From an uncultured Chloroflexia bacterium (GTDB lineage Bacteria > Chloroflexota > Anaerolineae > JAAYZQ01), in NCBI GenBank assembly GCA_963700285.1, contig CAVOXA010000010.1, forward strand, positions 1,600,001 through 1,664,000: DNA of 64,000 nt. The letters run 5' to 3'. Of the stretch, positions 1 to 64,000 are shown in pieces. The position numbers were made by a program, and so were the translations under genes. The number at the start of each line of letters is the position of its first letter. Positions within the stretch are counted from its first letter, which is position 1. The notes under the pieces are model-generated. The model did no database searches. It saw only the letters and a list, made by a program, of their open reading frames with translations, and was not told the DNA's origin.

Positions 1-641
1 CAGCGCGCATGGCCTGTGAGGAAGGAATACCGGTCTTGGGCGTGAACATGGGACGCCTGGGCTTCCTCACCGAACTGGAGCCAGATGCGTGGTTCTCGGC
101 CCTGCCCCGGCTGTTGGACGGCAGCTACTGGCTGGAAGAGCGAATGATGCTGTACGCCAAATACCACCGGGGCGACGAATCCCAGGGTTACGAGGCCCTC
201 AACGACGTGGTTATCAGCCGTGGAAGCCTGGCCCGCATCGTGCGCCTGGAAACCCACATCGACGGCAGCTCACTGACCACCTATGCCGCCGACGGGCTGA
301 TTGTGGCCACCCCCACGGGCTCCACAGCCTACGCTTTTGCGGTAGGCGGCCCTGTGCTGCCGCCCCAACTCAAGAATATCCTGTTGATCCCCATCGCCCC
401 CCACTTGAGCATGGACCGGGCCATCGTCCTCTCCCAGGGAGCCGTGGTCAAGATCCTGGTCCACACCGACCACCAGGCCATTCTGACCGTGGACGGCCAG
501 TTCGAGTACGAGCTGCAGGATGGCGACCAGGTAACCATCCAGGCCAGCCACCACACCAGCCGGTTCGTGCGCTTGCAGGACGAGACCTACTTTTACCGCA
601 CGTTCATGGAGCGCCTGCGCTGGCCGCTGCCCGGGCAATAA
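1..641 (+). CDS. nadK: NAD(+) kinase, 5'-truncated by window edge
   Basis: GVNMGRLGFL, ALNDVV, DGLIVATPTGSTAY and VDGQ motifs typical of NAD kinases. Confidence 0.93.
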   Translation, partial: ARMACEEGIPVLGVNMGRLGFLTELEPDAWFSALPRLLDGSYWLEERMMLYAKYHRGDESQGYEALNDVVISRGSLARIVRLETHIDGSSLTTYAADGLIVATPTGSTAYAFAVGGPVLPPQLKNILLIPIAPHLSMDRAIVLSQGAVVKILVHTDHQAILTVDGQFEYELQDGDQVTIQASHHTSRFVRLQDETYFYRTFMERLRWPLPGQ

Positions 642-1985
642 CTACGGCGTGCGCCCCAGGATATCTAGGACAACCATCGCCAGGAGTTCGACTGCCACGC
701 TCAGTGCCCTTTCGTCAATGTCAAACTCGGGGGTGTGGGCACCCAGAACGGCTTCCCGGCCCTCCTGCGCCTCATCATTGCTGATCCCGTACAGATCCGC
801 TCCCAGGCCGATACTGGTTGCCAGGCCGCCCCTTTCCTGCACGCGCTGCATCATGTAGGCCAGATCCTCACTCCCGCCACTCTCAAAGGGTGCCAGAACC
901 TTGAACCCCCCAATCTCGCCGGCAACTCGCGCCACCCTATCGGCCAGCTCAGCATCGCTTTCGGCGCTGGGCGCGCTGCCCATGGCCCGGATCTCCAGAT
1001 CACAGCCATACATCGCCGCCGCAGCCTCTAGAACGACGACAGCGCGTTCAAACATGTACTGGCTCAAATCGCTGTTCGCCCCTCGGGTCTCAGCCACCAG
1101 GTACGCACTGGGAGCGACCACATTCCGGCTGACCCCCGCCTGCATTTTTCCGACATTCACCCGGGTAGCCCCATCGCCATGTCTGGCGATGGCATACAGG
1201 TTCAACACCGCCGCGGCCGCAGCCAACAATGCGTTTTTCCCATCCTGCGGATTGCCGCCCGCGTGGGCTGGCGCCCCGGTGAACAGGACATCGAACTTTT
1301 CCGTGGCCGCAAACCCGCCCATGCCGGGGTGGATCTCGCCCAACGCCCAACCGGTAAAGACATGAAGCCCCACCAAATAGTCGACGTCGTCCAGGACACC
1401 GGCGCCAACCATACTTTTGGCGCCCCGTACCCCCTCCTCCGCCGGCTGAAAGATCAGCTTCACCCTGCCCCGGATGCCATCCTTCAGCCTCATCAACACC
1501 TGGGCCAGCCCCAGGCCCAGGGAGGTGTGGGCATCGTGGCCGCAGGTATGGGCGGCGTTCTCGTTCACAGAGACAAAACCCTCTTGCACGGGCCGGTGCG
1601 CCTGTGAGCGGCTTTCGGTCATGGCCAAAGAGTCCATGTCACAGCGGATGCCGATGGTTGGCCCATCGCCGTTCTCTAGAATGCCCACGACGCCGGTGAA
1701 CCCACCCCGCACCAGATCCAGGTATTCCCGGTCACCACCCTGTTCTACGGCGCGCTGCCAGCTCGCCTCCAGTGCCTCGGCGGACGGCAAGCCCATGCGG
1801 TCCTCATCCCGTATCACCTGGCGGCCGGCCAGCACCTCGTAGCCCAAGTCGCTCAGCCTCCTGGCCACCAGCGATGCCGTCCTGTACTCCTCCCAGCCCG
1901 CCTCGGCATGGCGGTGGAAATCCCGCCGATCTCTGATCAACTGCGCCTCAATCTCGTCGACGATTGTCTTCACATTCTCTTTCAT
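642..1985 (-). CDS. M20 family amidohydrolase (AbgA-like)
   Basis: RRDFHRHAE, RCDMDSL, HTCGHDAH, FQPAEEG, GSED, AHTPEFDIDE motifs. Confidence 0.88.
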   Translation of the reverse strand: MKENVKTIVDEIEAQLIRDRRDFHRHAEAGWEEYRTASLVARRLSDLGYEVLAGRQVIRDEDRMGLPSAEALEASWQRAVEQGGDREYLDLVRGGFTGVVGILENGDGPTIGIRCDMDSLAMTESRSQAHRPVQEGFVSVNENAAHTCGHDAHTSLGLGLAQVLMRLKDGIRGRVKLIFQPAEEGVRGAKSMVGAGVLDDVDYLVGLHVFTGWALGEIHPGMGGFAATEKFDVLFTGAPAHAGGNPQDGKNALLAAAAAVLNLYAIARHGDGATRVNVGKMQAGVSRNVVAPSAYLVAETRGANSDLSQYMFERAVVVLEAAAAMYGCDLEIRAMGSAPSAESDAELADRVARVAGEIGGFKVLAPFESGGSEDLAYMMQRVQERGGLATSIGLGADLYGISNDEAQEGREAVLGAHTPEFDIDERALSVAVELLAMVVLDILGRTP

Positions 1986-2090
1986 GGCCAGCGACTCCGC
2001 GTTTGCTTTGCAGCAAGGATGCCGACACTATAGGCCAGAAGCCGTCGCCGGTCAAATCAATCATGCACGATTGGCATTGGTCAAAGAAAG

Positions 2091-2116
2091 AGCCATGCCT
2101 GGCAACAGGCATGGCT
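2091..2116. terminator. Hairpin, probable intrinsic terminator
   Basis: agccatgcctg-gcaa-caggcatggct perfect 11-bp stem with T-rich flanks. Confidence 0.6.
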
Positions 2117-2196
2117 TTCTCGTTCGGCGATGGCGTTGCCCGGGGAAGCCGTCTGCCAGAGGCTGGCGCCTCGACGGACAGCGCCTGTAGGCAGCG

Positions 2197-2607
2197 TTAA
2201 GGTCTTGCAGCTCTGAGGGTCAGTGGCAAAAAGATGCGATACCCCTTCCACTCGTAGGCGCCCATATCCGGTTGGCTGTCCCGGGGCGTGCCCTCGATGT
2301 CATCCACTGGCGCGCCGGCTGGCGTGCCCGTGTCAATGCAAGGCGAGCCGGTCCGCACGCGGTAGCTGTCATTGGCCGGGTCTATGAAGCGCGGGTCCGC
2401 GTCAATGTTGCCCTGTCCTGCATCGCACCAAGAACACTCCCCTTCGATGTCGGAATAACTCACCTTGACGCAATCCGTGCAGGGGGGATCAGCCTGGACG
2501 TTCAGGGCATTGTTCCACATGATGCTGTTGGTTACTCCCAGGTCTGTCGACCAGATCAGGATCGCCTGGTGTCCCTGGGGGTTGTTGTCAGCTATTGTGC
2601 TGTTCAT
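2197..2607 (-). pseudogene. C-terminal fragment of a beta-helix/choice-of-anchor Q type secreted protein ending in IFLPL motif
   Basis: NSTIADN, VSYSDIEG, GNIDADPRF, SPCIDTG, DMGAYE, YRIFLPL; no signal peptide or N-terminal part. Confidence 0.65.
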
Positions 2608-2783
2608 GATCTGGACCTTGCTTCGAAAGGCTCCCAGAACGCTGCCCGGACCATGCTCACGAGCGGCTTCTGATCACTCATTGTCTCTCCTCTGGTTGAA
2701 GTGTCATGGCTGCCCTCGTCCGCAGTCGCATGGGAATCTCTGCCTGCCTATCAAATGGTAGAAAGCGCATGTCACAGAATTCG

Positions 2784-4193
2784 TCACGGCTCCAGGGCCA
2801 GTACCCTATTGGGCTCCAGAAAGAAGGGGGGCACGACAGCCGGGATATTGGACAGCGGCAGCACCTCCTCCGGCAGGTCTATGCCCAGGACGTCTATCAT
2901 GAACTCCCGGCGGCGCTGGCAGCGGGCAAAACATTCCGGGTACTCGGCCTGGAGTCGGGCGCGCAGGCTGCCATCTGCCAGCACCACCCCGTCCTCCATC
3001 CGCGTGGAAAAGTAGACGGCTGAGGAGGGGATGATGTCCACCTGGATGGCCATGCCCGAACGCAGCGGCAGGTCGGACCCCAGGTAGATGGGCGAACTCA
3101 GCCATTCGTCCAGATGGATGAGATGCCCCGCGTTCAGCGTGATTCCAAAGTGGTCAAAGGGTAGGGATTCATCCACCAGGCGGGCCAAAGCATCCCCCGG
3201 CATGCCGAGGCGCAACTGGCTGTACCACTGGCATATGACTTCAAAGTAGGGACCCGCGAAACTTTCGACATAATCTCGCGCTTCCAGCGGCAGGTCGCCA
3301 GCCGACGCGGCCACCCAGCCGGCCCGGCAACTGTTGCTGCCCCAGTAGCTGAGGTTGGTCGCAAAGGGTTCACCCCGCCGGATGGTCGCCCCCCTGGGAC
3401 TCGCCAGGCCCAGATGGTGGGTGTCACCTGTACCCATGGCCAGGTGACATGCCAGCGGCTCCCCGTTGTATTCGACCAGCTTGGCCAGTTCGTGGTCGGC
3501 CATGCCCTCCCGCAGGCCAAAGAGCATGCGCTTCATCCCTTCCGAAGCCAGGATGCTGGTATACTCAAAGTAGGCGATTTCAGCCGGGCTGCAGGTGGTC
3601 CGCAGTCCGTGTCCAGGGTGCATCAGGATGCCGGTGGCATTGACCACGTTCTGCCAACCGGCCAGTTCGCGCAGCGTATCTACCAGGTAGGCGGGTAGTT
3701 CGAGCGCGTGGGCCGCGCCGGGATGCTCAGGCTCGGAGAGGTACTTCCAGCCGGCGCAGCCGACCCGAGAGCCTCCGCCAATGCCTTCACCGGCAAAGAT
3801 CTCCTGGATCAACCGGCTGTCTCCACGCGGCTGGTTCAGCAGTGAGAAGGGCTGGTAGCGCTCGCCGCGCAGCTTGCCCGCGACGTACAGCGGGCTGACT
3901 GCCAGATAGGCCTCACACTCATTGCCCACCACCAGCAGCGGATCGCCGTGGCGAGCCAGGACCAGCAGGGCCTCCTCGAAACGGGGGTCAAAGCCGGTGA
4001 GGTAGGCCAGGTTGGCGAAATGCTCCCGGTCGCCATAGACGACCAGGTGCGTCAAGCCGAGTTCCTCCATCGCCGCCCGGGCAGCATCGATGCGGGCCTC
4101 AAACTCTGTGACCCCAGGACCCGGTGGCCGGTCACACAGACCGAATTCGGGCCACTCGATCTCGATGAGCTTGGCTCCCCTTGAAACTGCCAT
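2784..4193 (-). CDS. Xaa-Pro aminopeptidase-like (M24/creatinase fold) protein
   Basis: Creatinase-like N-terminus (YGDREHFANLAYLTGFDPRFEEA), GHLIHLDEW and RMEDGV motifs; start chosen at ATG 4193 after a GGAGG SD. Confidence 0.75.
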   Translation of the reverse strand: MAVSRGAKLIEIEWPEFGLCDRPPGPGVTEFEARIDAARAAMEELGLTHLVVYGDREHFANLAYLTGFDPRFEEALLVLARHGDPLLVVGNECEAYLAVSPLYVAGKLRGERYQPFSLLNQPRGDSRLIQEIFAGEGIGGGSRVGCAGWKYLSEPEHPGAAHALELPAYLVDTLRELAGWQNVVNATGILMHPGHGLRTTCSPAEIAYFEYTSILASEGMKRMLFGLREGMADHELAKLVEYNGEPLACHLAMGTGDTHHLGLASPRGATIRRGEPFATNLSYWGSNSCRAGWVAASAGDLPLEARDYVESFAGPYFEVICQWYSQLRLGMPGDALARLVDESLPFDHFGITLNAGHLIHLDEWLSSPIYLGSDLPLRSGMAIQVDIIPSSAVYFSTRMEDGVVLADGSLRARLQAEYPECFARCQRRREFMIDVLGIDLPEEVLPLSNIPAVVPPFFLEPNRVLALEP

Positions 4194-4280
4194 ATCATTC
4201 CCTCCTGCGTTGCCAGCCCCGTAGGGCATTGCAATCTAGGAAAACTAAATCTCTGCACTTTGGCAGACGCAAACAGCGAC

Positions 4281-5051
4281 TCAGGTAATAAGTGCCTGTG
4301 GCTCAGAGATCTGGGACAGTGCTTCTGCCGCCCCTTGTATGAGGAACAGCATGTCGGTGCCGACCGCGATGAGCGTAAAGCCCTGTTCAATGAAGGGCTG
4401 GACGGCAGCGGCATCCACCCCAAAGACTCCGAGCCTCACTCCCGCGGCCAGGCAGGCGTCTCTGATGTGCGCGATGGCTTCCTGGACCTCTGGATCAGTA
4501 ACCTGGCCCATCTTGCCCAGGCTGGCCGACAGATCGTAGGGTCCGATCAAGACCGCATCGATCCCAGGAACGCTGACGATGGCAGCGACATCCTCCAGGG
4601 CGTCGGCATGTTCGATCTGGATGACAACGGATACCGCCTCGTTGGCGCTGTCGACATACTCTTGAAACTGCAGGCCGTAGCCATGGGCGCGGCCGATGCC
4701 CACCCCCCGGGTTCCCTCGGGTGGGTACTTGCACAGGCGAACAACACGCTCAGCCTGCTCAACCGAGTTGACCTGGGGCACAATGATACCCGCCGCGCCG
4801 ATGTCCAGCGCCTTCTTGATCCACACCTCCTGGCCCGCAGGGACCCGGACCAGGCAGGGGCAGCGGGAACCGGCTGCCTGCAGCAGCGCCTGCGCGCTGT
4901 GGCTACCGAACGATCCATGCTCCGTATCGATAAAAAGCCAATCGAACAGCAGGTCTGCCAGCACCTCGGCGATCTCGGGCGCCGGCAGGGTGGCCAGTGT
5001 TCCCACCAGTAGCTCCCCGTCCCTCAGTTTTTGCCTGAACATGTGAGTCAT
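4281..5051 (-). CDS. HpcH/HpaI aldolase family (2-dehydro-3-deoxyglucarate aldolase-like)
   Basis: DWLFIDTEHG, ALDIGAAGIIVP, YPPEGTRG, QIE, IGPYDLSASLG. Confidence 0.9.
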   Translation of the reverse strand: MTHMFRQKLRDGELLVGTLATLPAPEIAEVLADLLFDWLFIDTEHGSFGSHSAQALLQAAGSRCPCLVRVPAGQEVWIKKALDIGAAGIIVPQVNSVEQAERVVRLCKYPPEGTRGVGIGRAHGYGLQFQEYVDSANEAVSVVIQIEHADALEDVAAIVSVPGIDAVLIGPYDLSASLGKMGQVTDPEVQEAIAHIRDACLAAGVRLGVFGVDAAAVQPFIEQGFTLIAVGTDMLFLIQGAAEALSQISEPQALIT

Positions 5052-5086
5052 CGATTCTTCTCCTGTATCAGCATCATGACCTCCCC

Positions 5087-5488
5087 TTACTTCCCGACCC
5101 GCTCAGCAGGCCGGAAGCGCAAGGCTGACCATACCTCGTCAACCGATACCTGGGTCACCGGCCTGAGACTTGGACCGGCCGTCGCCAGGTCCCAAAACAC
5201 ATCCCGCGACAGATCGGTCTCAACTTTCGAGCTTTTCTTGGGGTAGGAGATCCAGAATAGGCCGTCATACTCAGCAGATTCCACAGCCGCCGGCAACAGC
5301 TCATCCAGTTGCCTGCTGTCCCGCGCAAAGAGGTGGACAAAGTCGAACTTGCCCTCGACTACCTCCAAGACCACGACGCCCTCCGGCAGCTCGCCCAGGG
5401 ACGCGATGTAGCCTTCAGGCGCGTTCAGTATGAGCACCCGTTGCCCGGGCTGCATCCTGAGCTTTTTGACCAGATTGGAGTCAGTCAT
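5087..5488 (-). CDS. Conserved hypothetical protein (DUF3052-like)
   Basis: WISYPKKSSKVETDLSRD ... VDEVWSALRFR motif; GGAGG SD. Confidence 0.7.
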   Translation of the reverse strand: MTDSNLVKKLRMQPGQRVLILNAPEGYIASLGELPEGVVVLEVVEGKFDFVHLFARDSRQLDELLPAAVESAEYDGLFWISYPKKSSKVETDLSRDVFWDLATAGPSLRPVTQVSVDEVWSALRFRPAERVGK

Positions 5489-5545
5489 TTTCCCTCCGTA
5501 AGAGATACCAAACCTCCAGGAGCGACTGGCTAGCTCGGCCGTACG

Positions 5546-6541
5546 CTACCCACCACCGGCGCCATATACCTCCGGGTTCACACAATTTGGCAGGCGCTCG
5601 CCCCGCAGGCCGGCCAACAGGTTCTCGGCGGCCATGACGGCCATGCGATCGCGCGTGATCACAGTGGCGCTGCCAATGTGGGGCACGACCAGGCAGTTGG
5701 ATAGAGAAAGCAGCTTGTGGTCGCCTGGCAGTGGCTCTGGGTCGGTAACGTCCAGGGCGGCGCCAGCGATCTGCTTCGCGACCAGGGCATCGTACAGCGC
5801 GTCCGTGTCCACCACCGGTCCGCGAGCAGAATTGACCAGAATGGCCGTCGGCTTCATCTGAGCCAGCGCCCTGGCATCGATCAGGTGGCGCGTTTCCTCA
5901 TTCAGAGGTACATGCAGGCTGACAAAATCCGCCTCGGCCAGCAGCTTTTCCAGGCTACAACGCAGCCCAACGCCGGCAAAGGGCGCTTTCTCAGGATCGC
6001 AATAGGGGTCAAAGTACACGACCCGCATGTCAAAGCCGGTCGCTCGGCGCGCGACTGTCTGCCCGATGCGGCCCATACCGATGATGCCCAGCGTCGCACC
6101 GTGCACGTCGTGGCCCAGTGGCATGGCCTTTCTCCACGCGCCCCACTCGCCAGCTTTGACATATTCGGCACCCTCCCCAATGCGCCGCGCCGCAGCCATG
6201 AGCAGGGCAAAAGCCAGGTCGGCTGTGGTATCGGTCAGCACCCCTGGCGTGTTGCCCACCGGGATTCCCCGGGCCGTGACGGCTGCCACGTCGATGTTGT
6301 CATAGCCAACGGCAAAGTTGCTGACGACCTTTAGCCCTGGCCCGGCGGCGTCCATTAGTACCACGTCCACAACATTGGTAAACATACTCAGCAGCCCAGA
6401 CACGCCACGGATCCTCTCCAGTAGCACATCTCGTGGCATGGGCTCTCTTTGGGTCCAGATATCCGCTTCGCAGCCATCCCGTACCAGATCCAACCCAGCC
6501 TTGGGAATGCTCCCGCCAACGAGTACTCTGGGTTTGTCCAT
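5546..6541 (-). CDS. D-glycerate dehydrogenase / glyoxylate-hydroxypyruvate reductase
   Basis: [44 protein letters not shown]; start at ATG 6541 with AGGAGG SD. Confidence 0.92.
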
Positions 6542-6588
6542 CGTGCTCCTCCTAGCCCTGGAAAGTGGGTTACTCCAGGGCATGCATG

Positions 6589-6966
6589 TTAGTCTTGTAC
6601 CCTTTCGACCTTGATCTCCGTCCCGCCGGGCACGGCATCAAAGGCCAGGGGATCCCCCTTTAGCCGGCCAAAGACATTCACCGGGCTATAAGCCCGGGGC
6701 TCGTCTCCATGGCTGACTGGCGTCGGCCCCCAAAAGATGCAGAAGGCATGGCCCACCGGCCAGTAGCCCAACTCCCCGGGCTCCACAACCTCGCGGGCAT
6801 CGTCCGCCTGCGCCACATGGACCGGGATCTCAAAATAGATCTCGTCCCCCCAGCGGTTGCCCCGCGCCGTTACAGGCAGGGCTTCCCAAATGGCTTTCCC
6901 AGTAGCATTGTCCCCCAGCGTGGCCGTGGCCGTAACGCCCCCGGCGCTGATCTTGATCTTGCGCAT
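6589..6966 (-). CDS. Cyclophilin-like fold protein (DUF369/TM1367-like)
   Basis: [24 protein letters not shown] motifs; start at ATG 6966 with GGAGG SD. Confidence 0.8.
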
Positions 6967-7296
6967 GGCTATCCTCCCCAGACTATGAGTCTCCTCCACC
7001 AGAGACCCGGATAATGTCTTTCCAGGCAATGGTCGACATAAAAAAACCGTCTCGCAAGTGAAAATGGGTTCCTTCCCGTTTCAGTCGATTTTACCCGCAT
7101 ATGCTTTCTATCTGGCATTCACGATGTATTTTTATGTTTAACGGTAAATTCTGGGTTTCCCTGAGCCAAAACAACTCTCTGTTTTCAGTTTTTCTGGACT
7201 GAAATAAGCTAAAATGAACGGTTTTCTGTTTGGTTCTCTGGCCCTTTTTGTCCCTGGCGCCGCGACTCTCTTGAACACCACTCAACCACACTAGAT

Positions 7297-8649
7297 TTAT
7301 GTCACATAGAGCATCAGCAAGTCGTTGACATTGGTGCCAGTCGGTCCAGTGCAGATCAGGTCGCCTAGAAAATCAAAAAAGACATAAGAATTATTGTGAT
7401 CTAGATAGATCTCGGGCTCAAGGCCCAGAGATCGGGCACGGGCAACAGTCCCCCCGGTGGCCACAGCGCCAGCCGCGTCGGTGGGACCGTCGGTACCGTC
7501 GGTACCCAGGGCTACAAGGACAACACCGGGCAATCCCTCCATGGCCAGCGCCGCCGCCAGAGCCAACTCCTGGTTGCGCCCGCCCTTGCCCTCGCCGCGT
7601 ACCCTGACAATGGTTTCACCACCCCAAACCAGGCAGGCCGGCCGGGGCACGGGCCGATTGTAGCTGTGCAGCTCTTTGGCCAGCGCCGCCGCCACGTGGG
7701 CCACCTCACGGGCCTCTCCTTCGACAAAGGTCGAGAGGAGCAGGGCATTCAGCCCCCGGGCGCGGGCCGCATCAACGGCAGCCTGGGCGGCTTGGCGATT
7801 GCTGCCGACGACCACATTGTACACCTGCTCAAACAGCGGGTCTCCTGGCTTGGGGGTGTCAGCCAGACGGCCATCAAGCCCAGCCTCAAGCCGCGCTCGG
7901 ACCGCCAGAGGCAGGCGCTCCACCAGGTCGTAGCGTTCCACCACAGACCACGCGTCGCCAAAGGTACTGGTATCGGGTGACAGAGGGCCAGAAGCAATCA
8001 CGTCCAGAGGATCGCCAACCACATCCGACAGAACCAGACTGGCCACCGGCGCGGGTGCAGCCAGACGAGCCAGGCCCCCACCCTTGATCGCGGAGAGGTG
8101 CTTGCGCACCATGTTCAACTCGACGATGGTCGCCCCGCAGCGCAGAAGCAGCTCCGTCGTATTCTGGAGGTCGTCCAGAGTAAGACCCTCTGCCGGCAGC
8201 GTCATCAGTGCCGACCCTCCCCCCGAGACCACGGCCAGCACCAGGTCGTGCTCCGCCGTCCCTGCCAGCAGGTCCGCCATGCGGCGGGCGCCATCCACTC
8301 CCGCATCGTCGGGCAGGGGGTGGCCGGCTTCCGCCACTTCCACAGGCCCCGTGGCCAAACTTGGGTCGATGTGGTCATATTTTGTGATTGCCAGGCCGCC
8401 TGTCAGCCGCTCGCCCAGGATACCGTACAGGGCGGCAACCATTGCCGTGGCCGCCTTGCCACCGCCAACAACCCACACCCGCTCGATTGTCGCCAGGTCA
8501 TAGGCACGCCCCGCCACGGTCAGCAGGTTCCCCTGGCGCTGGACGTGGCGGCGTACCGCGGCGCCGGGCTCGACAGCATCCAGAGCTGCCTGCTGCACGG
8601 CCAGGATCGTTTCCCTCAGCGCTGATTCCTGGATCGAACGTGGCTCCAT
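7297..8649 (-). CDS. Glycerate 2-kinase (TtuD/MOFRL family)
   Basis: GGGKAA, SGGGSAL, RKHLSAIKGG, SDVVGD, GGET, GGRNQE, TDGTDG, TGTNVND. Confidence 0.93.
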   Translation of the reverse strand: MEPRSIQESALRETILAVQQAALDAVEPGAAVRRHVQRQGNLLTVAGRAYDLATIERVWVVGGGKAATAMVAALYGILGERLTGGLAITKYDHIDPSLATGPVEVAEAGHPLPDDAGVDGARRMADLLAGTAEHDLVLAVVSGGGSALMTLPAEGLTLDDLQNTTELLLRCGATIVELNMVRKHLSAIKGGGLARLAAPAPVASLVLSDVVGDPLDVIASGPLSPDTSTFGDAWSVVERYDLVERLPLAVRARLEAGLDGRLADTPKPGDPLFEQVYNVVVGSNRQAAQAAVDAARARGLNALLLSTFVEGEAREVAHVAAALAKELHSYNRPVPRPACLVWGGETIVRVRGEGKGGRNQELALAAALAMEGLPGVVLVALGTDGTDGPTDAAGAVATGGTVARARSLGLEPEIYLDHNNSYVFFDFLGDLICTGPTGTNVNDLLMLYVT

Positions 8650-8767
8650 CGATCGCCTCCTCAGAACCTATTGAACGATACCAAAACGCCTCGTTTAGGC
8701 TGTAAACGTTTTCACAAGAGCATCCAGGGTCGGCCGGCTCAATCTCGCACCCGAGACTAGCTCAGTG

Positions 8768-9898
8768 TCACACCGTGGGTACATCGTAGCCCTGGAGCTT
8801 GAGATACGCCTCCACACCGTCGAGAAAGAGTTCGCGGTACTCGGCGGAAGTGGCTTTGCCAATGTGGCCCACCCGGAAAATCTCGCCCTTTAGGCCCTGC
8901 AATCCGCCACCTATCATGATCTGCCACTCCTCGAGAAGGTAGCTTCGAAGGTCTTCGACGTCCATCCCGGGCAGACGGCGCACTGTGGTGATCAACGGTG
9001 AGGCATTGGCCTCAGGCATGAGCATCTCGAAACCCATCCTTTTCAACCCGCCACGGACGAATTGGGCCGCTTCGACGTGCCGGGCATAGTGGGCATCGAG
9101 GCCATGTTCTTCAATCAGCCGTAGGCTGGCCAGTAGGCCCAGAATGTTGTGCGTCGGCAGTGTGGTAGGATAGGGATGCCAGGGACCCCACTGGGTCTTG
9201 TAGTCCTTCCAGGTACGCAGGTTCAGGTACCAGCCGTGGGCCCCCTCGCGCTTGCGCTCCATCTGGTCCCAGGCGCGCTGGCTGACGGACACGGGTACCA
9301 GGCCGATGGGGCCCGCCAGGCACTTGTTGCCAACGGTGACACACACGTCGATGCCCCACTCATCCACCGGCAGCGGCATGCCGCCCAGGGTCGAGACCGC
9401 ATCCAGGATGAGGGGCACCCCAAACTCTCCAGCAACGGACACGATCTCCTCCAGGGGATTCAATACGCCGGTAGAGGTCTCCAGGTGAACGACGGCCACG
9501 GCCTGGATATCGGGTTCGGCAGCCAGTTCCTGCCGTATCGCCTCCGGATCCACCGGTTGCCCCAGCGGCGCCTCAACGGTCCGCACCTCCAGGCCGTGGC
9601 TCCGCCCGATGGTGGCCATCCTCTCGCCAAAAAAGCCGTTGTGGGCGACCAATACCTTGTCGCCCCGCCCGGCCAAGCTGCCGATGGCCGCCTCCAAACC
9701 CACCGTCCCGGGTCCGATGAGCAGGAGCATCTCGTTCTGGGTGCCAAAGACCCGCTGGAGTCGCTCCAGGGTCTCATCATAGATCTCCATCCAGGCCGGG
9801 CCATAGTGGGCGCGCACCGGCTCGGCCATGGCCGCCAGGACCTCATCCTCCACGCCTACTGGCCCGGGGATCATCAGTTTGATGTGCTGTGCTGTCAA
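8768..9898 (-). CDS. Class V aminotransferase (alanine/serine-glyoxylate or serine-pyruvate aminotransferase)
   Basis: LMIPGP, VHLETSTG, DAVS, GNKCL (PLP lysine), FRVGHIG; start TTG 9898 after AGGAGG. Confidence 0.88.
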   Translation of the reverse strand: MTAQHIKLMIPGPVGVEDEVLAAMAEPVRAHYGPAWMEIYDETLERLQRVFGTQNEMLLLIGPGTVGLEAAIGSLAGRGDKVLVAHNGFFGERMATIGRSHGLEVRTVEAPLGQPVDPEAIRQELAAEPDIQAVAVVHLETSTGVLNPLEEIVSVAGEFGVPLILDAVSTLGGMPLPVDEWGIDVCVTVGNKCLAGPIGLVPVSVSQRAWDQMERKREGAHGWYLNLRTWKDYKTQWGPWHPYPTTLPTHNILGLLASLRLIEEHGLDAHYARHVEAAQFVRGGLKRMGFEMLMPEANASPLITTVRRLPGMDVEDLRSYLLEEWQIMIGGGLQGLKGEIFRVGHIGKATSAEYRELFLDGVEAYLKLQGYDVPTV

Positions 9899-9971
9899 GA
9901 TCAGCCTCCTCGCTACATGCTGCATTCGTAATGGTAAAGGGATCACCCCACAGAGCAAACCCACCGCACAG

Positions 9972-10000
9972 ATTATACCACCCTCCCGCGCCAGAAGCAA
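9972..10000 (-). promoter_or_regulatory. sigma70-type promoter for the aminotransferase cluster
   Basis: TTGCTT-17 bp-TATAAT with TG extension on the minus strand. Confidence 0.6.
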
Positions 10001-10046
10001 CCCCTCCACGTTGGGGGCATTCGAAGCAGAACAGTGCGGGTCACGA

Positions 10047-10093
10047 GGCCTGGATATAGTAGTTCCATGCAAGCCATTCACTACATGTAGTAG
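10047..10093. promoter_or_regulatory. Tandem NrdR-box-like sites
   Basis: tcaCtAcATgTaGtag at 10078-10093 fits acaCwAyATrTwGtg; weaker ggcCtggATaTaGtag at 10047-10062; starts are 31 bp apart. Confidence 0.5.
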
Positions 10094-10129
10094 AGGTTGC
10101 CTTGGGGTTGATACAGACGTTCGGATCAT

Positions 10130-10285
10130 CGTGGAGCAGGTCGGGGTCATCGCATGAGAGAAAGCTGTTGTCCAGAGGTCCGAAGGCGATGCCACGCTGC
10201 TGCAACTGCCGCTTGGCATATTCATTACCGTTCAGGCACATCTTGACGCCGTAGGGAGCCATAGGTACACACTTCAGTGAAAGTG
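10130..10285 (-). mobile_element. Remnant of a transposase-like gene
   Basis: Fragment APYGVKMCLNGNEYAKRQLQQRGIAFGPLDNSFLSCDDP resembles a widespread, poorly characterised IS-like protein family (recalled, not searched). Confidence 0.55.
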
Positions 10286-10454
10286 ACCAACCCGTGGCCC
10301 TACCGCTCCCGCCACATATTGTCACAGACTTTGGGATTTTCTTGAGCGAAGGCTTCAGCCAATAACTCCCCCGACCAGCGTGCGTAGGCAATGCCCTCTC
10401 CGGTTAGCTGGAGTGATCTGCTCTCTCAACCCTATGCGGCCTCGGCGCAGCGCG

Positions 10455-10692
10455 GGCGATGAGTTTTTCGATCTCCAGCGGTTCGGCTTTGGCCGGATCG
10501 CGCAACAGAGAGATGGCTTCCTGCGAACACTGGGAGACGCATACCCCACAGCCGGCGCACAGGTCCTCATCCACCTGGGCGACATGGCCCGAGGAGGCCA
10601 GCATGGGCGTGCCGTGCTGGTGGGCCTGCATCGCCCCATAGCAACAGGAGCAACAGTTGCAGATGGCATAAAACCGGCCCAGCATGGCATCC
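10455..10692 (-). pseudogene. Displaced 3' end of the 4Fe-4S gene, copy A (internal deletion)
   Basis: KDAMLGRFYAICNCCSCC...DEDLCAGCGVCVSQC...EPLEIEKLIA; the segment between the two CxGCGxC motifs is missing. Confidence 0.85.
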
Positions 10693-10783
10693 TTGTAGTA
10701 GTGGACACAACCGACAAGCGTCGTTTGCTTTGACGACACGGTTGGTGGTACCGCCGCCTACACGGAGACGAGAAAGGTCATAG
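10693..10783. repeat. Conserved ~91-bp junction element X, copy A
   Basis: ttgtagtagtggacacaa...tttgacgacacggttggtgg...acggagacgagaaaggtcatag; also at 12574 and 13694. Confidence 0.9.
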
Positions 10784-10856
10784 CTAACCAGAACTCTGGT
10801 ACTCTTGGTACCACGGTATTCATAGGTCAAGGCAGGGGGGCTAGCCGCGCACGCCC

Positions 10857-11258
10857 CTAACGGGACTTGTACTCCCAGTAGGAGCTGTAGAATTCGTCGT
10901 GAAGCATGGTCTCCTCATCATCGGCCGCCGACGGCTTGTCCGCAAAGCCAACACCTGACCAGAATTCCAAGTCGCCTAGCTCAGGATCGGAAACACCATC
11001 CATCAACGAAAAAAGCCGAAAGAGCGGGGCACTGGCGGTATCTGCGACAACCTTTCTCAAAGCAGAGCGAGCCGCAGGTGACAGTTCCAGGTTCTTGAGA
11101 GCGACTCTCTCTTCTGTAGTGAGAGTTTCGCCTGGAGGATACGTCACGTCAGTGCCGTGTTGCGAAACGCCAAACCAGTTCAATGCTACCGTGGTTGCCT
11201 CAGCGATTTCCTTGTGCATCTCAAAGAACAGCGCTTGTTGTATTTCCTCTCTCGTCAT
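10857..11258 (-). CDS. Hypothetical cargo protein (133 aa)
   Basis: Acidic ORF ending LHDEFYSSYWEY; no family confidently recognised. Confidence 0.65.
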   Translation of the reverse strand: MTREEIQQALFFEMHKEIAEATTVALNWFGVSQHGTDVTYPPGETLTTEERVALKNLELSPAARSALRKVVADTASAPLFRLFSLMDGVSDPELGDLEFWSGVGFADKPSAADDEETMLHDEFYSSYWEYKSR

Positions 11259-11492
11259 CTCGCCTGCCTTTCAGGCATCGATTTTCTCACATCGCGGGCT
11301 AGCGGTTGACGCATCAGCCGCCGCTGGGTGACACCACACACCCAACTTGACCCAATGTACTTCCAAAATTCGAACTGGCAGCAACAAGGCTTTCGATCAG
11401 GCGGAAGGAACTTGGCATCACGCCAAGGAAAAGAGCGTCCTGAACGCTACGCACTTTCGCTATTTGTCAAGGCGTGCCCACGTTGACCGTGA

Positions 11493-11879
11493 CTACCACA
11501 TCACCGTAACTGGATACTGCTCGAATAACGGATCGTTGCTGAGCAGGATTGCGTTCTCGGCATTCGCCTGGGCAATCAATAAGCGGTCAAACGGGTCTTT
11601 GTGGGGCGTAGGAAGGGCCTCCAGCGCCAAGACATGCTCCAGGTCAACCGGCAGGACCTCAAGGTCGTTCGTCTTACATTGACTTTCAAACACTTCTCGC
11701 AAAGGCGACTTGAGTTTCAGCTTGCCCAATTGGGATTTGATCTGCATCTCCCAAACGCTCGCCACGCTGAGCAAAAGCGTATTCGACCGATCCTGGCACA
11801 GCGCAAGTGCGTTCGACGACAACTTGCCCGGCTCGCTGTCCCACCAGATGAAGGTGTGCGTATCAAGACGCAGTCTCAT
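11493..11879 (-). CDS. vapC: PIN-domain toxin (VapC family)
   Basis: LDTHTFIW, SVASVWEMQIK, HKDPFDRLLIAQA, LLSND. Confidence 0.92.
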   Translation of the reverse strand: MRLRLDTHTFIWWDSEPGKLSSNALALCQDRSNTLLLSVASVWEMQIKSQLGKLKLKSPLREVFESQCKTNDLEVLPVDLEHVLALEALPTPHKDPFDRLLIAQANAENAILLSNDPLFEQYPVTVMW

Positions 11880-12111
11880 CCGTCCCCGTCCAGAATTCAT
11901 CCGGCAGCGGCTCGTCGAAATCCTCGCTCGTCCAAATTGCCCCGCTGTGAAGTCCCGCGATGCGTGGCGTCATCGGCGAAGCAATGGGTACCAGGCGCGC
12001 GAGGGGGACATTGTCTTGGGTCAGGATGATCTCTGCCCCCTCGAATGTCTTGGACAACAACTCTTCCAGATTTATCTTTGCCTCTTGCACATCAATTGTC
12101 TTTGCACCCAT
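11863..12111 (-). CDS. Phd/YefM-like antitoxin
   Basis: EAKINLEELL ... EIILT ... PLARLVP ... DFDEPLPDEFW; overlaps the toxin start. Confidence 0.88.
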   Translation of the reverse strand: MGAKTIDVQEAKINLEELLSKTFEGAEIILTQDNVPLARLVPIASPMTPRIAGLHSGAIWTSEDFDEPLPDEFWTGTDETAS

Positions 12112-12167
12112 CTGCGCCTCTCATAATTCGTACCTTCTCCCCAGCTGCTGACAATGGCGATGGTGAC

Positions 12168-12196
12168 ATTATGCACCTGAAATCCTTTCCTGTCAA
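12168..12196 (-). promoter_or_regulatory. Promoter of the Phd-VapC operon
   Basis: TTGACA-17 bp-CATAAT on the minus strand. Confidence 0.65.
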
Positions 12197-12387
12197 GCGA
12201 TGGCAGTAGCCTCTGGTAGATTGAGTTGATCCCGGGCAAGTCCGGCACACTGTCGATCAAGCAACGTCGAACAATAAGCCACATGACGGTTAGCATAACC
12301 GGCATATATGGTCCTATCTGCGATAAACGACGCCGACTGCGAATGTTCCATGGCGGTGCTTCTTGCGAACGCCATTGGCTCTCAGTT

Positions 12388-12573
12388 CTATCCAGTTACC
12401 GCTGCCTCTGCGATGAGCTTCTGAATCTCCAGCGGCTCGCCCTTGGCCGGATCTCGTAGCAGTGAGATGGCTTCTTGCGGACAGTGCGCAACGCACACCC
12501 CGCAGCCCATGCAGGCAACCGCATCGATGCGGGCGAATCCGTCGTCTACCGAAATCGCCGCAAACTGGCAAAT
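12388..12573 (-). pseudogene. Displaced 3' end of the 4Fe-4S gene, copy B (short)
   Basis: CQFAAISVDDG...CMGCGVCVAHCPQEAISLLRDPAKGEPLEIQKLIA; begins directly at element X. Confidence 0.85.
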
Positions 12574-12670
12574 TTGTAGTAGGGGGCACAATCAACAAGC
12601 GTCGTTCGTTTTGACGGCACGGTTGGTGGTGCCTGCCGACGGCTGCCAGGAGGCAAGAAACGCCACCGCT
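12574..12670. repeat. Conserved junction element X, copy B
   Basis: 50 of the first 57 nt identical to copy A by hand alignment; distal part more diverged. Confidence 0.85.
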
Positions 12671-12732
12671 AAATGATTTCCACAACCTGACGGCAGCGGG
12701 CGACCGAGAGATGCTTCATCACCTCGCGCATT

Positions 12733-12763
12733 TTGACAGAACGTGTATATTGTTGTAATATAC
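12733..12763 (+). promoter_or_regulatory. brnTA promoter with palindromic operator; probably leaderless
   Basis: TTGACA-17 bp-TAATAT; gtatatt-N5-aatatac palindrome; ATG 9 nt after the -10 with no SD. Confidence 0.6.
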
Positions 12764-12770
12764 GAGTACC

Positions 12771-13094
12771 ATGAAAAGAGCCATCGCCGACTGCAAAGGC
12801 TTCCAATGGGATGAAGGAAACGAGGACAAGAACTGGTACCTTCATCAAGTCACCGATGGTGGATGTGAACAGGTCTTTTTCAATCTGCCCCTCATCGTTG
12901 CTCCAGATACAAGACATTCACAAACAGAACAACGGTACTACGCGCTGGGGCGCACGGATGCAGATCGCTGGCTATTCGTCGCGTTTGTGGTCAGGAATGA
13001 TTTGATACGGGTGATCTCTGCCCGTGATATGAATCAGAGGGAAATGAGAAGATATGCCGACAGAATTCAAAGAGATCCCAGATTTCAAAGATGA
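12771..13094 (+). CDS. brnT: BrnT family toxin
   Basis: FQWDEGNEDKN, HSQTEQRYYALG, IRVISAR. Confidence 0.9.
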   Translation: MKRAIADCKGFQWDEGNEDKNWYLHQVTDGGCEQVFFNLPLIVAPDTRHSQTEQRYYALGRTDADRWLFVAFVVRNDLIRVISARDMNQREMRRYADRIQRDPRFQR

Positions 13095-13350
13095 AGAGGA
13101 AGAGCGTGCGTTTTGGGCGACGCACGACTCGTCAGAGTATATTGATTGGGATAGCGCCGAGTCCGCGATCCTGCCACAGTTGAAACCATCAACCAAGACT
13201 ATCTCCCTACGGCTACCCGAGGCAATGCTGGACGAGCTGCGAGTCATCGCCAACAAACGCGATGTGCCATATCAGTCCCTGATCAAGGTCTTTCTAAAGG
13301 AGCGCATTGATCAGGAACTGGAGCAACACGCCGGGGTCAAAGTCAGGTAA
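13054..13350 (+). CDS. brnA: BrnA/CopG-like antitoxin
   Basis: IPDFKDEEEERAFWATHD, TISLRLP, DVPYQSLIK. Confidence 0.9.
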   Translation: MPTEFKEIPDFKDEEEERAFWATHDSSEYIDWDSAESAILPQLKPSTKTISLRLPEAMLDELRVIANKRDVPYQSLIKVFLKERIDQELEQHAGVKVR

Positions 13351-13693
13351 GCCCCGTCGCCGCTGCCTCGGCGATGAGCTTCTGAATCTCTAGCGGCTCC
13401 CCCTTGGCCGGGTCGCGTAGCAGGGAGATGGCTTCCTGCGGACAGTGGGCGACGCACACGCCACAGCCCATGCAGGCGGTGGCATCAATGTGGGCGAATC
13501 CGTCGTCTACCGAAATCGCCGCAAACTGGCACGAGTCGGCGCAGGTGCCGCAGCGGCGCACAGCTCCTCATCCACCACCGCCACGTACCCCGACGACGCC
13601 AGCATGGGGGTGCCGTTGTTCCAGGCGTTCATCGCTCCGCAGCAGCACGAACAGCAGTTGCAGATGGCATAGAACCGATTGAGCATCGCATCT
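13343..13693 (-). pseudogene. Displaced 3' end of the 4Fe-4S gene, copy C (one frameshift)
   Basis: KDAMLNRFYAICNCCSCCCGAM...; single missing base near 13555; then CGTCADSCQF...CMGCGVC...EPLEIQKLIA. Confidence 0.88.
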
Positions 13694-13784
13694 TTGTAGT
13701 AGTGGACACAATGGAACATGTCCGTTCGTTTTGACGGCACGGTTGGTGCTCCCTCCACCTGTACGGAGACGAGAAACATCATAG
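13694..13784. repeat. Conserved junction element X, copy C
   Basis: Same 91-nt length as copy A; 72/91 identical by hand alignment; first 18 nt identical. Confidence 0.9.
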
Positions 13785-14048
13785 TTGGGAGCCCCATCCA
13801 GGATAGACCACACAACGCGTACAGAACCAGTGGTCTGGACGCTTCTGTTTGCTCAGAATTGTCTTGGGTCGATAGGTCACGAACTCGGTATGCCTCGTCA
13901 TGGGCACATGCTACCGGGAGGTAGGAAAACGGTCAAGTATAGTGACGAGTCCCAGCGCGGTGAGCTGTCCCCCAAAGTCCCCACGAATCCCGGCAAATAT
14001 GGCACAGTATACGGGCACAATCGTCAGGGATAGAGGAGGAGAACAAAT

Positions 14049-14252
14049 ATGTACAGAACGGAACTACCTGGCTTGGTGCTCACGCCGGCCTATAGTCCAG
14101 AAGACTCGAGCTTGTCCGCATGGCTAACCGAAGTGCTCCTGGCCTTCCGGGGAGACCTGGCGACGGTGGAACTCTGTCAGACCGAGAAAAGGATCGTGCA
14201 ACACCTGCCCAAGAACCCGCCGCGGTATCTGGAAGCCGTGACAAGGGCTTGA
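14049..14252 (+). CDS. Small hypothetical protein
   Basis: 67-aa ORF with a strong GAGGAGG SD. Confidence 0.45.
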   Translation: MYRTELPGLVLTPAYSPEDSSLSAWLTEVLLAFRGDLATVELCQTEKRIVQHLPKNPPRYLEAVTRA

Positions 14253-14492
14253 TTTCCGGGCTGCTTGCGGGTATGGTGGTGATATGGACAACGCCCTGTG
14301 ATGATGTGCGCACCATCCAGGGCAACGACCAGACCCACACGGACGGTCCGCTACGTAGTGGGGATTCCAAGTCCATATACTACCAGCAATAATTCCAGGG
14401 CAACTTTGCCGTCCGGGATGGGATGAGACCGGAGATTCAGGCTGCCGTGGGGGTTGAGACCTCACAAGCCAACACCAAGGAGGAATTCAGCC

Positions 14493-15001
14493 GTGAGCAA
14501 AGTCAAAGAGATCTTGCGAACTTAAGGGCCTGAGGTCTGGTCGATGGCACCGGATGCTACGGGGTACGATGCGCTTAAACTGATGGCCGATTGGAATGTA
14601 GGTGCCGTGCTCGTGATGGACGCCAACCACCTGGTGGGCATCCTATCAGAGAGGGACTATGCCAGGAAGGTCATCCTCCACGGCAAGTCGTCCAAGGACA
14701 CATCGGTCTGGGAGATCATGACCCAAAGGGTGGTCTATGTGCGCCCCGAACAGACCGCCGAAGAGTGTATGGCACTGATAACCGACAAGCGGGTTCGGCA
14801 TCTGCCCGTCCTGGAAGACGACCAGGTGATCGGCGTCATTTCGATCGGGGATGTGGCAAGAGCATCATTTCTGAACAGGGGTTCATCATCGAGCAGCTCG
14901 AACGCTATGTCTCGGGGACCGTATATCGGAGACGGCAATCTGGCAGATCAGATGGGAGGCTAGAAGAAGACGCCCTGCGATCTAGCACCATCCACGGGTA
15001 G
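14493..15001 (+). pseudogene. CBS-domain protein, disrupted
   Basis: GILSERDYARKV, RVRHLPV, SIGDV; GTG start after AGGAGG, in-frame TAA at codon 11 and a frameshift near 14855. Confidence 0.8.
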
Positions 15002-15043
15002 ACGGGCGACCAAACCGCTGCGAAGGGGAGAGGAGCCGCCGCA

Positions 15044-15358
15044 ATGACCGAAACCCCCAATGACGACAAGTCTGGCTTCGCAACCGAGAAGCCAGAACAC
15101 TGTCATGCCTGCTCCCAGCTTATTCGTCCTGGCCAGATATACTTTCTGACAATTGGAAACGCCGTGCTCTGCGGGGACTGCATTAAGGCTACTGACGCAA
15201 TCCGCGTGGTCGATGAACTGGTAGTGGTGATTGAGGGTGGCAAGCTGTTGGTTCAGCGCGGGAGCGCTGCGGGCGAGGTTTCGCCAGGTGAGGTGCGGCA
15301 CCTGGTTGATGCACTGGTAGAGGGGACGGAGAAGCTGGTGGGTCGGCAGACACATTAG
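15044..15358 (+). CDS. Small hypothetical protein with CxxC...CxxC (possible Zn-binding)
   Basis: HCHAC...LCGDC; GAGGAG SD. Confidence 0.5.
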   Translation: MTETPNDDKSGFATEKPEHCHACSQLIRPGQIYFLTIGNAVLCGDCIKATDAIRVVDELVVVIEGGKLLVQRGSAAGEVSPGEVRHLVDALVEGTEKLVGRQTH

Positions 15359-16088
15359 CCCAAGGAGTGAGTGGGTATGCTCGCCCAAAATGCGCATCCG
15401 TTCGAAAACCCATCGCTCAGGGATGGTAACCTTTTTGGATTGCTCGGGCTGAGCGGCTGTTCCCTCAGCGGATGGCATTTTTCGGCCAGGACACGGCGAG
15501 GCTCCAGGCCACTCGTGGACCGGACGCTGCCGTCTGGACTTTCTAGCCGATCTATAGCTATGGAATCGATGCCTTGTGGAGCGCAACCAGCCCGGCTTCT
15601 CGCTCGCTGAAAAGCATCTTGAGAGTGCCGTACAGTACGTCCGATGGGGGCGCGCCCTGGGGGAAGCGGTTGAGCCTCGTGATCGGCTCTTGATAGCCCG
15701 ATCTGCTTGTGCGGTGTGCCATTTCTGCAATCCCTGGTAGGCGCCCGCCTCGGCGACGACGCTTTATCCGACGCTTTGGCTTCGAGCGCCTGGCGCCGTG
15801 ACGTTTCGAGTGGTGTCTGCCAGCCGGGTGGGCTCCTATCTAGCGGATTTTTTCATCACCTTTGCTGGTAGCCAGAAGTATGGTTCCAACGATTGGGGTC
15901 TCAACCTCCTCGCTTCGGAGTTGGCTCAATAGCGATTGTGGTGTACAATCAGCCTGCACCTGCGGCAAGAAGTTGCAGCGGTCCCCAATTGCCGGTCCAC
16001 GGCCCGGACAGCATCAAGACGGTTTTCCAGGCCGGCGCTTCGTTCCGTTTTGTGTTGGCGACAGGGTTGTCCAAGAAAAGGTGGCGCA

Positions 16089-18518
16089 ATGTCCAAGAGA
16101 GTCGTTTCCCTCGTAACCATCTGGCTGTTGCTGTCGACGCTGGTCCAGGCGACGGGTCGCCCCGCCCTCGAGAGACGGCCCATCCAAGATGCTCCAGCCG
16201 CCGGCAAGCTGAATGTTGAACTGTTGGGCCATTGGTCGGACCACAATGTCCTCGATCTGGAGGTGCGTGGCGATCTAGCCTTTATGTCCTACTATGATGG
16301 CAGTTCGGACGCGTTCGGTCACGTCTGGCTGGTGGACGTCTCCGATCCCACTGATCCGCACCGGCGCGCCGGTCCGGACCTGATCACGGCCGGCTTGTAC
16401 GCGGTATTCAAGGCGGTCAGTGCCGACGACCAGTTTGTCTATGTGGCCGAAGAATCGCTGCAAGGGAGCGGGTCGTCGGTGGAGGCGTATACCGAAAGCA
16501 ACCTGGAGGAGTTCTGCAGCTATTACACGGATTCCTCGATGGTTGAGATGTGGACCGGCGCAACGCCCAGCGGGGAGTATTTGTTTGTGGCCCAACGCAA
16601 TGGCCTCTTGGTTGACGGGTCCGAACAAGGGGAAGGGCTTAACTGCGGCGCGTTGGGCACCTACGAGGCGCCCAGCGAGTTGACCGCCGCCGCCCACACG
16701 GCGGACTTTGCCTACCTGGGCACATCGGACGGCCGCCTACTGGTGGTGGACGTTGCTTTTGCCACCAAGCCCTCAGACCCAAAGGAAAAGAGCCGCAGCG
16801 TGCTGCTGCCCGGCGGCATCGATGCCATGGCCGCCGCACCCGGCGTCGTTTACCTGGCCCAGGGGACGACGATCAAGATTGTGGACGTGTCCAATCCCGC
16901 TTCTCCGGTGGTAGCCAAGACGTTTACCAGTCCTGTGGCAGTGGCCCAACTGGGGGTAGCCAGCGGTTACCTGTACGCCGCCTCGGCGGGAGGGCTCTAT
17001 GTCTTTGACGTGGGGGACAACAACGCGCCCAACCTGGCCGGCTACTACCTCGACCAAACCGACGGCGGCTTTGGCGGGGCGCTCTATTTGGCCAATGGCC
17101 TGGTCTACACGGGCGGTCCGGGAGGGCTGAACATCCTGCGGTTTGCGCCCGGCGACCAGCCAAAGGGAGCCCTTCTGATACAGCCTGGGGAACCAGGCAG
17201 TGTCTCGCTGAATGGAGTGGAACTGTCTTATCCCTGCGAACTCCAGATGCCAGCCCTGGGCGCCAAGGGGCCGGTGGTTGATGCAGCTTGCGCAGAGGGT
17301 AAGCAAGGAGACAAAGTCGAGATATTGAAAAAGAGAACCATGATCTACATGTATGTCGGGTGCATCGTTACGATGTTTGAGCAGTTCAGGAGGGCGCTTG
17401 GGGTCCGCCGTCTGGAGGATGGTGACCGGTGGCTCGTCAGCGTCGCGTTCTTGGGGGCTCATGTGGTATGTTCGGAAAAACTTCCGTCAAGAGCGCAAGA
17501 CACAGCCTCGCCCTACTTGGTGCTCGATCACGAGTCCGGGGCTCTGCAGTACAGCTTTCTGCTGGAGGAACAATCCGTAGAGGTCAGAACCCAGGCTGTC
17601 GCGATACGCTCCGACGGCGCCAACACGGTGAGCGTCGACCACGACCCGCAGGCCAACCGGACGACGGTGAGTTGCTACAGCGGCTCTCTGACTCTCACCC
17701 CTAAGAACAGCTCCCTGCCCCCCTTCACCCTGGGGGCCAGCCAGGAGGTGGAGGTCACGGCGGAAAGCGTCAGCCCCATCGAGCCCATCGACTACCCCTA
17801 CTCCAGCTTCCTGCCGCTGACCGCGAGAGCGTACGCTAGTGCGCCGCCCAGCGGCTGGCGCACCCTGCTGCGGGAGGATTTTGAGGGCGTATTCCCCGGC
17901 GCCTGGTCGGTGGCCGATGGCTCGGCCGGCTCCGGCGAGCATCATTGGGCCAGCCGCACCTGCCGGCCCCAGGCTGGGGGGCGCAGCGGATGGGCGGTGG
18001 GCGGCGGCTTTGGCGGCGCGGCCCTGCCCTGCGGCAGCGACTACCCGCCCGAGGTCGAAGGTTGGATGATGGCCGGCCCCTTTGATCTGTCGGACGCCAC
18101 CGCAGCCGAGGTGACCTTCCAGCGCTGGCTCAATTCCGAATCGGAGGACCGCCTGCTCTGGCTAGCCTCCGCCGACGGCGTGAATTTCCAGGGGTGGCAG
18201 GATTCAGGGGCCGTGGGCGATTGGCAGGAGACGGTGTTTGACCTGACGAATGTGCCAGGCCTGGGCGATCTGACGGGGGATCCGGACGTTTGGATCGCCT
18301 TTGTGTATTCCAGCGATGCAGCAGGCAGCAAGCCCGAGGGCGCCTATGTGGACGATATCCTCATGCGAAAATACCTCCCGGCGACGGGTGGGGCTCAGAG
18401 CGCCCCGCAGCCGGGCGCTCGACAGGCGGCGCCTCAGGAGACGGAAGAGCTGGCGCCAGCATCATGGGTGCTGCCCGCTGCAGGAGTTGAGCGACGAGGC
18501 TCGGCGAGCCCCTACTGA
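16089..18518 (+). CDS. Secreted multidomain protein (LVIVD-like repeats, internal FLPL motif, C-terminal beta-sandwich)
   Basis: Signal peptide MSKRVVSLVTIWLLL; repeats VWLVDVSDP/IKIVDVSNP/LYVFDV; YSSFLPL; EDFEG...YVDDI domain. Confidence 0.75.
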   Translation: MSKRVVSLVTIWLLLSTLVQATGRPALERRPIQDAPAAGKLNVELLGHWSDHNVLDLEVRGDLAFMSYYDGSSDAFGHVWLVDVSDPTDPHRRAGPDLITAGLYAVFKAVSADDQFVYVAEESLQGSGSSVEAYTESNLEEFCSYYTDSSMVEMWTGATPSGEYLFVAQRNGLLVDGSEQGEGLNCGALGTYEAPSELTAAAHTADFAYLGTSDGRLLVVDVAFATKPSDPKEKSRSVLLPGGIDAMAAAPGVVYLAQGTTIKIVDVSNPASPVVAKTFTSPVAVAQLGVASGYLYAASAGGLYVFDVGDNNAPNLAGYYLDQTDGGFGGALYLANGLVYTGGPGGLNILRFAPGDQPKGALLIQPGEPGSVSLNGVELSYPCELQMPALGAKGPVVDAACAEGKQGDKVEILKKRTMIYMYVGCIVTMFEQFRRALGVRRLEDGDRWLVSVAFLGAHVVCSEKLPSRAQDTASPYLVLDHESGALQYSFLLEEQSVEVRTQAVAIRSDGANTVSVDHDPQANRTTVSCYSGSLTLTPKNSSLPPFTLGASQEVEVTAESVSPIEPIDYPYSSFLPLTARAYASAPPSGWRTLLREDFEGVFPGAWSVADGSAGSGEHHWASRTCRPQAGGRSGWAVGGGFGGAALPCGSDYPPEVEGWMMAGPFDLSDATAAEVTFQRWLNSESEDRLLWLASADGVNFQGWQDSGAVGDWQETVFDLTNVPGLGDLTGDPDVWIAFVYSSDAAGSKPEGAYVDDILMRKYLPATGGAQSAPQPGARQAAPQETEELAPASWVLPAAGVERRGSASPY

Positions 18519-18622
18519 ACCGTATGGGGTCAGAAAGGGATACCTGGCCCACTGTCGGCAACCAAGCTCTACACCCCACATCAGCCTGGGACTGGTGCCG
18601 ATCTGGTCGCTGCTGCTTTTAC

Positions 18623-18658
18623 CTGTCCTGGCCGAATATTCTCATCCGGCCAGGACAG
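18623..18658. terminator. Hairpin between convergent genes
   Basis: ctgtcctggccg / cggccaggacag perfect 12-bp stem. Confidence 0.45.
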
Positions 18659-18800
18659 CCAATGGTCGCGAGGCTTGACTCTTCCGGCTACCAGGCGATT
18701 GATCTGCCGCGCAAACTCGCGCTAGCAGGTGGACTTGGGATCCCGGGTCTTGTAGGCATCGCTGGGCAAAAGAACCGGGCTCACACTGGCCAACTATCTA

Positions 18801-19743
18801 CTATCTTTCTGTGACTTGAGCGGCCTGGGCCATGAGTTTTTGGATCTCCAGCGGTTCGCCCCGAGATGGGTCGCGCACCAAGGTGATACCTTCCTGAGCA
18901 CACTTGGAGACGCACACGCCACAGCCCATACAGGCAGCAGGACTCGATCACTGCAGTTCCATTGTCCACGCTAATCGCTTTGAATTGGCAATAGTCGGCG
19001 CAGATACCGCAGCCTGCGCACAGATCCTCATCCACCTGGGCGACATAGCCCGAGGAGGCCAGCATCGGCGTGCCGTTCCGGTGGGCGTTCATCGCCCCGC
19101 AGCAGCACGAGCAGCAGTTGCAGATGGCGTAGAATCTGCCCAGCATAGCATCTTTGAAAAAGGCGTGGTGCACGTGCCCCCGCTCGTGTTCGGCGCGCAG
19201 GATCTCCACGGCCTCGTCTGGACTGATCCAGCGCGAGCGCTGGGGGTGGTGTTCGCCGACAAAGCTGGCAAAAGGCTCGCCAATGACCATGCACACGTCC
19301 AGCGGCTCGCAATGGTTGGGTCGTACGCTGCGGCAGGGACAGTCCAGGACCACGATGTGGTCCGGATCCTGCAGCACAATGTCGCGGGCCAGGGCGTAGG
19401 GAATGGCCTGCTCCAGGTCGGTCAGGACGACCTCCTCCTCGACCGTAACCAGTTGGGTCGCCGCCTCCAGGGACACCACCTTGCCGTGATAGGTATCGGC
19501 AAAGGTGATGCGATCCGGGTCGTCCTCCGCAGGCGGCGGCAGCAAGCGGCTCACCAGGCGAACCGGCGGCCCAAAGATGCGGGCCAGCGGATGGGTGCCG
19601 GCCCCAATGCCAATATAGAGATAGGTCCAGCGGCCATACACGTAGGCGTGCAGAAAGTTCAGGAGGGAGTAGCCGGGCGTATTGCGGGCTTCTTTGGCAA
19701 AGGCGCGCGTGGCCGGCCGGCCTGATAGGAATTTGGGCTTCAT
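18801..19743 (-). CDS. 4Fe-4S dicluster binding protein (CPCR and CNCCxCCC type); apparent +1 frameshift near 18940
   Basis: DCPCR, CMVIG, AICNCCSCCCG, CAGCGICADYC; after the shift CMGCGVCVSKC...EPLEIQKLMA...stop at 18801. Confidence 0.88.
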
Positions 19744-19962
19744 TGAATCGTCCTCGCTTTCGTCCATTCCACGCAATTGTAGCACAAAGCCCGGCGCTTG
19801 GCAATGAGGGTTCGCCTTCAACCAACAATGAGCCACCAATAGCTACCGGTCACCGGCCGGCTGACGAGCAGGCAACATTTCGGGTGCCTTCGCCTCGGCC
19901 TGGCAGTTCACAGGCACCCCCTTAAGGTGGCCGAAAAAGTGTCCAAACAAAGGGGTGCACTT

Positions 19963-20173
19963 CTTATTTTTCTCGCAGTTGCTCCAGCACGCTATCAAAC
20001 AGCCGTGCTTCAGCACCATGTTCAATCAACCGGTCAGGGAACTCGCTCAACACACTAAAGTTGAAGCCTTTGTAATTCAACGGCAGATGCAGAGGGTATT
20101 TCCAATCCAGGCGGACACGGGCAGCGTTCGCCGCCGCTCTATCCGACAGTTTCTCGAGGAACTGGAATATCGT
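19963..20173 (-). mobile_element. IS1182-family transposase fragment
   Basis: Minus-strand translation FQFLEKLSDRAAANAARVRLDWKYPLHLPLNYKGFNFSVLSEFPDRL matches the N-terminal region of this family. Confidence 0.75.
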
Positions 20174-20236
20174 CGGAGGGGTATAGTGAATTCGCGGGTT
20201 GGGATTTTTGTCTATGCAGTCCCACGCTCCACTAGG

Positions 20237-21379
20237 TCATGAATAGCGCTGGCCGACAATGCGCAGGGACACTACCCCCATCACAATGCTCAGGGCTACC
20301 AGAGCTGTCACTTGGGGCCACAGCTCCCGCAACCCTGCCCCTTTGAGCATGATGCTGCGGATGATAATCAGGTAGTGTTGGAGAGGCGCGAAGCGAGAGA
20401 TAAACTGTAGAAAGGACGGCATGTTTTTGACCGGTACCATAAAACCGGAGAAAGCAATCTCTATCATGGCCAGAATAAAGACAAAGAGGATCGCCTGTTG
20501 CTGGGTACGGGAGATGGCCGAGATGACCATGCCCCAGCTCACTACTGTCGCGACAAAGAGTAGGGTCAAGGCTGCTAGCAAAAACACGGAACCATTCATC
20601 GGTACTTGAAATACGAGCAAACTGATGGCCCACATGATGGCAAAATTCAGGCTACCAATGGCAAGGGCCGGGATGCCCTTGCCCAAAGCCAGTTCAAGGC
20701 GACGCAATGGTGTCACCATCAACTGCTCCAGTGTGCCGAGTTCACGTTCGCGTGCCAGGCCAAGGGATGCGATTGCCAAGGTGACTTGGTAGGTGATAAA
20801 GCCCAGTTGAGCAGGAATGGAGAAATCACGAAAGTCCATCGAGGGGTTGAAGCGTATGTCGGTTCGGAAATCGATAAACTCGGTGGAAACCAGGCCATAA
20901 TTGGCGGCAAGATCCGCCGTCAGGCGGCCTACCGCGCCTGTAGCAGCGCCGAGGGTTGTAGAGGCGGCTAGCGTATTGGTTGCATCGGCGATGATACCGA
21001 CTTGTATCGGAGCAACGGCTCCCGTCTTCTGTTGTGGTGAACGGGCGTTGGTTAGCTCCTGCGAAAAGCCTGCAGGAATGACTACTGCCAGGTGGATGTC
21101 TCCCCGATCCATCAAGTTGCGTACTTGGTCCATGCTCTGAACATGGTAGACGATGTGTAACTCTTCGGTGTTATCCAGGTTGACCACGAGTTGGCGGCTG
21201 AGGCGGCCGTGATCCTGATCCAGAATTGCCACGGGCTGTTCGGTGATCCCGCGTTCGACATTCTGGGCCATGAGGATCAACTGCAGGGCAGGTGCCAAAA
21301 GGATAAAAACAGACAGCATTTTGTCACGCCTGAACTGGATCAGTTCTTTGATAATCAAGTTGCCTGTACGGATGATCAT
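20237..21379 (-). CDS. ABC-2 type transporter permease
   Basis: KELIQFRRD, ARERELGTLEQLMVTP, SRTQQQA, LKGAG. Confidence 0.9.
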   Translation of the reverse strand: MIIRTGNLIIKELIQFRRDKMLSVFILLAPALQLILMAQNVERGITEQPVAILDQDHGRLSRQLVVNLDNTEELHIVYHVQSMDQVRNLMDRGDIHLAVVIPAGFSQELTNARSPQQKTGAVAPIQVGIIADATNTLAASTTLGAATGAVGRLTADLAANYGLVSTEFIDFRTDIRFNPSMDFRDFSIPAQLGFITYQVTLAIASLGLARERELGTLEQLMVTPLRRLELALGKGIPALAIGSLNFAIMWAISLLVFQVPMNGSVFLLAALTLLFVATVVSWGMVISAISRTQQQAILFVFILAMIEIAFSGFMVPVKNMPSFLQFISRFAPLQHYLIIIRSIMLKGAGLRELWPQVTALVALSIVMGVVSLRIVGQRYS

Positions 21380-21409
21380 GTCTGAACCTTGCTCGTTTGC
21401 CGCTGGAAC

Positions 21410-22525
21410 CTAGCCTATTTTCTTCTGAAAGAGCGCCAGCCCGATCGCCATGGCGCCTATGCCCATGCCCAGGAGAATGAGGGTTGGCCGCAGTAGGCTT
21501 GCCGCCCCCAACCCTTTCAAAAACACGCCACGTCCGATCTCTACGAAATGGGTGGTAGGTAGGACATATGAGGTGAGAATGGCCTCCAACGACCCGGTAC
21601 CGATGGGTGTGATGAGCCCGGCCAGGAAAAAGCTGGGTACGAGAAAGACGAGCATGACGACGAACATGGCGCTCTGCTGGCTCTTGACAAAGTTGGCAAT
21701 GACGATTGCAGCACCCATGCAGGACATCAAATAAATACCGGCCAGCAGAAGGTAGACCAGCAGGCTGCCCCGGAAGGGCACCCTGAACCAGAGGACAGCC
21801 ACAAGCAGGGCAAGAACAGCGCTCACCAGGCCGGCGGTAATGTAGGCCAGGAGTTTTCCGTTCAAGTATTCCAACCCCGAGACGGGCGTGGCGACCAATC
21901 CTTCCAGCGTACCGGTTTCTTTTTCTCGGGTCAAAGCCAGGGCCAGGGCCATGGTGGGCATAATGAGAACAATCGCCAGCAGACCTGGCACCATGCTAAG
22001 CAACGATTCCAGGCCAGCATTGTACCAAGCCGCAGTACGTATTTCTACCGCTTGTCCCATCTGGGCCGCGGCAGTCATGCTTGCACCGGCCACGAATACT
22101 CTCGACCTGGCTTCCAATGCCATGAGCGCCTGCCTTCCGGCAAAGGGATCTGCACCATCCACAATGGCTTGTACTTGAGTTGGCTTGCTGCCTCGGATCT
22201 TTTCAGAGAAGTCAGGGGGAATGATCAGTACCGCGTCCACATCTCCACGCTTCAAAAGGGGCACGGCCTCTGTGTACCCTCTCAGGTGGTTGACCAACTT
22301 GAGGTCTTGGTCGCTGGTCAGATTGGCCAGATACGCTCGGGAAAGAGCGCTGCGATCAAGGTCCAACACCGCCATACTGAGCTGCCCAACATCGAAGGAA
22401 AAGACATATGAAAGCAGAAAAAGAAGCAAGGCAGGGGAAAACGCGACCAAAAAGAGGTTGCGCGGATCGCGGACAATATGGAGCATCTCTTTGCGTGCGA
22501 TGGCGGCCATGCGGCGAAGCGACAT
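21410..22525 (-). CDS. ABC-2 type transporter permease
   Basis: ARKEMLHIVRD, TREKETGTLEGLVATP, KSQQSA. Confidence 0.9.
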   Translation of the reverse strand: MSLRRMAAIARKEMLHIVRDPRNLFLVAFSPALLLFLLSYVFSFDVGQLSMAVLDLDRSALSRAYLANLTSDQDLKLVNHLRGYTEAVPLLKRGDVDAVLIIPPDFSEKIRGSKPTQVQAIVDGADPFAGRQALMALEARSRVFVAGASMTAAAQMGQAVEIRTAAWYNAGLESLLSMVPGLLAIVLIMPTMALALALTREKETGTLEGLVATPVSGLEYLNGKLLAYITAGLVSAVLALLVAVLWFRVPFRGSLLVYLLLAGIYLMSCMGAAIVIANFVKSQQSAMFVVMLVFLVPSFFLAGLITPIGTGSLEAILTSYVLPTTHFVEIGRGVFLKGLGAASLLRPTLILLGMGIGAMAIGLALFQKKIG

Positions 22526-22624
22526 ATACCGATGAACTCCTCAGCGGAAGAAACTGGTAGCCAGTATACCAACGCTCTCGGCTTCGGTCAAAGCAGATTG
22601 GGAGATGGGTGCCCTCAGATATAG

Positions 22625-22656
22625 AAAAAAGCTCCCACCCGCGCGGGTGGGAGCTT
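22625..22656 (-). terminator. Intrinsic terminator after tRNA-Asn
   Basis: aagctcccaccc-gcgc-gggtgggagctt stem followed by a T run on the minus strand. Confidence 0.85.
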
Positions 22657-22732
22657 TGGCTCCTCGGGTAGGACTTGAACCTACAACCAACCGGTTAACA
22701 GCCGGACGCTCTGCCGATTGAGCTACCGAGGA
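22657..22732 (-). tRNA. tRNA-Asn (GTT)
   Basis: TCCTCGGTAGCTCAATCGGCAGAGC...GCTGTTAACC...GGTTCAAGTCC...CCGAGGAGCCA, 76 nt, CCA encoded. Confidence 0.97.
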
Positions 22733-22742
22733 ATACGGTGTT

Positions 22743-22771
22743 ATTATACTTGAGCCGGCACGCAGTGTCAA
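22743..22771 (-). promoter_or_regulatory. Consensus sigma70 promoter of the tRNA
   Basis: TTGACA-17 bp-TATAAT. Confidence 0.85.
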
Positions 22772-22776
22772 ATAGT

Positions 22777-24123
22777 CTAGCCCAAGTAGTCACGGAGCTT
22801 GCGGCTGCGGAGGGGATGTCTGAGCTTGCGTAGGGCTTTGGCTTCGATCTGGCGGATGCGCTCTCGCGTGACGCCAAAAGCCACGCCTACTTCCTCCAAG
22901 GTATGAACCTGCCCATCCTTCAGCCCGAATCGCATCTCCAGTACCTGGCGTTCTCGGACGTTCAATGAGTTCAGGATGGTGCCCATCTGCTCGCGGAGCA
23001 ATTGCTTTGAGGCAGCGTCATCCGGCTCGGGCATTGTTTCATCCTTGATGAAATCGCCGAGATAACTATCTTCTTCGGAACTGATAGGAGTTTCCAGAGA
23101 CATTGGTTCCTGGGCGACCCGCATGATCTGCTCGACCCGATTGGTTGCCCGGCGCAGCTTCCGTATCATCATGGGATCTAGTCGCTCATCATTAACCTGG
23201 GCCGAAAGAATGGCCTCCCGTTCTCCGTCATCCAAGCCAACAAACCTCTCCATGGCTGGATCCAGAGCGATGTCCTCGGGATTTGGATCGCGACCCAACT
23301 CCTGCTGCAATCGCCGCTGGGTGCGTACGAGATGACTGATGGTTTCCACCATGTGAACCGGGAGCCGGATGGTCCGAGCCTGGTCGGCAATCGCTCGGCT
23401 TATTGCCTGGCGGATCCACCAAGTGGCGTAGGTAGAGAACTTGTAGCCTAGCGTGTGGTCAAACTTTTCTACCGCTCTCAAGAGGCCAATGTTTCCCTCT
23501 TGGATCAGGTCTTGAAAAGACATGGACCGCCCCATGTAGCGTTTGGCCACACTCACAACCAGGCGCAGATTGGCTTCCGCCAAACGCTGGCGAGCCTGTA
23601 TCCCGCGCTCTTGCCGGGCTTTGAGGATTTCCAGTTCGGACGGAGGCAGGGAACCATCATTGGCCAGTTGCTGCTTAGCTTCATTGCCGTCCTGAATCGC
23701 TTGGGCTAGCCTGCCTTCATCCTCTGCGGTGAGCAGGGATACCTGGCCAATCTCCCTCAGGTACATGCGGATTGGATCGCTGCTAACCTCAAAATCACGG
23801 GACAACTCGTCCAAAGGGTTCTCTTCCTCAACTTCCTTCTCAATCTCTTTTTCGAGTGCCCTCAGATCTGTGAGTTGAGGTTCCTCGTCTTCTTCGCCCT
23901 GGCGCATGACCATGTCGAGATCTAGAAAGAAATTGCGCAGACGTTTTCCATCAGCATTGGACTCGGCAGATGGCAACACCTCATCCTCGATACTGCCAGT
24001 ATCGTCGAGGGTCGATTCCGGGATCAATCCCATATCTATGCTCACCTGGCCTGCATCAGGCTGCGGTACAGAGGATTGTGATTGTCGTTCGCGAGTGAAT
24101 TCCTCAGTCATATGTACGACCAA
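22777..24123 (-). CDS. rpoD: Group 1-like RNA polymerase sigma factor
   Basis: [43 protein letters not shown]...TRERIRQIE. Confidence 0.93.
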
Positions 24124-24179
24124 TACCCATAGGTCTTATGCGCGTCGGAGCGCGGTGGCGATTCTGCCGCTTCCTGGGT

Positions 24180-26204
24180 TCACTCTTCGCCAAGGGGAAC
24201 CCGGACTGCTGCGTCCTCGCGCTGGCGGCGTCCTGAGATGGACCTGGCGCTCATCGACCTTTCGAGCTGCAAGAAACGCATATTTAACTCAACCGTCAGT
24301 TGGCCATAGCCTCGAGAGGTATCACGATCACCTGACTCCTGTGCGTCTACTTGCAGGAACTGCAGTTCTTCGATCTGGCGCCGCAGATTTCGCAGACGTA
24401 GCTTTGTGATGGCGTCAACAATCTGGTTCTTGACCAGGTCCTCCGGCGCCGGCGGCTGAGTTTCCTGGAACTGGGCCAAAGTATCAATCCGGTTTTGTAG
24501 ATTCTCATCGAGCGTATCGTAAAACTCTCCGCGGACGTCCAGCAGGCCGCTGCCCGTGGGAATGGGTTGTCCGAGCCACCGCCGCCACGCAGCCAGGATG
24601 GCGCGGTCATCCGGCCGGCTCAAGTCCTCAGGCATCAATGCTGCGTCTCCGCTGTCTTGTAGGGCTTTGTCGGTCTGGATCAGCAAATTGGGGTGGGTCA
24701 GAACGGCGGACAGACAGTATTCGTCCTGCCCCATAGGTTTCTTATGCCCACCCTCACCGGGCTGTCGGGACTGGCGTGGGTCGGAGCCCCTTTGCGTATA
24801 GGGGCGTGCTGGTCGATCCGGCAGCTTGCGACCCACTGGCAACTCGTGGACGAGGCGTTGGATCTGCTGCCATAGATCCCGTTCATCTACCTGAATCATG
24901 CGAGCCAATTGTTGGAGGTAATGAGTCCTTTGAACCCGATCGCCCAGTTCGGCAATGAGAGGGCCAAGTCGGCGAGTGGCTTCGGCCTTGCCCTTTGCAG
25001 TAGCCAGATCCAGGTCAGTCGTGAGAGCCTCAAAGTAGTAATCCATAACCGGCTTGGCTCCGGCCACCAGCCGTGCCCAATGGGCTGGGTCTTTGTGGAT
25101 TACTTGGTCGGGGTCCTGATCCGGTGGCAGCGAGATGATCCGGATATCGGCTGCCAGCCGGTCCTCGAAGTGGATCAGGCCCCGGGCCGTGGGCACTGGT
25201 ACAACTTCGCGGTCCATCACTTGACGGGCCACATCCAAACCGCGCAAGGTTGCCTGGTCGCCAGCTGCGTCGGAATCGAGAGCCAAGATAAAACGTTGTG
25301 TATAGCGTTTCAGTCGCTGGAGTTGTGCCTCTGTGAGCGCCGTACCCATCTGGGCAACTAGATTGTTGATGCCGTGTTGATGGGCCATCAATACGTCCAT
25401 GTACCCTTCAACAATGACCGCTTCGCCCGTCGTGCGGATGCCCGCTCTGGCCAGATCCAGCCCAAAGAGTACGCGACTTTTGTCAAACAACGGCGACTGG
25501 GGCGAGTTTAGGTACTTGGGCACGCCGTCGCCCAGAACCCGTCCCCCAAAACCTATGGTTCGACCCTGGTGATCACGGATGGGAAAGACGATCCGACCCC
25601 GGAAACGATCATAGTAGCCTCTGCCAGTGACTTGCTGACCGGCCTTCTCTCGCTCGACAATCAGACCTGCTTCGGCAATATCGGCCGGGGAGTAGCCCTT
25701 GTTGCGCAGATACTCGAACAATGCATCCCAAGAATCAAGGGCATATCCAACCTGGAAGCGTTCGATAGTTTCCCTGTTTAGCCCCCGTTCGTCCAGGTAG
25801 GCCCGCGCTCGAGCTGCCTCATCGCTATCGAGAAGAAGGTAGTGAAAGTAAGCCGCAGCCGTCTGATTAATGTCGCGCAGCAGATCCTGTCGCTGCTCGG
25901 CTGCATCTGCCTGCGGACTGGCAGGCTCCAATTCGACGCCAGTGCGTTGGGCCAGCATCTTTAGCGCCTCGCCAAAGTCGAGGTTCTCCTGCTTCATGAT
26001 AAAGGTGAATACGTCACCCCCCGTGCCACAGGCGCCAAAACAGTGCCACGTGCCTGTATGAGGGAATACAACGAACGAAGGCGTCTTTTCAGCGTGGAAG
26101 GGACAGAGTCCCTTGTAGCTGCGCCCTGCCTTTTTCAAGGGCACGTATGACTGGATCACTTCAACAATGTCCAGACGGTCTTTGACTTGGTCCACAACAC
26201 TCAT
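24180..26204 (-). CDS. dnaG: DNA primase
   Basis: CPFHAEKTPSF zinc finger, YLNSP, VEGYMDV, LDSDAAG TOPRIM. Confidence 0.96.
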   Translation of the reverse strand: MSVVDQVKDRLDIVEVIQSYVPLKKAGRSYKGLCPFHAEKTPSFVVFPHTGTWHCFGACGTGGDVFTFIMKQENLDFGEALKMLAQRTGVELEPASPQADAAEQRQDLLRDINQTAAAYFHYLLLDSDEAARARAYLDERGLNRETIERFQVGYALDSWDALFEYLRNKGYSPADIAEAGLIVEREKAGQQVTGRGYYDRFRGRIVFPIRDHQGRTIGFGGRVLGDGVPKYLNSPQSPLFDKSRVLFGLDLARAGIRTTGEAVIVEGYMDVLMAHQHGINNLVAQMGTALTEAQLQRLKRYTQRFILALDSDAAGDQATLRGLDVARQVMDREVVPVPTARGLIHFEDRLAADIRIISLPPDQDPDQVIHKDPAHWARLVAGAKPVMDYYFEALTTDLDLATAKGKAEATRRLGPLIAELGDRVQRTHYLQQLARMIQVDERDLWQQIQRLVHELPVGRKLPDRPARPYTQRGSDPRQSRQPGEGGHKKPMGQDEYCLSAVLTHPNLLIQTDKALQDSGDAALMPEDLSRPDDRAILAAWRRWLGQPIPTGSGLLDVRGEFYDTLDENLQNRIDTLAQFQETQPPAPEDLVKNQIVDAITKLRLRNLRRQIEELQFLQVDAQESGDRDTSRGYGQLTVELNMRFLQLERSMSARSISGRRQREDAAVRVPLGEE

Positions 26205-26507
26205 CTTGACTTATATTCCAGGACGCTGACAAGGATGGCTGACAAACGGGCCGGTAGACTGGCTTCTTTGACTGATTTAGAAACGATTGCCCAGACACAA
26301 TACGAACCGCGTACCAGGCCAGATACATTCTACCACAGAACGGCGGGGCAGCCAAAGACGAACAGCTTGCCAGGCAATGCCTGGCCTGGCTGCTTTGGGG
26401 GTACTCTGTGTGGTGAGGTCTGAATCGTACTAGCGCTGATCAGCAATCCCACTGCGCTGATCTGTGGAAGTAGACCAACTTTCCACCCCGCTGTCCGACT
26501 CTCGGTC

Positions 26508-26873
26508 TTACTCGTACGACTCGTACACGTAGTCTTGGTCGTCGTAATCTTGGGAGCTAGAGCCTACTCCCATGATCATGAGTACGACGCCCAGGACGAG
26601 GATCATGAGGGCTATCGTCCCAATGCAGCAGATTGGCCCCTCAGCCAAGAACATGTATAGAGGATGGCTTGAGCCCAGCGTCGTGCCAAGCCAATCGCCC
26701 CACAGCCATGTCGAGGCCGCGGATACCTGAAATACTGCGCCAACAATGGAATAGATGCTGCTTATGAGGTAGGGCAGGAGAAGGCAGCCAAGCATCAGTC
26801 CCAATGTAGCGAAAATGCAGCCAACACCACATCCTCGTCGTTCCATGAGATTGTTCCTTCGTTCCTCAGGCAA
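26508..26873 (-). CDS. Hypothetical membrane protein
   Basis: Two to three hydrophobic segments and an acidic tail. Confidence 0.55.
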   Translation of the reverse strand: MPEERRNNLMERRGCGVGCIFATLGLMLGCLLLPYLISSIYSIVGAVFQVSAASTWLWGDWLGTTLGSSHPLYMFLAEGPICCIGTIALMILVLGVVLMIMGVGSSSQDYDDQDYVYESYE

Positions 26874-26928
26874 GGTTTTCGCTCTTTAGGGCCAGTCCTT
26901 GCCCGTGCCTTCTACAGATACCAGGAAG

Positions 26929-26953
26929 AAAACCCCCGACAGGGGTCGGGGGG
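26929..26953 (-). terminator. Probable terminator after carD
   Basis: ccccgac-aggg-gtcgggg stem with a T run on the minus strand. Confidence 0.5.
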
Positions 26954-27066
26954 AAAAGGTACAAGACCACTTGGCGACGAGAACTGGCTCACTATGCCTG
27001 CAAAAGATCTCTGAGCCGCAACTCGTCAGCGAATAGAAAGAATTCTTGCGCGAGAGGATTGCATGC

Positions 27067-27588
27067 TCAGACCTGAAGATCAGCTAATTGGTCGGCCTCC
27101 TCGCGTACCGCCTTTGCCAGGATGGCCTGAATTTGCTCGTGGGCTGCCTTCAAGTCGATTTCCTCGACCAGAGCCACTTCGCCAGCAACCAATTCTTCAG
27201 CACGCTGCATGAGCTGAGTGTCCCGCTTGGTCAAGTTGTGGAGTTGGCCATGCCATGCCAGGTCGCGGAGCGCCTCGGCTGTAGTAAAAACGTCACCGAT
27301 TCTGAGTCGCTCCTCAACCTCGGTTTGGCGCTCCTTGAAATCTTCGGACAATGCCTGGGGCGTTTCTGTTAGGGAACGGAGTAGTTTCTCCAACAATGCG
27401 AGACTGACGGCTGGCCGCAGACCAACATCATCGGCTTTGGCCACGGGGGTCATCAGTGTCCCGCCCCCAGACTGCATGTCGATAACATAGTAGCGTTTGG
27501 CCTCCCCAATTACCTGGCGGCGTTCAACATCCCTGATGATACCAGGTCCATATCCTGGATGAATCACCTTATCTCCGACTGAATACAT
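27067..27588 (-). CDS. carD: CarD-like transcriptional regulator
   Basis: YSVGDKVIHPGYG, YYVI, GLRP, AEELVAGEVA; Phe where CarD usually has the DNA-wedge Trp. Confidence 0.85.
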   Translation of the reverse strand: MYSVGDKVIHPGYGPGIIRDVERRQVIGEAKRYYVIDMQSGGGTLMTPVAKADDVGLRPAVSLALLEKLLRSLTETPQALSEDFKERQTEVEERLRIGDVFTTAEALRDLAWHGQLHNLTKRDTQLMQRAEELVAGEVALVEEIDLKAAHEQIQAILAKAVREEADQLADLQV

Positions 27589-27667
27589 GGCCGCCTCTTT
27601 TCTTCGCTTCGCTCAAGGACAGATGAGCATCTGTCCGCCCATCAAGACCAAGACAAGAGCGTCACAG

Positions 27668-27916
27668 CTATCCGGCCGTTGTGACAGGGCGTTCCTTGTA
27701 GCGGTAGGTGATCCTTCCCCTCGTCAGGTCATAAGGTGAAAGCTCAACCAACACCCGGTCGCCCAACAACACTCGGATATAGTACTTGCGCATCTTGCCC
27801 GCGAGGTAGGCCAGTACTTCATAATCGTTGTCTAACTTGACTTTGAACTGGGTGCCCGGGAGGCAATCTACTACAGTTCCCCTCAATTCGATCTTTTCGT
27901 TGCTTTCTTTGGCCAA
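27668..27916 (-). CDS. infA: Translation initiation factor IF-1
   Basis: [51 protein letters not shown]; TTG start after AGGAGG. Confidence 0.96.
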
Positions 27917-27950
27917 ACGAACCTCCTGTTTGCTTGATCGCGGTGGGATG

Positions 27951-28163
27951 CTAACGAGAACGCACCCTCGCATCTATCTGTCGCTGTTTGCGCCGCGCCC
28001 GGCGAATGGACCTTTGCTTTTGGATCCGACGCTTTTCGCTGGGAGAGACATACCAACGCTTGCGCCGAACCTCGCTCAGAATCCGATCCTGCATAACCGA
28101 TTTTCTGAAGCGCTTGAGCAGGGCCTCCTGCGACTCACCATCTCTCAGACTCACTGTTGCCAA
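27951..28163 (-). CDS. rpsU: 30S ribosomal protein S21
   Basis: [22 protein letters not shown]; TTG start after AAGGAGGTG. Confidence 0.9.
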
Positions 28164-28235
28164 TATGTTCACCTCCTTTCCACAATAAATCTCGGTTTAT
28201 CACTCTAGTTTAGTCTGAACTCAGCGTCTACCCAC

Positions 28236-28530
28236 ACCAGGCATGGAAAACCCGGTTTGCTCGCCCATAGCACGCTGGGTGGCAACCGGGTCCTCTAAAC
28301 CCGAACCGTTGACCTCAGCGCCGTTGTCCAGTTTGAAAACCTGGGTCCCCGGCGACTGCACCGCAGCACAAAGGACCGTGGTATGGCAACGGCGCTCCGC
28401 AGGCATTGGCTCACTTTACATGGCGTCGTTCTCCTCAGCCTGGATTGCAGAAACTGCCAGGCTGCGTGCCAGTTTTGCGTCCGCAGTCCACCCCAACGCG
28501 GATAGAGCGTGCACCATACGTGCCTGGTAC
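28236..28530 (-). ncRNA. Putative structured 5' leader RNA of rpsU-infA-carD
   Basis: Closing stem 28521-28528/28236-28243 plus internal stems 28436-28443/28457-28464, 28317-28326/28387-28396 and 28250-28260/28282-28291. Confidence 0.55.
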
Positions 28531-28537
28531 ACAACGT

Positions 28538-28566
28538 ATTATAGCAGATTCTTGCCAAAGCGTCAA
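28538..28566 (-). promoter_or_regulatory. sigma70 promoter of the rpsU operon
   Basis: TTGACG-17 bp-TATAAT with TG extension. Confidence 0.8.
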
Positions 28567-28694
28567 AGACAGCATGCCTTCTGGTGCTTATTGCTCACAA
28601 AGGCCATACCATACAATGGCAGACTCGAGCGATTCACGCAAGCCTGACTGACATCACGGCCCTCGATGCCTGGTTCGCGATTCGTTCAAGTATG

Positions 28695-31076
28695 CTAGCT
28701 TTCGGCCAGGTAGACGACAGTGACACCTCCCCCTCCTTCTCCTCGCTCACCCAAGCGGTAGGACCCGACTAGAGGATGATCGTGCAACTGCTGATGCACC
28801 GCCTGCTTGAGGGCACCGGTGCCCTTCCCGTGGATGATGCGGACAAAGGGCAACCCCGCCAGAAAAGCATCGTCCAGGCGCTTGTCTACGCGTGGTAGCA
28901 CCTCGTCCACGCGCTGCCCCCGCAGATCCAGCTCAACTCCCGGCGACGGATGGGAGAACGTGGGGGTCGCAGAAGGTTCCACATGGGTGTCCTTCTGCCG
29001 GGCACGCCGCTCCAGGTCGCTTTGTTGAACCCGGACGCGAAAGCTTCCTACCTGTACTTCAGCGCTGTCTCCATCCAACATGGTGACCTGCCCCGTGGTG
29101 CCCAGCCCAGAAACCAAAACTGAATCACCAACAGAGACCTCCCCAGGCAGCCTTTCTGCCTCGGGAGGAGGTGGGGATACTGGTGGGACAACGTCTTTTT
29201 CCTTCTCATCCAAGCGGGCGCGAGCCTGGGCCAACCATCGTTCACCTAGTTCTGATTGCTGCGTGGCATCTGACATCTCGGCACGCAGCGCCTCAATCTC
29301 GCGGCGAACCTCGGCCAATTCCTGGCGGGCCTCGGCCCGCGTTTCACCCAGGATAGCGGCCCTCTCGGCATCGATGGTCGCCAAGCGAGCTGCCAGCCGG
29401 TGCTCATGTTCGGCTAGCCGGCGCTGGGCCAGCGATGCCTCGTCGCGAGCGACGATGGCTTCCTGGTGGGCTTGCTGGATCTCAGCCAGCAGGGTTTCGG
29501 TCTCTTGTTCCTCCGGTGAGACGAGGGCTCGTGCGGCCTGGACAATGGCCGAGGCCAGGCCCAACCGCTCGGCGATGGCAAAAGCATTGCTGCGACCTGG
29601 GAGGCCAATCTGAAGCTTGTAGGTAGGTGACAGTGTCCTTAGATTGAACTCAACGCTTGCATTCTCTACACCGGGTGTGGTATGAGCAAAAGCTTTCAGC
29701 TCGGAATAGTGCGTAGCTACCAGGGTAGTGATGTGCTGGGCCAACAGGCGGGACAGAATGGCTCGAGCTAGCGCCGAGCCCTCTACCGGATCAGTGCCTG
29801 CGCCTAATTCGTCCAACAAGACCAGGCTGCGCTCATCAGCTTGTTCCAGGATGTCAACGATGTTAATCAAGTGCGAAGAGAACGTGGAGAGAGATTGCTC
29901 AATGGATTGTTCATCTCCAATGTCGGCATATATGCCCTCAAATACTGGCAAGACCGAGCCTTCGGCTACGGGCGGGTGCAGGCCCGCCTGGGTCATGGCA
30001 GCCATCAGTCCCACGGTTTTCAGGGTAACCGTTTTGCCGCCGGTGTTGGGCCCGGTGATGACCAATGAGGTTTTACCATCGCCGAGCCACACATCGATAG
30101 GCACAACCGTCTCCGGATCGAGAAGTGGGTGGCGGGCCTGGCGCAGGTTCAGCATCAAAGTCGGTTGTCCATTCGATCGTGCCCCCTTGAAAGGGAATAG
30201 GCCGGGCTGTGTGGCAAACAGAGCGTTGGCGTAGCGCGCTTTGGCCATGACGAGGTCGAGCTCCGCGAGAGCTTGCACAGTCCAGGCTAGCTCATCAGCC
30301 ATATCAGCGACGAGGACTGAAAGCTCGGCCAGAATATGATCTACCTCTTTGCGCTCTTCGATCTGAAGCTGGCGCCAGGCATTGCCTACATCGACAAGCG
30401 ACAGAGGCTCAATAAAAAGGGTTGCCCCACTGGCTGAGGTATCGTGCACTATGCCAGGGATCCGGCCTCTGAAATCGGTCTTGACAGGGATCACATAGCG
30501 CCCGGCTCTCTGAGTCACCAACGCTTCTTGCAGATAAGGCGCATTGTGGGGGTTGGTAACAATACGGTTCAGTCTCTCCTGGAGACGATCGTGGGCGGCG
30601 CGCAGCTCACGGCGTATTCGGCTCAGCTTGGCGCTGGCGTGATCAACTACTTCGCCTTGCTCGCTGATACAGCGCATAATTTCGGCTGCCAAGCCCTCGC
30701 AAGGTTCGATGCGGGCAGCGATATCAGCCAAAAGGGGGGCCTCACCGTGGAAACGTGCCAATGTGCGGTGCACTCGCTGCCCTACCCGAATCGTATTCTG
30801 GATGTCGAGCAGGTCCGGTGGTTGAAGGATGGCTCCACGTGCAGCGTTGCGGGCCAGAGGCCGGATATCATGTGCCCCACCCAGCGGGATGCCTCCATGG
30901 GCATCAAGTACATGGCGGGCTTCACGGGTCTCCTGCAGTCGGTGTTGTACTTTAGCAAATAGGGGTGATGGCCTTAGGGCCATCGCGAGTTCGCGGCCCG
31001 CAGAAAAGGTGACATGCTGAGCAAGGCGCGATAGTATCTGGGGAAACTCTAGGGTATTGAGGTGTTTCTGTTTCAT
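28695..31076 (-). CDS. mutS2: Endonuclease MutS2
   Basis: ITGPNTGGKT, DIGDEQSIEQSLSTFSSH, DELGAGTDP, C-terminal Smr domain (IIHGKGTG). Confidence 0.95.
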   Translation of the reverse strand: MKQKHLNTLEFPQILSRLAQHVTFSAGRELAMALRPSPLFAKVQHRLQETREARHVLDAHGGIPLGGAHDIRPLARNAARGAILQPPDLLDIQNTIRVGQRVHRTLARFHGEAPLLADIAARIEPCEGLAAEIMRCISEQGEVVDHASAKLSRIRRELRAAHDRLQERLNRIVTNPHNAPYLQEALVTQRAGRYVIPVKTDFRGRIPGIVHDTSASGATLFIEPLSLVDVGNAWRQLQIEERKEVDHILAELSVLVADMADELAWTVQALAELDLVMAKARYANALFATQPGLFPFKGARSNGQPTLMLNLRQARHPLLDPETVVPIDVWLGDGKTSLVITGPNTGGKTVTLKTVGLMAAMTQAGLHPPVAEGSVLPVFEGIYADIGDEQSIEQSLSTFSSHLINIVDILEQADERSLVLLDELGAGTDPVEGSALARAILSRLLAQHITTLVATHYSELKAFAHTTPGVENASVEFNLRTLSPTYKLQIGLPGRSNAFAIAERLGLASAIVQAARALVSPEEQETETLLAEIQQAHQEAIVARDEASLAQRRLAEHEHRLAARLATIDAERAAILGETRAEARQELAEVRREIEALRAEMSDATQQSELGERWLAQARARLDEKEKDVVPPVSPPPPEAERLPGEVSVGDSVLVSGLGTTGQVTMLDGDSAEVQVGSFRVRVQQSDLERRARQKDTHVEPSATPTFSHPSPGVELDLRGQRVDEVLPRVDKRLDDAFLAGLPFVRIIHGKGTGALKQAVHQQLHDHPLVGSYRLGERGEGGGGVTVVYLAES

Positions 31077-31232
31077 AAGTTGCCACAACAATCTGGAAAT
31101 CTGAATAGTTGTCCTCGATCTACTCGCAGGCGCCCTCTCTCCAACCTGTCACGGAGGAGTTTCGACCACCGTGCAGAAAGCCATTCTAGCAAAACCGACA
31201 ACGAAAGTCAAACATGGATGAGCGTGTCCAAT

Positions 31233-32255
31233 CTAGGCAGGCCAGAGCCACGGCCAGGCACGTGCCCGGCGATCCGCAAGTTCCTGCTGCAGACGATCAA
31301 TTTCTGCACTCCCTGCTCTCCGATGGCCTGCAGCGCGAATGTGGCGCTTTTCGAAGGCTAGCTCTGTTGCGGTCTGGAAATAGCGGCCCACGGCACGAGA
31401 TGCCCGCCGGCCACCCCGCTGGAATGCCCGTGACTGTACCCATAGCCGCTGTCCTGCTGAACGCAGGACGTCGTATTCCTCGACGGTAAGCATCCCTTGG
31501 TTGACCTCTGTGACCAGTCCTTTCTCGATCCAGCGGCATTCCCTGCGCAAAGCCAAGATGGCAACCAGAAGCAATAGCAACAGCCCGCTCCAGTCTACGA
31601 TCAGACTGACCCCGAGCGGGAACCAGATCCCCTGCTGGACCATGGAGGTTCCTATGTTGTGGAGGCTGTGAAATAGAACTGCCAACGCCCAGCCACCCAA
31701 CGGGACCAATAGTTTCCCCCACCAGTTGCGGGCTAGCCGGGCATAGCCCACGGCCGCGCCAGTGATCCCCGTCCAAAAGGCATGATTTGCCCCGAACACA
31801 ACCGTTCTCAAAAGGATGAAGGTGAATGCCGCGCCGGATGTCTCGCCACGCAGGATGGGCAGAAAGTAGCCAAAGATATTTTCCGTCAAGGCGAATCCAA
31901 AGCCGATCATGGCCCCGTAAATGATGCCATCGAGCACACCGTCGAACTCATGATAAAAGACAACTACCAAGCCGATGAGGGCAATGCCCTTCAAGCTTTC
32001 TTCCACAAGAGGGGCGCCGATGGCAACTTTGATCAGGTTGGCTGCCAAGCCTTCCGTACCAAGGGTGGCAAAGACTGGGGAAACGAGTTGTTCAACAGCG
32101 ATGGAGAGAAATGCTGCTGGGCCTGCTCCCCAAATGAAAGCCAACGCCAGGAGCCAGAGAGGTTCCTTCTCGTATCGGTCAAGCCACCAGATAAAAAGAA
32201 CGTATATGGCCGTGGGGATCAGCGCCCCCAGGATTGCCACCACAAGGATAGGCAT
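31233..32255 (-). CDS. prsW: PrsW family intramembrane metalloprotease
   Basis: DRYEKEP, APLVEESLK, GFALTEN, HAFWTG, HSLHN. Confidence 0.88.
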   Translation of the reverse strand: MPILVVAILGALIPTAIYVLFIWWLDRYEKEPLWLLALAFIWGAGPAAFLSIAVEQLVSPVFATLGTEGLAANLIKVAIGAPLVEESLKGIALIGLVVVFYHEFDGVLDGIIYGAMIGFGFALTENIFGYFLPILRGETSGAAFTFILLRTVVFGANHAFWTGITGAAVGYARLARNWWGKLLVPLGGWALAVLFHSLHNIGTSMVQQGIWFPLGVSLIVDWSGLLLLLLVAILALRRECRWIEKGLVTEVNQGMLTVEEYDVLRSAGQRLWVQSRAFQRGGRRASRAVGRYFQTATELAFEKRHIRAAGHRRAGSAEIDRLQQELADRRARAWPWLWPA

Positions 32256-32460
32256 CTGCCAATTGGCCTCCCTGGCCTGATTATAGCATGGAACGCCTGG
32301 CCCTACAATGGCAGACTACCCGAGGCCCAGGGCAATTGCATCTAAACCCGTCATTGCGAGGGAACCGAAGGAATCTCCCCTTGAAACCGTAGAGATCGTC
32401 GATTAAGGTTTAGGTACTCAAGTCAACCGCTTCTGGCGCTGGGTTCGCAGTGTTGCTTAC

Positions 32461-32527
32461 TTGACATCTGCCTCAGGGTATGCTATCCTCGCACAGCATA
32501 CCCCGCAGGGGTATGCTGTGCGAGGAT
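32461..32527 (+). promoter_or_regulatory. Promoter with a CsoR/RcnR-like operator inside a 20-bp perfect inverted repeat
   Basis: TTGACA-17 bp-TATCCT; atcctcgcacagcatacccc-gca-ggggtatgctgtgcgaggat. Confidence 0.65.
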
Positions 32528-32565
32528 GGTTTGTACTTCCCAGCGAACCAGATGGAGGGATCCAA

Positions 32566-32817
32566 ATGCCATTCATGCAGTCCACAAAGGCGCAGGTGAC
32601 AGCCATACCACATGTGGTGGACGAGCGCTGTCAGGCATGTCGCCGGTGCGTGGCGCGCAAGGTATGCCGGACGAAAGCGATCCTGCAGATCGATCCAGAC
32701 GAACCCCCCTTCATTGATGCCAGTCTATGCTATGGCTGCCACGCTTGCATTCCAGCTTGTCCCAATGGAGCCATTGTATTGGATGGGCATGAGCCCAAGA
32801 TCCCAGTGGTTGGCTAG
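32566..32817 (+). CDS. Small 2x[4Fe-4S] ferredoxin
   Basis: CQACRRC...C and CYGCHACIPACP; GGAGG SD. Confidence 0.85.
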   Translation: MPFMQSTKAQVTAIPHVVDERCQACRRCVARKVCRTKAILQIDPDEPPFIDASLCYGCHACIPACPNGAIVLDGHEPKIPVVG

Positions 32818-33122
32818 CCAATGCTCTTTCTCACTCTTTAGAGCAATTCCTACTGCCCAGCGGCTGTGACAGGCAGCCAATATCACATTGGACGCGATAG
32901 CCCCCGGAAACAAGGCTGGCGCCTGCCAAGCCAGGGATTTCGCGGCGAGTAGCGCAACCCAGATAAATTGAATACACAACCCAGAGCAAGACAGCGGCGT
33001 ACCCTCTTTTTGAGGTACGTCACTGTTTTTTTGTAGCGAGATTCCTCTCAGTCTAGGATATTAGATATTAGCAGGCCAGCCAATCTGAGATAGGAGGAAT
33101 CTCACTGGCAACCCACGTCTAC

Positions 33123-34400
33123 GTGGCTTCGGCCAAGGGGCAGGTGCCCTTTCACCCGGTGAGTATGTACTTGTTGAGCCTCTATCGGCGGGAACGGAGC
33201 CTGCCCAGTCACGAGGTGCGGCGCAGGGTCCGGCACCTGGAGGACAGCCGGACCCTGCGCCGCTGTGCAGGGTTTGAGGCTGACTTTCCCTGTGAATCAG
33301 GCTTGCGCTACTTCGAGGGGCAGTTGATGCCCGAACTGCAGCAGGAAACCAACGCCCTCCAGCTGGACGCCCTCTACCAGGCTGGCCTGCTACCCATCAA
33401 AGCCGATGTGGACAAGAAGACGAGAGCGACGCTCTCTTTCGACGGCATGCTGCACCAAGCCCGTTCACGTCTGCGCTGCTCGAGCGTCAAAACAGGCTGC
33501 TACAAACCGGCGCCCCGTCCTTGTCCAGCCAAAGAGAAGGGCAAGCAGGGATGTGAGTGCAGCGACGAGGAGCATGCTGCCATCTGTCGACACGCAACGT
33601 CCCTGGACCCCCAGGCACGCTTCATCGTCTACACCAGCGACAACAAGCGAGCCCAGACTCCAGAGGCGCTCCCCCTGGCTCAAGATCGGAAAAGTCCTGG
33701 CTGATGCCGGGGCTTGCGAGCAGACCTGCCTCGACGCCATCTGGGCTGCTGGCGCGCTGTGCATGGTCGATATCTGTACCCACAGGTCTGACAATGACCC
33801 CGATACCCGGCTGACGCGCGGATATGACCAGCAAGGACATCCCCTCGACGACGATCCTCTCCCCTAGGGCGGCGACCAAGGTCATCAACGCCCGCATAGC
33901 CAGCGACCAGGTGACGTTGGAAGCCTGTGTCCAGCCCGCGGACAACGTACAAAGCCTGAGCTGCATCATTTTGCCCCGGCCCAGAACCGCACCTACAGCG
34001 ACGCCATGCTGGCCCAGGACGGCGACGAATGCCAGATCCGTCTCCGGTACCGTCGTCACCAGCCAGCCCCAGCACCTTTGACAACTGGGGCACCAACCAG
34101 TAGCTGTCTCTGGCCAACGGGGAAAGCAACGACCGCGAGTGGCTGGGCGACCTGCACCTGGTGGCCATTGATCATTCGGGATCCCCTAGGATAAGCCCTT
34201 CGAGTGCCCTCAGTTCGGAAGTGGTCCAGAAGTATGACGCCGAGATTCAGGCGTTGGTGGCCCGGCCTGGCCTTCTGCCGGACGCGCTCTGCCGCGCCCA
34301 AGACCGGATCGGTAAGGACGGATCTAGCCAGGACCATTGGCTGGCGCCGGTGGGGCAGGGCGACCAAATAGAAGCCTCCAGCACTGGGATCTTGCCAAAT
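33123..34400 (+). mobile_element. Degenerate Cys-rich DDE-like transposase pseudogene
   Basis: PFHPVSM, GF..FP.ESGLRYF, SFDGMLH, DPQARF; several broken frames. Confidence 0.5.
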
Positions 34401-34441
34401 CGACCGGCTCGTGGTAGGATTGCTGGCGGAGGAAGACGATC

Positions 34442-36256
34442 TTGACCACTGACATAGCATTGATGCTGGCCATCCTGGCCATTTCGATCCTGCTCTTCAT
34501 CACTGACTGGCTCCGTGTAGATGTCGTCGCGCTTTTGGTGCTGTTGGCCCTGATCTTGACTGGCCTCATCACCCCGGAAGAAGCATTCAGGGGGTTTAGC
34601 AGTCCTGCAGTCATCACCGTATGGGCCATTTTCATCGTCAGCGGAGGCCTGTTCTATACCGGCGTGGCCAATCTTTTGGGCGACCGGCTGCTTAAGGTGG
34701 CCGGCACCAGTGCCCGCCGCCTGGTGGGTGTACTGATGACAGCCGTGGGTCTGATGTCTGGGGTCATGAACAACGTGGGGGCTACGGCAGTCATGATGCC
34801 GGCCACCGTGGCCATGGCTCGCAAAACCCAGATCAGTGCCTCCAAGCTCTTGATTCCCCTCGCCTTTGGTTCACTGTTGGGCGGCATGCTAACCCTCATC
34901 GGCACCCCGCCCAACATTCTGGTCAGTGATGCCCTACGGATGGCTGGGTATGAGCCCTTTACACTGCTCGCGTTTGCACCTGTGGGTCTAGCTGCCCTCG
35001 TACTGGGCGTAGTTTATATGGCAACCGTGGGCATGCGGATTCTACCTGACCGAACGCCATCGGAGTTGCTGGCCAAGGCAGCAGGCCCTGATGCGGATCT
35101 GATTGACCTTTACCGGTTGGGCGAGCGCCTGTTCAGGGCGCGCATCCCTGCCGGTTCCCCACTCATTGGCCAGCGTCTGGCCCAAAGCGGCTTGCGAGAG
35201 GATTTTGATCTATCGGTCATCGCCATGGAGCGATGGGGCGGGACACGCCTTGTACCCGACAAAGATACTACTTTGCGCCGGGGTGATGTCCTGTTGATCG
35301 AGGGTATGAGCGACAACGTAGTATGGGCAGGGCAGACAGGGCGCCTGGATGTCCAGCCTGAGGTCGGTGTGCATGACAAAGAGCTACAATCAGAGGTAAT
35401 CGGCATCGCTGAGGTGCTCCTGTCCCCTCACTCCAACCAGGCGGGCAAGACGCTGGCCGAGATTCAGTTCCGCGAAAAGTACCACCTGACCGTCTTGGCT
35501 GTCCTGCGCGACGGCCGCCCGCAACGTACGAGCCTGGTGGATCTGCCGCTGCGTTTTGGCGATACGCTGCTGGTGCAGGGTCCAAGGCACAACTTCCGTA
35601 TCCTTGCGCGTGAGGCTGACTATGTGGTTCTCGGCGACGTTGAGAGTGCTCCCCCTCTGCGTACCCAGAAGGCGCCGGTGGCGATAGGGATCCTGGCAGT
35701 TATGCTCGTGCCTGTCGTGGCTGGTTGGCTGCCCATCACGGCCGCGGCACTGCTGGCCGGCGTGCTCATGGTCCTCACTGGCTGCCTGACTATGGATGAG
35801 GCCTACCAATCCATCGAATGGAAAGCGGTTTTTCTGGTGGCTGGTACACTTCCCCTGGGCATTGCCATGGAGAAAACGGGGACAGCAGACTTGTTGGCAT
35901 CGTTGATGGTCAATGCCGTGGGCGGACTCGGGCCCCTGGCACTGCTGGCCGGGTTCTACATCTTGACCAATCTACTGACCCAGTTCATGTCCAACGCTGC
36001 TAGTACTGTCCTCATCGCACCCATTGCCATAGAGTCCGCTCTTAGGATTGGCAGCGAGCCCTATGCCCTGCTGATGGCAGTTGCTGTGGGAGCGTCGGCG
36101 GGCTTTCTCACGCCAGTGGCCCACCAATCCAATGTGCTGGTGATGGGACCAGGTGGGTACCGCTTTGGTGACTATTTCAAGGCAGGTCTCCCCTTGGACG
36201 TGCTGACTCTGATCATCGTACTGGTGGTCGTGCCTTTGGTGTGGCCCTGGCCGTAG
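34442..36256 (+). CDS. SLC13/DASS family permease with TrkA-C domains
   Basis: MNNVGA, GGMLTLIGTPPN, two RCK_C repeats, MSNAA, GGYRFGDY. Confidence 0.9.
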   Translation: MTTDIALMLAILAISILLFITDWLRVDVVALLVLLALILTGLITPEEAFRGFSSPAVITVWAIFIVSGGLFYTGVANLLGDRLLKVAGTSARRLVGVLMTAVGLMSGVMNNVGATAVMMPATVAMARKTQISASKLLIPLAFGSLLGGMLTLIGTPPNILVSDALRMAGYEPFTLLAFAPVGLAALVLGVVYMATVGMRILPDRTPSELLAKAAGPDADLIDLYRLGERLFRARIPAGSPLIGQRLAQSGLREDFDLSVIAMERWGGTRLVPDKDTTLRRGDVLLIEGMSDNVVWAGQTGRLDVQPEVGVHDKELQSEVIGIAEVLLSPHSNQAGKTLAEIQFREKYHLTVLAVLRDGRPQRTSLVDLPLRFGDTLLVQGPRHNFRILAREADYVVLGDVESAPPLRTQKAPVAIGILAVMLVPVVAGWLPITAAALLAGVLMVLTGCLTMDEAYQSIEWKAVFLVAGTLPLGIAMEKTGTADLLASLMVNAVGGLGPLALLAGFYILTNLLTQFMSNAASTVLIAPIAIESALRIGSEPYALLMAVAVGASAGFLTPVAHQSNVLVMGPGGYRFGDYFKAGLPLDVLTLIIVLVVVPLVWPWP

Positions 36257-36399
36257 GTCCGGCCAACGGACAGACACCGGAGGGTTTCGCCAGGCAAGGC
36301 TTCTCATGCCTGCGCACATCTCTGTCCTTCGTACTGTCCACTTGAGCACCATATCCCCCACCATCAGGTTCCTGCCATGATCCACAGACCTTCTAGAAT

Positions 36400-36428
36400 T
36401 TGCGTTATATTCTGGATTGCGGTATACT
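36400..36428 (+). promoter_or_regulatory. groESL promoter
   Basis: TTGCGT-17 bp-TATACT. Confidence 0.65.
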
Positions 36429-36437
36429 ACCCTCGCG

Positions 36438-36464
36438 TTAGCACTCATCCAGATGGAGTGCTAA
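36438..36464. promoter_or_regulatory. CIRCE element (HrcA operator)
   Basis: Exact TTAGCACTC-N9-GAGTGCTAA. Confidence 0.97.
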
Positions 36465-36509
36465 CGCGCTCACTGCGTCAAACACACAATATTCTAGGAG
36501 GAAGGCGAA

Positions 36510-38473
<1,964 letters not shown>

Positions 38474-38525
38474 AGTCAAATACAACCAGTCGCCAGGCAG
38501 CTGGTTGTGCCGTGCTGGTAGATTT

Positions 38526-38553
38526 AGCAGCCCCTCCGTCTGGAGGGGCTGCT
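38526..38553 (+). terminator. Hairpin after groL
   Basis: agcagcccctcc-gtct-ggaggggctgct 12-bp stem. Confidence 0.65.
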
Positions 38554-38781
38554 GGTGCGTATGTACCAGCAGTTGAGAACGATGGGTGCACAGGGTTCAT
38601 CTGCCGGTACGGGACAGTTTCCTCTATCATGAAAAGCTTGAGCATAGAAGAATGACTTATCTGGAAGCTCGCAGTTTTTTGCGATAGCCCGGTAGATGTG
38701 GTATAATCGCACCTGCCTGCCCTGACTGAGCCCGGTCATGGCCCGAAACCGGGTTTCAGCGACCCTTGTGAGGTGGTTTGA

Positions 38782-40317
38782 TTGAGCAACAAGGAACCGC
38801 ATAGTCAGAATCAAACCAGGAGGCAAAGTGGCCCTCCTGTGTGGGCGCGTGCGCTCATTGGTCTTTTCCTGGTTTTGTTCTTCCTCGGTGGACTCCTCGC
38901 CGGCTACCTCTTTTACGTCACGGTCCGGGAGTTTGTGGCTCACACCGAACTACCGGCGCTGCCCGTCATCCGGATGCCATCGATCAGCCTGCCCGAGGCT
39001 GTGGCTGATGTGGAGAACCCCCTGGAGCCGCTGCCCCAGATGCCAGAGATGACGCCGATTGCTGGTTCGGGGGAAATCGTCTACTCGGCTCCCCCTCCAG
39101 CCAATCCGGCTCCGGTCGGTGAGCGAATCAATATCCTTTTGGTGGGAATCGATCGACGTGGGGGAACAGGCTGGGGCTATCGCACTGATACAATCATCAT
39201 CCTGACTATCGATCCGGTCAACAAGACAGCCGGGATGCTTTCTATACCCCGCGATCTTCAACTGTCGATCCCGGAAAATGGAGACAACCGGATCAACACC
39301 GCCAACGTTTGGGGCTACGAGTACGACTACCCGGGAGGCGGTCCGGCTCTTCTGAAACGGACGATCGAATCCAACTTTGGTATTCCTATCGACTATTATG
39401 TCATGGTTGACTTTGAGGCATTCGTCGAGATCGTTGATACCCTCGGGGGCATCGACGTAAACGTGCCTACCGTACTGCATGATACCATGTATCCTGATCC
39501 GAGGCCTGGCGATCAGTACGCCTTCAAGACGATCCACTTTGATCCTGGTTGGCAGCATATGAATGGCGAGCGTGCCCTCAAGTATGCTCGCTCGCGCATG
39601 AGCACCAGTGACTTTGACCGGGCCAAGCGCCAGCAGATGCTCCTCGTCGCCATCCGTGACAAAGCTCTGAATCTGAATCTGCTGCCCAAGCTGCCGACCC
39701 TGGCTGCAACTTTGGCCAGCAACGTCAAAACTGATATGACGATGGAAGAGATGGCCGAACTGGCGCCTCTGGCGCCGCAGATTGACAGGGCCAACATCAA
39801 GCAAGCGGTCCTGGAGAAGCCACTGGTGTATGCGTTCCGTCGCGAGGACGGCGCCGCGGTGCAATTGCCCAAGTGGGACTTGATCAATCCTGTGATTGCC
39901 GATCTGTTTGCAGCGCCGCAGGAACTTTCGGTAGAACCGACACCAACGCCAGCGCCTACAGCCCCGCCCATACCGACGCCTACACTGGCGCCTGTCGAGA
40001 TCAAAGACCTGAAGGAGTTGGCTAGCGAGGGCGCGCGTATCGCTGTACAGAACGGGACATCGCAGCCCAACTTTGCGGCGCGCGTGGCGACCATGCTAAT
40101 GGAAGAGGGCTACCAGGTGGTTGAATTCGGCGATGCCGGCCGCCTGGACTATCCGGTGACAGTCATAGTGGACTATACCGGCAAAGCCTATACCTTGGAA
40201 CGCTTGATGGAGCTGTTTCAGCCGGCACCGGAGAACGTACGCCGCAGCCCGAACCTCCGCAGCGAGATCGACATCCGAGTCATTGTGGGGCAGGATTTCT
40301 TCCTGTCGCAGCAATAG
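38782..40317 (+). CDS. LCP (LytR-CpsA-Psr) family protein with LytR_C domain
   Basis: N-terminal TM, NILLVGID, RTDTII, SIPRD, ARSR, DFDRAKRQQ, VQNGT. Confidence 0.92.
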   Translation: MSNKEPHSQNQTRRQSGPPVWARALIGLFLVLFFLGGLLAGYLFYVTVREFVAHTELPALPVIRMPSISLPEAVADVENPLEPLPQMPEMTPIAGSGEIVYSAPPPANPAPVGERINILLVGIDRRGGTGWGYRTDTIIILTIDPVNKTAGMLSIPRDLQLSIPENGDNRINTANVWGYEYDYPGGGPALLKRTIESNFGIPIDYYVMVDFEAFVEIVDTLGGIDVNVPTVLHDTMYPDPRPGDQYAFKTIHFDPGWQHMNGERALKYARSRMSTSDFDRAKRQQMLLVAIRDKALNLNLLPKLPTLAATLASNVKTDMTMEEMAELAPLAPQIDRANIKQAVLEKPLVYAFRREDGAAVQLPKWDLINPVIADLFAAPQELSVEPTPTPAPTAPPIPTPTLAPVEIKDLKELASEGARIAVQNGTSQPNFAARVATMLMEEGYQVVEFGDAGRLDYPVTVIVDYTGKAYTLERLMELFQPAPENVRRSPNLRSEIDIRVIVGQDFFLSQQ

Positions 40318-40405
40318 ATACAGGCCATCGGCAGCCCGTGACGATTCGCCTATTGGCTCTACCCTTGATGCAGTGTAGTACCTGATTGCCGGGCCCAACA
40401 GCAAC

Positions 40406-41374
40406 GTGGGACTCCCCGGCTTCCGTGGCAAGGTCTTTGCCGGACCGTGCGTGCGCGGTTTTGCGAGGATCTTTTTTTTCCTGGGGGAAGCATTGAAGCG
40501 TTACCGAGAAAACTATCGTCAGAGCGAGGCCAACAGTGACCCGAGTGAGGCAGTTGGGTTGATGCCCTGGAAAATCTGGCGTTTGAGTGACAGAGGAAAC
40601 GAACAGGTCGACGGCAACATTGTGACCGAGGAACCCCTTGAGATCCGCGTGGACAACCGGTCTGTCGCAGTACTGATGCGCACGCCGGGCAGAGAAAAGG
40701 AACTTGCTGCTGGTTTTGTGCTGGGTGAGGGACTGGTGACTGACCTTATGGACATTGCTCTCGTTCGCCATTGCGGACGGGCAGTGCCCACCGAAAGCTC
40801 TGAGGGTGATTCCCTGGACGAATCACGCAATCTGGTGGATGTGACCCTGATCCCTGGGGCTGCCAGCCCAAGCGAACTCTCTGACGTCGTTCAACTGATC
40901 CGTTCTGGATGCGGCCGGAGTGGGGTAGGCGCGTTGGTAGAGGACCTGGCCCCGGTTGATGCCGGCAGCAAGATACGGGTTGAGGTGCTGCAGAGGCTGC
41001 TGGGGCAGATCACACGCCAGCAGACGGCATACCGCGCGGCAGGAGGCATTCATGCGGCCGCGGTATTCGACACCAATGGCCGGTGCGTTGTCGTGAGCGA
41101 AGACATCGGCAGGCACAATGCCGTGGATAAAGCGGTGGGCCATTGCCTATTGCGGGGCATCCCTCTGAAGGACAAATTGCTGATAAGTACCGGTCGAGCC
41201 AGCTACGACATGGTAGCCAAAGGGGTACGGCTCGGAGTGCCAATCATCGCATCAATCTCTTCGCCAACTTCGCTCTCCGTTGAGTTGGCCGATGCGCTGA
41301 ATTGCACATTACTGGGTTACCTGCGGGGCAAGACGCTCAATGTCTACACGCATGGATGGCGAGTCGTAACCTAG
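40406..41374 (+). CDS. fdhD: Formate dehydrogenase accessory sulfurtransferase FdhD (true start probably further downstream)
   Basis: EEPLEI, MRTPG, EDIGRHNAVDK, SSPTSL. Confidence 0.9.
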   Translation: MGLPGFRGKVFAGPCVRGFARIFFFLGEALKRYRENYRQSEANSDPSEAVGLMPWKIWRLSDRGNEQVDGNIVTEEPLEIRVDNRSVAVLMRTPGREKELAAGFVLGEGLVTDLMDIALVRHCGRAVPTESSEGDSLDESRNLVDVTLIPGAASPSELSDVVQLIRSGCGRSGVGALVEDLAPVDAGSKIRVEVLQRLLGQITRQQTAYRAAGGIHAAAVFDTNGRCVVVSEDIGRHNAVDKAVGHCLLRGIPLKDKLLISTGRASYDMVAKGVRLGVPIIASISSPTSLSVELADALNCTLLGYLRGKTLNVYTHGWRVVT

Positions 41375-41673
41375 CGGTAAGACGCTGCGAACTGGCCTGC
41401 CTCTAGCAAAGAATGGCGGTTACGCCAGGATCGCGCTGCCAACGTCACACCCGCGTTCGCCTGCTCTCCTCGTAACCCAATCTGCAGCACCTATGCGGTG
41501 CCAAGATCTAGCGCAATGTCAGATATTGGGGTGTCGCGTGCTGGTGCCCGCTGATACCCGCGCTGTACGAGTTCCAGGCAGAGTGGGCTTGGCCAGCAGG
41601 TGGATGGCCGGTGGTGTGTCCTCCGAGATACTTGTTGTCGATAAGGCACTTGCCTTTGACTCGGGCGTGTTAG

Positions 41674-42351
41674 TCAGGTTAGGCCGTTCTCTGTGTCTCC
41701 GCTGCGCAGATTCAGGACCAGGATGTAGACGCTGATGATCAGCACCCAACCAGGAAAGACCAACGTCACCCATAGGCTGAAGCCGATGCTCACCAATAGA
41801 ACCAGTGCCAGCCCATAGGTCAGCAAAGCCAGCCAGCGCGGCATGGCATGGGTGCGGACCCAGATGGTGCCCAGCGAGATCATGAACACGCCCGCCATGC
41901 GGATGGCATAGACATTGCTAATCCGCCACATCAACGCCCGGCCGAAGGTGTACATGCCGCTGTCGATAAGTTGATCCGGTATGATGGCATGGCTGCTTAG
42001 CAGACTGCCGGCCAGTGCCGCCGAGACAAATATCATGGCTAGATACAGCAAGCCGCTGCCAAAGAAGACACTCGAAAAGAAGCGGTCCTCATGCTCCCCG
42101 ATACGGTCGCGGACCACGCCGATGAACCACAGAAAAGCAATGCCGGCAAAGGGCGCCAGGCTCAAGGCCAGGGCAACCGTGCTGCCCCGCTCCTCCAGCC
42201 ACCTGCCGCCATCTGCCGGGTCGGCCGGGATAGAGATCCGGATGAGGATGAGGGATGTGCCCAGCAGCAAGGCGAATAGTATGCCTGCTAGGGCCGCGGC
42301 TCGGGGCGTCCTGAGCCGCCGGTCGGTCAAATGAGGCACTTCGTCACTCAT
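41674..42351 (-). CDS. Hypothetical integral membrane protein
   Basis: LRTPRAAALAGILF, PFAGIAFLWFIGVVRD; about six TM segments. Confidence 0.75.
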   Translation of the reverse strand: MSDEVPHLTDRRLRTPRAAALAGILFALLLGTSLILIRISIPADPADGGRWLEERGSTVALALSLAPFAGIAFLWFIGVVRDRIGEHEDRFFSSVFFGSGLLYLAMIFVSAALAGSLLSSHAIIPDQLIDSGMYTFGRALMWRISNVYAIRMAGVFMISLGTIWVRTHAMPRWLALLTYGLALVLLVSIGFSLWVTLVFPGWVLIISVYILVLNLRSGDTENGLT

Positions 42352-42581
42352 CGTCCATCTCCTATCTGAAAAGCTACCACAACCAGTTCGACTGGATTCT
42401 TCATAGATGCACCACTCCTCTCATATGCATGAAAACTCTTAGCGGAGATAGCCGGGAGTGCGATTCCGATTGCCATAGACACCGCCAGTGCCGGCACCAA
42501 TGTCAACCAACGGTGCAAGTCAGAGCCACGCCCGGTCAAAGCCCTGCACACCCAGCCCAGGACCCCAGACGATGAGATACA

Positions 42582-43025
42582 TCAGTTGGGCTCCAGGAAG
42601 GTCCGGCTACGCGGGCCATCCTCGATGTTGAGCGACATGGCCACATAGCCCCGCGCGGCCAGCTCACGCACCAGATGCTCAAAGCCGCGGTAATTGGGCT
42701 GTTCCACCTCAGGGTCGCATGGCCAGCGGTCCACGCCCATCTCGTCCGTAGGACAGCCTTGGTGGTTGCCGTGAAAGATCACGACAACGGGATATGGCCC
42801 GCCTTCTCCGGACGGCACGGCGATGCCGATGGAGAAGGCGAGCAAGAAGCCCAGCAGCCCCAGCAAGCCAGCCACCTCCGCGACCGGCATCGAGCCTTGC
42901 AGGAAGCGAGGATCACGGTGCTGGAGCCGAAGGCCCAGGCGGAAGCCGGTCTTGGTGACCAGTAGCACCAGACCTACTGTGAAGAGATAGATTGCCCAGA
43001 TCGGGAGTTGATCAAGGATGGACAT
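42582..43025 (-). pseudogene. Chimeric remnant: membrane-protein N-terminus fused to an alpha/beta-hydrolase fragment
   Basis: Two TM helices, then an abrupt change to GPYPVVVIFHGNH...LAARGYVAMS. Confidence 0.55.
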
Positions 43026-43117
43026 TGCTCATACTCTCCTGCGCATCCATGCGCTTCGATGTGTCAAACACGACCTGGTCGTACCACCACAGCCGCTCGA
43101 AAAAGCCCCTGGCATGC

Positions 43118-44674
43118 TCACGTTGCTGAGGCGAAGATGGCATTCCAGTCCTGCTTCATATCCACAACGAGCCAGCCGCGTTTGGGGGCCTCCTTGAGGG
43201 CTTTGACAAGCTTGCCGGTGCTCTTGGTCTTGGCGTCATAGGCATATTCGCGTTCACTATCGGTATGGTGGACGATGAGACCGAAATTGGGGCGCGGGTT
43301 GTCGATCGTGGTGTACTGCAACATCGCGTGGTCGCCGTCGCTGTTTCCACAACATATTACAGGTCGCCGGCCGATAAACTGATGAATGCCGACTGGCTTG
43401 CCCTCCTTGTCGTTGACGAATAAATAGTCGAGTGTCTTTGTCAGCACCGGTCCGCTGTCGCATAGCTCGAATGTCGTCCGCGCTGTTGAGCCGACAACCT
43501 GCTCCGGTGGTATGCCGTAAACGCGCTCAACCCAGACGCGCATAAAGTCGGCGCCGCCACCGGAAACGATAAAGTTCTTGAAGCCATTTGCCCGCAGAAG
43601 GCGCAGGAGTTCCTGCATCGGTTGGTAGGTGAGTTCATCATAGGGCCTGCCAAAGCGCGGATGTTTGGCCGATGTGAGCCATGACTCCACGGCATTACGA
43701 AACTCGTCGGTCGTCATCCCTGCATGAGTGAGTGCCAGGACCTGCATCAGGCCATCGAAGTGTTTGCCTTCCAGGAGTTTTGCAAAATCGCCGGCCAGGG
43801 CGGCTTGAACCATTGGATCCGATGCGAGCTTGGGCTCAGTGAGGATGCGTCGGTTCAGTTCGTCGATGGCAAAGGCTGCCTGAAACGGCATCGGATTCTC
43901 CGGCCAGAGCGTGCCGTCGTTATCGTGCACGGCAATGCGTTCTGCCAGCGGCAAGAAGTCGGGCGATCCTTCCTTTGTCACCCTGGCGATGAACGCGAGA
44001 ATCGCCTGTTTGGCGGGGCCATCGTTCCAGGAGGGCAGCGGATCAATACGGTGGAGGTCATAGAGCTTTTTCTGAGCGACACCGTAATCCCCCACCTGGT
44101 AGAGGCTCACGGATACTGCCCGGAAGGTAAAGGCCTCGAATGGCTCCGCTTTCAGAGCGTCCACAAAGTCACGGGTCCCTATCCCGACGGTCAGATGAGG
44201 GTTGTAGTTCATGCCGGTGCGGGGTCCGACAAAGTTGTTCACATAGTCCACGGTCGGCTGGCTGATCGCCCCGCCGTCGGGGCGGGCCGCAAAGGCTTCG
44301 CCCGTCCCCTGCTCCACAGCGAACGGGGCGACGGCGTCGATGATCCTTTGCTGAAGTCGACGCAGATCCTGGGTCGGTTCGATGACGATTCCCACCAACC
44401 CGAGATTCTGGTAGGCCAGATCATAATAGCCAGTCGCATTGCTTTCCCATTTCATCGACTGCTCTGTACGCAGCACGTCGGCCACAACCTTGGCGACCTC
44501 GTCGAGGTCCGCTGTCCGCACAAACCGCTGGAGAATGGTGATGTGCGGCGCGTGGTTCGCATCCAGGGCGAAACCGTCCGGATAGCTCTCTCGCAGTCGA
44601 GCATTTGTTGCCCGGGCCTTCTCAACCGTGGCAGCATCTGGATCCAGCAGTATGTTGATCGCGATCAAGGTCAT
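43118..44674 (-). CDS. 2H-phosphoesterase domain fused to a HAD-family hydrolase
   Basis: PHITI and PHLTV HxT motifs; then DNDGTLW, IVSGGG, K, GNSDGD. Confidence 0.82.
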   Translation of the reverse strand: MTLIAINILLDPDAATVEKARATNARLRESYPDGFALDANHAPHITILQRFVRTADLDEVAKVVADVLRTEQSMKWESNATGYYDLAYQNLGLVGIVIEPTQDLRRLQQRIIDAVAPFAVEQGTGEAFAARPDGGAISQPTVDYVNNFVGPRTGMNYNPHLTVGIGTRDFVDALKAEPFEAFTFRAVSVSLYQVGDYGVAQKKLYDLHRIDPLPSWNDGPAKQAILAFIARVTKEGSPDFLPLAERIAVHDNDGTLWPENPMPFQAAFAIDELNRRILTEPKLASDPMVQAALAGDFAKLLEGKHFDGLMQVLALTHAGMTTDEFRNAVESWLTSAKHPRFGRPYDELTYQPMQELLRLLRANGFKNFIVSGGGADFMRVWVERVYGIPPEQVVGSTARTTFELCDSGPVLTKTLDYLFVNDKEGKPVGIHQFIGRRPVICCGNSDGDHAMLQYTTIDNPRPNFGLIVHHTDSEREYAYDAKTKSTGKLVKALKEAPKRGWLVVDMKQDWNAIFASAT

Positions 44675-44819
44675 GGCTCTACTCCTTTCCAGGCCGCTTA
44701 TAATGGGTCATCATTTTGTCTCCTTATCAGCACTTGGCAGAGGGTAGAGACCTATACTCTTGGACATAACAGAGTACGCGCGCCGCAGGCGCAACCAGCC
44801 GTGGCCGGCTGCGCCTGGC

Positions 44820-44915
44820 CCTCGTCCTGCCAGCGCTGGCGATACCCCTCGAGGTCATCGACCGGCGGCGGAAAAGGGTGCAGGTCGTAAAAGTCCTGCA
44901 CGGCATCCCGAGCGT
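44820..44915 (-). pseudogene. Short remnant resembling a SAM-methyltransferase N-terminus
   Basis: DAVQDFYDLHPFPPPVDDLEGYRQRWQD (recalled similarity only). Confidence 0.35.
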
Positions 44916-45026
44916 GTGGCTTCTCATGCGATGGTTTTCCCAATCGTCTATCGTCTATTGCACGAGTTATGGAAACTGCAGGTACAACGCACCACAGTGC
45001 GTTGCACCTGACAGTCGCCCCGTCTG

Positions 45027-46578
45027 CTAGTCGATGTTCAAAGCCTGTTCCATCTTGGCCAGGATCTGGTCGATGCCAAAGCTGGCCGGCTTCATGCGCG
45101 GCGGGAATTCCTGGAATGTCTCCAGAAACTGGCGAACCAGAAACTGGGCAGCGTAGGTGATGTAGGCGCGGTCGATCAACCAATCGAAGTAGGTGTTGGA
45201 GGTCACGTCCGCCCGCTCAAAGGGATCGGTGCGCAGGTTAAAGATCTTGGGGACACGCAGGAAGACGAAAGGCTCCATCCATATGGCGGCGGTCCCTTGA
45301 ACGCGCTGCTCGGCAAAGACGATCTTCCAGTTGTCGTAGCGCAAGCGCAACCAGGTCGCCATCATCGGAAAAGTAGACAAAGCCAGGCCGCGGTCCTTTC
45401 TCCTCCTCCCCGGTAAAGTAGGGCAGGAAGTTGTAGCCGTCGACGTGCACTTTGAACTCTTTATCGCCGGCCTGGTGCCCCGTTTTCAGCTTCTCGACAA
45501 TCTCCGGCTCGCCGGCGGCGGCCAGCAGGGTGGGCAGCCAGTCCTGGTGGGCGATGATCTCGTTGGACACGGTGCCGGTCTCGATCTTGCCCGGCCAGCG
45601 AACCATCGCTGGCACGCGGAAGGCGCCTTCCCAGTTGGAGTTCTTTTCGTTGCGAAAGGGAGTCATGGCCGCGTCGGGCCAGGAGTTCATGTGCGGGCCG
45701 TTGTCGGTCGAGTACATGACGATGGTGTCCTCGGCGATGCCCAGCTCATCCAACAGGTCCAGCATCTGGCCGACCTGCTTGTCGTGCTCGACCATGGCGT
45801 CGTGGTAGTAGGACTGCCAGCGCCCTGCCTGGCCGAGGATCTCCTCGGGCGGGTGGACGCGGAAGTGCATCCAGGTGGTGTTGAGCCAGACAAAGAAGGG
45901 CTGGTCATCCTCGTGAGCCCGGGTGATAAAGTCCTTGGCGGCGGCGACAAATTCGGTGTCGCAGGTCTCCATGCGCTTTTTGGTCAGTGGCCCGGTGTCC
46001 TCGATCCTCTGTTTGCCAACGCGGCCCCAGCGTGGATGCTCAGTTGGATCGTCCTCTTCGGTTGCCCAGGAGTGGATAACGCCCCGCGGGCCAAACATCT
46101 TTTTGAAGTTGGGAAAGTCCTCCTCCGGCGGATAGTCGACGTTCTCCGGCTCTTCTTCGGCGTTCAGGTGATAGAGGTTGCCAAAGAACTCGTCAAAGCC
46201 GTGGGCGGTGGGCAGGTACTTGTTCTTGTCGCCAAAGTGGTTCTTGCCAAACTGGCCGGTGGCGTAGCCCAGCGGCTTGAGCAGCTCGGCGATGGTGGCG
46301 TCCTCCGCCTGGAGGCCAATGTCGGCGCCGGGCATGCCCACCTTGGTCAGGCCGGTGCGATAGGGGCTCTGCCCGGTGATGAATGCCGCACGCCCGGCCG
46401 TACAACTCTGCTGGCCGTACGAGTCGGTGAAGCGCATGCCTTCGTCGGCGATGCGGTCGATGTTGGGGGTGCGGTAGCCCATCAACCCGTCGCTGTAGCA
46501 GCTCAGGTTGGTGATGCCGATGTCATCCCCCCAGATGATCAGAATGTTCGGTTTCTTCTCAGCCATTGTCCTTTTCAC
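45027..46578 (-). CDS. Arylsulfatase (Cys-type); one frameshift near 45350
   Basis: PNILIIWGDDIG, SCTAGR, GKNH, STDNG, WEGAFRVP; C-terminus continues in ORF 45027-45380 (NLRTDPFE). Confidence 0.88.
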
Positions 46579-46649
46579 TCCTTTGCTTGGTCTGTTGGGA
46601 CCGCATTTTTCGATCTGTCCCGAGATCCACGGAATCGCCTGCTCAGGGA

Positions 46650-47420
46650 TTATTGCCGGGCCAGGATGCGCCGCATCTCAGCTTCGCTATCTTCGATCAC
46701 ATCGCCACTGACATCAAACGTCACGCTGTGGATCGTACCGGTGAATTCGAAAGGTGTCTGGTAGAAAGGAGCTACCGGCGCACCAGGATCCGCGCCGACG
46801 GTGATCCCTCCCGTCAGCCCCAGGCTGAAGGGCGTCGTGTGGGGGAAATCAGCCTGACCGGCGAGCTTGCCGTCGATGTAGAGCTGCGCGCGGCCGGGAG
46901 TGCCCTTCCCGTTGGCAAAGTCTGGCTGGCCGGTCACTTCGAATTCGAAGCGCAGTTCGTGCTGCCCGGCCGGGACCGGGACGGTGCTCTCCACGTGCAG
47001 GTAGTCGCGGGCGGCGTAATTCTGAACATACTACAGCTTGTTGTCTTTCACATAGAAGGAATACCCGCCATCGACGCCTTCAAAAGAAACCAGCGCGCCT
47101 TGCACACCGCCGGAGGGGATCTCCACATCGGCGGTAATGCTGTGCGTGCGGTTGAGCAAGCGCGGGCCCGCGTTAAAAGGTACAGCCTGCATGTGGGGGT
47201 AGAAGGTATAGCGCGTGCGGTCCTTGGTCGAGTCGAGGCTGGGCCCCACGCCGCGAGCGGCCACCGTCTGCCGGTAGGCGCGGTTGCGGGCACAATGTCG
47301 GGCGTGCGCTTCGGCGATGGCCTCGAGAAGAACGGTCTCCCGTTGAGGCGGCGTCATGGTCCAAAAATCGGTCAGAGCATAGTCGTGCACTGGATTCTCC
47401 TCGGTCACAGAGTATATCAC
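46650..47420 (-). pseudogene. C-terminal remnant of a large arylsulfatase fused to an unrelated N-terminal fragment
   Basis: LNRTHSITA...GGYSFYVKD, in-frame TAG at 47031-47033, ...PFEFTGTI; upstream EAHARHCARNRAY segment is of different origin. Confidence 0.6.
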
Positions 47421-47486
47421 CTTCTTGCGCGCAAGGCAAGCGGCAAATGTGGGGTTGGGGACAGGGCTTTGTTCTCTGCGTGGGGA

Positions 47487-49294
47487 ACATCAGTCGTAGC
47501 CCACAGCTCAGTTTCTTCGACGCACAGAGCCTGCCGCATTGCGTCCCTGCCGACTCGTTTTACGGCCGCATGGCCGCCGTCAGCGACGTGCTCTTTCCTG
47601 ACGAAGACCTGGCCATGATGTACTGCCCGGACAATGGCCGCCCGAGTCTACCCCCTTCCTTGATGAACGGCGTGTCGCTCCTGCAGTTCTACGACAACGT
47701 TTCCGATGACGAGGCTGTGGAGCGAACCAAGTTCGACCTGCGCTGGAAAGTGGCTCTGAAGCTGCCCCTTGATTTCCCCGGGTTTCATCCCACCAGCCTG
47801 ACCAAGTATCGCAACCGTCTCATCGAGAATGAGCAAGAGCGCTATGCCTTCGATCGATTCATCGCCGTGGGGCGAGAAGCCGGCTTCATTCCCGACCGGG
47901 TCACCTTGCTCACCGATACGACCAACGTCAAGGGAGCAGGTGCCGTGCAGGATACCTACACCTTGCTGCGCAAAGGGATGCGCAAGCTGCTCAAGGCCGC
48001 GGGTTTCCACCTGCCGAACAAGCGTCAGGGCCTCTCTCCCCAGACACGAACCCTGCTGGAACGCTACGTCGACCAGGACCGCAAGGCTGACATTGACTGG
48101 GCAGACCCCCAACAGCGAGCCGCCGAGCTTCAGGTTCTCTTTGAGGATGCAGAGGCGGTCCTTGACGCTGGCCGCCGAGCAGATCGACGACGACGAGGTT
48201 CGCTATCTGGGCTGGCTCTTGACCAAGATCCTGGGCGACGACCTGGTCGTCGATGATCAAGGCCAGGCCCAGATTGGGCAAGGGACGGCGACGGACCGGA
48301 TCATCAGCATCACCGACCCAGAGATGCGTCACGGACGCAAGAGCAGTGCGCACCTGTTCAACGGCTTCAAGGTCAGCGTGTCCACCGACCAGCACAGCGA
48401 GATGATCTTGGACATCGCCGATGTGACCGCCTCCGGCAGCGATGGTGCTCATCTCCTGCCCATCATCAAGCGCGTGGAAGCCCAGACCGATGTGACGGTG
48501 GAGCGGGCCATCGGCGATGGGGCCTACGGTTCAGGGAAGAACCGAGCGGCCTGTGACAACTATCCCGGCCATGCCGTGGATCTGGTCTCGCCGTTGGCCC
48601 AACCCTCCGACCCTGAGGTGGACAAGTCGGCTTTCGAGATCGACCTGGACGCCCAGACAGCGACCTGTCCCCAAGGTCACACCGTCACGGGCCAACCGGG
48701 CTGGAAAGCAGGATGGGCAACAGACTGTGGCTGTTCACCTTTCCGCGTGCGACGTGTGAAGCCTGTCCGCTGTTCGAGCGCTGTGTGCGCAGCAAGAAGA
48801 CGGGACGCACCGTTCGCACCAGAGCCTACGAAGCCTACCTGCAAGCGGCGCGGCTTCGTCAGCAAACGGAAGAGTTCGACCTGCTCTACCGACTCCGCGC
48901 TGCCGTGGAGCGCAAGATCGCCGAACTGGCCCAGCGTGGTCTCCGTGAGACCCGCTACGTGGGCGAGCCCAAACGGCAGTTACAGCGGCTATGGACAGGA
49001 GCGGCTGTGAACCTGAGGCGCCTGTTCTACCTGGCGGAGGCGCAAAAGGTTGACCTCGGCATGCTTCTGAGCCGTCTCCAGCCACAAAAGACGAGATGGG
49101 CGGCCGTGTAAGACAGAAAGAGAGGCAAGAAACGGCAGAGCACAGGCCGGGAAAGGCCAGCTTCCAGGACCAAAACGACCTCGGAACAGGGCTGGATGAC
49201 CGGCAAGCGGCTCATTACCCGTCGGATTGGTCTCGTGATTCACTTGTCAAGGTACCGATTCCCCCAAAATGGGGGTTATTCAGGAGTCTCCTAG
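47487..49294 (+). mobile_element. IS1182-family element, frameshifted, left end missing
   Basis: NGRPSLPP, DLRWKVAL, TDPEMRHGRKS, GDGAYG, TCPQG, YRLRAAVERKIAE across three frames; ttattcaggagtctcctag probable right end. Confidence 0.85.
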
Positions 49295-49346
49295 GACCTG
49301 GGAAAGCGCCACAGCCCGTAGCCATGGGGGGAAATACCGCCGCAAT

Positions 49347-49414
49347 ATGGGGTGTTTTTTTGCCAAAAGGTAGGGTTTCTCCCCATTGACAGGGAGCATT
49401 TCTTGGGGTATACT
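49347..49414 (+). promoter_or_regulatory. Promoter with conserved upstream operator block, copy 1
   Basis: atggggtgtttt...ccaaaaggtagggttt..cccca then TTGACA-17 bp-TATACT. Confidence 0.7.
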
Positions 49415-49658
49415 GGATATGCTACGATGGCTGGCTCAGAGCCAGCCCGTGATCAGCGTTCTGGGTTCGAACACCGCCCAAGATTTGGTTTGAACCCCTA
49501 GAAGCTTGCTTGCGGCCTGCAGATATCAGTTGCATGCTCCCCAATTGCGACCGAGTGCCTTGGTGATCGGTAGAAAAGAGGAGGTGAAAGATCGCCTACA
49601 AGACCGACCGTTCTAATGGCTCAATATCTCAAATACCATGTAATGACGGAGGCGAACA

Positions 49659-51490
49659 ATGAATCGGACGTTGAACCTATTTGGGCGGCGTGGCCCACGT
49701 CTGCCTGCCACGGTGATCTTGGTATCCGTTCTGCTGGTAGCCCTTGTACCAGTAGCCACCTTTGCACAATCTAGCATGTACCAGATCTACGTCACCGATG
49801 TAGGGGCTGCCCAGTTTACGGTGACATGGGTCACCGACACAGCCACGGATGGCCACGTGGATTGGGGCACGACCACAGCCCTGGGCAATACCGCGTCGGA
49901 TCCGGACACCAGTACCACCATGCACCGGGTGGTGGTCAGCGGATTGTCGGCCACTACCAATTACTACTTCCAGGTGCGTTCCGGGGCGACGACGGACAAC
50001 AATGGCGGCGACTATTACCAGATCACCACGGGTGCCAGTTTGAGTCCACCCTTGCCGGGCAAGATCGTGTGGGGCTATGTGAAGCAGTCGGACGGAACCA
50101 CGCCGGTGGCTGGTGCCCTGGTCTACCTGCAATTGCAGGACAACGATGCCAGCGGTGACGCTGGCACCTCGCAGTGGGTGACAACCGAGACCGATGGGAG
50201 TGGGGTGTGGGCCTACGACCTGAACAACGTGCGCCGGGCTGACGGCAGCGCCTACTTTGGCTTCTCCGACGGAGGCGACAATCTGCGTCTCGTGAGCCAG
50301 GGAGCCATCCAGGGCGTCGAGGGGGAGGATGGCGCGGAACGGATTGAGACCGTACCCATAACATACGATGCCCAGTTTGTGGATGCAACGTTGAGCGGTA
50401 CGCTGAACGGCTCGCCCATCGTCGGCCACGACCACTGGGGCGAGACCTGGACCGGGTCGGGGACAGGCTTGACTCGCCATGTCCTCTGATGGCACAGCCC
50501 TCCGGGGAGAGACGAGCGACACCAGTGGCATTGGCATCGTCGGCGTCGCCGACACTGCCACCGGCCCGAGTATCGGCGTTTGGGGCGTCACCAAGCTCCG
50601 TCGTGGGTCAAGGTGTCTTTGGCTGGGCCAGCAACACTGGCGGCACTGCTGGTGGTCCAGTCCCCAGAGGCGTCTATGGCCAGACAGACTCCAACGTTGG
50701 CATCGGCATCTATGGTTATGCCGGGAACCCAAGCGGCTTCACGACCGGCCTCTTTGGCCACGCCGCGTCGGAAGACGGCCGGGGCCTCATCGGCCTGGCG
50801 GACAACAGCCATCCCACCAAGACGACCATCGGCGTTTGGGGCGTCAGCGGCTCGGGAACGGGCCGGGGCCTGTTCGGCTATGCCAATCACCCCACCGGCG
50901 ACAACGCCGGCGTCTATGGCCAGACCGATTCCACGGGCGGTTGGGCGGGCAAGTTTGTCACCAGTACTGGCAACGGCGTCTACATCTCGGTCCCTGCTGG
51001 CAAAGCGGGTCTCACGATTGTGGGAGCTCCCAAGCCGGCTGTCGTGCGCACCGATGACGGCAGCCGGGAACTGTATGCCGAGGAGTCAGCCGAGGTCTGG
51101 TTCGCCGACTATGGTTTCGGCCAGCTGCAGGATGGCGCCGCAGTGATCACCATCGAACCTATCTTTGCCCAGACGGTGAACCTGGAGCAACCGTACCACG
51201 TCTTTGTCCAGGTCTATGGCGATGCAGAGGTCTATGTCAGCGGGCGGACGCCGGAACAGTTCGAGGTACGGTTGCGAGATGGCGACGCCAATGTCGAGTT
51301 CTCCTACCGGCTGGTGGCCAAGCGGTCAGGCTTTGAGGACCTGCGCCTGGATCGCGCCCCGTGGGCCGACAACGACCCGAACCTGTATCCGGAGCAGGGG
51401 ATGAACTGGACGGATAGGCTCGGTACCGAACTGGCTGTGCCGACAGTCACCGTACCGCAGCAGCTAGAGGCAGCGCCAGAGTCACCCTAG
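49659..51490 (+). CDS. Secreted Fn3-like domain protein with Gly-rich GVYG repeat fibre-like C-terminus (two frameshifts near 50480 and 50595)
   Basis: Signal peptide; FTVTWVTD...YYFQVRSG; GVWG/GVYG/GLFG repeats; ESAEVWFADYG...FSYRLVAKR terminal domain. Confidence 0.65.
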
Positions 51491-51939
51491 CCCCGGTATC
51501 TCCTATCCGATACTGTATCAATCCGTGGTGCAGATTGCGGCCTTTTGCGGCAGTCTGTACCACGCTGCAGATTGGTCCGACTGTGGCCTGCCCGCGGAGC
51601 ATAGGACTGGGATGCAGGCTGACGAAGGCTGCCTAAACAGGTACTCCCTTCCAAGTGACCAGAAGATGCCCTCTTCTGGTGTGGTAAAGAAGACAGGGTT
51701 TCACCCATCTTCTTCACCACACCGAGGTACGTGACCGGCCAGGACTCGGCACAGCTACCCAGTTTGATGGCCGAAAAAGTACCGGAACATGCTGGGCCGA
51801 CTGGAAATTCCCCAGCGGTTCCTTGCTTCCTGCCTGATTTCGTACGGCGGCTTTGGTGATCTCCAGACAGGCCCTGGGGCTGGCTGTGGAAGACCTCTGC
51901 GCTGGGTTTGGTACCAGCGGTGTCCTGGAGCAACCAACA

Positions 51940-53178
51940 ATGGCGTGGTTTCGCTTGATCGCTGGACTGTTTATCCTAGGCTGGGCCCTCCTCCCCCTAC
52001 CGGGCTCGGTCCCGAAAGCACGCCTGGGCCGTGCAGCCACGCCCCCAAAACTTGAGCAGTACTGCTCCGACGGTAGCGCGCGGCCTATCTCGACAGCCGA
52101 TCCCCTCATCTCTGACGTCCTGGTGACCAACCGTCGGGATGTTGCTTTCACCGTTACCTGGCGCACCGACGCGGCCAGCACAGGCCGGATCGAGTTTGGG
52201 GAAACCCCGAGCCTGGGTCAGGTGGCCTACGACGACCGGGGCGAGGACGTTGCCTCCAGGGTGCATCATGTGACCCTCACCCGGCTGACACCGGATACGA
52301 CTTACTACTACCGCGTGCATGCTGGCGGTGCGATCTCCCCTGCCGAGGGAGAGCCATACCAAGCCACGACGCTGCCGACGGGCGTACCACCTGTACCCTT
52401 TTTGGCCTATGGTCAGGTGAAAACGTCAGGCGGAGATCCAGCCGAGGGTGCGCTGGTACGAGTCCGGCTGTTGGACGCGGGTGGGGGACAATCAGAGCCG
52501 TTGTCCAAGTTGGTGGATAGTTATGGTTATTGGTCGCTGAACCTCCCCTTGGCAAGCTGCAGCGGCGTGCAACTGCAGCTTGCAGCCTTCGGCGCCGAAG
52601 GGGGTGTTGCCGAGCTGACCCACGCAGCTTGTGACCTCCGGCCGGCGCCGGCCATGGTGCTGGTGGATGGGTACGAGGTCGCGGTGACGGTAGTAGGCCA
52701 AGGCCGGGTGGAGCACAGGCCAGGCAATCCTTACCAAGCTGGCCAGAAGGCGAGGCTGGAGCCGATCGCTGACCCTGGATGGGCCTTTGCCGGGTGGAGC
52801 GGCCCGGATGCCGGAGACCTGGAGGATCAGGGCGATGGCACCTGGTCGCTGACAGTGGATGACGACAAGGCAGTCACGGCCACCTTTGCCGAAGGACTAT
52901 ACGAGGTGACGGTGACGGTAGTGGGCCAAGGCCGGGTGGAGCATCGGCCAGGCAATCCCTACCGAGCCGGCCAGGAAGCAACGTTGGAGCCTATCCCTGA
53001 CCCAGGGTGGGCCTTTGCCGAGTGGAGTGGTCCGGATGCCGGGGAGCTGGAGGACAATGGCGATGGCACCTGGTCCCTGCCAGTGGATGGAGACAAGGCA
53101 GTCACGGCAATTTTTGGGCGGGATGAGTACTCCTTTGACATCTATTTGCCATTGATCGGGCGAGAGGATCAGCGATGA
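51940..53178 (+). CDS. Secreted protein: Fn3-like module, two InlB B-repeat-like units, IYLPL tail
   Basis: Signal-like MAWFRLIAGLFILGW; ISDVLVTNRRD module; PGWAFAGWSG repeats. Confidence 0.72.
   Translation: MAWFRLIAGLFILGWALLPLPGSVPKARLGRAATPPKLEQYCSDGSARPISTADPLISDVLVTNRRDVAFTVTWRTDAASTGRIEFGETPSLGQVAYDDRGEDVASRVHHVTLTRLTPDTTYYYRVHAGGAISPAEGEPYQATTLPTGVPPVPFLAYGQVKTSGGDPAEGALVRVRLLDAGGGQSEPLSKLVDSYGYWSLNLPLASCSGVQLQLAAFGAEGGVAELTHAACDLRPAPAMVLVDGYEVAVTVVGQGRVEHRPGNPYQAGQKARLEPIADPGWAFAGWSGPDAGDLEDQGDGTWSLTVDDDKAVTATFAEGLYEVTVTVVGQGRVEHRPGNPYRAGQEATLEPIPDPGWAFAEWSGPDAGELEDNGDGTWSLPVDGDKAVTAIFGRDEYSFDIYLPLIGREDQR
52672..53120 (+). repeat. Tandem 228-bp coding repeat (2 copies)
   Basis: tacgaggt...caaggccgggtggagca starts at 52672 and 52900. 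Confidence 0.85.
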
Positions 53179-53606
53179 GGTGCAGCAATCCCGAGGTGCA
53201 AGGGGTAGAAGATCTGGTCGGTCCACGCGGACGGACCGCACTGGTGTACCCATCCCGGTCAGCCGTCTACCTGGCCGTCTTGGTACCTTCCAAGACGGCC
53301 GATGACCAGCCAGTTGTGGATGCGCTGGGCCGGGTGTGGCTGGCGAATGAGGGGCATGTACTGAGCGGGGCCAAAGCGGGCAAGGCCTCAGAGCCACTGT
53401 CGACGTTGGTCGACGGCTATGGCTACTGGTCCATGAACCTGCCGGTGGCGGCTTGTGACGACCTAACCCTCAAGCTGCAGGCCATCGGCCGCAGGGGCAG
53501 CGAGGCGGAGCTGATCCAGTCGGCGTGCGAAATTAGGCCGGCGCCGACGGTGATGCTGTCGGAGGAGGGGCCTATCAGCATCTATCTGCCGTTGATCACC
53601 CGTTGA
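53175..53606 (+). pseudogene. Orphan C-terminal piece of the shared module
   Basis: SEPLSTLVDGYGYWSMNLP...EEGPISIYLPLITR with no signal peptide or Fn3 part. Confidence 0.6.
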
Positions 53607-53828
53607 GGCCTCATTGTATGCCAATGGGTGGGTGGGGGAGTGGGCAGAGGAAGGCCATGAGGTTTAAAAGGGTCGGAGGCCCGGAGGCTGGGGTTCAGAC
53701 CGTCTCTGAGGTCGTGGAGAGCTCAGGATGATCGTACCAGATGCCAGAGGATGCCCAACATCGTGCTTATTAGAATTGAGGCCATCCTGTACGTCATGTT
53801 GGAGAATCGACAGGGAGGAGCTTGTGAA

Positions 53829-56800
53829 ATGAAAAAGCCGGGGAATCTCAGGAGATTCGTTATCGCCATGATGGTGATGGCCCTGTGTCTCACAGCTTTT
53901 GTGGCCGTAGGGGTAAGAACCCCCTCAGCAGCAGCGGGCATTCCGGTCCACGGTTCGCCTGGAGCGCCCATCGCGAACAACCCGATTGAGGTTGGCCGCG
54001 ATCCTCATGACCTGGCACTGCGGATTCTCGGCAGCGCCGCAGCAGGGACAAAGAAGTTTTCGTTCGATGGCGAGTACTATCAGGTTCATACGTTTACGCT
54101 AGAGGATGGGACTAGCGTTGATCAGATTGTCATCAATGGCCCGCCGACCCCTCCGGCTGGGATTGAGCGTAGTACCGTGATGCTACCTCAACCAGACCCG
54201 GTGGCGGGCGTCAACGTGTTGTCCAATGTACCTGCTTTCAATTGGTCTTTTGGTTGTTCGGCCACTTCTGCAGCAATGATTGCCGGATACTATGACAGAA
54301 CCTCGTATCCGAACATGTACACGGGACCAACGGACGGTGGGGTCATGCCCCTGGATAATAGGTTATTCCTTCCTGGCCGGATGTAGTCATAAATGGCGAG
54401 ACCAGGCATCAGTGTCCGTTGAGCGCAACTCGGCAAGGTCTCGATGGACGAAGCATTCGAGGCCATGTGAACGACTACTGGGTCAGGTACGGAAGCACCG
54501 ATCCCGATCCGTTCATGGGCAACTGGCCGGAACACTCGTATGGCGATTGCACCGGCGATTATATGAAAACCAATCAATACAACTATGACAATTTTGATGG
54601 TGCCACAACCTTCTGGAACTATACCAGTGGGTCTCCATGGCGTGGCACCTATACGAATGACGGTGGCTATGGCCTAGAGCTTTTCTATGAATCCAGAGGC
54701 TACACTGTTACCGACAGGTATAACCAATATATCAGGGGCCAGGGTAGTGATCCCTCATTGGGCTTCACCTACGATCAGTTCAAAGCAGAGATCGACGCTG
54801 GTCGACCGGTTATGATCCACGTCGTAGGTCACACCATGGTTGGGCTAGGCTATGATGACTCTACCCATCTTATGTATATCCATGATACCTGGGACTATAG
54901 CACCCACACCATGACCTGGGGTGGTTCATACAGCGGAATGGAGCACAAAGGTGTCACTATCGTCCAGTTGGCGGCAGCGCCCAGCCTGCCCGGTCCTTTC
55001 GGCAAGAGCAATCCAAACAACGGGGCACTCGGCCAACCGACAAACCTGACCCTGCAGTGGGGCAACAGCAACGGCGCCGCGAGCTACGAGTACTGTATCG
55101 ATACGTCCTACAACGGAGCTTGCGATGCAAGCTGGATCGACGTGGGCAATACGACGAGCGTCGTATGCCCTCGGAGCGGGTTGAGCATAAGCACCAGCTA
55201 CTACTGGCAGTGTGCGACGCGGCCGAAATTCGTCTGGAACCACCGAGGCTGACGGTGACGCATGGTGGGACTTTACGACCGGGGGCCAGTGCAGCGACCC
55301 CCACGAACCCAACGACACGGCAGGTCAGGCGAGTCCTATCAGCTACGGGCAGACGCTGACCGATCCCGGCATCTGCCCGGCCGGCGACGTGGACTATTAC
55401 ACCTTCTCCGGTGGTGCAGGGGATACCATCGTCGCCGACATCGATGCTTCGACCATCGGCTCCTCCCTCGATTCCTACCTCACCCTCTACGGCCCTGATG
55501 GCGTCAGTGTACTCGATCAGAACGACGACTATGAAGACCTCGATTCGCAGATCACATACAGCTTGCCCGCGGATGGGACATACTACTTGATGGTGCGGGA
55601 ATACAACCACCCAAACGACGGGGGAATAGGTTATTTCTACCATATCTCCCTGCACCGGAACCTACACGCCAACTGGACGTCGAGTGCCCCGAACCCGGAT
55701 GGGCAGATACTGCCTGGTGAGTGGGACAACGCGGCCAGCTACGACATTACGGTTGCTGGCGTTGTGAGCCAACGAGAAGCCGGCGCAGCAAGCAGGGCAT
55801 CACCCGAAATCCTGGCGCACGAGCGGCAACTGGACCTGGGACGGGCGGCGCCAGAGATCCCAGAGCTTGCCGTCACCCTATACGCCATGAACGACGCCGA
55901 CCACCTCTATCTGGCCATCGACAATCCCAACGACACGGGGGCAGATGAGTACGATCAGATGGGCCTGTACTTTGACGACAATCCGTTGCCGTCCGATGGG
56001 CAGTGGACGAACACGAGCTGCGGCAATCCGGATGGAGAAGGCAATTTCTGGGTCATGCCCTATGGAGTCGACTACCGCGAGTGGATCGAGGGTCCGGCCA
56101 CTTGCGAGGTAGTAGAGCCGGCGCCGGGAACCACCGGTGCCGTTGGCCATGTCAGCGGACACGCACAGGCAGAGGTCGCCATCGATCTGCCCGTGTCAGC
56201 GCTACGTGCTGCGCCAGGTGATGTCATCAACATGTATCTGTGGATCTACAATTCGGCCACAGGCCTGATTGATGGGAAGTGGCCTGAGGCCGCGGACTTT
56301 CAGAACCCTTCGACCTACGGGGCATTGACCCTGGCCAACCAGATTGATGCCTACGAACCAGACGATATCTGGGAGCATGCAACCTCGATCGAGGATGGGG
56401 TTCCTCAGACGCACAGCATTGTGCCGGTGGGTGATGAGGACTGGGTTACGTTCTCGCTGGCGGCGGAATCAGCCGTGGCCCTTGAGACATCGGGGCCCAG
56501 CGGGGACACCCGCATGTGGCTCTACGATAGCAATCTCGACCAACTCGAATACAGTGATGACGATGGGGACGGGCTATTCTCGTACATAGACCGGGTCTGC
56601 GGGACAGATGCGCTCGCTCCAGGCACCTACTATGTGCAAATCGACGAGTACAGTGATGACGGAGAGATCCCCACCTACGACATTGCTGTTGACGTTGTGC
56701 AGGTGTGCGACGGCGATGGTCACGCCTTGGCGCCTGGCTGGAACTTGTTAGCGCTGCGCCACGCGCCCCTGCCGGCTGCCGAGCCCGCGCTGGACGAGAT

Positions 56801-57917
56801 AGGAACTCAGGGCGGAGACGCTGACCTGGTGGCCCGCTGGCTCAGTGACAGCGATGTCTGGGAGAGCCATGCCAAGACACGACCATACAACAACTATTTG
56901 CTAGAGCTGGGTCAGGGTTACTTTGTCCGGGCCGCCGTAGCCAGTACCTGGGTACGCACGGGTCCCCCTCCTGCCGATCCAGCCCCGATGGATCTCGAAC
57001 CCATGTGGGCGCTAATCGGAATCCCCAAGCTGCCGGGTCCAATGACGGCCGCCGATCTGCTCGCCGAGGCCACAGCTCAGGGGGGCGCGTGCACAGAGAT
57101 CGACCGCTGGGATCAGCCTACCCAGACGTATGAATCTTTCGACAGCGGGATGCCCGGCACAGGCTTTGACCTGACGGAGGACGAAGGCTACTTTGTCAAG
57201 TGCGCCAACGCTATCACCTACACGCCTGGCGGAAGCGGCGCGCTGCAGCGGCCACCGTCGACCCAGGAGATCCCGGTGGGGCTGCCCGTACTGGAACCGG
57301 TCGCGGACCCGGCCATTTCTGACGTGCTGGTCACCAACCGCCGCGACGTGGCCCTCAGCATCACTTGGCGCACCGACCAGCCGAGCACCGGCTGGGTCGA
57401 GTATGGGGAAAAGACGGCCCTGGGCCAGACGGCCCACGACGACCTGGGCGAGGGGACCGTCTCACAGGTACACCACGTCACCCTCACCCGCCTGACACCC
57501 GAGACCACCTACTACTTCCGCGTGCATTCTGGAGAGACCGCAGACGATAACGACGGGGCGCTCTACAAGGTCACCACCAAGGAGACCGGCATGCCGCCCG
57601 TGCCGTACCTGGCCTATGGACAGGTGGAGACCGCTGACGGCCAGCCGGCGGCGGGGGCGCTGGTGCGGGTCTGGCTGGTGGATAAGGATGACAAGTCGTC
57701 TGAGCCGCTGTCGACGCTGGTCGACGGTTATGGCTATTGGTCGATGAGTCTACCCGTGGACCGGTGCAAGGACCTGGATGTGAGGTTGCAGGCCATTGGC
57801 CGGCAGGGCAGCGAGGCGGAGCTGACCCAGTCCGCGTGCGAGGTCAAGCCAGCGCCAACGGTCAAGCTGTCGGAAGAAGGGCCACTCAAGATCTACCTGC
57901 CTCTGATATTGCGTTAG
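53829..57917 (+). CDS. Large secreted papain-like cysteine peptidase (C10/C39-like) with PPC-like domains and shared C-terminal modules; frameshifts near 54365 and 55215
   Basis: Signal peptide; WSFGCSATS (Cys), GHTMVGLGY (His), IHDTW; HEPND/DVDYY and YEPDD/DEDW PPC-like domains; IYLPLILR. Confidence 0.75.
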
Positions 57918-58150
57918 GGGGTGTGCGCTGTAAGATAGACCCTGATCTGTTTCGCAAGCGCCAGGGCTGCTGGCGGGCATGTGGTGTGGTGAGCTGGCGC
58001 CTGCCAGCGGCTTTCTGAATTCGCGTACTGCAGATCCTCAGGCGTTGATGGCGTGGCGTCAGAGATCGCGAATCCTCGGGCTGAGCCTCTGAGCGGAGTC
58101 CAGGGTTGGGGTTCGACAAATCGCTCACTGCCGGGACCCTGTTCGGACGA

Positions 58151-58179
58151 TTGCATTGTTCGGCAAACGGTGATATAGT
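58151..58179 (+). promoter_or_regulatory. sigma70-type promoter
   Basis: TTGCAT-17 bp-TATAGT with TG extension. Confidence 0.5.
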
Positions 58180-58259
58180 ATCCGCGCTTCCGAAAAAGCG
58201 CGATCGCAGCCGCATGGCATAGCATTGAGGTTTGAAGGAGGTACGACACGAGAAGAGCA

Positions 58260-61085
58260 TTGGAGCTTCGCGGTTTGATGGTCCTGATTTGCCTGCTACT
58301 TGCCTTCCCGGTTCCGTCACTGGCGGCGGATGGTGAAGAAGAGCAGCGGCATGTCACGGCCGCTGCTCCCAGCGCGCCGGTGATCTCGGTCTGGTACGGG
58401 AGTCCTCAGACCTTTGGGACGCTGGGCGACCCTCAGCGACAGATCAATATCCTGGGCAACGTCAGTGGGGCCAGCACCTTGCACTATTCGCTGAACGGCG
58501 GCCCGGACATCGAACTGGCCATGGGTGGCGGGGGATCGGCAGCAGCGCTGGACGGGAGACACGGATCCTTCCAACCAGACGAGGGGGAGGACAGCATCAG
58601 CGTCCGGGGAGCATTGGGCGATCCGGGGCCGATGGCTCCTGCAGTGGCTGCCGCTCTGCTGGTCACCGACAGCCCCCGGCTGGTATCTGATGGAGATTTC
58701 AACATCGAGATCGACACTGGGGATCTCGAAGACGGCCAGAATACCGTGGCCATCAAGGCCAATGGTGACCAGACTATTGAGACCGTCACGGTAGACTATG
58801 CGGCAGGCAACGCCTGGCCGTTGCCCTACAGCATCGATTGGAGCGCCACCCCTGACATCCGCAGCGCCGTACAGGTGGTGGATGGCCAATGGGCCAAAGA
58901 TGGGGACAACATCCGCACCCAATCCACCGGGTACGACCGGATCGTGGCTCTGGGGGATATGGGCTGGGACGACTTTCAGGTGACGGTACCGGTCACCATC
59001 CACGACTTTCCCGATCCCAACGCCGGCGGCGTGGGCATTGTGGCCCGCTGGCAGGGTCACTTTCAGATCGACGATGAGCAGCCAGGCCGGGGCTGGTGGC
59101 AGATCGGGGCCTATGCATTCTACCGGAATCGGGACGCGCAGAACGGCGGTGCCGCGCTGTCCATCTTTACCGGACACTATGATCTCGAGAGGGACCAGAG
59201 CGGCTACGAGGTGCCCCTGAACACGCCCCACTATTTCAAGCTGCGCGCCCAGACCAAGGTCCCGGGCCAGAGCGGCTTCTACAGCTTCAAGGCGTGGGAG
59301 GTGGGCACGGCCGAGCCAGAGACGTGGACCTTTGAGATACAGGATGCTCCGCCCGACGAGATGTTCAACGGCTCCGCCCTGCTGGTGGCCCACGAGGCGG
59401 ACGCCAGCTTTGGCGACGTCGAGATCCTGCCGGTTCTCGACGTCGACGTAACCACCGTTGGCGATGGCTCGGTTCAGGTTGACCCAGAATTGACCGGCAT
59501 CTCCGACGCATACCTCTATGGCGACGCCATCGAGCTGGCGGCCACCGCCGATCCGGGCTGGATCTTTGCTGGCTGGAGCGGCAGCCTGTCCGGCGCAGAC
59601 AATCCGGCTTCCCTCACACTGGTCGACGACGCGGCCATCACGGCTACCTTTGTGCCGGATGACAGCGTTAGCCTGGTTGTTGGCATCACGGGCAGCGGCG
59701 ACGTGGCTCTCAACCCTGCCGGCGGGCTGTACGCCCCTGGCACGGTTGTCATACTGGAGCCCCAGCCCGAACCAGGCTGGCAGTTCGCCGGCTGGACCGG
59801 TGACGACGCGGCTGACCTGGTTAACCGGGGCGATGGCACCTGGGAAATCACCATGGACGCCGACAAGTCGGTCACCGCTCAATTTGGCATCGCCCATACC
59901 CTATTGACCGGTCTCAACCTGCTGGCGCCCAGGCTGGAGACCGACCCGCCGACCACCGCCGAAATGGCCCTGGATCAAATCCAGGCGCAGGGGGGCAGTG
60001 TTGGCATGTCATGCCTCTGGCAGAGCATGGCCGACCGGTGGGAATGCCATGCCAAGGAGCAGCCCTTCAACAACTTTGTCCTGGCTCCAGGACAGGGCTA
60101 CGCCTTCCTGGCCAATACAGGCAGCACCTGGACGCGCACCGGCACTCCGGTCGACAGCCCTGTGCCAGTCCAACTCGACCCTGTCTGGACCCTGCTGGGC
60201 CTGCCCAACCTGGGCGGACTTACCACGGCGGAAGATCTGCTGAATGATGCCAACGCCCAGGGTGGCGCCTGCACCGAAGTACACCGCTGGGCCGACGGCT
60301 GGTGGGACGGGCACGCCGCCGGCACGGGTCCGGGATTTGACCTGAGTAACGACCAGGGCTACTTTTTGAAATGCGCCAACACCATCACCTACACGCCGGG
60401 AGGCAGTGGATCGGCAGCCCGGGCAGCCGGCTGGCCGGACCCCGCGGAGCCAGAGGTCCTGGCGCCCGCCCCCGGCCCGGTCATCTCTGACGTGCAGGTC
60501 ACCAACCACCGCGACGTGGCGCTCAGCATCACCTGGCGGACGGAGCAGCCCAGCACCGGCTGGGTGGAGTACGGCGACACCCCAACCCTGGGCCAGACGG
60601 CTTACGACGACCTGGGCGAAAGGACCGTCTCGCAGGCGCACCAGGTCACGCTGACCGGGCTGACACCCGAGACCACCTACGACTTCCGCGTCCATTCCGG
60701 AGAGACGGTGGACGACAACGATGGGGCGCTCTACCAGGTCACCACAAAGGAGACCGGCATGCCGCCGGTTCCCGACCTGGCCCACGGTCAGGTTGAGACG
60801 GCCGATGGTCAGCCAGCCGTAGGCGCCTTGGTGCGGATTTGGTTGGTGGATGGGGACGGTAATCCGTCAGAGCCGCTGTCGACCTTGGTGGACGGCTATG
60901 GCTACTGGTCCCTCAACCTCCCGGTACAGGCGTGCAAGGACCTGGAGGTCAAGCTGCAGATTACCGGTCGCCAGGGCGGCGAGGCGTCGATGACCGTGCC
61001 GGGCTGCGAGGTCAAGCCCGCGCCCGCCGTCAAGCTGCCGGAGGAAGGACCTCTCAAGATCTACTTGCCACTGGTAGCGCGCTAG
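58260..61085 (+). CDS. Large secreted protein with lectin-like beta domain, InlB B-repeat-like units and shared C-terminal modules
   Basis: Signal peptide; PGWIFAGWSG/PGWQFAGWTG repeats; ISDVQVTNHRD module; IYLPLVAR. Confidence 0.8.
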   Translation: MELRGLMVLICLLLAFPVPSLAADGEEEQRHVTAAAPSAPVISVWYGSPQTFGTLGDPQRQINILGNVSGASTLHYSLNGGPDIELAMGGGGSAAALDGRHGSFQPDEGEDSISVRGALGDPGPMAPAVAAALLVTDSPRLVSDGDFNIEIDTGDLEDGQNTVAIKANGDQTIETVTVDYAAGNAWPLPYSIDWSATPDIRSAVQVVDGQWAKDGDNIRTQSTGYDRIVALGDMGWDDFQVTVPVTIHDFPDPNAGGVGIVARWQGHFQIDDEQPGRGWWQIGAYAFYRNRDAQNGGAALSIFTGHYDLERDQSGYEVPLNTPHYFKLRAQTKVPGQSGFYSFKAWEVGTAEPETWTFEIQDAPPDEMFNGSALLVAHEADASFGDVEILPVLDVDVTTVGDGSVQVDPELTGISDAYLYGDAIELAATADPGWIFAGWSGSLSGADNPASLTLVDDAAITATFVPDDSVSLVVGITGSGDVALNPAGGLYAPGTVVILEPQPEPGWQFAGWTGDDAADLVNRGDGTWEITMDADKSVTAQFGIAHTLLTGLNLLAPRLETDPPTTAEMALDQIQAQGGSVGMSCLWQSMADRWECHAKEQPFNNFVLAPGQGYAFLANTGSTWTRTGTPVDSPVPVQLDPVWTLLGLPNLGGLTTAEDLLNDANAQGGACTEVHRWADGWWDGHAAGTGPGFDLSNDQGYFLKCANTITYTPGGSGSAARAAGWPDPAEPEVLAPAPGPVISDVQVTNHRDVALSITWRTEQPSTGWVEYGDTPTLGQTAYDDLGERTVSQAHQVTLTGLTPETTYDFRVHSGETVDDNDGALYQVTTKETGMPPVPDLAHGQVETADGQPAVGALVRIWLVDGDGNPSEPLSTLVDGYGYWSLNLPVQACKDLEVKLQITGRQGGEASMTVPGCEVKPAPAVKLPEEGPLKIYLPLVAR

Positions 61086-61216
61086 GGGGCGGACCGGGTA
61101 GACGCCGAACCCTTCCGTGAGAACCAGGGCCGCAGGTGGGTACCGGGCAGATTAGGCCGGCGTACACCTGCGGCCTGCTGGATCCGCGCCCGGTTGTCCC
61201 CCTGTTTTTCCATCAA

Positions 61217-61284
61217 ATGGGGTGTTTTCCCGCCAAAAGGTAGGGTTTTACCCCATAGACAGGACGCCCCGTCTATGGTATCAT
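61217..61284 (+). promoter_or_regulatory. Promoter with conserved upstream operator block, copy 2
   Basis: atggggtgtttt...ccaaaaggtagggttt..cccca then TAGACA-17 bp-TATCAT. Confidence 0.7.
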
Positions 61285-61473
61285 AGATCCCAAGGTAGAT
61301 GGCCCGGGAGAACGCACCCTCATTGTCGAATCCCCCCCGGACCGCTGCCTGCTTGGGTGTGGAACAGAGCAGGCTGGACCGTAGCAGATCGCATCGTTCT
61401 CGACCGCCAGTCGCCGCGATTGTTGTACCGGTGAGAGGAGAGCCGCACAACCGATCAACTTCCAAGGAGGAAA

Positions 61474-64000
61474 ATGATGAATCGTCCCCATCGTTCCTGG
61501 CAAGCGGTGCTCAGCCTCTTTGCGGCTCTGAGCGTGGTCCTGACCGGCTTTCCGGTCCAGGCCGCCGTGCCGGCGGACATATCTGCGTGGTCGCCGGCAG
61601 TTCCCGACCTCATCGTGCAGGTGAGTACCGACACCGGTTACGACTACGATCCCGCCCTGGTCCAGGCGGCCGATGGCACGTTGCTGGCCGTGTGGTATTC
61701 CTACAGGTCCGGCTCTGCCGACCTCTGGTACAAGACCTCGGCTGACGATGGCGCCACCTGGTCCGCGGCCGGACAACTGGCCACGGATACCGGTTCGGAC
61801 TACAACCCGGCCATCGCCCGCGCCGCCGACGATACCCTGTGGCTGGTGTGGAGATCTTACGAATCGGGTAATTCTGACCTCTGGTTCAAGACGTCGACCA
61901 ACAACGGCGCCTCCTGGTCGGCGGCGACCCAGCTCACTACCGATCCGGCAGGAGACTATGATCCTGCTGTCACGGGCGCCGCCGACGGAACCATCTGGGT
62001 CGTCTGGTCTTCTGATCGCTCCGGGAACGACGAGATCTGGTACAAGACACGGAACCCCAGCACCGGCGTCTGGTCGGCTGACATCCAGTTGACCGCCGGC
62101 ACGGACTATAACTATGATCCCACGGTCGCCCAGGCGGCGGACGGCAAGATCTGGGTCGTCTGGGCATGGGACTGGGACGGGGTGCTGGCCTACCGGACCA
62201 CCTCGGACGGCGGCGCCTCCTGGTCGGCGGTGGCCGAGATCGACGGCGACTGCTGTCCCTGGGGGCCCAGCCTGGTCCGGGCCGGGGATGGCTCCCTGTG
62301 GCTGGCCAGTACTGACTACCCGCAGGTAGCCTACCAGACCAGCTACGATGATGGCGCGACGTGGTCCACCCGCCAGCCCTGGACCCGCTTCGTGGGCGGG
62401 GACCGGGATCCCTATCTGGCGGCGCTGGACGGTGGCAGGGTGGGGCTGGTCTGGAGATCGGAACGCAGTGGGAATGGCGACATCTGGTTCGGCATCTTTG
62501 GCGAGCGGGAGGATCTCAAACCGCCACCCTACGTGGACAGCCTCGAGCACGAGCCCGCCCACCCGGCGCCAGGCGAGGTGGTGACCCTCCGGGCCTACGC
62601 CGAAGACGAGACGGCGGTGACCAGCGTCCACCTCGTCTGGGATCTCAACAGCGCCCCGCAAGCAGACGTGGAGATGTATGACGACGGCGCCCACGGCGAC
62701 TATGGTGCTGGCGATGGCTGGTATGGGGTGCAGGCGGGACCCTTTGCCCTGGATGATAAAGTGAGCTATACCGCCCGGGCCAGCGACGGGGACGGCAACA
62801 CCTACACCCATCCCGGGTGGGAAAGCTTCGTGGTCGTCGAGCCCTTTGTCAAGACGGCGGATCTGCTGTTCGTACCGGACTATGACGGCGACAGCACGGA
62901 CTGGTTGCGGCCCTACTTTACGGATGCCCTGGACGATCTGGGCCGCGACTATGACCTGTGGGACACGGGGCTGCGAGGTGCGCCGGATGGCCTCATCCTG
63001 AACCAGTACGTGGATGGTCTCGTGATCTGGGCCGCCCCGGAGGACGGCTACTTCGAGCTTTGGGATGTGCAAGCTGACCTGATGGCCTATCTGGATGCCG
63101 GGGGCAGGCTGTTCATCACTGGCCAGGATATCGGCTACTATGAGCGCACCTCAGCCTTCTACCAGAACTACCTGCACGCCACCTACGTCCAGGACGATGC
63201 CAGCATCTGGAGCTTGAGCGGGTCTGGCGGCGATCCCATCGGTGACGGGCTGGCGCTGGCCATATCCGGTGGGGACGGGGCGGACAACCAGTACTATTCG
63301 GACGAGATCGACCCTGTCAGCCCGGCTGTGACGGTCCTGACCTACGACAGCCTGGCACTGCAGGGCCCGCGGGGCAGACGACAGAGCCCGGACGGGCCGG
63401 CCTGAGAGGCGGCCAGAAGACCCGCAGCGCAGAGGTGGCGATAGGCGACCGCAGTCAAGGGCCGGGTCGGCCGGAACGGCCGGCCCGCTGGCGACCATCT
63501 CCTCGGGCACCGCGGGCCTGAGGGTGGATACCGGCATCTACAAAGTCGTCTACTTTTCCTTCGGCTTTGAAGCCATCAACAGCGCCGCCGACCGCAGCAC
63601 GACCATGGAGCGGGTGCTGGCCTGGATCGAGGCTGATACGACTGTCCAGCCTGTCGTGCAAGTGAGCACCGACACCGATGACGACTACGATCCCGCCCTG
63701 GTCCAGGCGGCCGATGGCACGTTGCTGGCCGTGTGGTATTCCTACCGGTCCGGCACTGCCGACCTCTGGTACAAGACCTCAGGCGACGACGGCGCGACCT
63801 GGTCCACGGCCGGGCAACTGGCCACAGAAACCTACAGGGACTACGACCCGGCCCTGGCCCGCGCCGCCGACGATACCCTGTGGCTAGTGTGGCGCTCCCG
63901 TGAATCGGGCAACTATGATCTCTGGTACAAGACGTCGACCGACGACGGCGCCTCCTGGTCGGCGGCGACCCAGCTCACTACCGACCCAGGTCCGACTATG
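61474..64000 (+). CDS. Secreted BNR/Asp-box (sialidase-like propeller) repeat protein; frameshift near 63400; runs off the window
   Basis: Repeated TSxDxGAxWS Asp boxes; frame resumes SSGTAGLRVDTGIYKVVYFSFGFEA, then a second propeller copy starts at ~63654. Confidence 0.78.

Follow-up and report, generated by a model that had tools for sequence, protein, structure and literature searches.

Tandem accretion of genomic islands and cis-mobilisable elements have been described for streptococci (PMC5704250). For Dehalococcoides, PMC3146451 describes islands at ssrA that involve the serine recombinase DsiB and a 20-bp tmRNA repeat; these islands span many kb, and 16 of them carry an integration module. 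A related question is raised in PMC13617665, namely that of toxin-antitoxin modules accumulating in chromosomes without nearby mobile genes. Here we describe a stack of small units within a protein-coding gene of an Anaerolineae bacterium, in which each copy of the gene's 3' end is preceded by a short conserved element that we call X. The window, i.e. the whole stretch of DNA that was analysed, comprises 64,000 nucleotides and corresponds to positions 1600001-1664000 of contig C10 of its own genome, G000; the stack is read on the minus strand.

The stack in the 4Fe-4S gene

BLAST analysis of the window showed that the last ~340 bp of a gene for a 4Fe-4S dicluster protein recur three times downstream of it as diverged copies C, B and A (Table 1). 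This is the architecture, a full gene followed by X plus 3'-end copies C, B and A, that a sequence-only reading of the same DNA had proposed. That reading had also placed the start of copies A and C at one position of the gene; the homology of both indeed begins at base 19156, as does that of copy B, which then jumps. The copies are 72-90% identical in BLAST pieces (E 1e-10 to 1e-61) and 66-86% identical overall. X (~80-90 bp) lies directly before each tail copy and is 76-84% identical among copies A, B and C; the full gene itself has no X in front of it. Measured from junction to junction, units 1, 2 and 3 span 5460, 1120 and 1881 bp, close to the about 5.5, 1.1 and 1.9 kb estimated earlier, and Pfam confirmed the brnTA and phd-vapC cargo recognised in that reading as brnT with a CopG-type antitoxin and phd with PIN, respectively. 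Unit 1 (5.5 kb) is pieced together from an sbcD remnant, the LVIVD-repeat and CBS genes and a radical SAM 5' stub.

Table 1. Coordinates of the features in the window and of further stacks in the same genome (G000).
Feature	Position	Strand	Basis or remark
4Fe-4S dicluster protein gene, full, target	18801..19743	-	Fer4 domain (Pfam); one-base frameshift near 18943
Junction inside the 4Fe-4S gene	19150..19160	-	C of CAA at 19156 is the homology start for every 3'-end copy
Working 3' end of the 4Fe-4S gene, likely cassette-derived	18801..19156	-	identity drop against congener; best match is an X-preceded copy
sbcD remnant past the stop codon of the full gene	18660..18800	-	common to the X-preceded copy in L079
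Unit 1 cargo: LVIVD-repeat gene, probably secreted protein	15936..18518	+	Pfam
Unit 1 cargo: CBS-domain gene	14544..14963	+	Pfam
Unit 1: 5' stub of Rv2578c-like radical SAM gene fused to X	13784..13901	-	
X, copy C	13696..13783	-	conserved element end
3'-end copy C	13343..13696	-	full length; one-base deletion near 13553
Unit 2 cargo: brnT toxin and CopG-type antitoxin	12771..13350	+	Pfam
X, copy B	12576..12665	-	conserved element end
3'-end copy B	12388..12576	-	BLAST; about 140 bp deleted inside
Unit 3 cargo: phd antitoxin and PIN (vapC) toxin	11493..12111	-	Pfam
Unit 3 cargo: 133-aa hypothetical gene	10857..11258	-	no Pfam or NCBIfam match
X, copy A	10695..10783	-	conserved element end
3'-end copy A	10404..10695	-	internal deletion of about 85 bp between the two cysteine motifs
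Remnant of 534-aa hypothetical protein family, beyond the stack	10074..10277	-	no link to X found
Further stacks, toxin-antitoxin cargo (metG, comM, yyaL-like, DUF1722)	C10:636000-656000, C10:1848000-1866000, C6:6000-32000, C14:142000-156000, C14:696000-708000		

The frameshift in the full gene is probably a sequencing error, since other genes of the G000 assembly are in pieces (RNA-polymerase gene region) and the congener's copy of the 4Fe-4S gene also spans three frames. The Rv2578c-like 5' stub of unit 1 was also found left of X in loci L069, L083, L095 and L104; across the loci, several units have the 5' stub of this gene on the left of X and others have its 3' part on the right, and elsewhere in G000 a frameshifted copy is directly followed by X (L001:9480-10724; G000:C1). 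The distal part of the window (49347-64000) contains repeats of 200-300 bp (52081/57288/60456; 61613/63654) and a 47-bp repeat (49347 and 61217), all unrelated to the stack.

A protein search of 61 genomes revealed tail-only matches outside G000 in G012 (3), G018 (3), G005 (2) and G017 (1), and X was detected at the DNA level in 6 of 23 genomes of the family. A pattern of the X core matched 11 stretches in a species-genome collection, including one chance match and two stretches on contigs titled Thermodesulfobacteriota, and 37 stretches (34 loci) in metagenomes; at most of these loci the same 4Fe-4S tail follows at the same base. Locus L062 was dropped as a chance pattern match within a gene. 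The X units with 4Fe-4S tail on Thermodesulfobacteriota-titled contigs (L064, L069) may reflect cross-phylum transfer or misbinning. Four other genomes and about 30 metagenome contigs share the junction of X with the 4Fe-4S tail, their cargo varying from unit to unit, and in the congener G001 the 35 kb following the 4Fe-4S gene contain neither X nor a tail copy. Both the variable units with different cargo and the empty site that the sequence-only reading had anticipated in relatives are thus present. As the same junction occurs with different cargo in independent genomes and contigs, and a genome of the same genus has the gene without the stack, the stack is not a misassembly; it is real and belongs to a family in Anaerolineae bacteria.

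Comparison of the full gene with that of G001 showed 91% identity (532/587) before the junction and 78% (255/329) after it (p=1e-7). In comparisons with distant relatives, the 3' part is mostly no less conserved than the 5' part, and in a few it falls behind by 6-8 points. The X-preceded copy of L079 is the best match (80% over 501 bp) for the gene's tail plus about 160 bp of following sequence, including the sbcD remnant; the best match of copy C with its flank is L100. The identity drop and the L079 match both support the earlier suggestion that the resident 3' end was replaced, and the working 3' end probably stems from a cassette. Within the gene, the breakpoint in identity is best placed about 70 bp beyond the junction; this position is equally compatible with entry by homologous recombination and counts against a purely site-specific crossover. 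The order of insertions suggested earlier is not supported by this comparison: copy A (71% identical to the G001 3' end) is not nearest to it, copy C reaching 77% and the full gene 76%.

Element X, its targets and its cargo

A sequence-only model of X built from 35 copies detected the element in 15 of 151 genomes of the class, with up to 14 copies per genome. A profile of its pseudo-peptide, used with a loose cut-off, detected X in 29 of 401 genomes, and in 3/401 when applied across the phylum. The right end of X consists of a TTGTG-like motif, eight variable bases and then T-A/T-C/T, and lies at a fixed distance from the junction. On the target side a G was found twelve bases before the junction in six of the seven host targets read, the 4Fe-4S gene being without it; the comM target lacks the junction T, and only one target base is well conserved. 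The target rule is not strict, and some targets do not follow it. Within a lineage, X copies share their own consensus and diverge leftward at variable points; apart from the gene tail, no conserved left end or left arm of the X units was found. Of 97 high-scoring X copies, 25 contain a sigma70-like -35/-10 pair directed outward across the junction; none of the 33 copies at the 4Fe-4S gene does. At contig ends of genome G160 (L148, L150, L225), X copies at different targets share an identical, hairpin-containing left flank of ~50 bp that ends in unassembled repeat and is possibly an insertion sequence targeting X. One X in front of a helicase gene has CRISPR repeats (L136:93-276; weak CRISPR-DR10 match) immediately upstream.

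In G000, X-like ends also head stacks of tail copies at metG, comM, a yyaL-like gene and two DUF1722 loci. Within the available flanks, an upstream copy of the right flank was found at 22 of 111 distinct X sites, 14 at the 4Fe-4S gene and 8 at others, in units of 0.4-3.4 kb. A cysteine desulfurase gene harbours a single unit, which carries a PIN-like pair (L269), and a class V aminotransferase gene a single cargo-free one (L265); SIS-domain (L220) and sulfatase-like (L222) genes have duplicated tails. At least nine genes carry a duplicated tail. At radical SAM, metallophosphoesterase and ASCH genes X is fused to a mid-gene fragment. The names comM, yyaL-like, sulfatase-like and sbcD are ones we presume from sequence recognition; for comM, Pfam Mg_chelatase_C matched as well.

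X also occurs alone. In L195 it forms a clean insertion of ~88 bp in G078 compared with an empty site in G032, with 3 bp common to both ends; this is the one case with such a shared sequence, others replacing or rearranging host DNA. A 2.8-kb X-ended insertion with an imprecise left end replaces about 117 bp in L261. In L155 and L201 the homology breaks at the right end of X, where homology to the congener resumes in L155, and in L193 the two flanks map to different congener contigs, the right-hand homology resuming about 40 bp past X. At the recA site the congener carries a decayed X, too. The metallophosphoesterase site was found empty in contigs of three of four public runs, which also contained several other flanks on either side of X. 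Since X copies precede recA, cinA and a helicase gene, we considered a promoter of a DNA-damage regulon; this was rejected because most neighbours are unrelated and X copies mark insertions and breakpoints.

Pfam families of the toxin-antitoxin type were matched by 48 of 105 upstream ORFs, a set mostly picked by eye out of 221, with housekeeping-looking ORFs omitted and some matches under the curated cut-off. No recombinase Pfam match was found among the same 105 ORFs. A cargo ORF of a metG unit (L085:5910-6812) weakly matched Pfam Toxin_10, an insecticidal crystal toxin domain, at a score below the cut-off.

The attC sites of integron cassettes are bounded by RYYYAAC and GTTRRRY. RYYYAAC was found in one of 97 X copies and GTTRRRY at none of 97 junctions. 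Folding of X gave a median hairpin z of -0.5 on both strands, with z<-2 in 8 and 6 of 97 copies on the two strands, respectively. No consensus structure or consensus base pairs were detected among 35 copies and no Rfam match over X in 12 loci. A viral origin of X was rejected, as a search of viral contigs returned no matches for two X patterns and no confirmed relatives of the integrase at L123 described below.

The mobilising enzyme and competing explanations

As stated in the sequence-only reading, the window contains no integrase, and none of the seven tyrosine recombinase matches in G000 lies near X. G000 has no large serine recombinase and no IS91 transposase. Nine recombinase and transposase queries against the flanks of the 111 X sites matched at seven sites. 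Three of these have fragments of integron integrases and one has an Xer-like fragment; the other matches are an XerD-like gene downstream of a weak X, the remnant in the window and one intact tyrosine recombinase. As only 48 of the 111 sites have at least 3 kb of upstream sequence, larger integrase-bearing elements may be missed. The intact enzyme (L123:570-2123; G298:C317) has 323 aa; its gene lies on the element side, beginning about 65 bp from X and pointing away from the junction, and a toxin-antitoxin-like pair comes after it. This locus, where the X target is intergenic, is the best candidate for an autonomous element. Among 16 homologs of the L123 integrase in 401 genomes, X was found at one and was absent from 15, and no relative was found in G000 or its family. 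Two expectations of the sequence-only reading are not supported: a dedicated recombinase beside X, given one intact integrase at 111 sites and X at one of the 16 homologs, and a site special to the 4Fe-4S gene, given X at nine or more genes and between genes.

Three other candidate mobilisers were rejected. No X was found in 30 serine recombinase loci from 14 of 20 genomes. The IS91 transposase (PF04986) is present in 6 of 21 X-bearing genomes, never beside X, and nine IS91 loci contained no X. The 534-aa family with a remnant at 10074-10277, which we take to be transposase-like, falls into large unnamed Atlas clusters with no common Pfam; it is present in 5 of 40 genomes and has its own ends without X. 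In locus L294 (1510-3130; G422:C550) the stop codon of a large serine recombinase overlaps the start of a comM 3' fragment; its junction lies about 40 bp upstream of the comM junction of X, and no X is present there.

The fixed right end, loose targets, duplication and replacement of gene tails, stacking and toxin-antitoxin enrichment are observed. The reading that we favour, and to which we give an even chance of being correct, is that X is the recombination arm of non-autonomous, relaxed-target cassettes that accrete in tandem and are moved by an enzyme encoded elsewhere, likely of the tyrosine type. A trans-acting recombinase would join X to a loosely defined target, often with a G twelve bases before the T-A/T-C/T junction. 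Joining an X downstream of a gene to a target within it would produce a unit of gene tail, intervening DNA and X, either as a circle or as a tandem duplication, the two junctions being indistinguishable in contigs. Such a unit would carry its own target and 300-600 bp of homology, and could re-enter the same gene by site-specific or homologous recombination, restoring the reading frame with a foreign tail and pushing older tails outward. Toxin-antitoxin pairs would guard units against loss by recombination between the repeated tails, which we propose as the cause of their enrichment, and displaced tails would decay, as copies A and B may have done. Against this reading stand the observations that no enzyme tracks with X (L123 homologs, serine recombinase loci, IS91 loci), that the conserved left end of an ordinary two-arm att system is absent, that the target rule is loose, that the breakpoint lies about 70 bp past the junction and that no circle was observed.

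The units could instead be decayed remains of larger, cis-mobilisable integrative elements, each with its own integrase, a replacement tail and a gene-internal attB, which were stacked and shrank to a right arm and a toxin-antitoxin pair. Such a route is described for streptococcal islands (PMC5704250) and for the tandem ssrA islands of Dehalococcoides (PMC3146451). The patchwork of remnants in the 5.5-kb unit is consistent with it, as are two X copies with an integrase neighbour, intact in one case and a C-terminal fragment in the other, each pointing away from the junction. These two integrases belong to different families, however, a single end sequence is common to at least nine target genes, X also occurs as lone insertions and in a cargo-free unit, and no intact parent island was present at the 4Fe-4S gene in any locus examined; we consider decay unlikely, albeit a serious candidate.

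A fixed right end combined with a variable and imprecise left end would also be expected if X were the end at which a one-ended reaction, either single-stranded (rolling-circle, HUH-type) or copy-out, is initiated. Such a reaction would capture the DNA to the left of X up to a look-alike site, and the circle would then re-enter by RecA homology through the gene tail. The position of the gene breakpoint inside the repeat agrees with this, and the four opposite-strand bases that precede the cut are frequently CTTG or CTCG, the tetranucleotides given for IS91 targets and terIS in PMC13181058. On the other hand, X has no subterminal palindrome (median folding z -0.5), only one target base is well conserved, and the IS91 transposase, confined to 6 of 21 X-bearing genomes, does not lie beside X in any of them; we regard this route as improbable.

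The opposite strand of X reads as a conserved peptide, in which all six Leu codons are used, followed by a stop. The pN/pS of this frame is 0.44-0.66 in four sets that were not filtered on the peptide, although some of their copies were first found via the peptide profile; it is the lowest of the six frames in each set, and 1 of 60 column shuffles was as low. A stronger value of 0.15 is inflated, as it came from a peptide-filtered set. The peptide had seven matches among 1.84 billion protein representatives, of which the six that were read look spurious, and searches in Pfam, PHROGs and NCBIfam gave nothing consistent. We treat the weak coding signal as a possible lead only. It would agree with X being a C-terminal piece of ~27 codons split off from a recombinase gene of the element itself, a gene that would be whole only in the circle, with lone copies as scars; 'suicidal' integrases of this split kind are described for archaea in PMC8371274, and X as found here resembles them in part only. 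The conserved peptide with its stop and the pN/pS of 0.44-0.66 speak for such a gene, but no real protein with the peptide emerged from these searches and no N-terminal half was found, so that a split recombinase appears very improbable.

An origin of the stack by collapse of strain variants during assembly can be practically dismissed despite the frameshifts in the assembly: short-read genomes and metagenome contigs independently show this architecture and junction, and the tail copies are only 66-86% identical overall.

Comparison with known systems

A literature search, with subscription journals and supplements outside its coverage, returned no description of X, and the X family in Anaerolineae is apparently undescribed. 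X cassettes offer a concrete route to the build-up of toxin-antitoxin modules in chromosomes without mobile genes nearby. They point to a recombinase that joins one defined donor end of ~60 bp to numerous short targets; such an enzyme would be interesting as a tool for DNA insertion. They also show that, in a sediment lineage that has received little study, protein C-termini and promoters are replaced horizontally. As a bolder and quite tentative proposal, which we think rather less than evenly probable, X may represent a new class of one-ended, promoter-bearing mobile end that is served by a relaxed enzyme acting in trans. Such an end would rewire promoters between genes and turn gene tails into self-targeting landing pads, giving toxin-antitoxin arrays without attC, IntI or a parent island and serial swaps of C-termini, e.g. 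that of MetG.

X shares features with several described systems. Like MITEs and putative mobile promoters (cf. PMC3575422, PMC6382973), X is short and multicopy (up to 14 per genome), and many copies carry an outward promoter before host genes; as a short, multicopy, non-coding element it also shows empty-site polymorphism. In contrast to these elements, no conserved left end or terminal inverted repeat was seen in X, and it also builds stacks of gene tails. With the one-ended transposition of IS91 presented in PMC13181058 it has in common one fixed end, variable capture of adjacent DNA and the lack of a clear target duplication, whereas the palindromes, tetranucleotide rule and transposase link described there are missing in X. 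The variable arrays of small gene units resemble the CALIN of PMC4889954, i.e. arrays of toxin-antitoxin-rich units of 1-2 kb with no integrase nearby; they differ from that description in that X has no attC ends or hairpin, the units carry a host gene tail and the arrays lie in essential or conserved genes.

The Dehalococcoides ssrA islands, as reported in PMC3146451, come from the same phylum and are likewise arranged in tandem, with copies of the gene 3' end and a conserved element-side motif just before each repeat. X differs from the islands of that report by targeting protein genes, by unit sizes of about 0.4-5.5 kb and by having no integration module. In the CIMEs of PMC5704250, too, units are stacked at a gene-internal site, the target end is restored and units have no integrase; X units are correspondingly flanked by repeats of the target-gene end, with the gene restored. 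Compared with the CIMEs of that account, X provides one end for many genes, uses gene-tail repeats of 300-600 bp and also occurs alone; no conserved left arm and no parent was found. X cassettes work like island accretion and are possibly a new kind, and even if the units were only decayed islands, they would still represent an unusually broad, multi-target form of tandem accretion.

Follow-up and report, generated by a model that had tools for sequence, protein, structure and literature searches.

Element X, a sequence repeated three times in the window (the whole 64,000-nt stretch of Chloroflexia DNA analysed here), is the 3' end of a gene for a large serine recombinase (LSR) that carries its attachment site inside that end. 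From the enzyme domains, a shared crossover and inverted arms, its copies are predicted to be attachment-site scars of LSR elements. All are joined, at a single site, to the 3' half of a foreign 4Fe-4S gene, of which an intact copy lies upstream, and this stacked architecture (intact target, cargo, then X with a foreign 3' half) recurs at many genes. The best explanation overall, to which we give slightly better than even weight, is that the stacks arose by repeated ordinary integrations, after each of which a spare copy of the target likely allowed the recombinase end to be deleted.

Copies of X and their boundary

Copies of X lie at 10693-10783, 12574-12676 and 13694-13784, all on the plus strand, as a sequence-only reading of this DNA had reported, and the identities that it had counted by hand hold when recomputed without gaps (72/91 for copies A and C, and 50/57 over the first 57 positions for A and B; B and C are identical at 46/57). 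In BLAST searches, the copies match one another with E values of 1e-10 to 1e-15 (relative to the genome, which is 7.05 Mb in size), and a profile built from them recovers a fourth copy on another contig (E of 2e-9), with the next match at an E of 0.2. The window copies are direct repeats, and no inverted copy was found in the genome or among those listed for positions 5000 to 22000.

Sequence comparison and a genome search agree with the earlier claim that the intact 4Fe-4S gene is without X. The same reading had held the boundary of X to be fixed: it is identical in all three copies, including copy B, from which the gene side is deleted, but its leading TT is not specific to X, being the crossover dinucleotide that is also present in the intact gene, and the element-specific arm begins with GTA. 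Because a contig from a public sediment metagenome spans junction A (11 differences in 241 letters), this junction is not an assembly artefact; in the contig of a second metagenome run, the overlap on the gene side is no longer than 10 letters.

Table 1. Features of the stack at the 4Fe-4S gene, by position in the window
Feature	Position	Strand	Details
Crossover dinucleotide TT, scar A	10693..10694	.	Same place in intact gene, 19153-19154; geometry as in 4/4 two-ended elements
X copy A	10694..10783	+	Predicted attachment arm ~10695-10718 plus last 29 LSR codons; stop 10781-10783
Displaced 4Fe-4S 3' half A	10404..10694	-	Internal deletion of ~90 nt
Cargo, 133-aa protein	10857..11258	-	No Pfam family
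Cargo, Phd/YefM-type antitoxin and PIN-domain (VapC-type) toxin	11493..12111	-	Antitoxin below Pfam cut-off
Displaced 3' half B	12388..12575	-	Deleted from just past the crossover to the second cysteine cluster
X copy B	12574..12676	+	TT, attachment arm, LSR tail; RLVVP codons followed by a 4-nt insertion
Cargo, BrnT toxin and CopG/BrnA-type antitoxin	12771..13350	+	
Displaced 3' half C	13343..13695	-	Near full length; 1-nt frameshift at ~13552
X copy C	13694..13784	+	TT, attachment arm, LSR tail; stop 13782-13784
5' fragment, presumably of a radical-SAM gene	13785..13901	-	Adjoins X copy C; label based on the CxxxCxxC motif
Cargo between scar C and intact gene	13902..18780	.	No recombinase gene
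CBS-domain gene	14544-14963		In this cargo
LVIVD-repeat gene	16089-18518		In this cargo
Intact 4Fe-4S (Fer4) gene with target site	18801..19743	-	Crossover 19153-19154, K codon of FKDAML

Half A is 83% identical to the intact gene over 237 nt, with 11, 5 and 22 differences at the three codon positions, and half C is 76% identical (20, 12 and 43 differences). As assembled, the intact gene has one extra base near 18945 that shifts its frame.

X is a recombinase tail that contains an attachment arm

Of the four origins that had been proposed for X, two are correct, the arm of a recombinase and the end of a lost plus-strand ORF, and they are one thing. X consists of the TT crossover and a half-site arm of ~24 bp, the element-side arm of an LSR, and at the same time encodes the last 29 codons of the integrase gene, such that the motif GHNxxxxFxLTxRLVxP, with its stop at the distal edge, makes up the enzyme's C-terminal end. 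A profile of the X peptide matches P0005, P0008 and P0011, all of which share one upstream domain, and in 11 of 11 tested cases from relatives this domain is the C terminus of ORFs that combine a Resolvase, a Recombinase and a Zn-ribbon domain. The LSRs of relatives (500 to 600 aa) stop short of the X peptide and then read into the 5' half of a host gene: 43 of the 47 matches to the shared domain end by profile position 149, at or just beyond the HN motif, after which the DNA is that of host genes, and the native tail scored more than 10 bits in only 1 of 120 homologues. The tail is retained in P0084, a natural full-length LSR of 549 aa with all three domains (mean pLDDT of 41 in a single-sequence structure prediction), and at the viral locus L292.

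Variation among the window copies is codon-like, and the frame is open to the stop in A and C. A minus-strand peptide, TNRAVKAN, which shares third positions with the plus frame, was rejected: the plus frame alone keeps six-fold Leu and Arg codons, in-frame indels and homology to a protein. The bare X peptide is recognised by neither Pfam nor Atlas, no longer form of P0008 turned up when one was sought, and a viral scan with a four-row alignment gave no match. No LSR gene was found in the window genome (G000, 89% complete), which has no PF07508 match, and among the matches listed from 401 genomes (195 weaker ones stand outside that list) none joins a recombinase to the 5' half of the window's 4Fe-4S gene. 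A pattern designed for the recombinase-side junction of this gene had four matches in metagenomes, all false and all in what we take to be chemotaxis-kinase-like genes.

Elements with both ends share one crossover geometry

Both ends were recovered for the elements of G268 (one contig, ~43 kb), G275, G338 and G100. The crossover dinucleotide is equal at the two ends in 4/4, the arms are mirror images, and the recombinase frame is continuous into the X peptide in G268 and G275, the two that were checked. All eight arms score at offset 0 on one matrix (mean, 11.8 bits), which was built from 48 X-side arms that include at least one of the eight. Conservation of the arm extends to position 24, with the strongest motif at positions 13 to 17; the host arms hold no clear shifted copy of this motif, the best offset being equalled by 66/2000 shuffles, and the arm analysis gave no support to a reversed attP/attB geometry. 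The TT crossover is identical in the three window scars and the intact gene. In cysteine desulfurase (G100 versus G072) and likewise in glmS (G013 versus G006), an element that splits the gene and a stack have their crossover in common.

Stacks recur behind intact genes

The targets of these LSRs, entered mostly antisense, include the 4Fe-4S gene, metG, glmS, and the genes for cysteine desulfurase, PIG-L, GlcNAc 2-epimerase and pseudouridine synthase, among others. Stacks similar to that of the window occur in relatives at metG, cysteine desulfurase, glmS and radical-SAM genes, with the displaced fragment behind the intact target and in the same orientation, and contiguous cases have no recombinase in the interval between the intact gene and X. 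Adjacent halves within stacks are 75 to 88% alike, displaced halves differ chiefly at third codon positions, and the four metG halves of one relative (G019) contain no stop or indel. Compact units of a 3' end, a toxin-antitoxin pair and X recur across genera at 78 to 93% identity, and some metG-linked copies of X consist of the arm only or have a derived insertion common across genera.

An element that carries a whole second copy of its target was seen in direct orientation in the single case of G338, where two contigs joined by inference hold exactly three matches to the target: a 5' half by the recombinase, a 3' half by X, and, at a distance of 190 bp on the inner side of X, a copy that is intact. 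The congener G392 is nearer to the split halves (84.7% and 88.4%) than to the spare copy (78.1% and 78.9%), and the neighbouring genes fit. The intact copy that lies by X in G100 has the inverted orientation, and no spare copy is present in the complete G268 element or in the recovered ends of that in G275.

The intact gene of the window is 90% alike in its 5' part and 78% alike in its 3' part to that of the congener G001. Replacement exactly at the crossover was at first favoured (synonymous divergence of 0.21 versus 0.39, P = 0.004), but change-point tests failed to place the switch there: an earlier test on synonymous differences gave an interval (codons 128 to 245) that covers the crossover at codon 196, that on all differences gave one (229 to 238) that does not, and a further test places the switch at alignment columns 428 to 457, ~165 nt upstream of the crossover at column 616. 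An alternative site for the mosaic is the 3' half of G001, which groups with G013 and G007 at 76% support, and synteny in the window did not tell which 3' half is native. The metG genes of G000 and G001 have no clear ancestry switch; those of two other congeneric pairs, in which no stacks were seen, have a weak upstream one.

How the stacks may have formed

That the attachment site lies inside the recombinase gene, that the elements split genes and that stacks without a recombinase exist are, taken together, almost certain. Because of where the site lies, integration puts the long enzyme body at one end of the element and X at the other. LSR elements of this kind split protein-coding genes, and the arrangement here and at other genes is an intact target, then cargo, then X with a foreign 3' half and no recombinase. 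The later steps, on which our judgement is evenly balanced, begin with a whole foreign copy of the target just inside the X end, as in G338, which would complement the break, so that even metG could serve as a target. Homologous recombination between the stranded 5' half of the host and the spare copy would then delete the recombinase and the backbone, yielding a mosaic intact gene, cargo, X and the old 3' half, together with a fresh target site at which the cycle could repeat, and the toxin-antitoxin cargo likely protects the remnants from loss. An ancestry switch upstream of the crossover is as this model requires. It is likely that the window scars record mobile elements that broke the gene, brought a spare and were reduced by deletion to small cassettes, of which two are toxin-antitoxin pairs. 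The model leaves the acquisition of an entire spare copy by an element without explanation, and the compact units common across genera count against it, since movement as units fits them better than independent shrinkage. Also against it are the single, two-contig case of G338, the inverted or missing spare copies of the other elements, the 4Fe-4S gene for which no recombinase joined to a 5' half was seen among the listed matches, the alternative of a mosaic in G001, and the metG genes of G000 and G001 with no clear switch.

Movement of units is provided for if stacks grow by accretion through cis-mobilisation. An element would enter the intact gene of a stack, excise at an outer scar and so gain a unit of 3' half, cargo and X; in a new host, it would integrate through attP and later depart by excision at the inner X junction, so that the gene is whole again, now with a foreign 3' half, and one cassette has been added, all by the ordinary attP x attB and attL x attR reactions. 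Besides the compact units, this scheme has in its favour the freshness of the halves, with their synonymous-biased differences, the contiguous cases without a recombinase between the intact gene and X, and a principle published for tyrosine-integrase ICE/CIME tandems (PMC5704250, in the part available). We nevertheless consider it unlikely: it predicts a switch exactly at the crossover, from which the one strong test departs, and no element was found with an internal X and 3' half and the recombinase at its far end. It also requires a transient break in metG, and leaves the first scar and the whole foreign copy in G338 unexplained.

Less probable still is that a recombinase made the junctions once and that the units now spread by double homologous crossover, with one cassette added each time. 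The failure to find a recombinase gene in the window genome, the position of the ancestry switch away from the crossover, and the arm-only or commonly inserted metG-linked copies of X are consistent with such spread, but neighbouring halves that are only 75 to 88% alike are poor substrates for homologous recombination. Moreover, the window copies of X differ from one another in a codon-like manner and, in A and C, stay in frame up to the stop, a pattern to be expected of tails that derive from separate, working recombinase genes.

Exact junctions, compact toxin-antitoxin cargo and functional-looking 3' halves would also result if small circles, each with a replacement 3' half and a hybrid site composed of a host arm and an element arm, were inserted at the site of the intact gene by a recombinase acting in trans, as in integrons. 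This is quite improbable, given that phiC31 integrase, even as hyperactive mutants, yields hardly any product, or none, from attB x attL or attB x attR, according to the available part of PMC2475636. The ancestry switch is, again, not at the crossover.

Transposons of the TGT-ended types (Tn7 and IS481) terminate in an invariant TG(T) and have another end in inverted orientation. The chance that X represents the end of a transposon or a structured RNA, as the sequence-only reading had also proposed, is close to nil: X starts with TGT in the window and the plus strand of copy A folds at a z of -2.5, but the first dinucleotide of homologues is set by the target, no inverted end was found, the other 11 folds are weaker or worse than shuffles (range of the 12, -2.5 to +1.6, inconsistent), no Rfam family matches, and the sequence continues a recombinase reading frame and varies by codon. 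The lack of likeness to attC noted earlier is borne out by the absence of a consistent fold on either strand.

Comparison with known systems

In integron cassette arrays, the cassettes are short, toxin-antitoxin pairs are frequent among them, and a repeated recombination site forms the boundary of each. The X stacks resemble them in both respects, whereas attC is a hairpin, X is a serine-recombinase half-site, and each X unit includes half a host gene.

An attachment site inside a serine-integrase gene is already published for the streptococcal rumA ICEs and IMEs. As described in the available portion of PMC4701971, these have a single serine integrase with Resolvase, Recombinase and Zn-ribbon domains, and their att ends lie one in the target and one within the integrase gene, with the result that integration swaps 3' parts and alters the C terminus. 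The integrase frame thus crosses the site and is split on integration, as in the X family, but the rumA elements use one dispensable target that stays disrupted, whereas the X family uses many other targets and stacks behind an intact gene. In the ICE/IME-CIME tandems treated in the accessible part of PMC5704250, integrase-less remnants accumulate at one site by repeated site-specific integration; accretion is assigned there to gene-end sites that integration regenerates, and site-specific serine recombinases to the disruption of dispensable genes. Loss of the integrase is common to CIMEs and the window units, but a CIME keeps attL and attR, whereas the window has only junctions of a host 3' half with X and an intact gene without the recombinase-side arm. 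The islands of Islander, from what is available of PMC4383910, share with the X stacks a regenerated target that has displaced fragments behind it, and tandem arrays; they differ in their tRNA or tmRNA targets, tyrosine integrase and fragment that is part of attP, against a serine recombinase, protein-coding halves of 300 to 770 nt and units without an integrase in the X stacks. The 2-bp crossover and half-sites of ~25 bp match those of the phage integrases of LI/A118 (PMC3783163) and phiC31 (PMC2475636), as given in the parts available, but the arm motif of the X family is strongest at 13 to 17 and has no clear shifted copy in the host arms.

Implications

It is generally held that a serine integrase disrupts its target gene and that dispensable genes are therefore used, but here scars accumulate behind genes that are intact, including metG. 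Some route of target repair is implied; we found none described. In mainly non-subscription literature, we found no description of gene-restoring stacks at protein-coding, even essential, genes. Such a route might exchange half-genes among housekeeping enzymes and build toxin-antitoxin arrays without an integron integrase. Tentatively, and with somewhat less than even confidence, the Chloroflexota LSR family may turn protein-coding genes, including the essential metG, into renewable landing pads, each visit restoring the gene with a foreign allele, leaving a toxin-antitoxin or defence cassette in an integron-like array and passing the C-terminal half of a housekeeping enzyme from one species to another; the recombinase would exchange its own tail as it integrates, a possible switch. 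The family also yields natural pairs of recombinase and site with predicted crossovers in many different genes. Because most of its database sequences end in host-derived tails, the working form would be mis-synthesised from them; the natural pairs allow a direct test of whether loss of the last 29 residues alters the activity or direction of the enzyme.

Three copies of X and their junctions in the window

The three copies of X lie where the sequence-only reading had placed them, and recomputed identities gave the values it had claimed (A/C, 72/91; A/B, 50/57). Their similarity is far above chance in a sequence search against the genome. On its TT side, each copy meets a piece from the 3' part of a 4Fe-4S (Fer4) gene, on the minus strand, and an intact copy of this gene lies upstream; the junction falls at the K codon of FKDAML, and its TT is common to the X copies and the intact gene. 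Between the X copies, the cargo consists of two gene pairs, Phd/PIN and BrnT/CopG, and one small gene of no assigned family. Contigs of a public sediment metagenome contain parts of these units at 94-97% identity, so related populations carry them. By named homologues, the group belongs to Chloroflexota, Anaerolineae.

Locations of features (bare coordinates are window positions; G000 is the genome holding the window)
Feature	Location	Remark
X copy A	10693-10783 (+)	
X copy B	12574-12676 (+)	
X copy C	13694-13784 (+)	
Intact Fer4 gene	19743-18801	neighbors unlike the era-like neighbor found in five relatives
Junction TT in intact gene	19153-19154	
tRNA-Asn gene	22657-22732	3 kb upstream of intact Fer4 gene
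Fragment	10041-10391	between last displaced half and aminotransferase gene
One-base frameshifts	18945; 13552	relatives' contigs have one additional base at 13551-13553
Second stack (L142, L236)	G000 C10:641500-652500	intact metG, ABC transporter genes, metG end remnant, MazF-type pair, decayed X, decayed metG 3' half
Radical-SAM locus (L037)	G000 C1:1124440-1126723	whole gene with one frameshift; X about 30 bp on, joined to HNH-like fragment, then radical-SAM end fragment
Spare gene copy, relative G338	L162:4875-4876 (contig C167)	AG at the position of the AA crossover in the split native gene; single case

A Pfam search with fragment 10041-10391 returned no match; we take it to resemble a transposase family common in Chloroflexota. 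One-base frameshifts also affect the otherwise intact metG and radical-SAM genes of G000, which suggests sequencing errors in the assembly. A 251-base contig of a relative (run X4, record 24) carries the Fer4 5' half and ends at the crossover (window 19154) plus three extra bases, which may mark a fork of the assembly there, the contig being too short to read.

X is the tail of a large serine recombinase gene

The suggestion that X is the tail of a plus-strand ORF held up. A plus-strand peptide, HNxxxPFxLTARL/IV, is retained in X homologues from relatives; its Leu, Thr, and Arg codons vary synonymously, indels span whole codons, and all three stop types occur. Among ten close copies, pairwise differences at the three codon positions number 0/0/40 for GHN and 100/25/154 for the F-to-P core. 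By these sequence patterns, X is coding. Of 401 genomes of the class, 72 matched a profile of the peptide, at a cutoff (E of 0.05) that lets chance matches in; in the loci retrieved by that stage, 48 distinct copies scored ≥17 bits. In diverged copies (L043, L064, L092, and others), the distal part resembles by eye, on the minus strand, a sigma-70-like promoter (TTGC.., 17 bases, TA(C/T)AAT) that would read into the displaced 3' half; the resemblance is weak in the window copies.

Searched against 1.84 billion proteins, the profile gave 14 matches, three of which (P0005, P0008, and P0011) share an upstream domain with locus L070. This domain has 47 matches in 37 of the 401 genomes (both 401-genome tallies take in G357, a genome flagged unpublished, on which no specific claim depends), many in open frames of 500 to 630 codons, and Resolvase, Recombinase, and Zn-ribbon domains accompany it in all 11 ORFs tested. 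Its matches end by profile position 149 in 43 of 47 cases, the HN motif occupying 144-145, and among the roughly 25 matches listed, the DNA beyond is a truncated host gene: cysteine desulfurase, pseudouridine synthase, PIG-L, GlcNAc 2-epimerase, or glmS. Among 120 database homologues, the X tail exceeds 10 bits in one, the full-length large serine recombinase P0084 (P0108 reaches 8.5); in the others, the S/T-rich stretch is shared but the end that follows it is unrelated. A viral contig (L292) also keeps a tail-like end.

A related recombinase group (L140 in G139, L131, L129, and L128) terminates in frame-overlap with the beginning of another gene, presumably mevalonate-diphosphate-decarboxylase-like, whose first codons it seemingly supplies. 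In L134 (G275) and L136 (G391), two tandem recombinase genes stand at the element end, and the outer one alone is cut at the site.

X contains one arm of an attachment site

Both element ends were recovered in G268 (a single contig, about 43 kb apart) and in G275, G338, and G100 (two contigs each). In all four, both ends share one crossover dinucleotide (GA, TC, TT, and TT), the two arms of the element mirror each other, and its host sides together make up a single gene; the recombinase frame of G268 and that of G275 run on into the X peptide. The "recombinase arm" proposed for X is thus borne out by two-ended elements of relatives, and the shared crossover, mirror arms, and continuous frame together make each window X a crossover, an arm, and a recombinase tail. 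In a fifth case, G092, a single contig carries both ends, which are decayed, around an intergenic site. Arm conservation extends to position 24, in agreement with the 25-bp half-sites given for LI integrase in PMC3783163. An att site within a serine-integrase gene, as here, is likewise described for rumA-targeting ICEs in PMC4701971. The window copies are members of the class of large serine recombinase att scars.

Stacks occur at several genes

G000 has five X copies. Three are in the window and one adjoins the radical-SAM gene; the fifth, a decayed copy, is found 9 kb behind intact metG together with a metG 3' half. A Recombinase-domain search of G000 gave no match; a C-terminal recombinase remnant lies elsewhere in the genome, interrupted by another insertion. 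Units in G013 and G009 resemble the MazF-type unit of the G000 metG stack at 85-86%. In G019, X is joined within a CxxxCxxC motif of the same family as the radical-SAM gene at L037 (we assign the radical-SAM and HNH-like labels from motifs).

An intact gene, cargo, X, and a 3' half share one contig for Fer4 in G005 and G017, metG in G019, and cysteine desulfurase in G072; multiunit stacks occur in G012, G018, G006, G009, and G072. Among the 13 metG 3' copies listed, 12 share a single crossover as their starting point and adjoin an X-type arm there. Gene-splitting elements and stacks use the same crossover at cysteine desulfurase and at glmS. X is present at 41 of 51 loci, recombinase at 7, and both at none, a separation informative for contiguous cases only, as loci span 2 to 20 kb. 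Families abundant in the cargo are PIN, MazE/F, HEPN/nucleotidyltransferase, AbiE, HicA, and CopG; the cargo also includes larger genes.

ICE/CIME accretion works alike, but one of its defining features (PMC5704250) fails here; tyrosine-integrase islands (PMC4383910) have the same target-plus-displaced-fragment signature, but again one defining feature fails. A literature search limited to listings and text passages found no earlier description of stacks of this kind, whether at protein-coding or at essential genes.

Origin of the scars

Differences from the intact gene by codon position (11/5/22 in A and 20/12/43 in C) reject the displaced halves as decayed duplicates. The four G019 metG halves have no stop or indel and are 84-88% alike, with mostly synonymous differences; other displaced copies are clearly decayed. 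Compared with its counterpart in the congener G001, the window's intact Fer4 gene is 90% alike ahead of the crossover and 78% alike past it, as against 64-75% and 66-83% in other pairs. In the G000/G001 pair, shared rare states place the switch within columns 428-457, some 165 nt ahead of the crossover (616), and either genome may be the one with the mosaic gene.

In G338, the target 5' half stands beside a recombinase and the 3' half beside X, and a whole copy lies in direct orientation 190 bp inward from X; congener G392 and gene neighbors indicate that the split gene is native and the whole copy foreign. G338 is likely an intermediate of a proposed gene-restoring process. If the stranded 5' half recombined homologously with such a spare, the recombinase would be removed and exactly the window's layout left behind; the switch would then lie upstream of the crossover, and the next element would find a fresh site. 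This route would require ordinary integration only, would spare essential genes, and would give every scar its own recombinase allele and foreign half. Against it stand the single direct case, assembled across contigs; the inverted whole copy in G100; the lack of a spare in the G268 element and the fetched G275 ends; and the failure of both a metagenome pattern search and the matches listed in the 401 genomes to show a recombinase joined to the 5' half of this Fer4 gene.

Compact units common to different genera at 78-93% also count against recombination with a spare and suit a rival in which such units move between hosts as such by site-specific recombination. Direct insertion of hybrid-site circles at the intact gene is disfavored by phiC31 biochemistry (PMC2475636). 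In the single case of G338, the AG that takes the place of AA in the spare copy would render that copy immune to its own recombinase.
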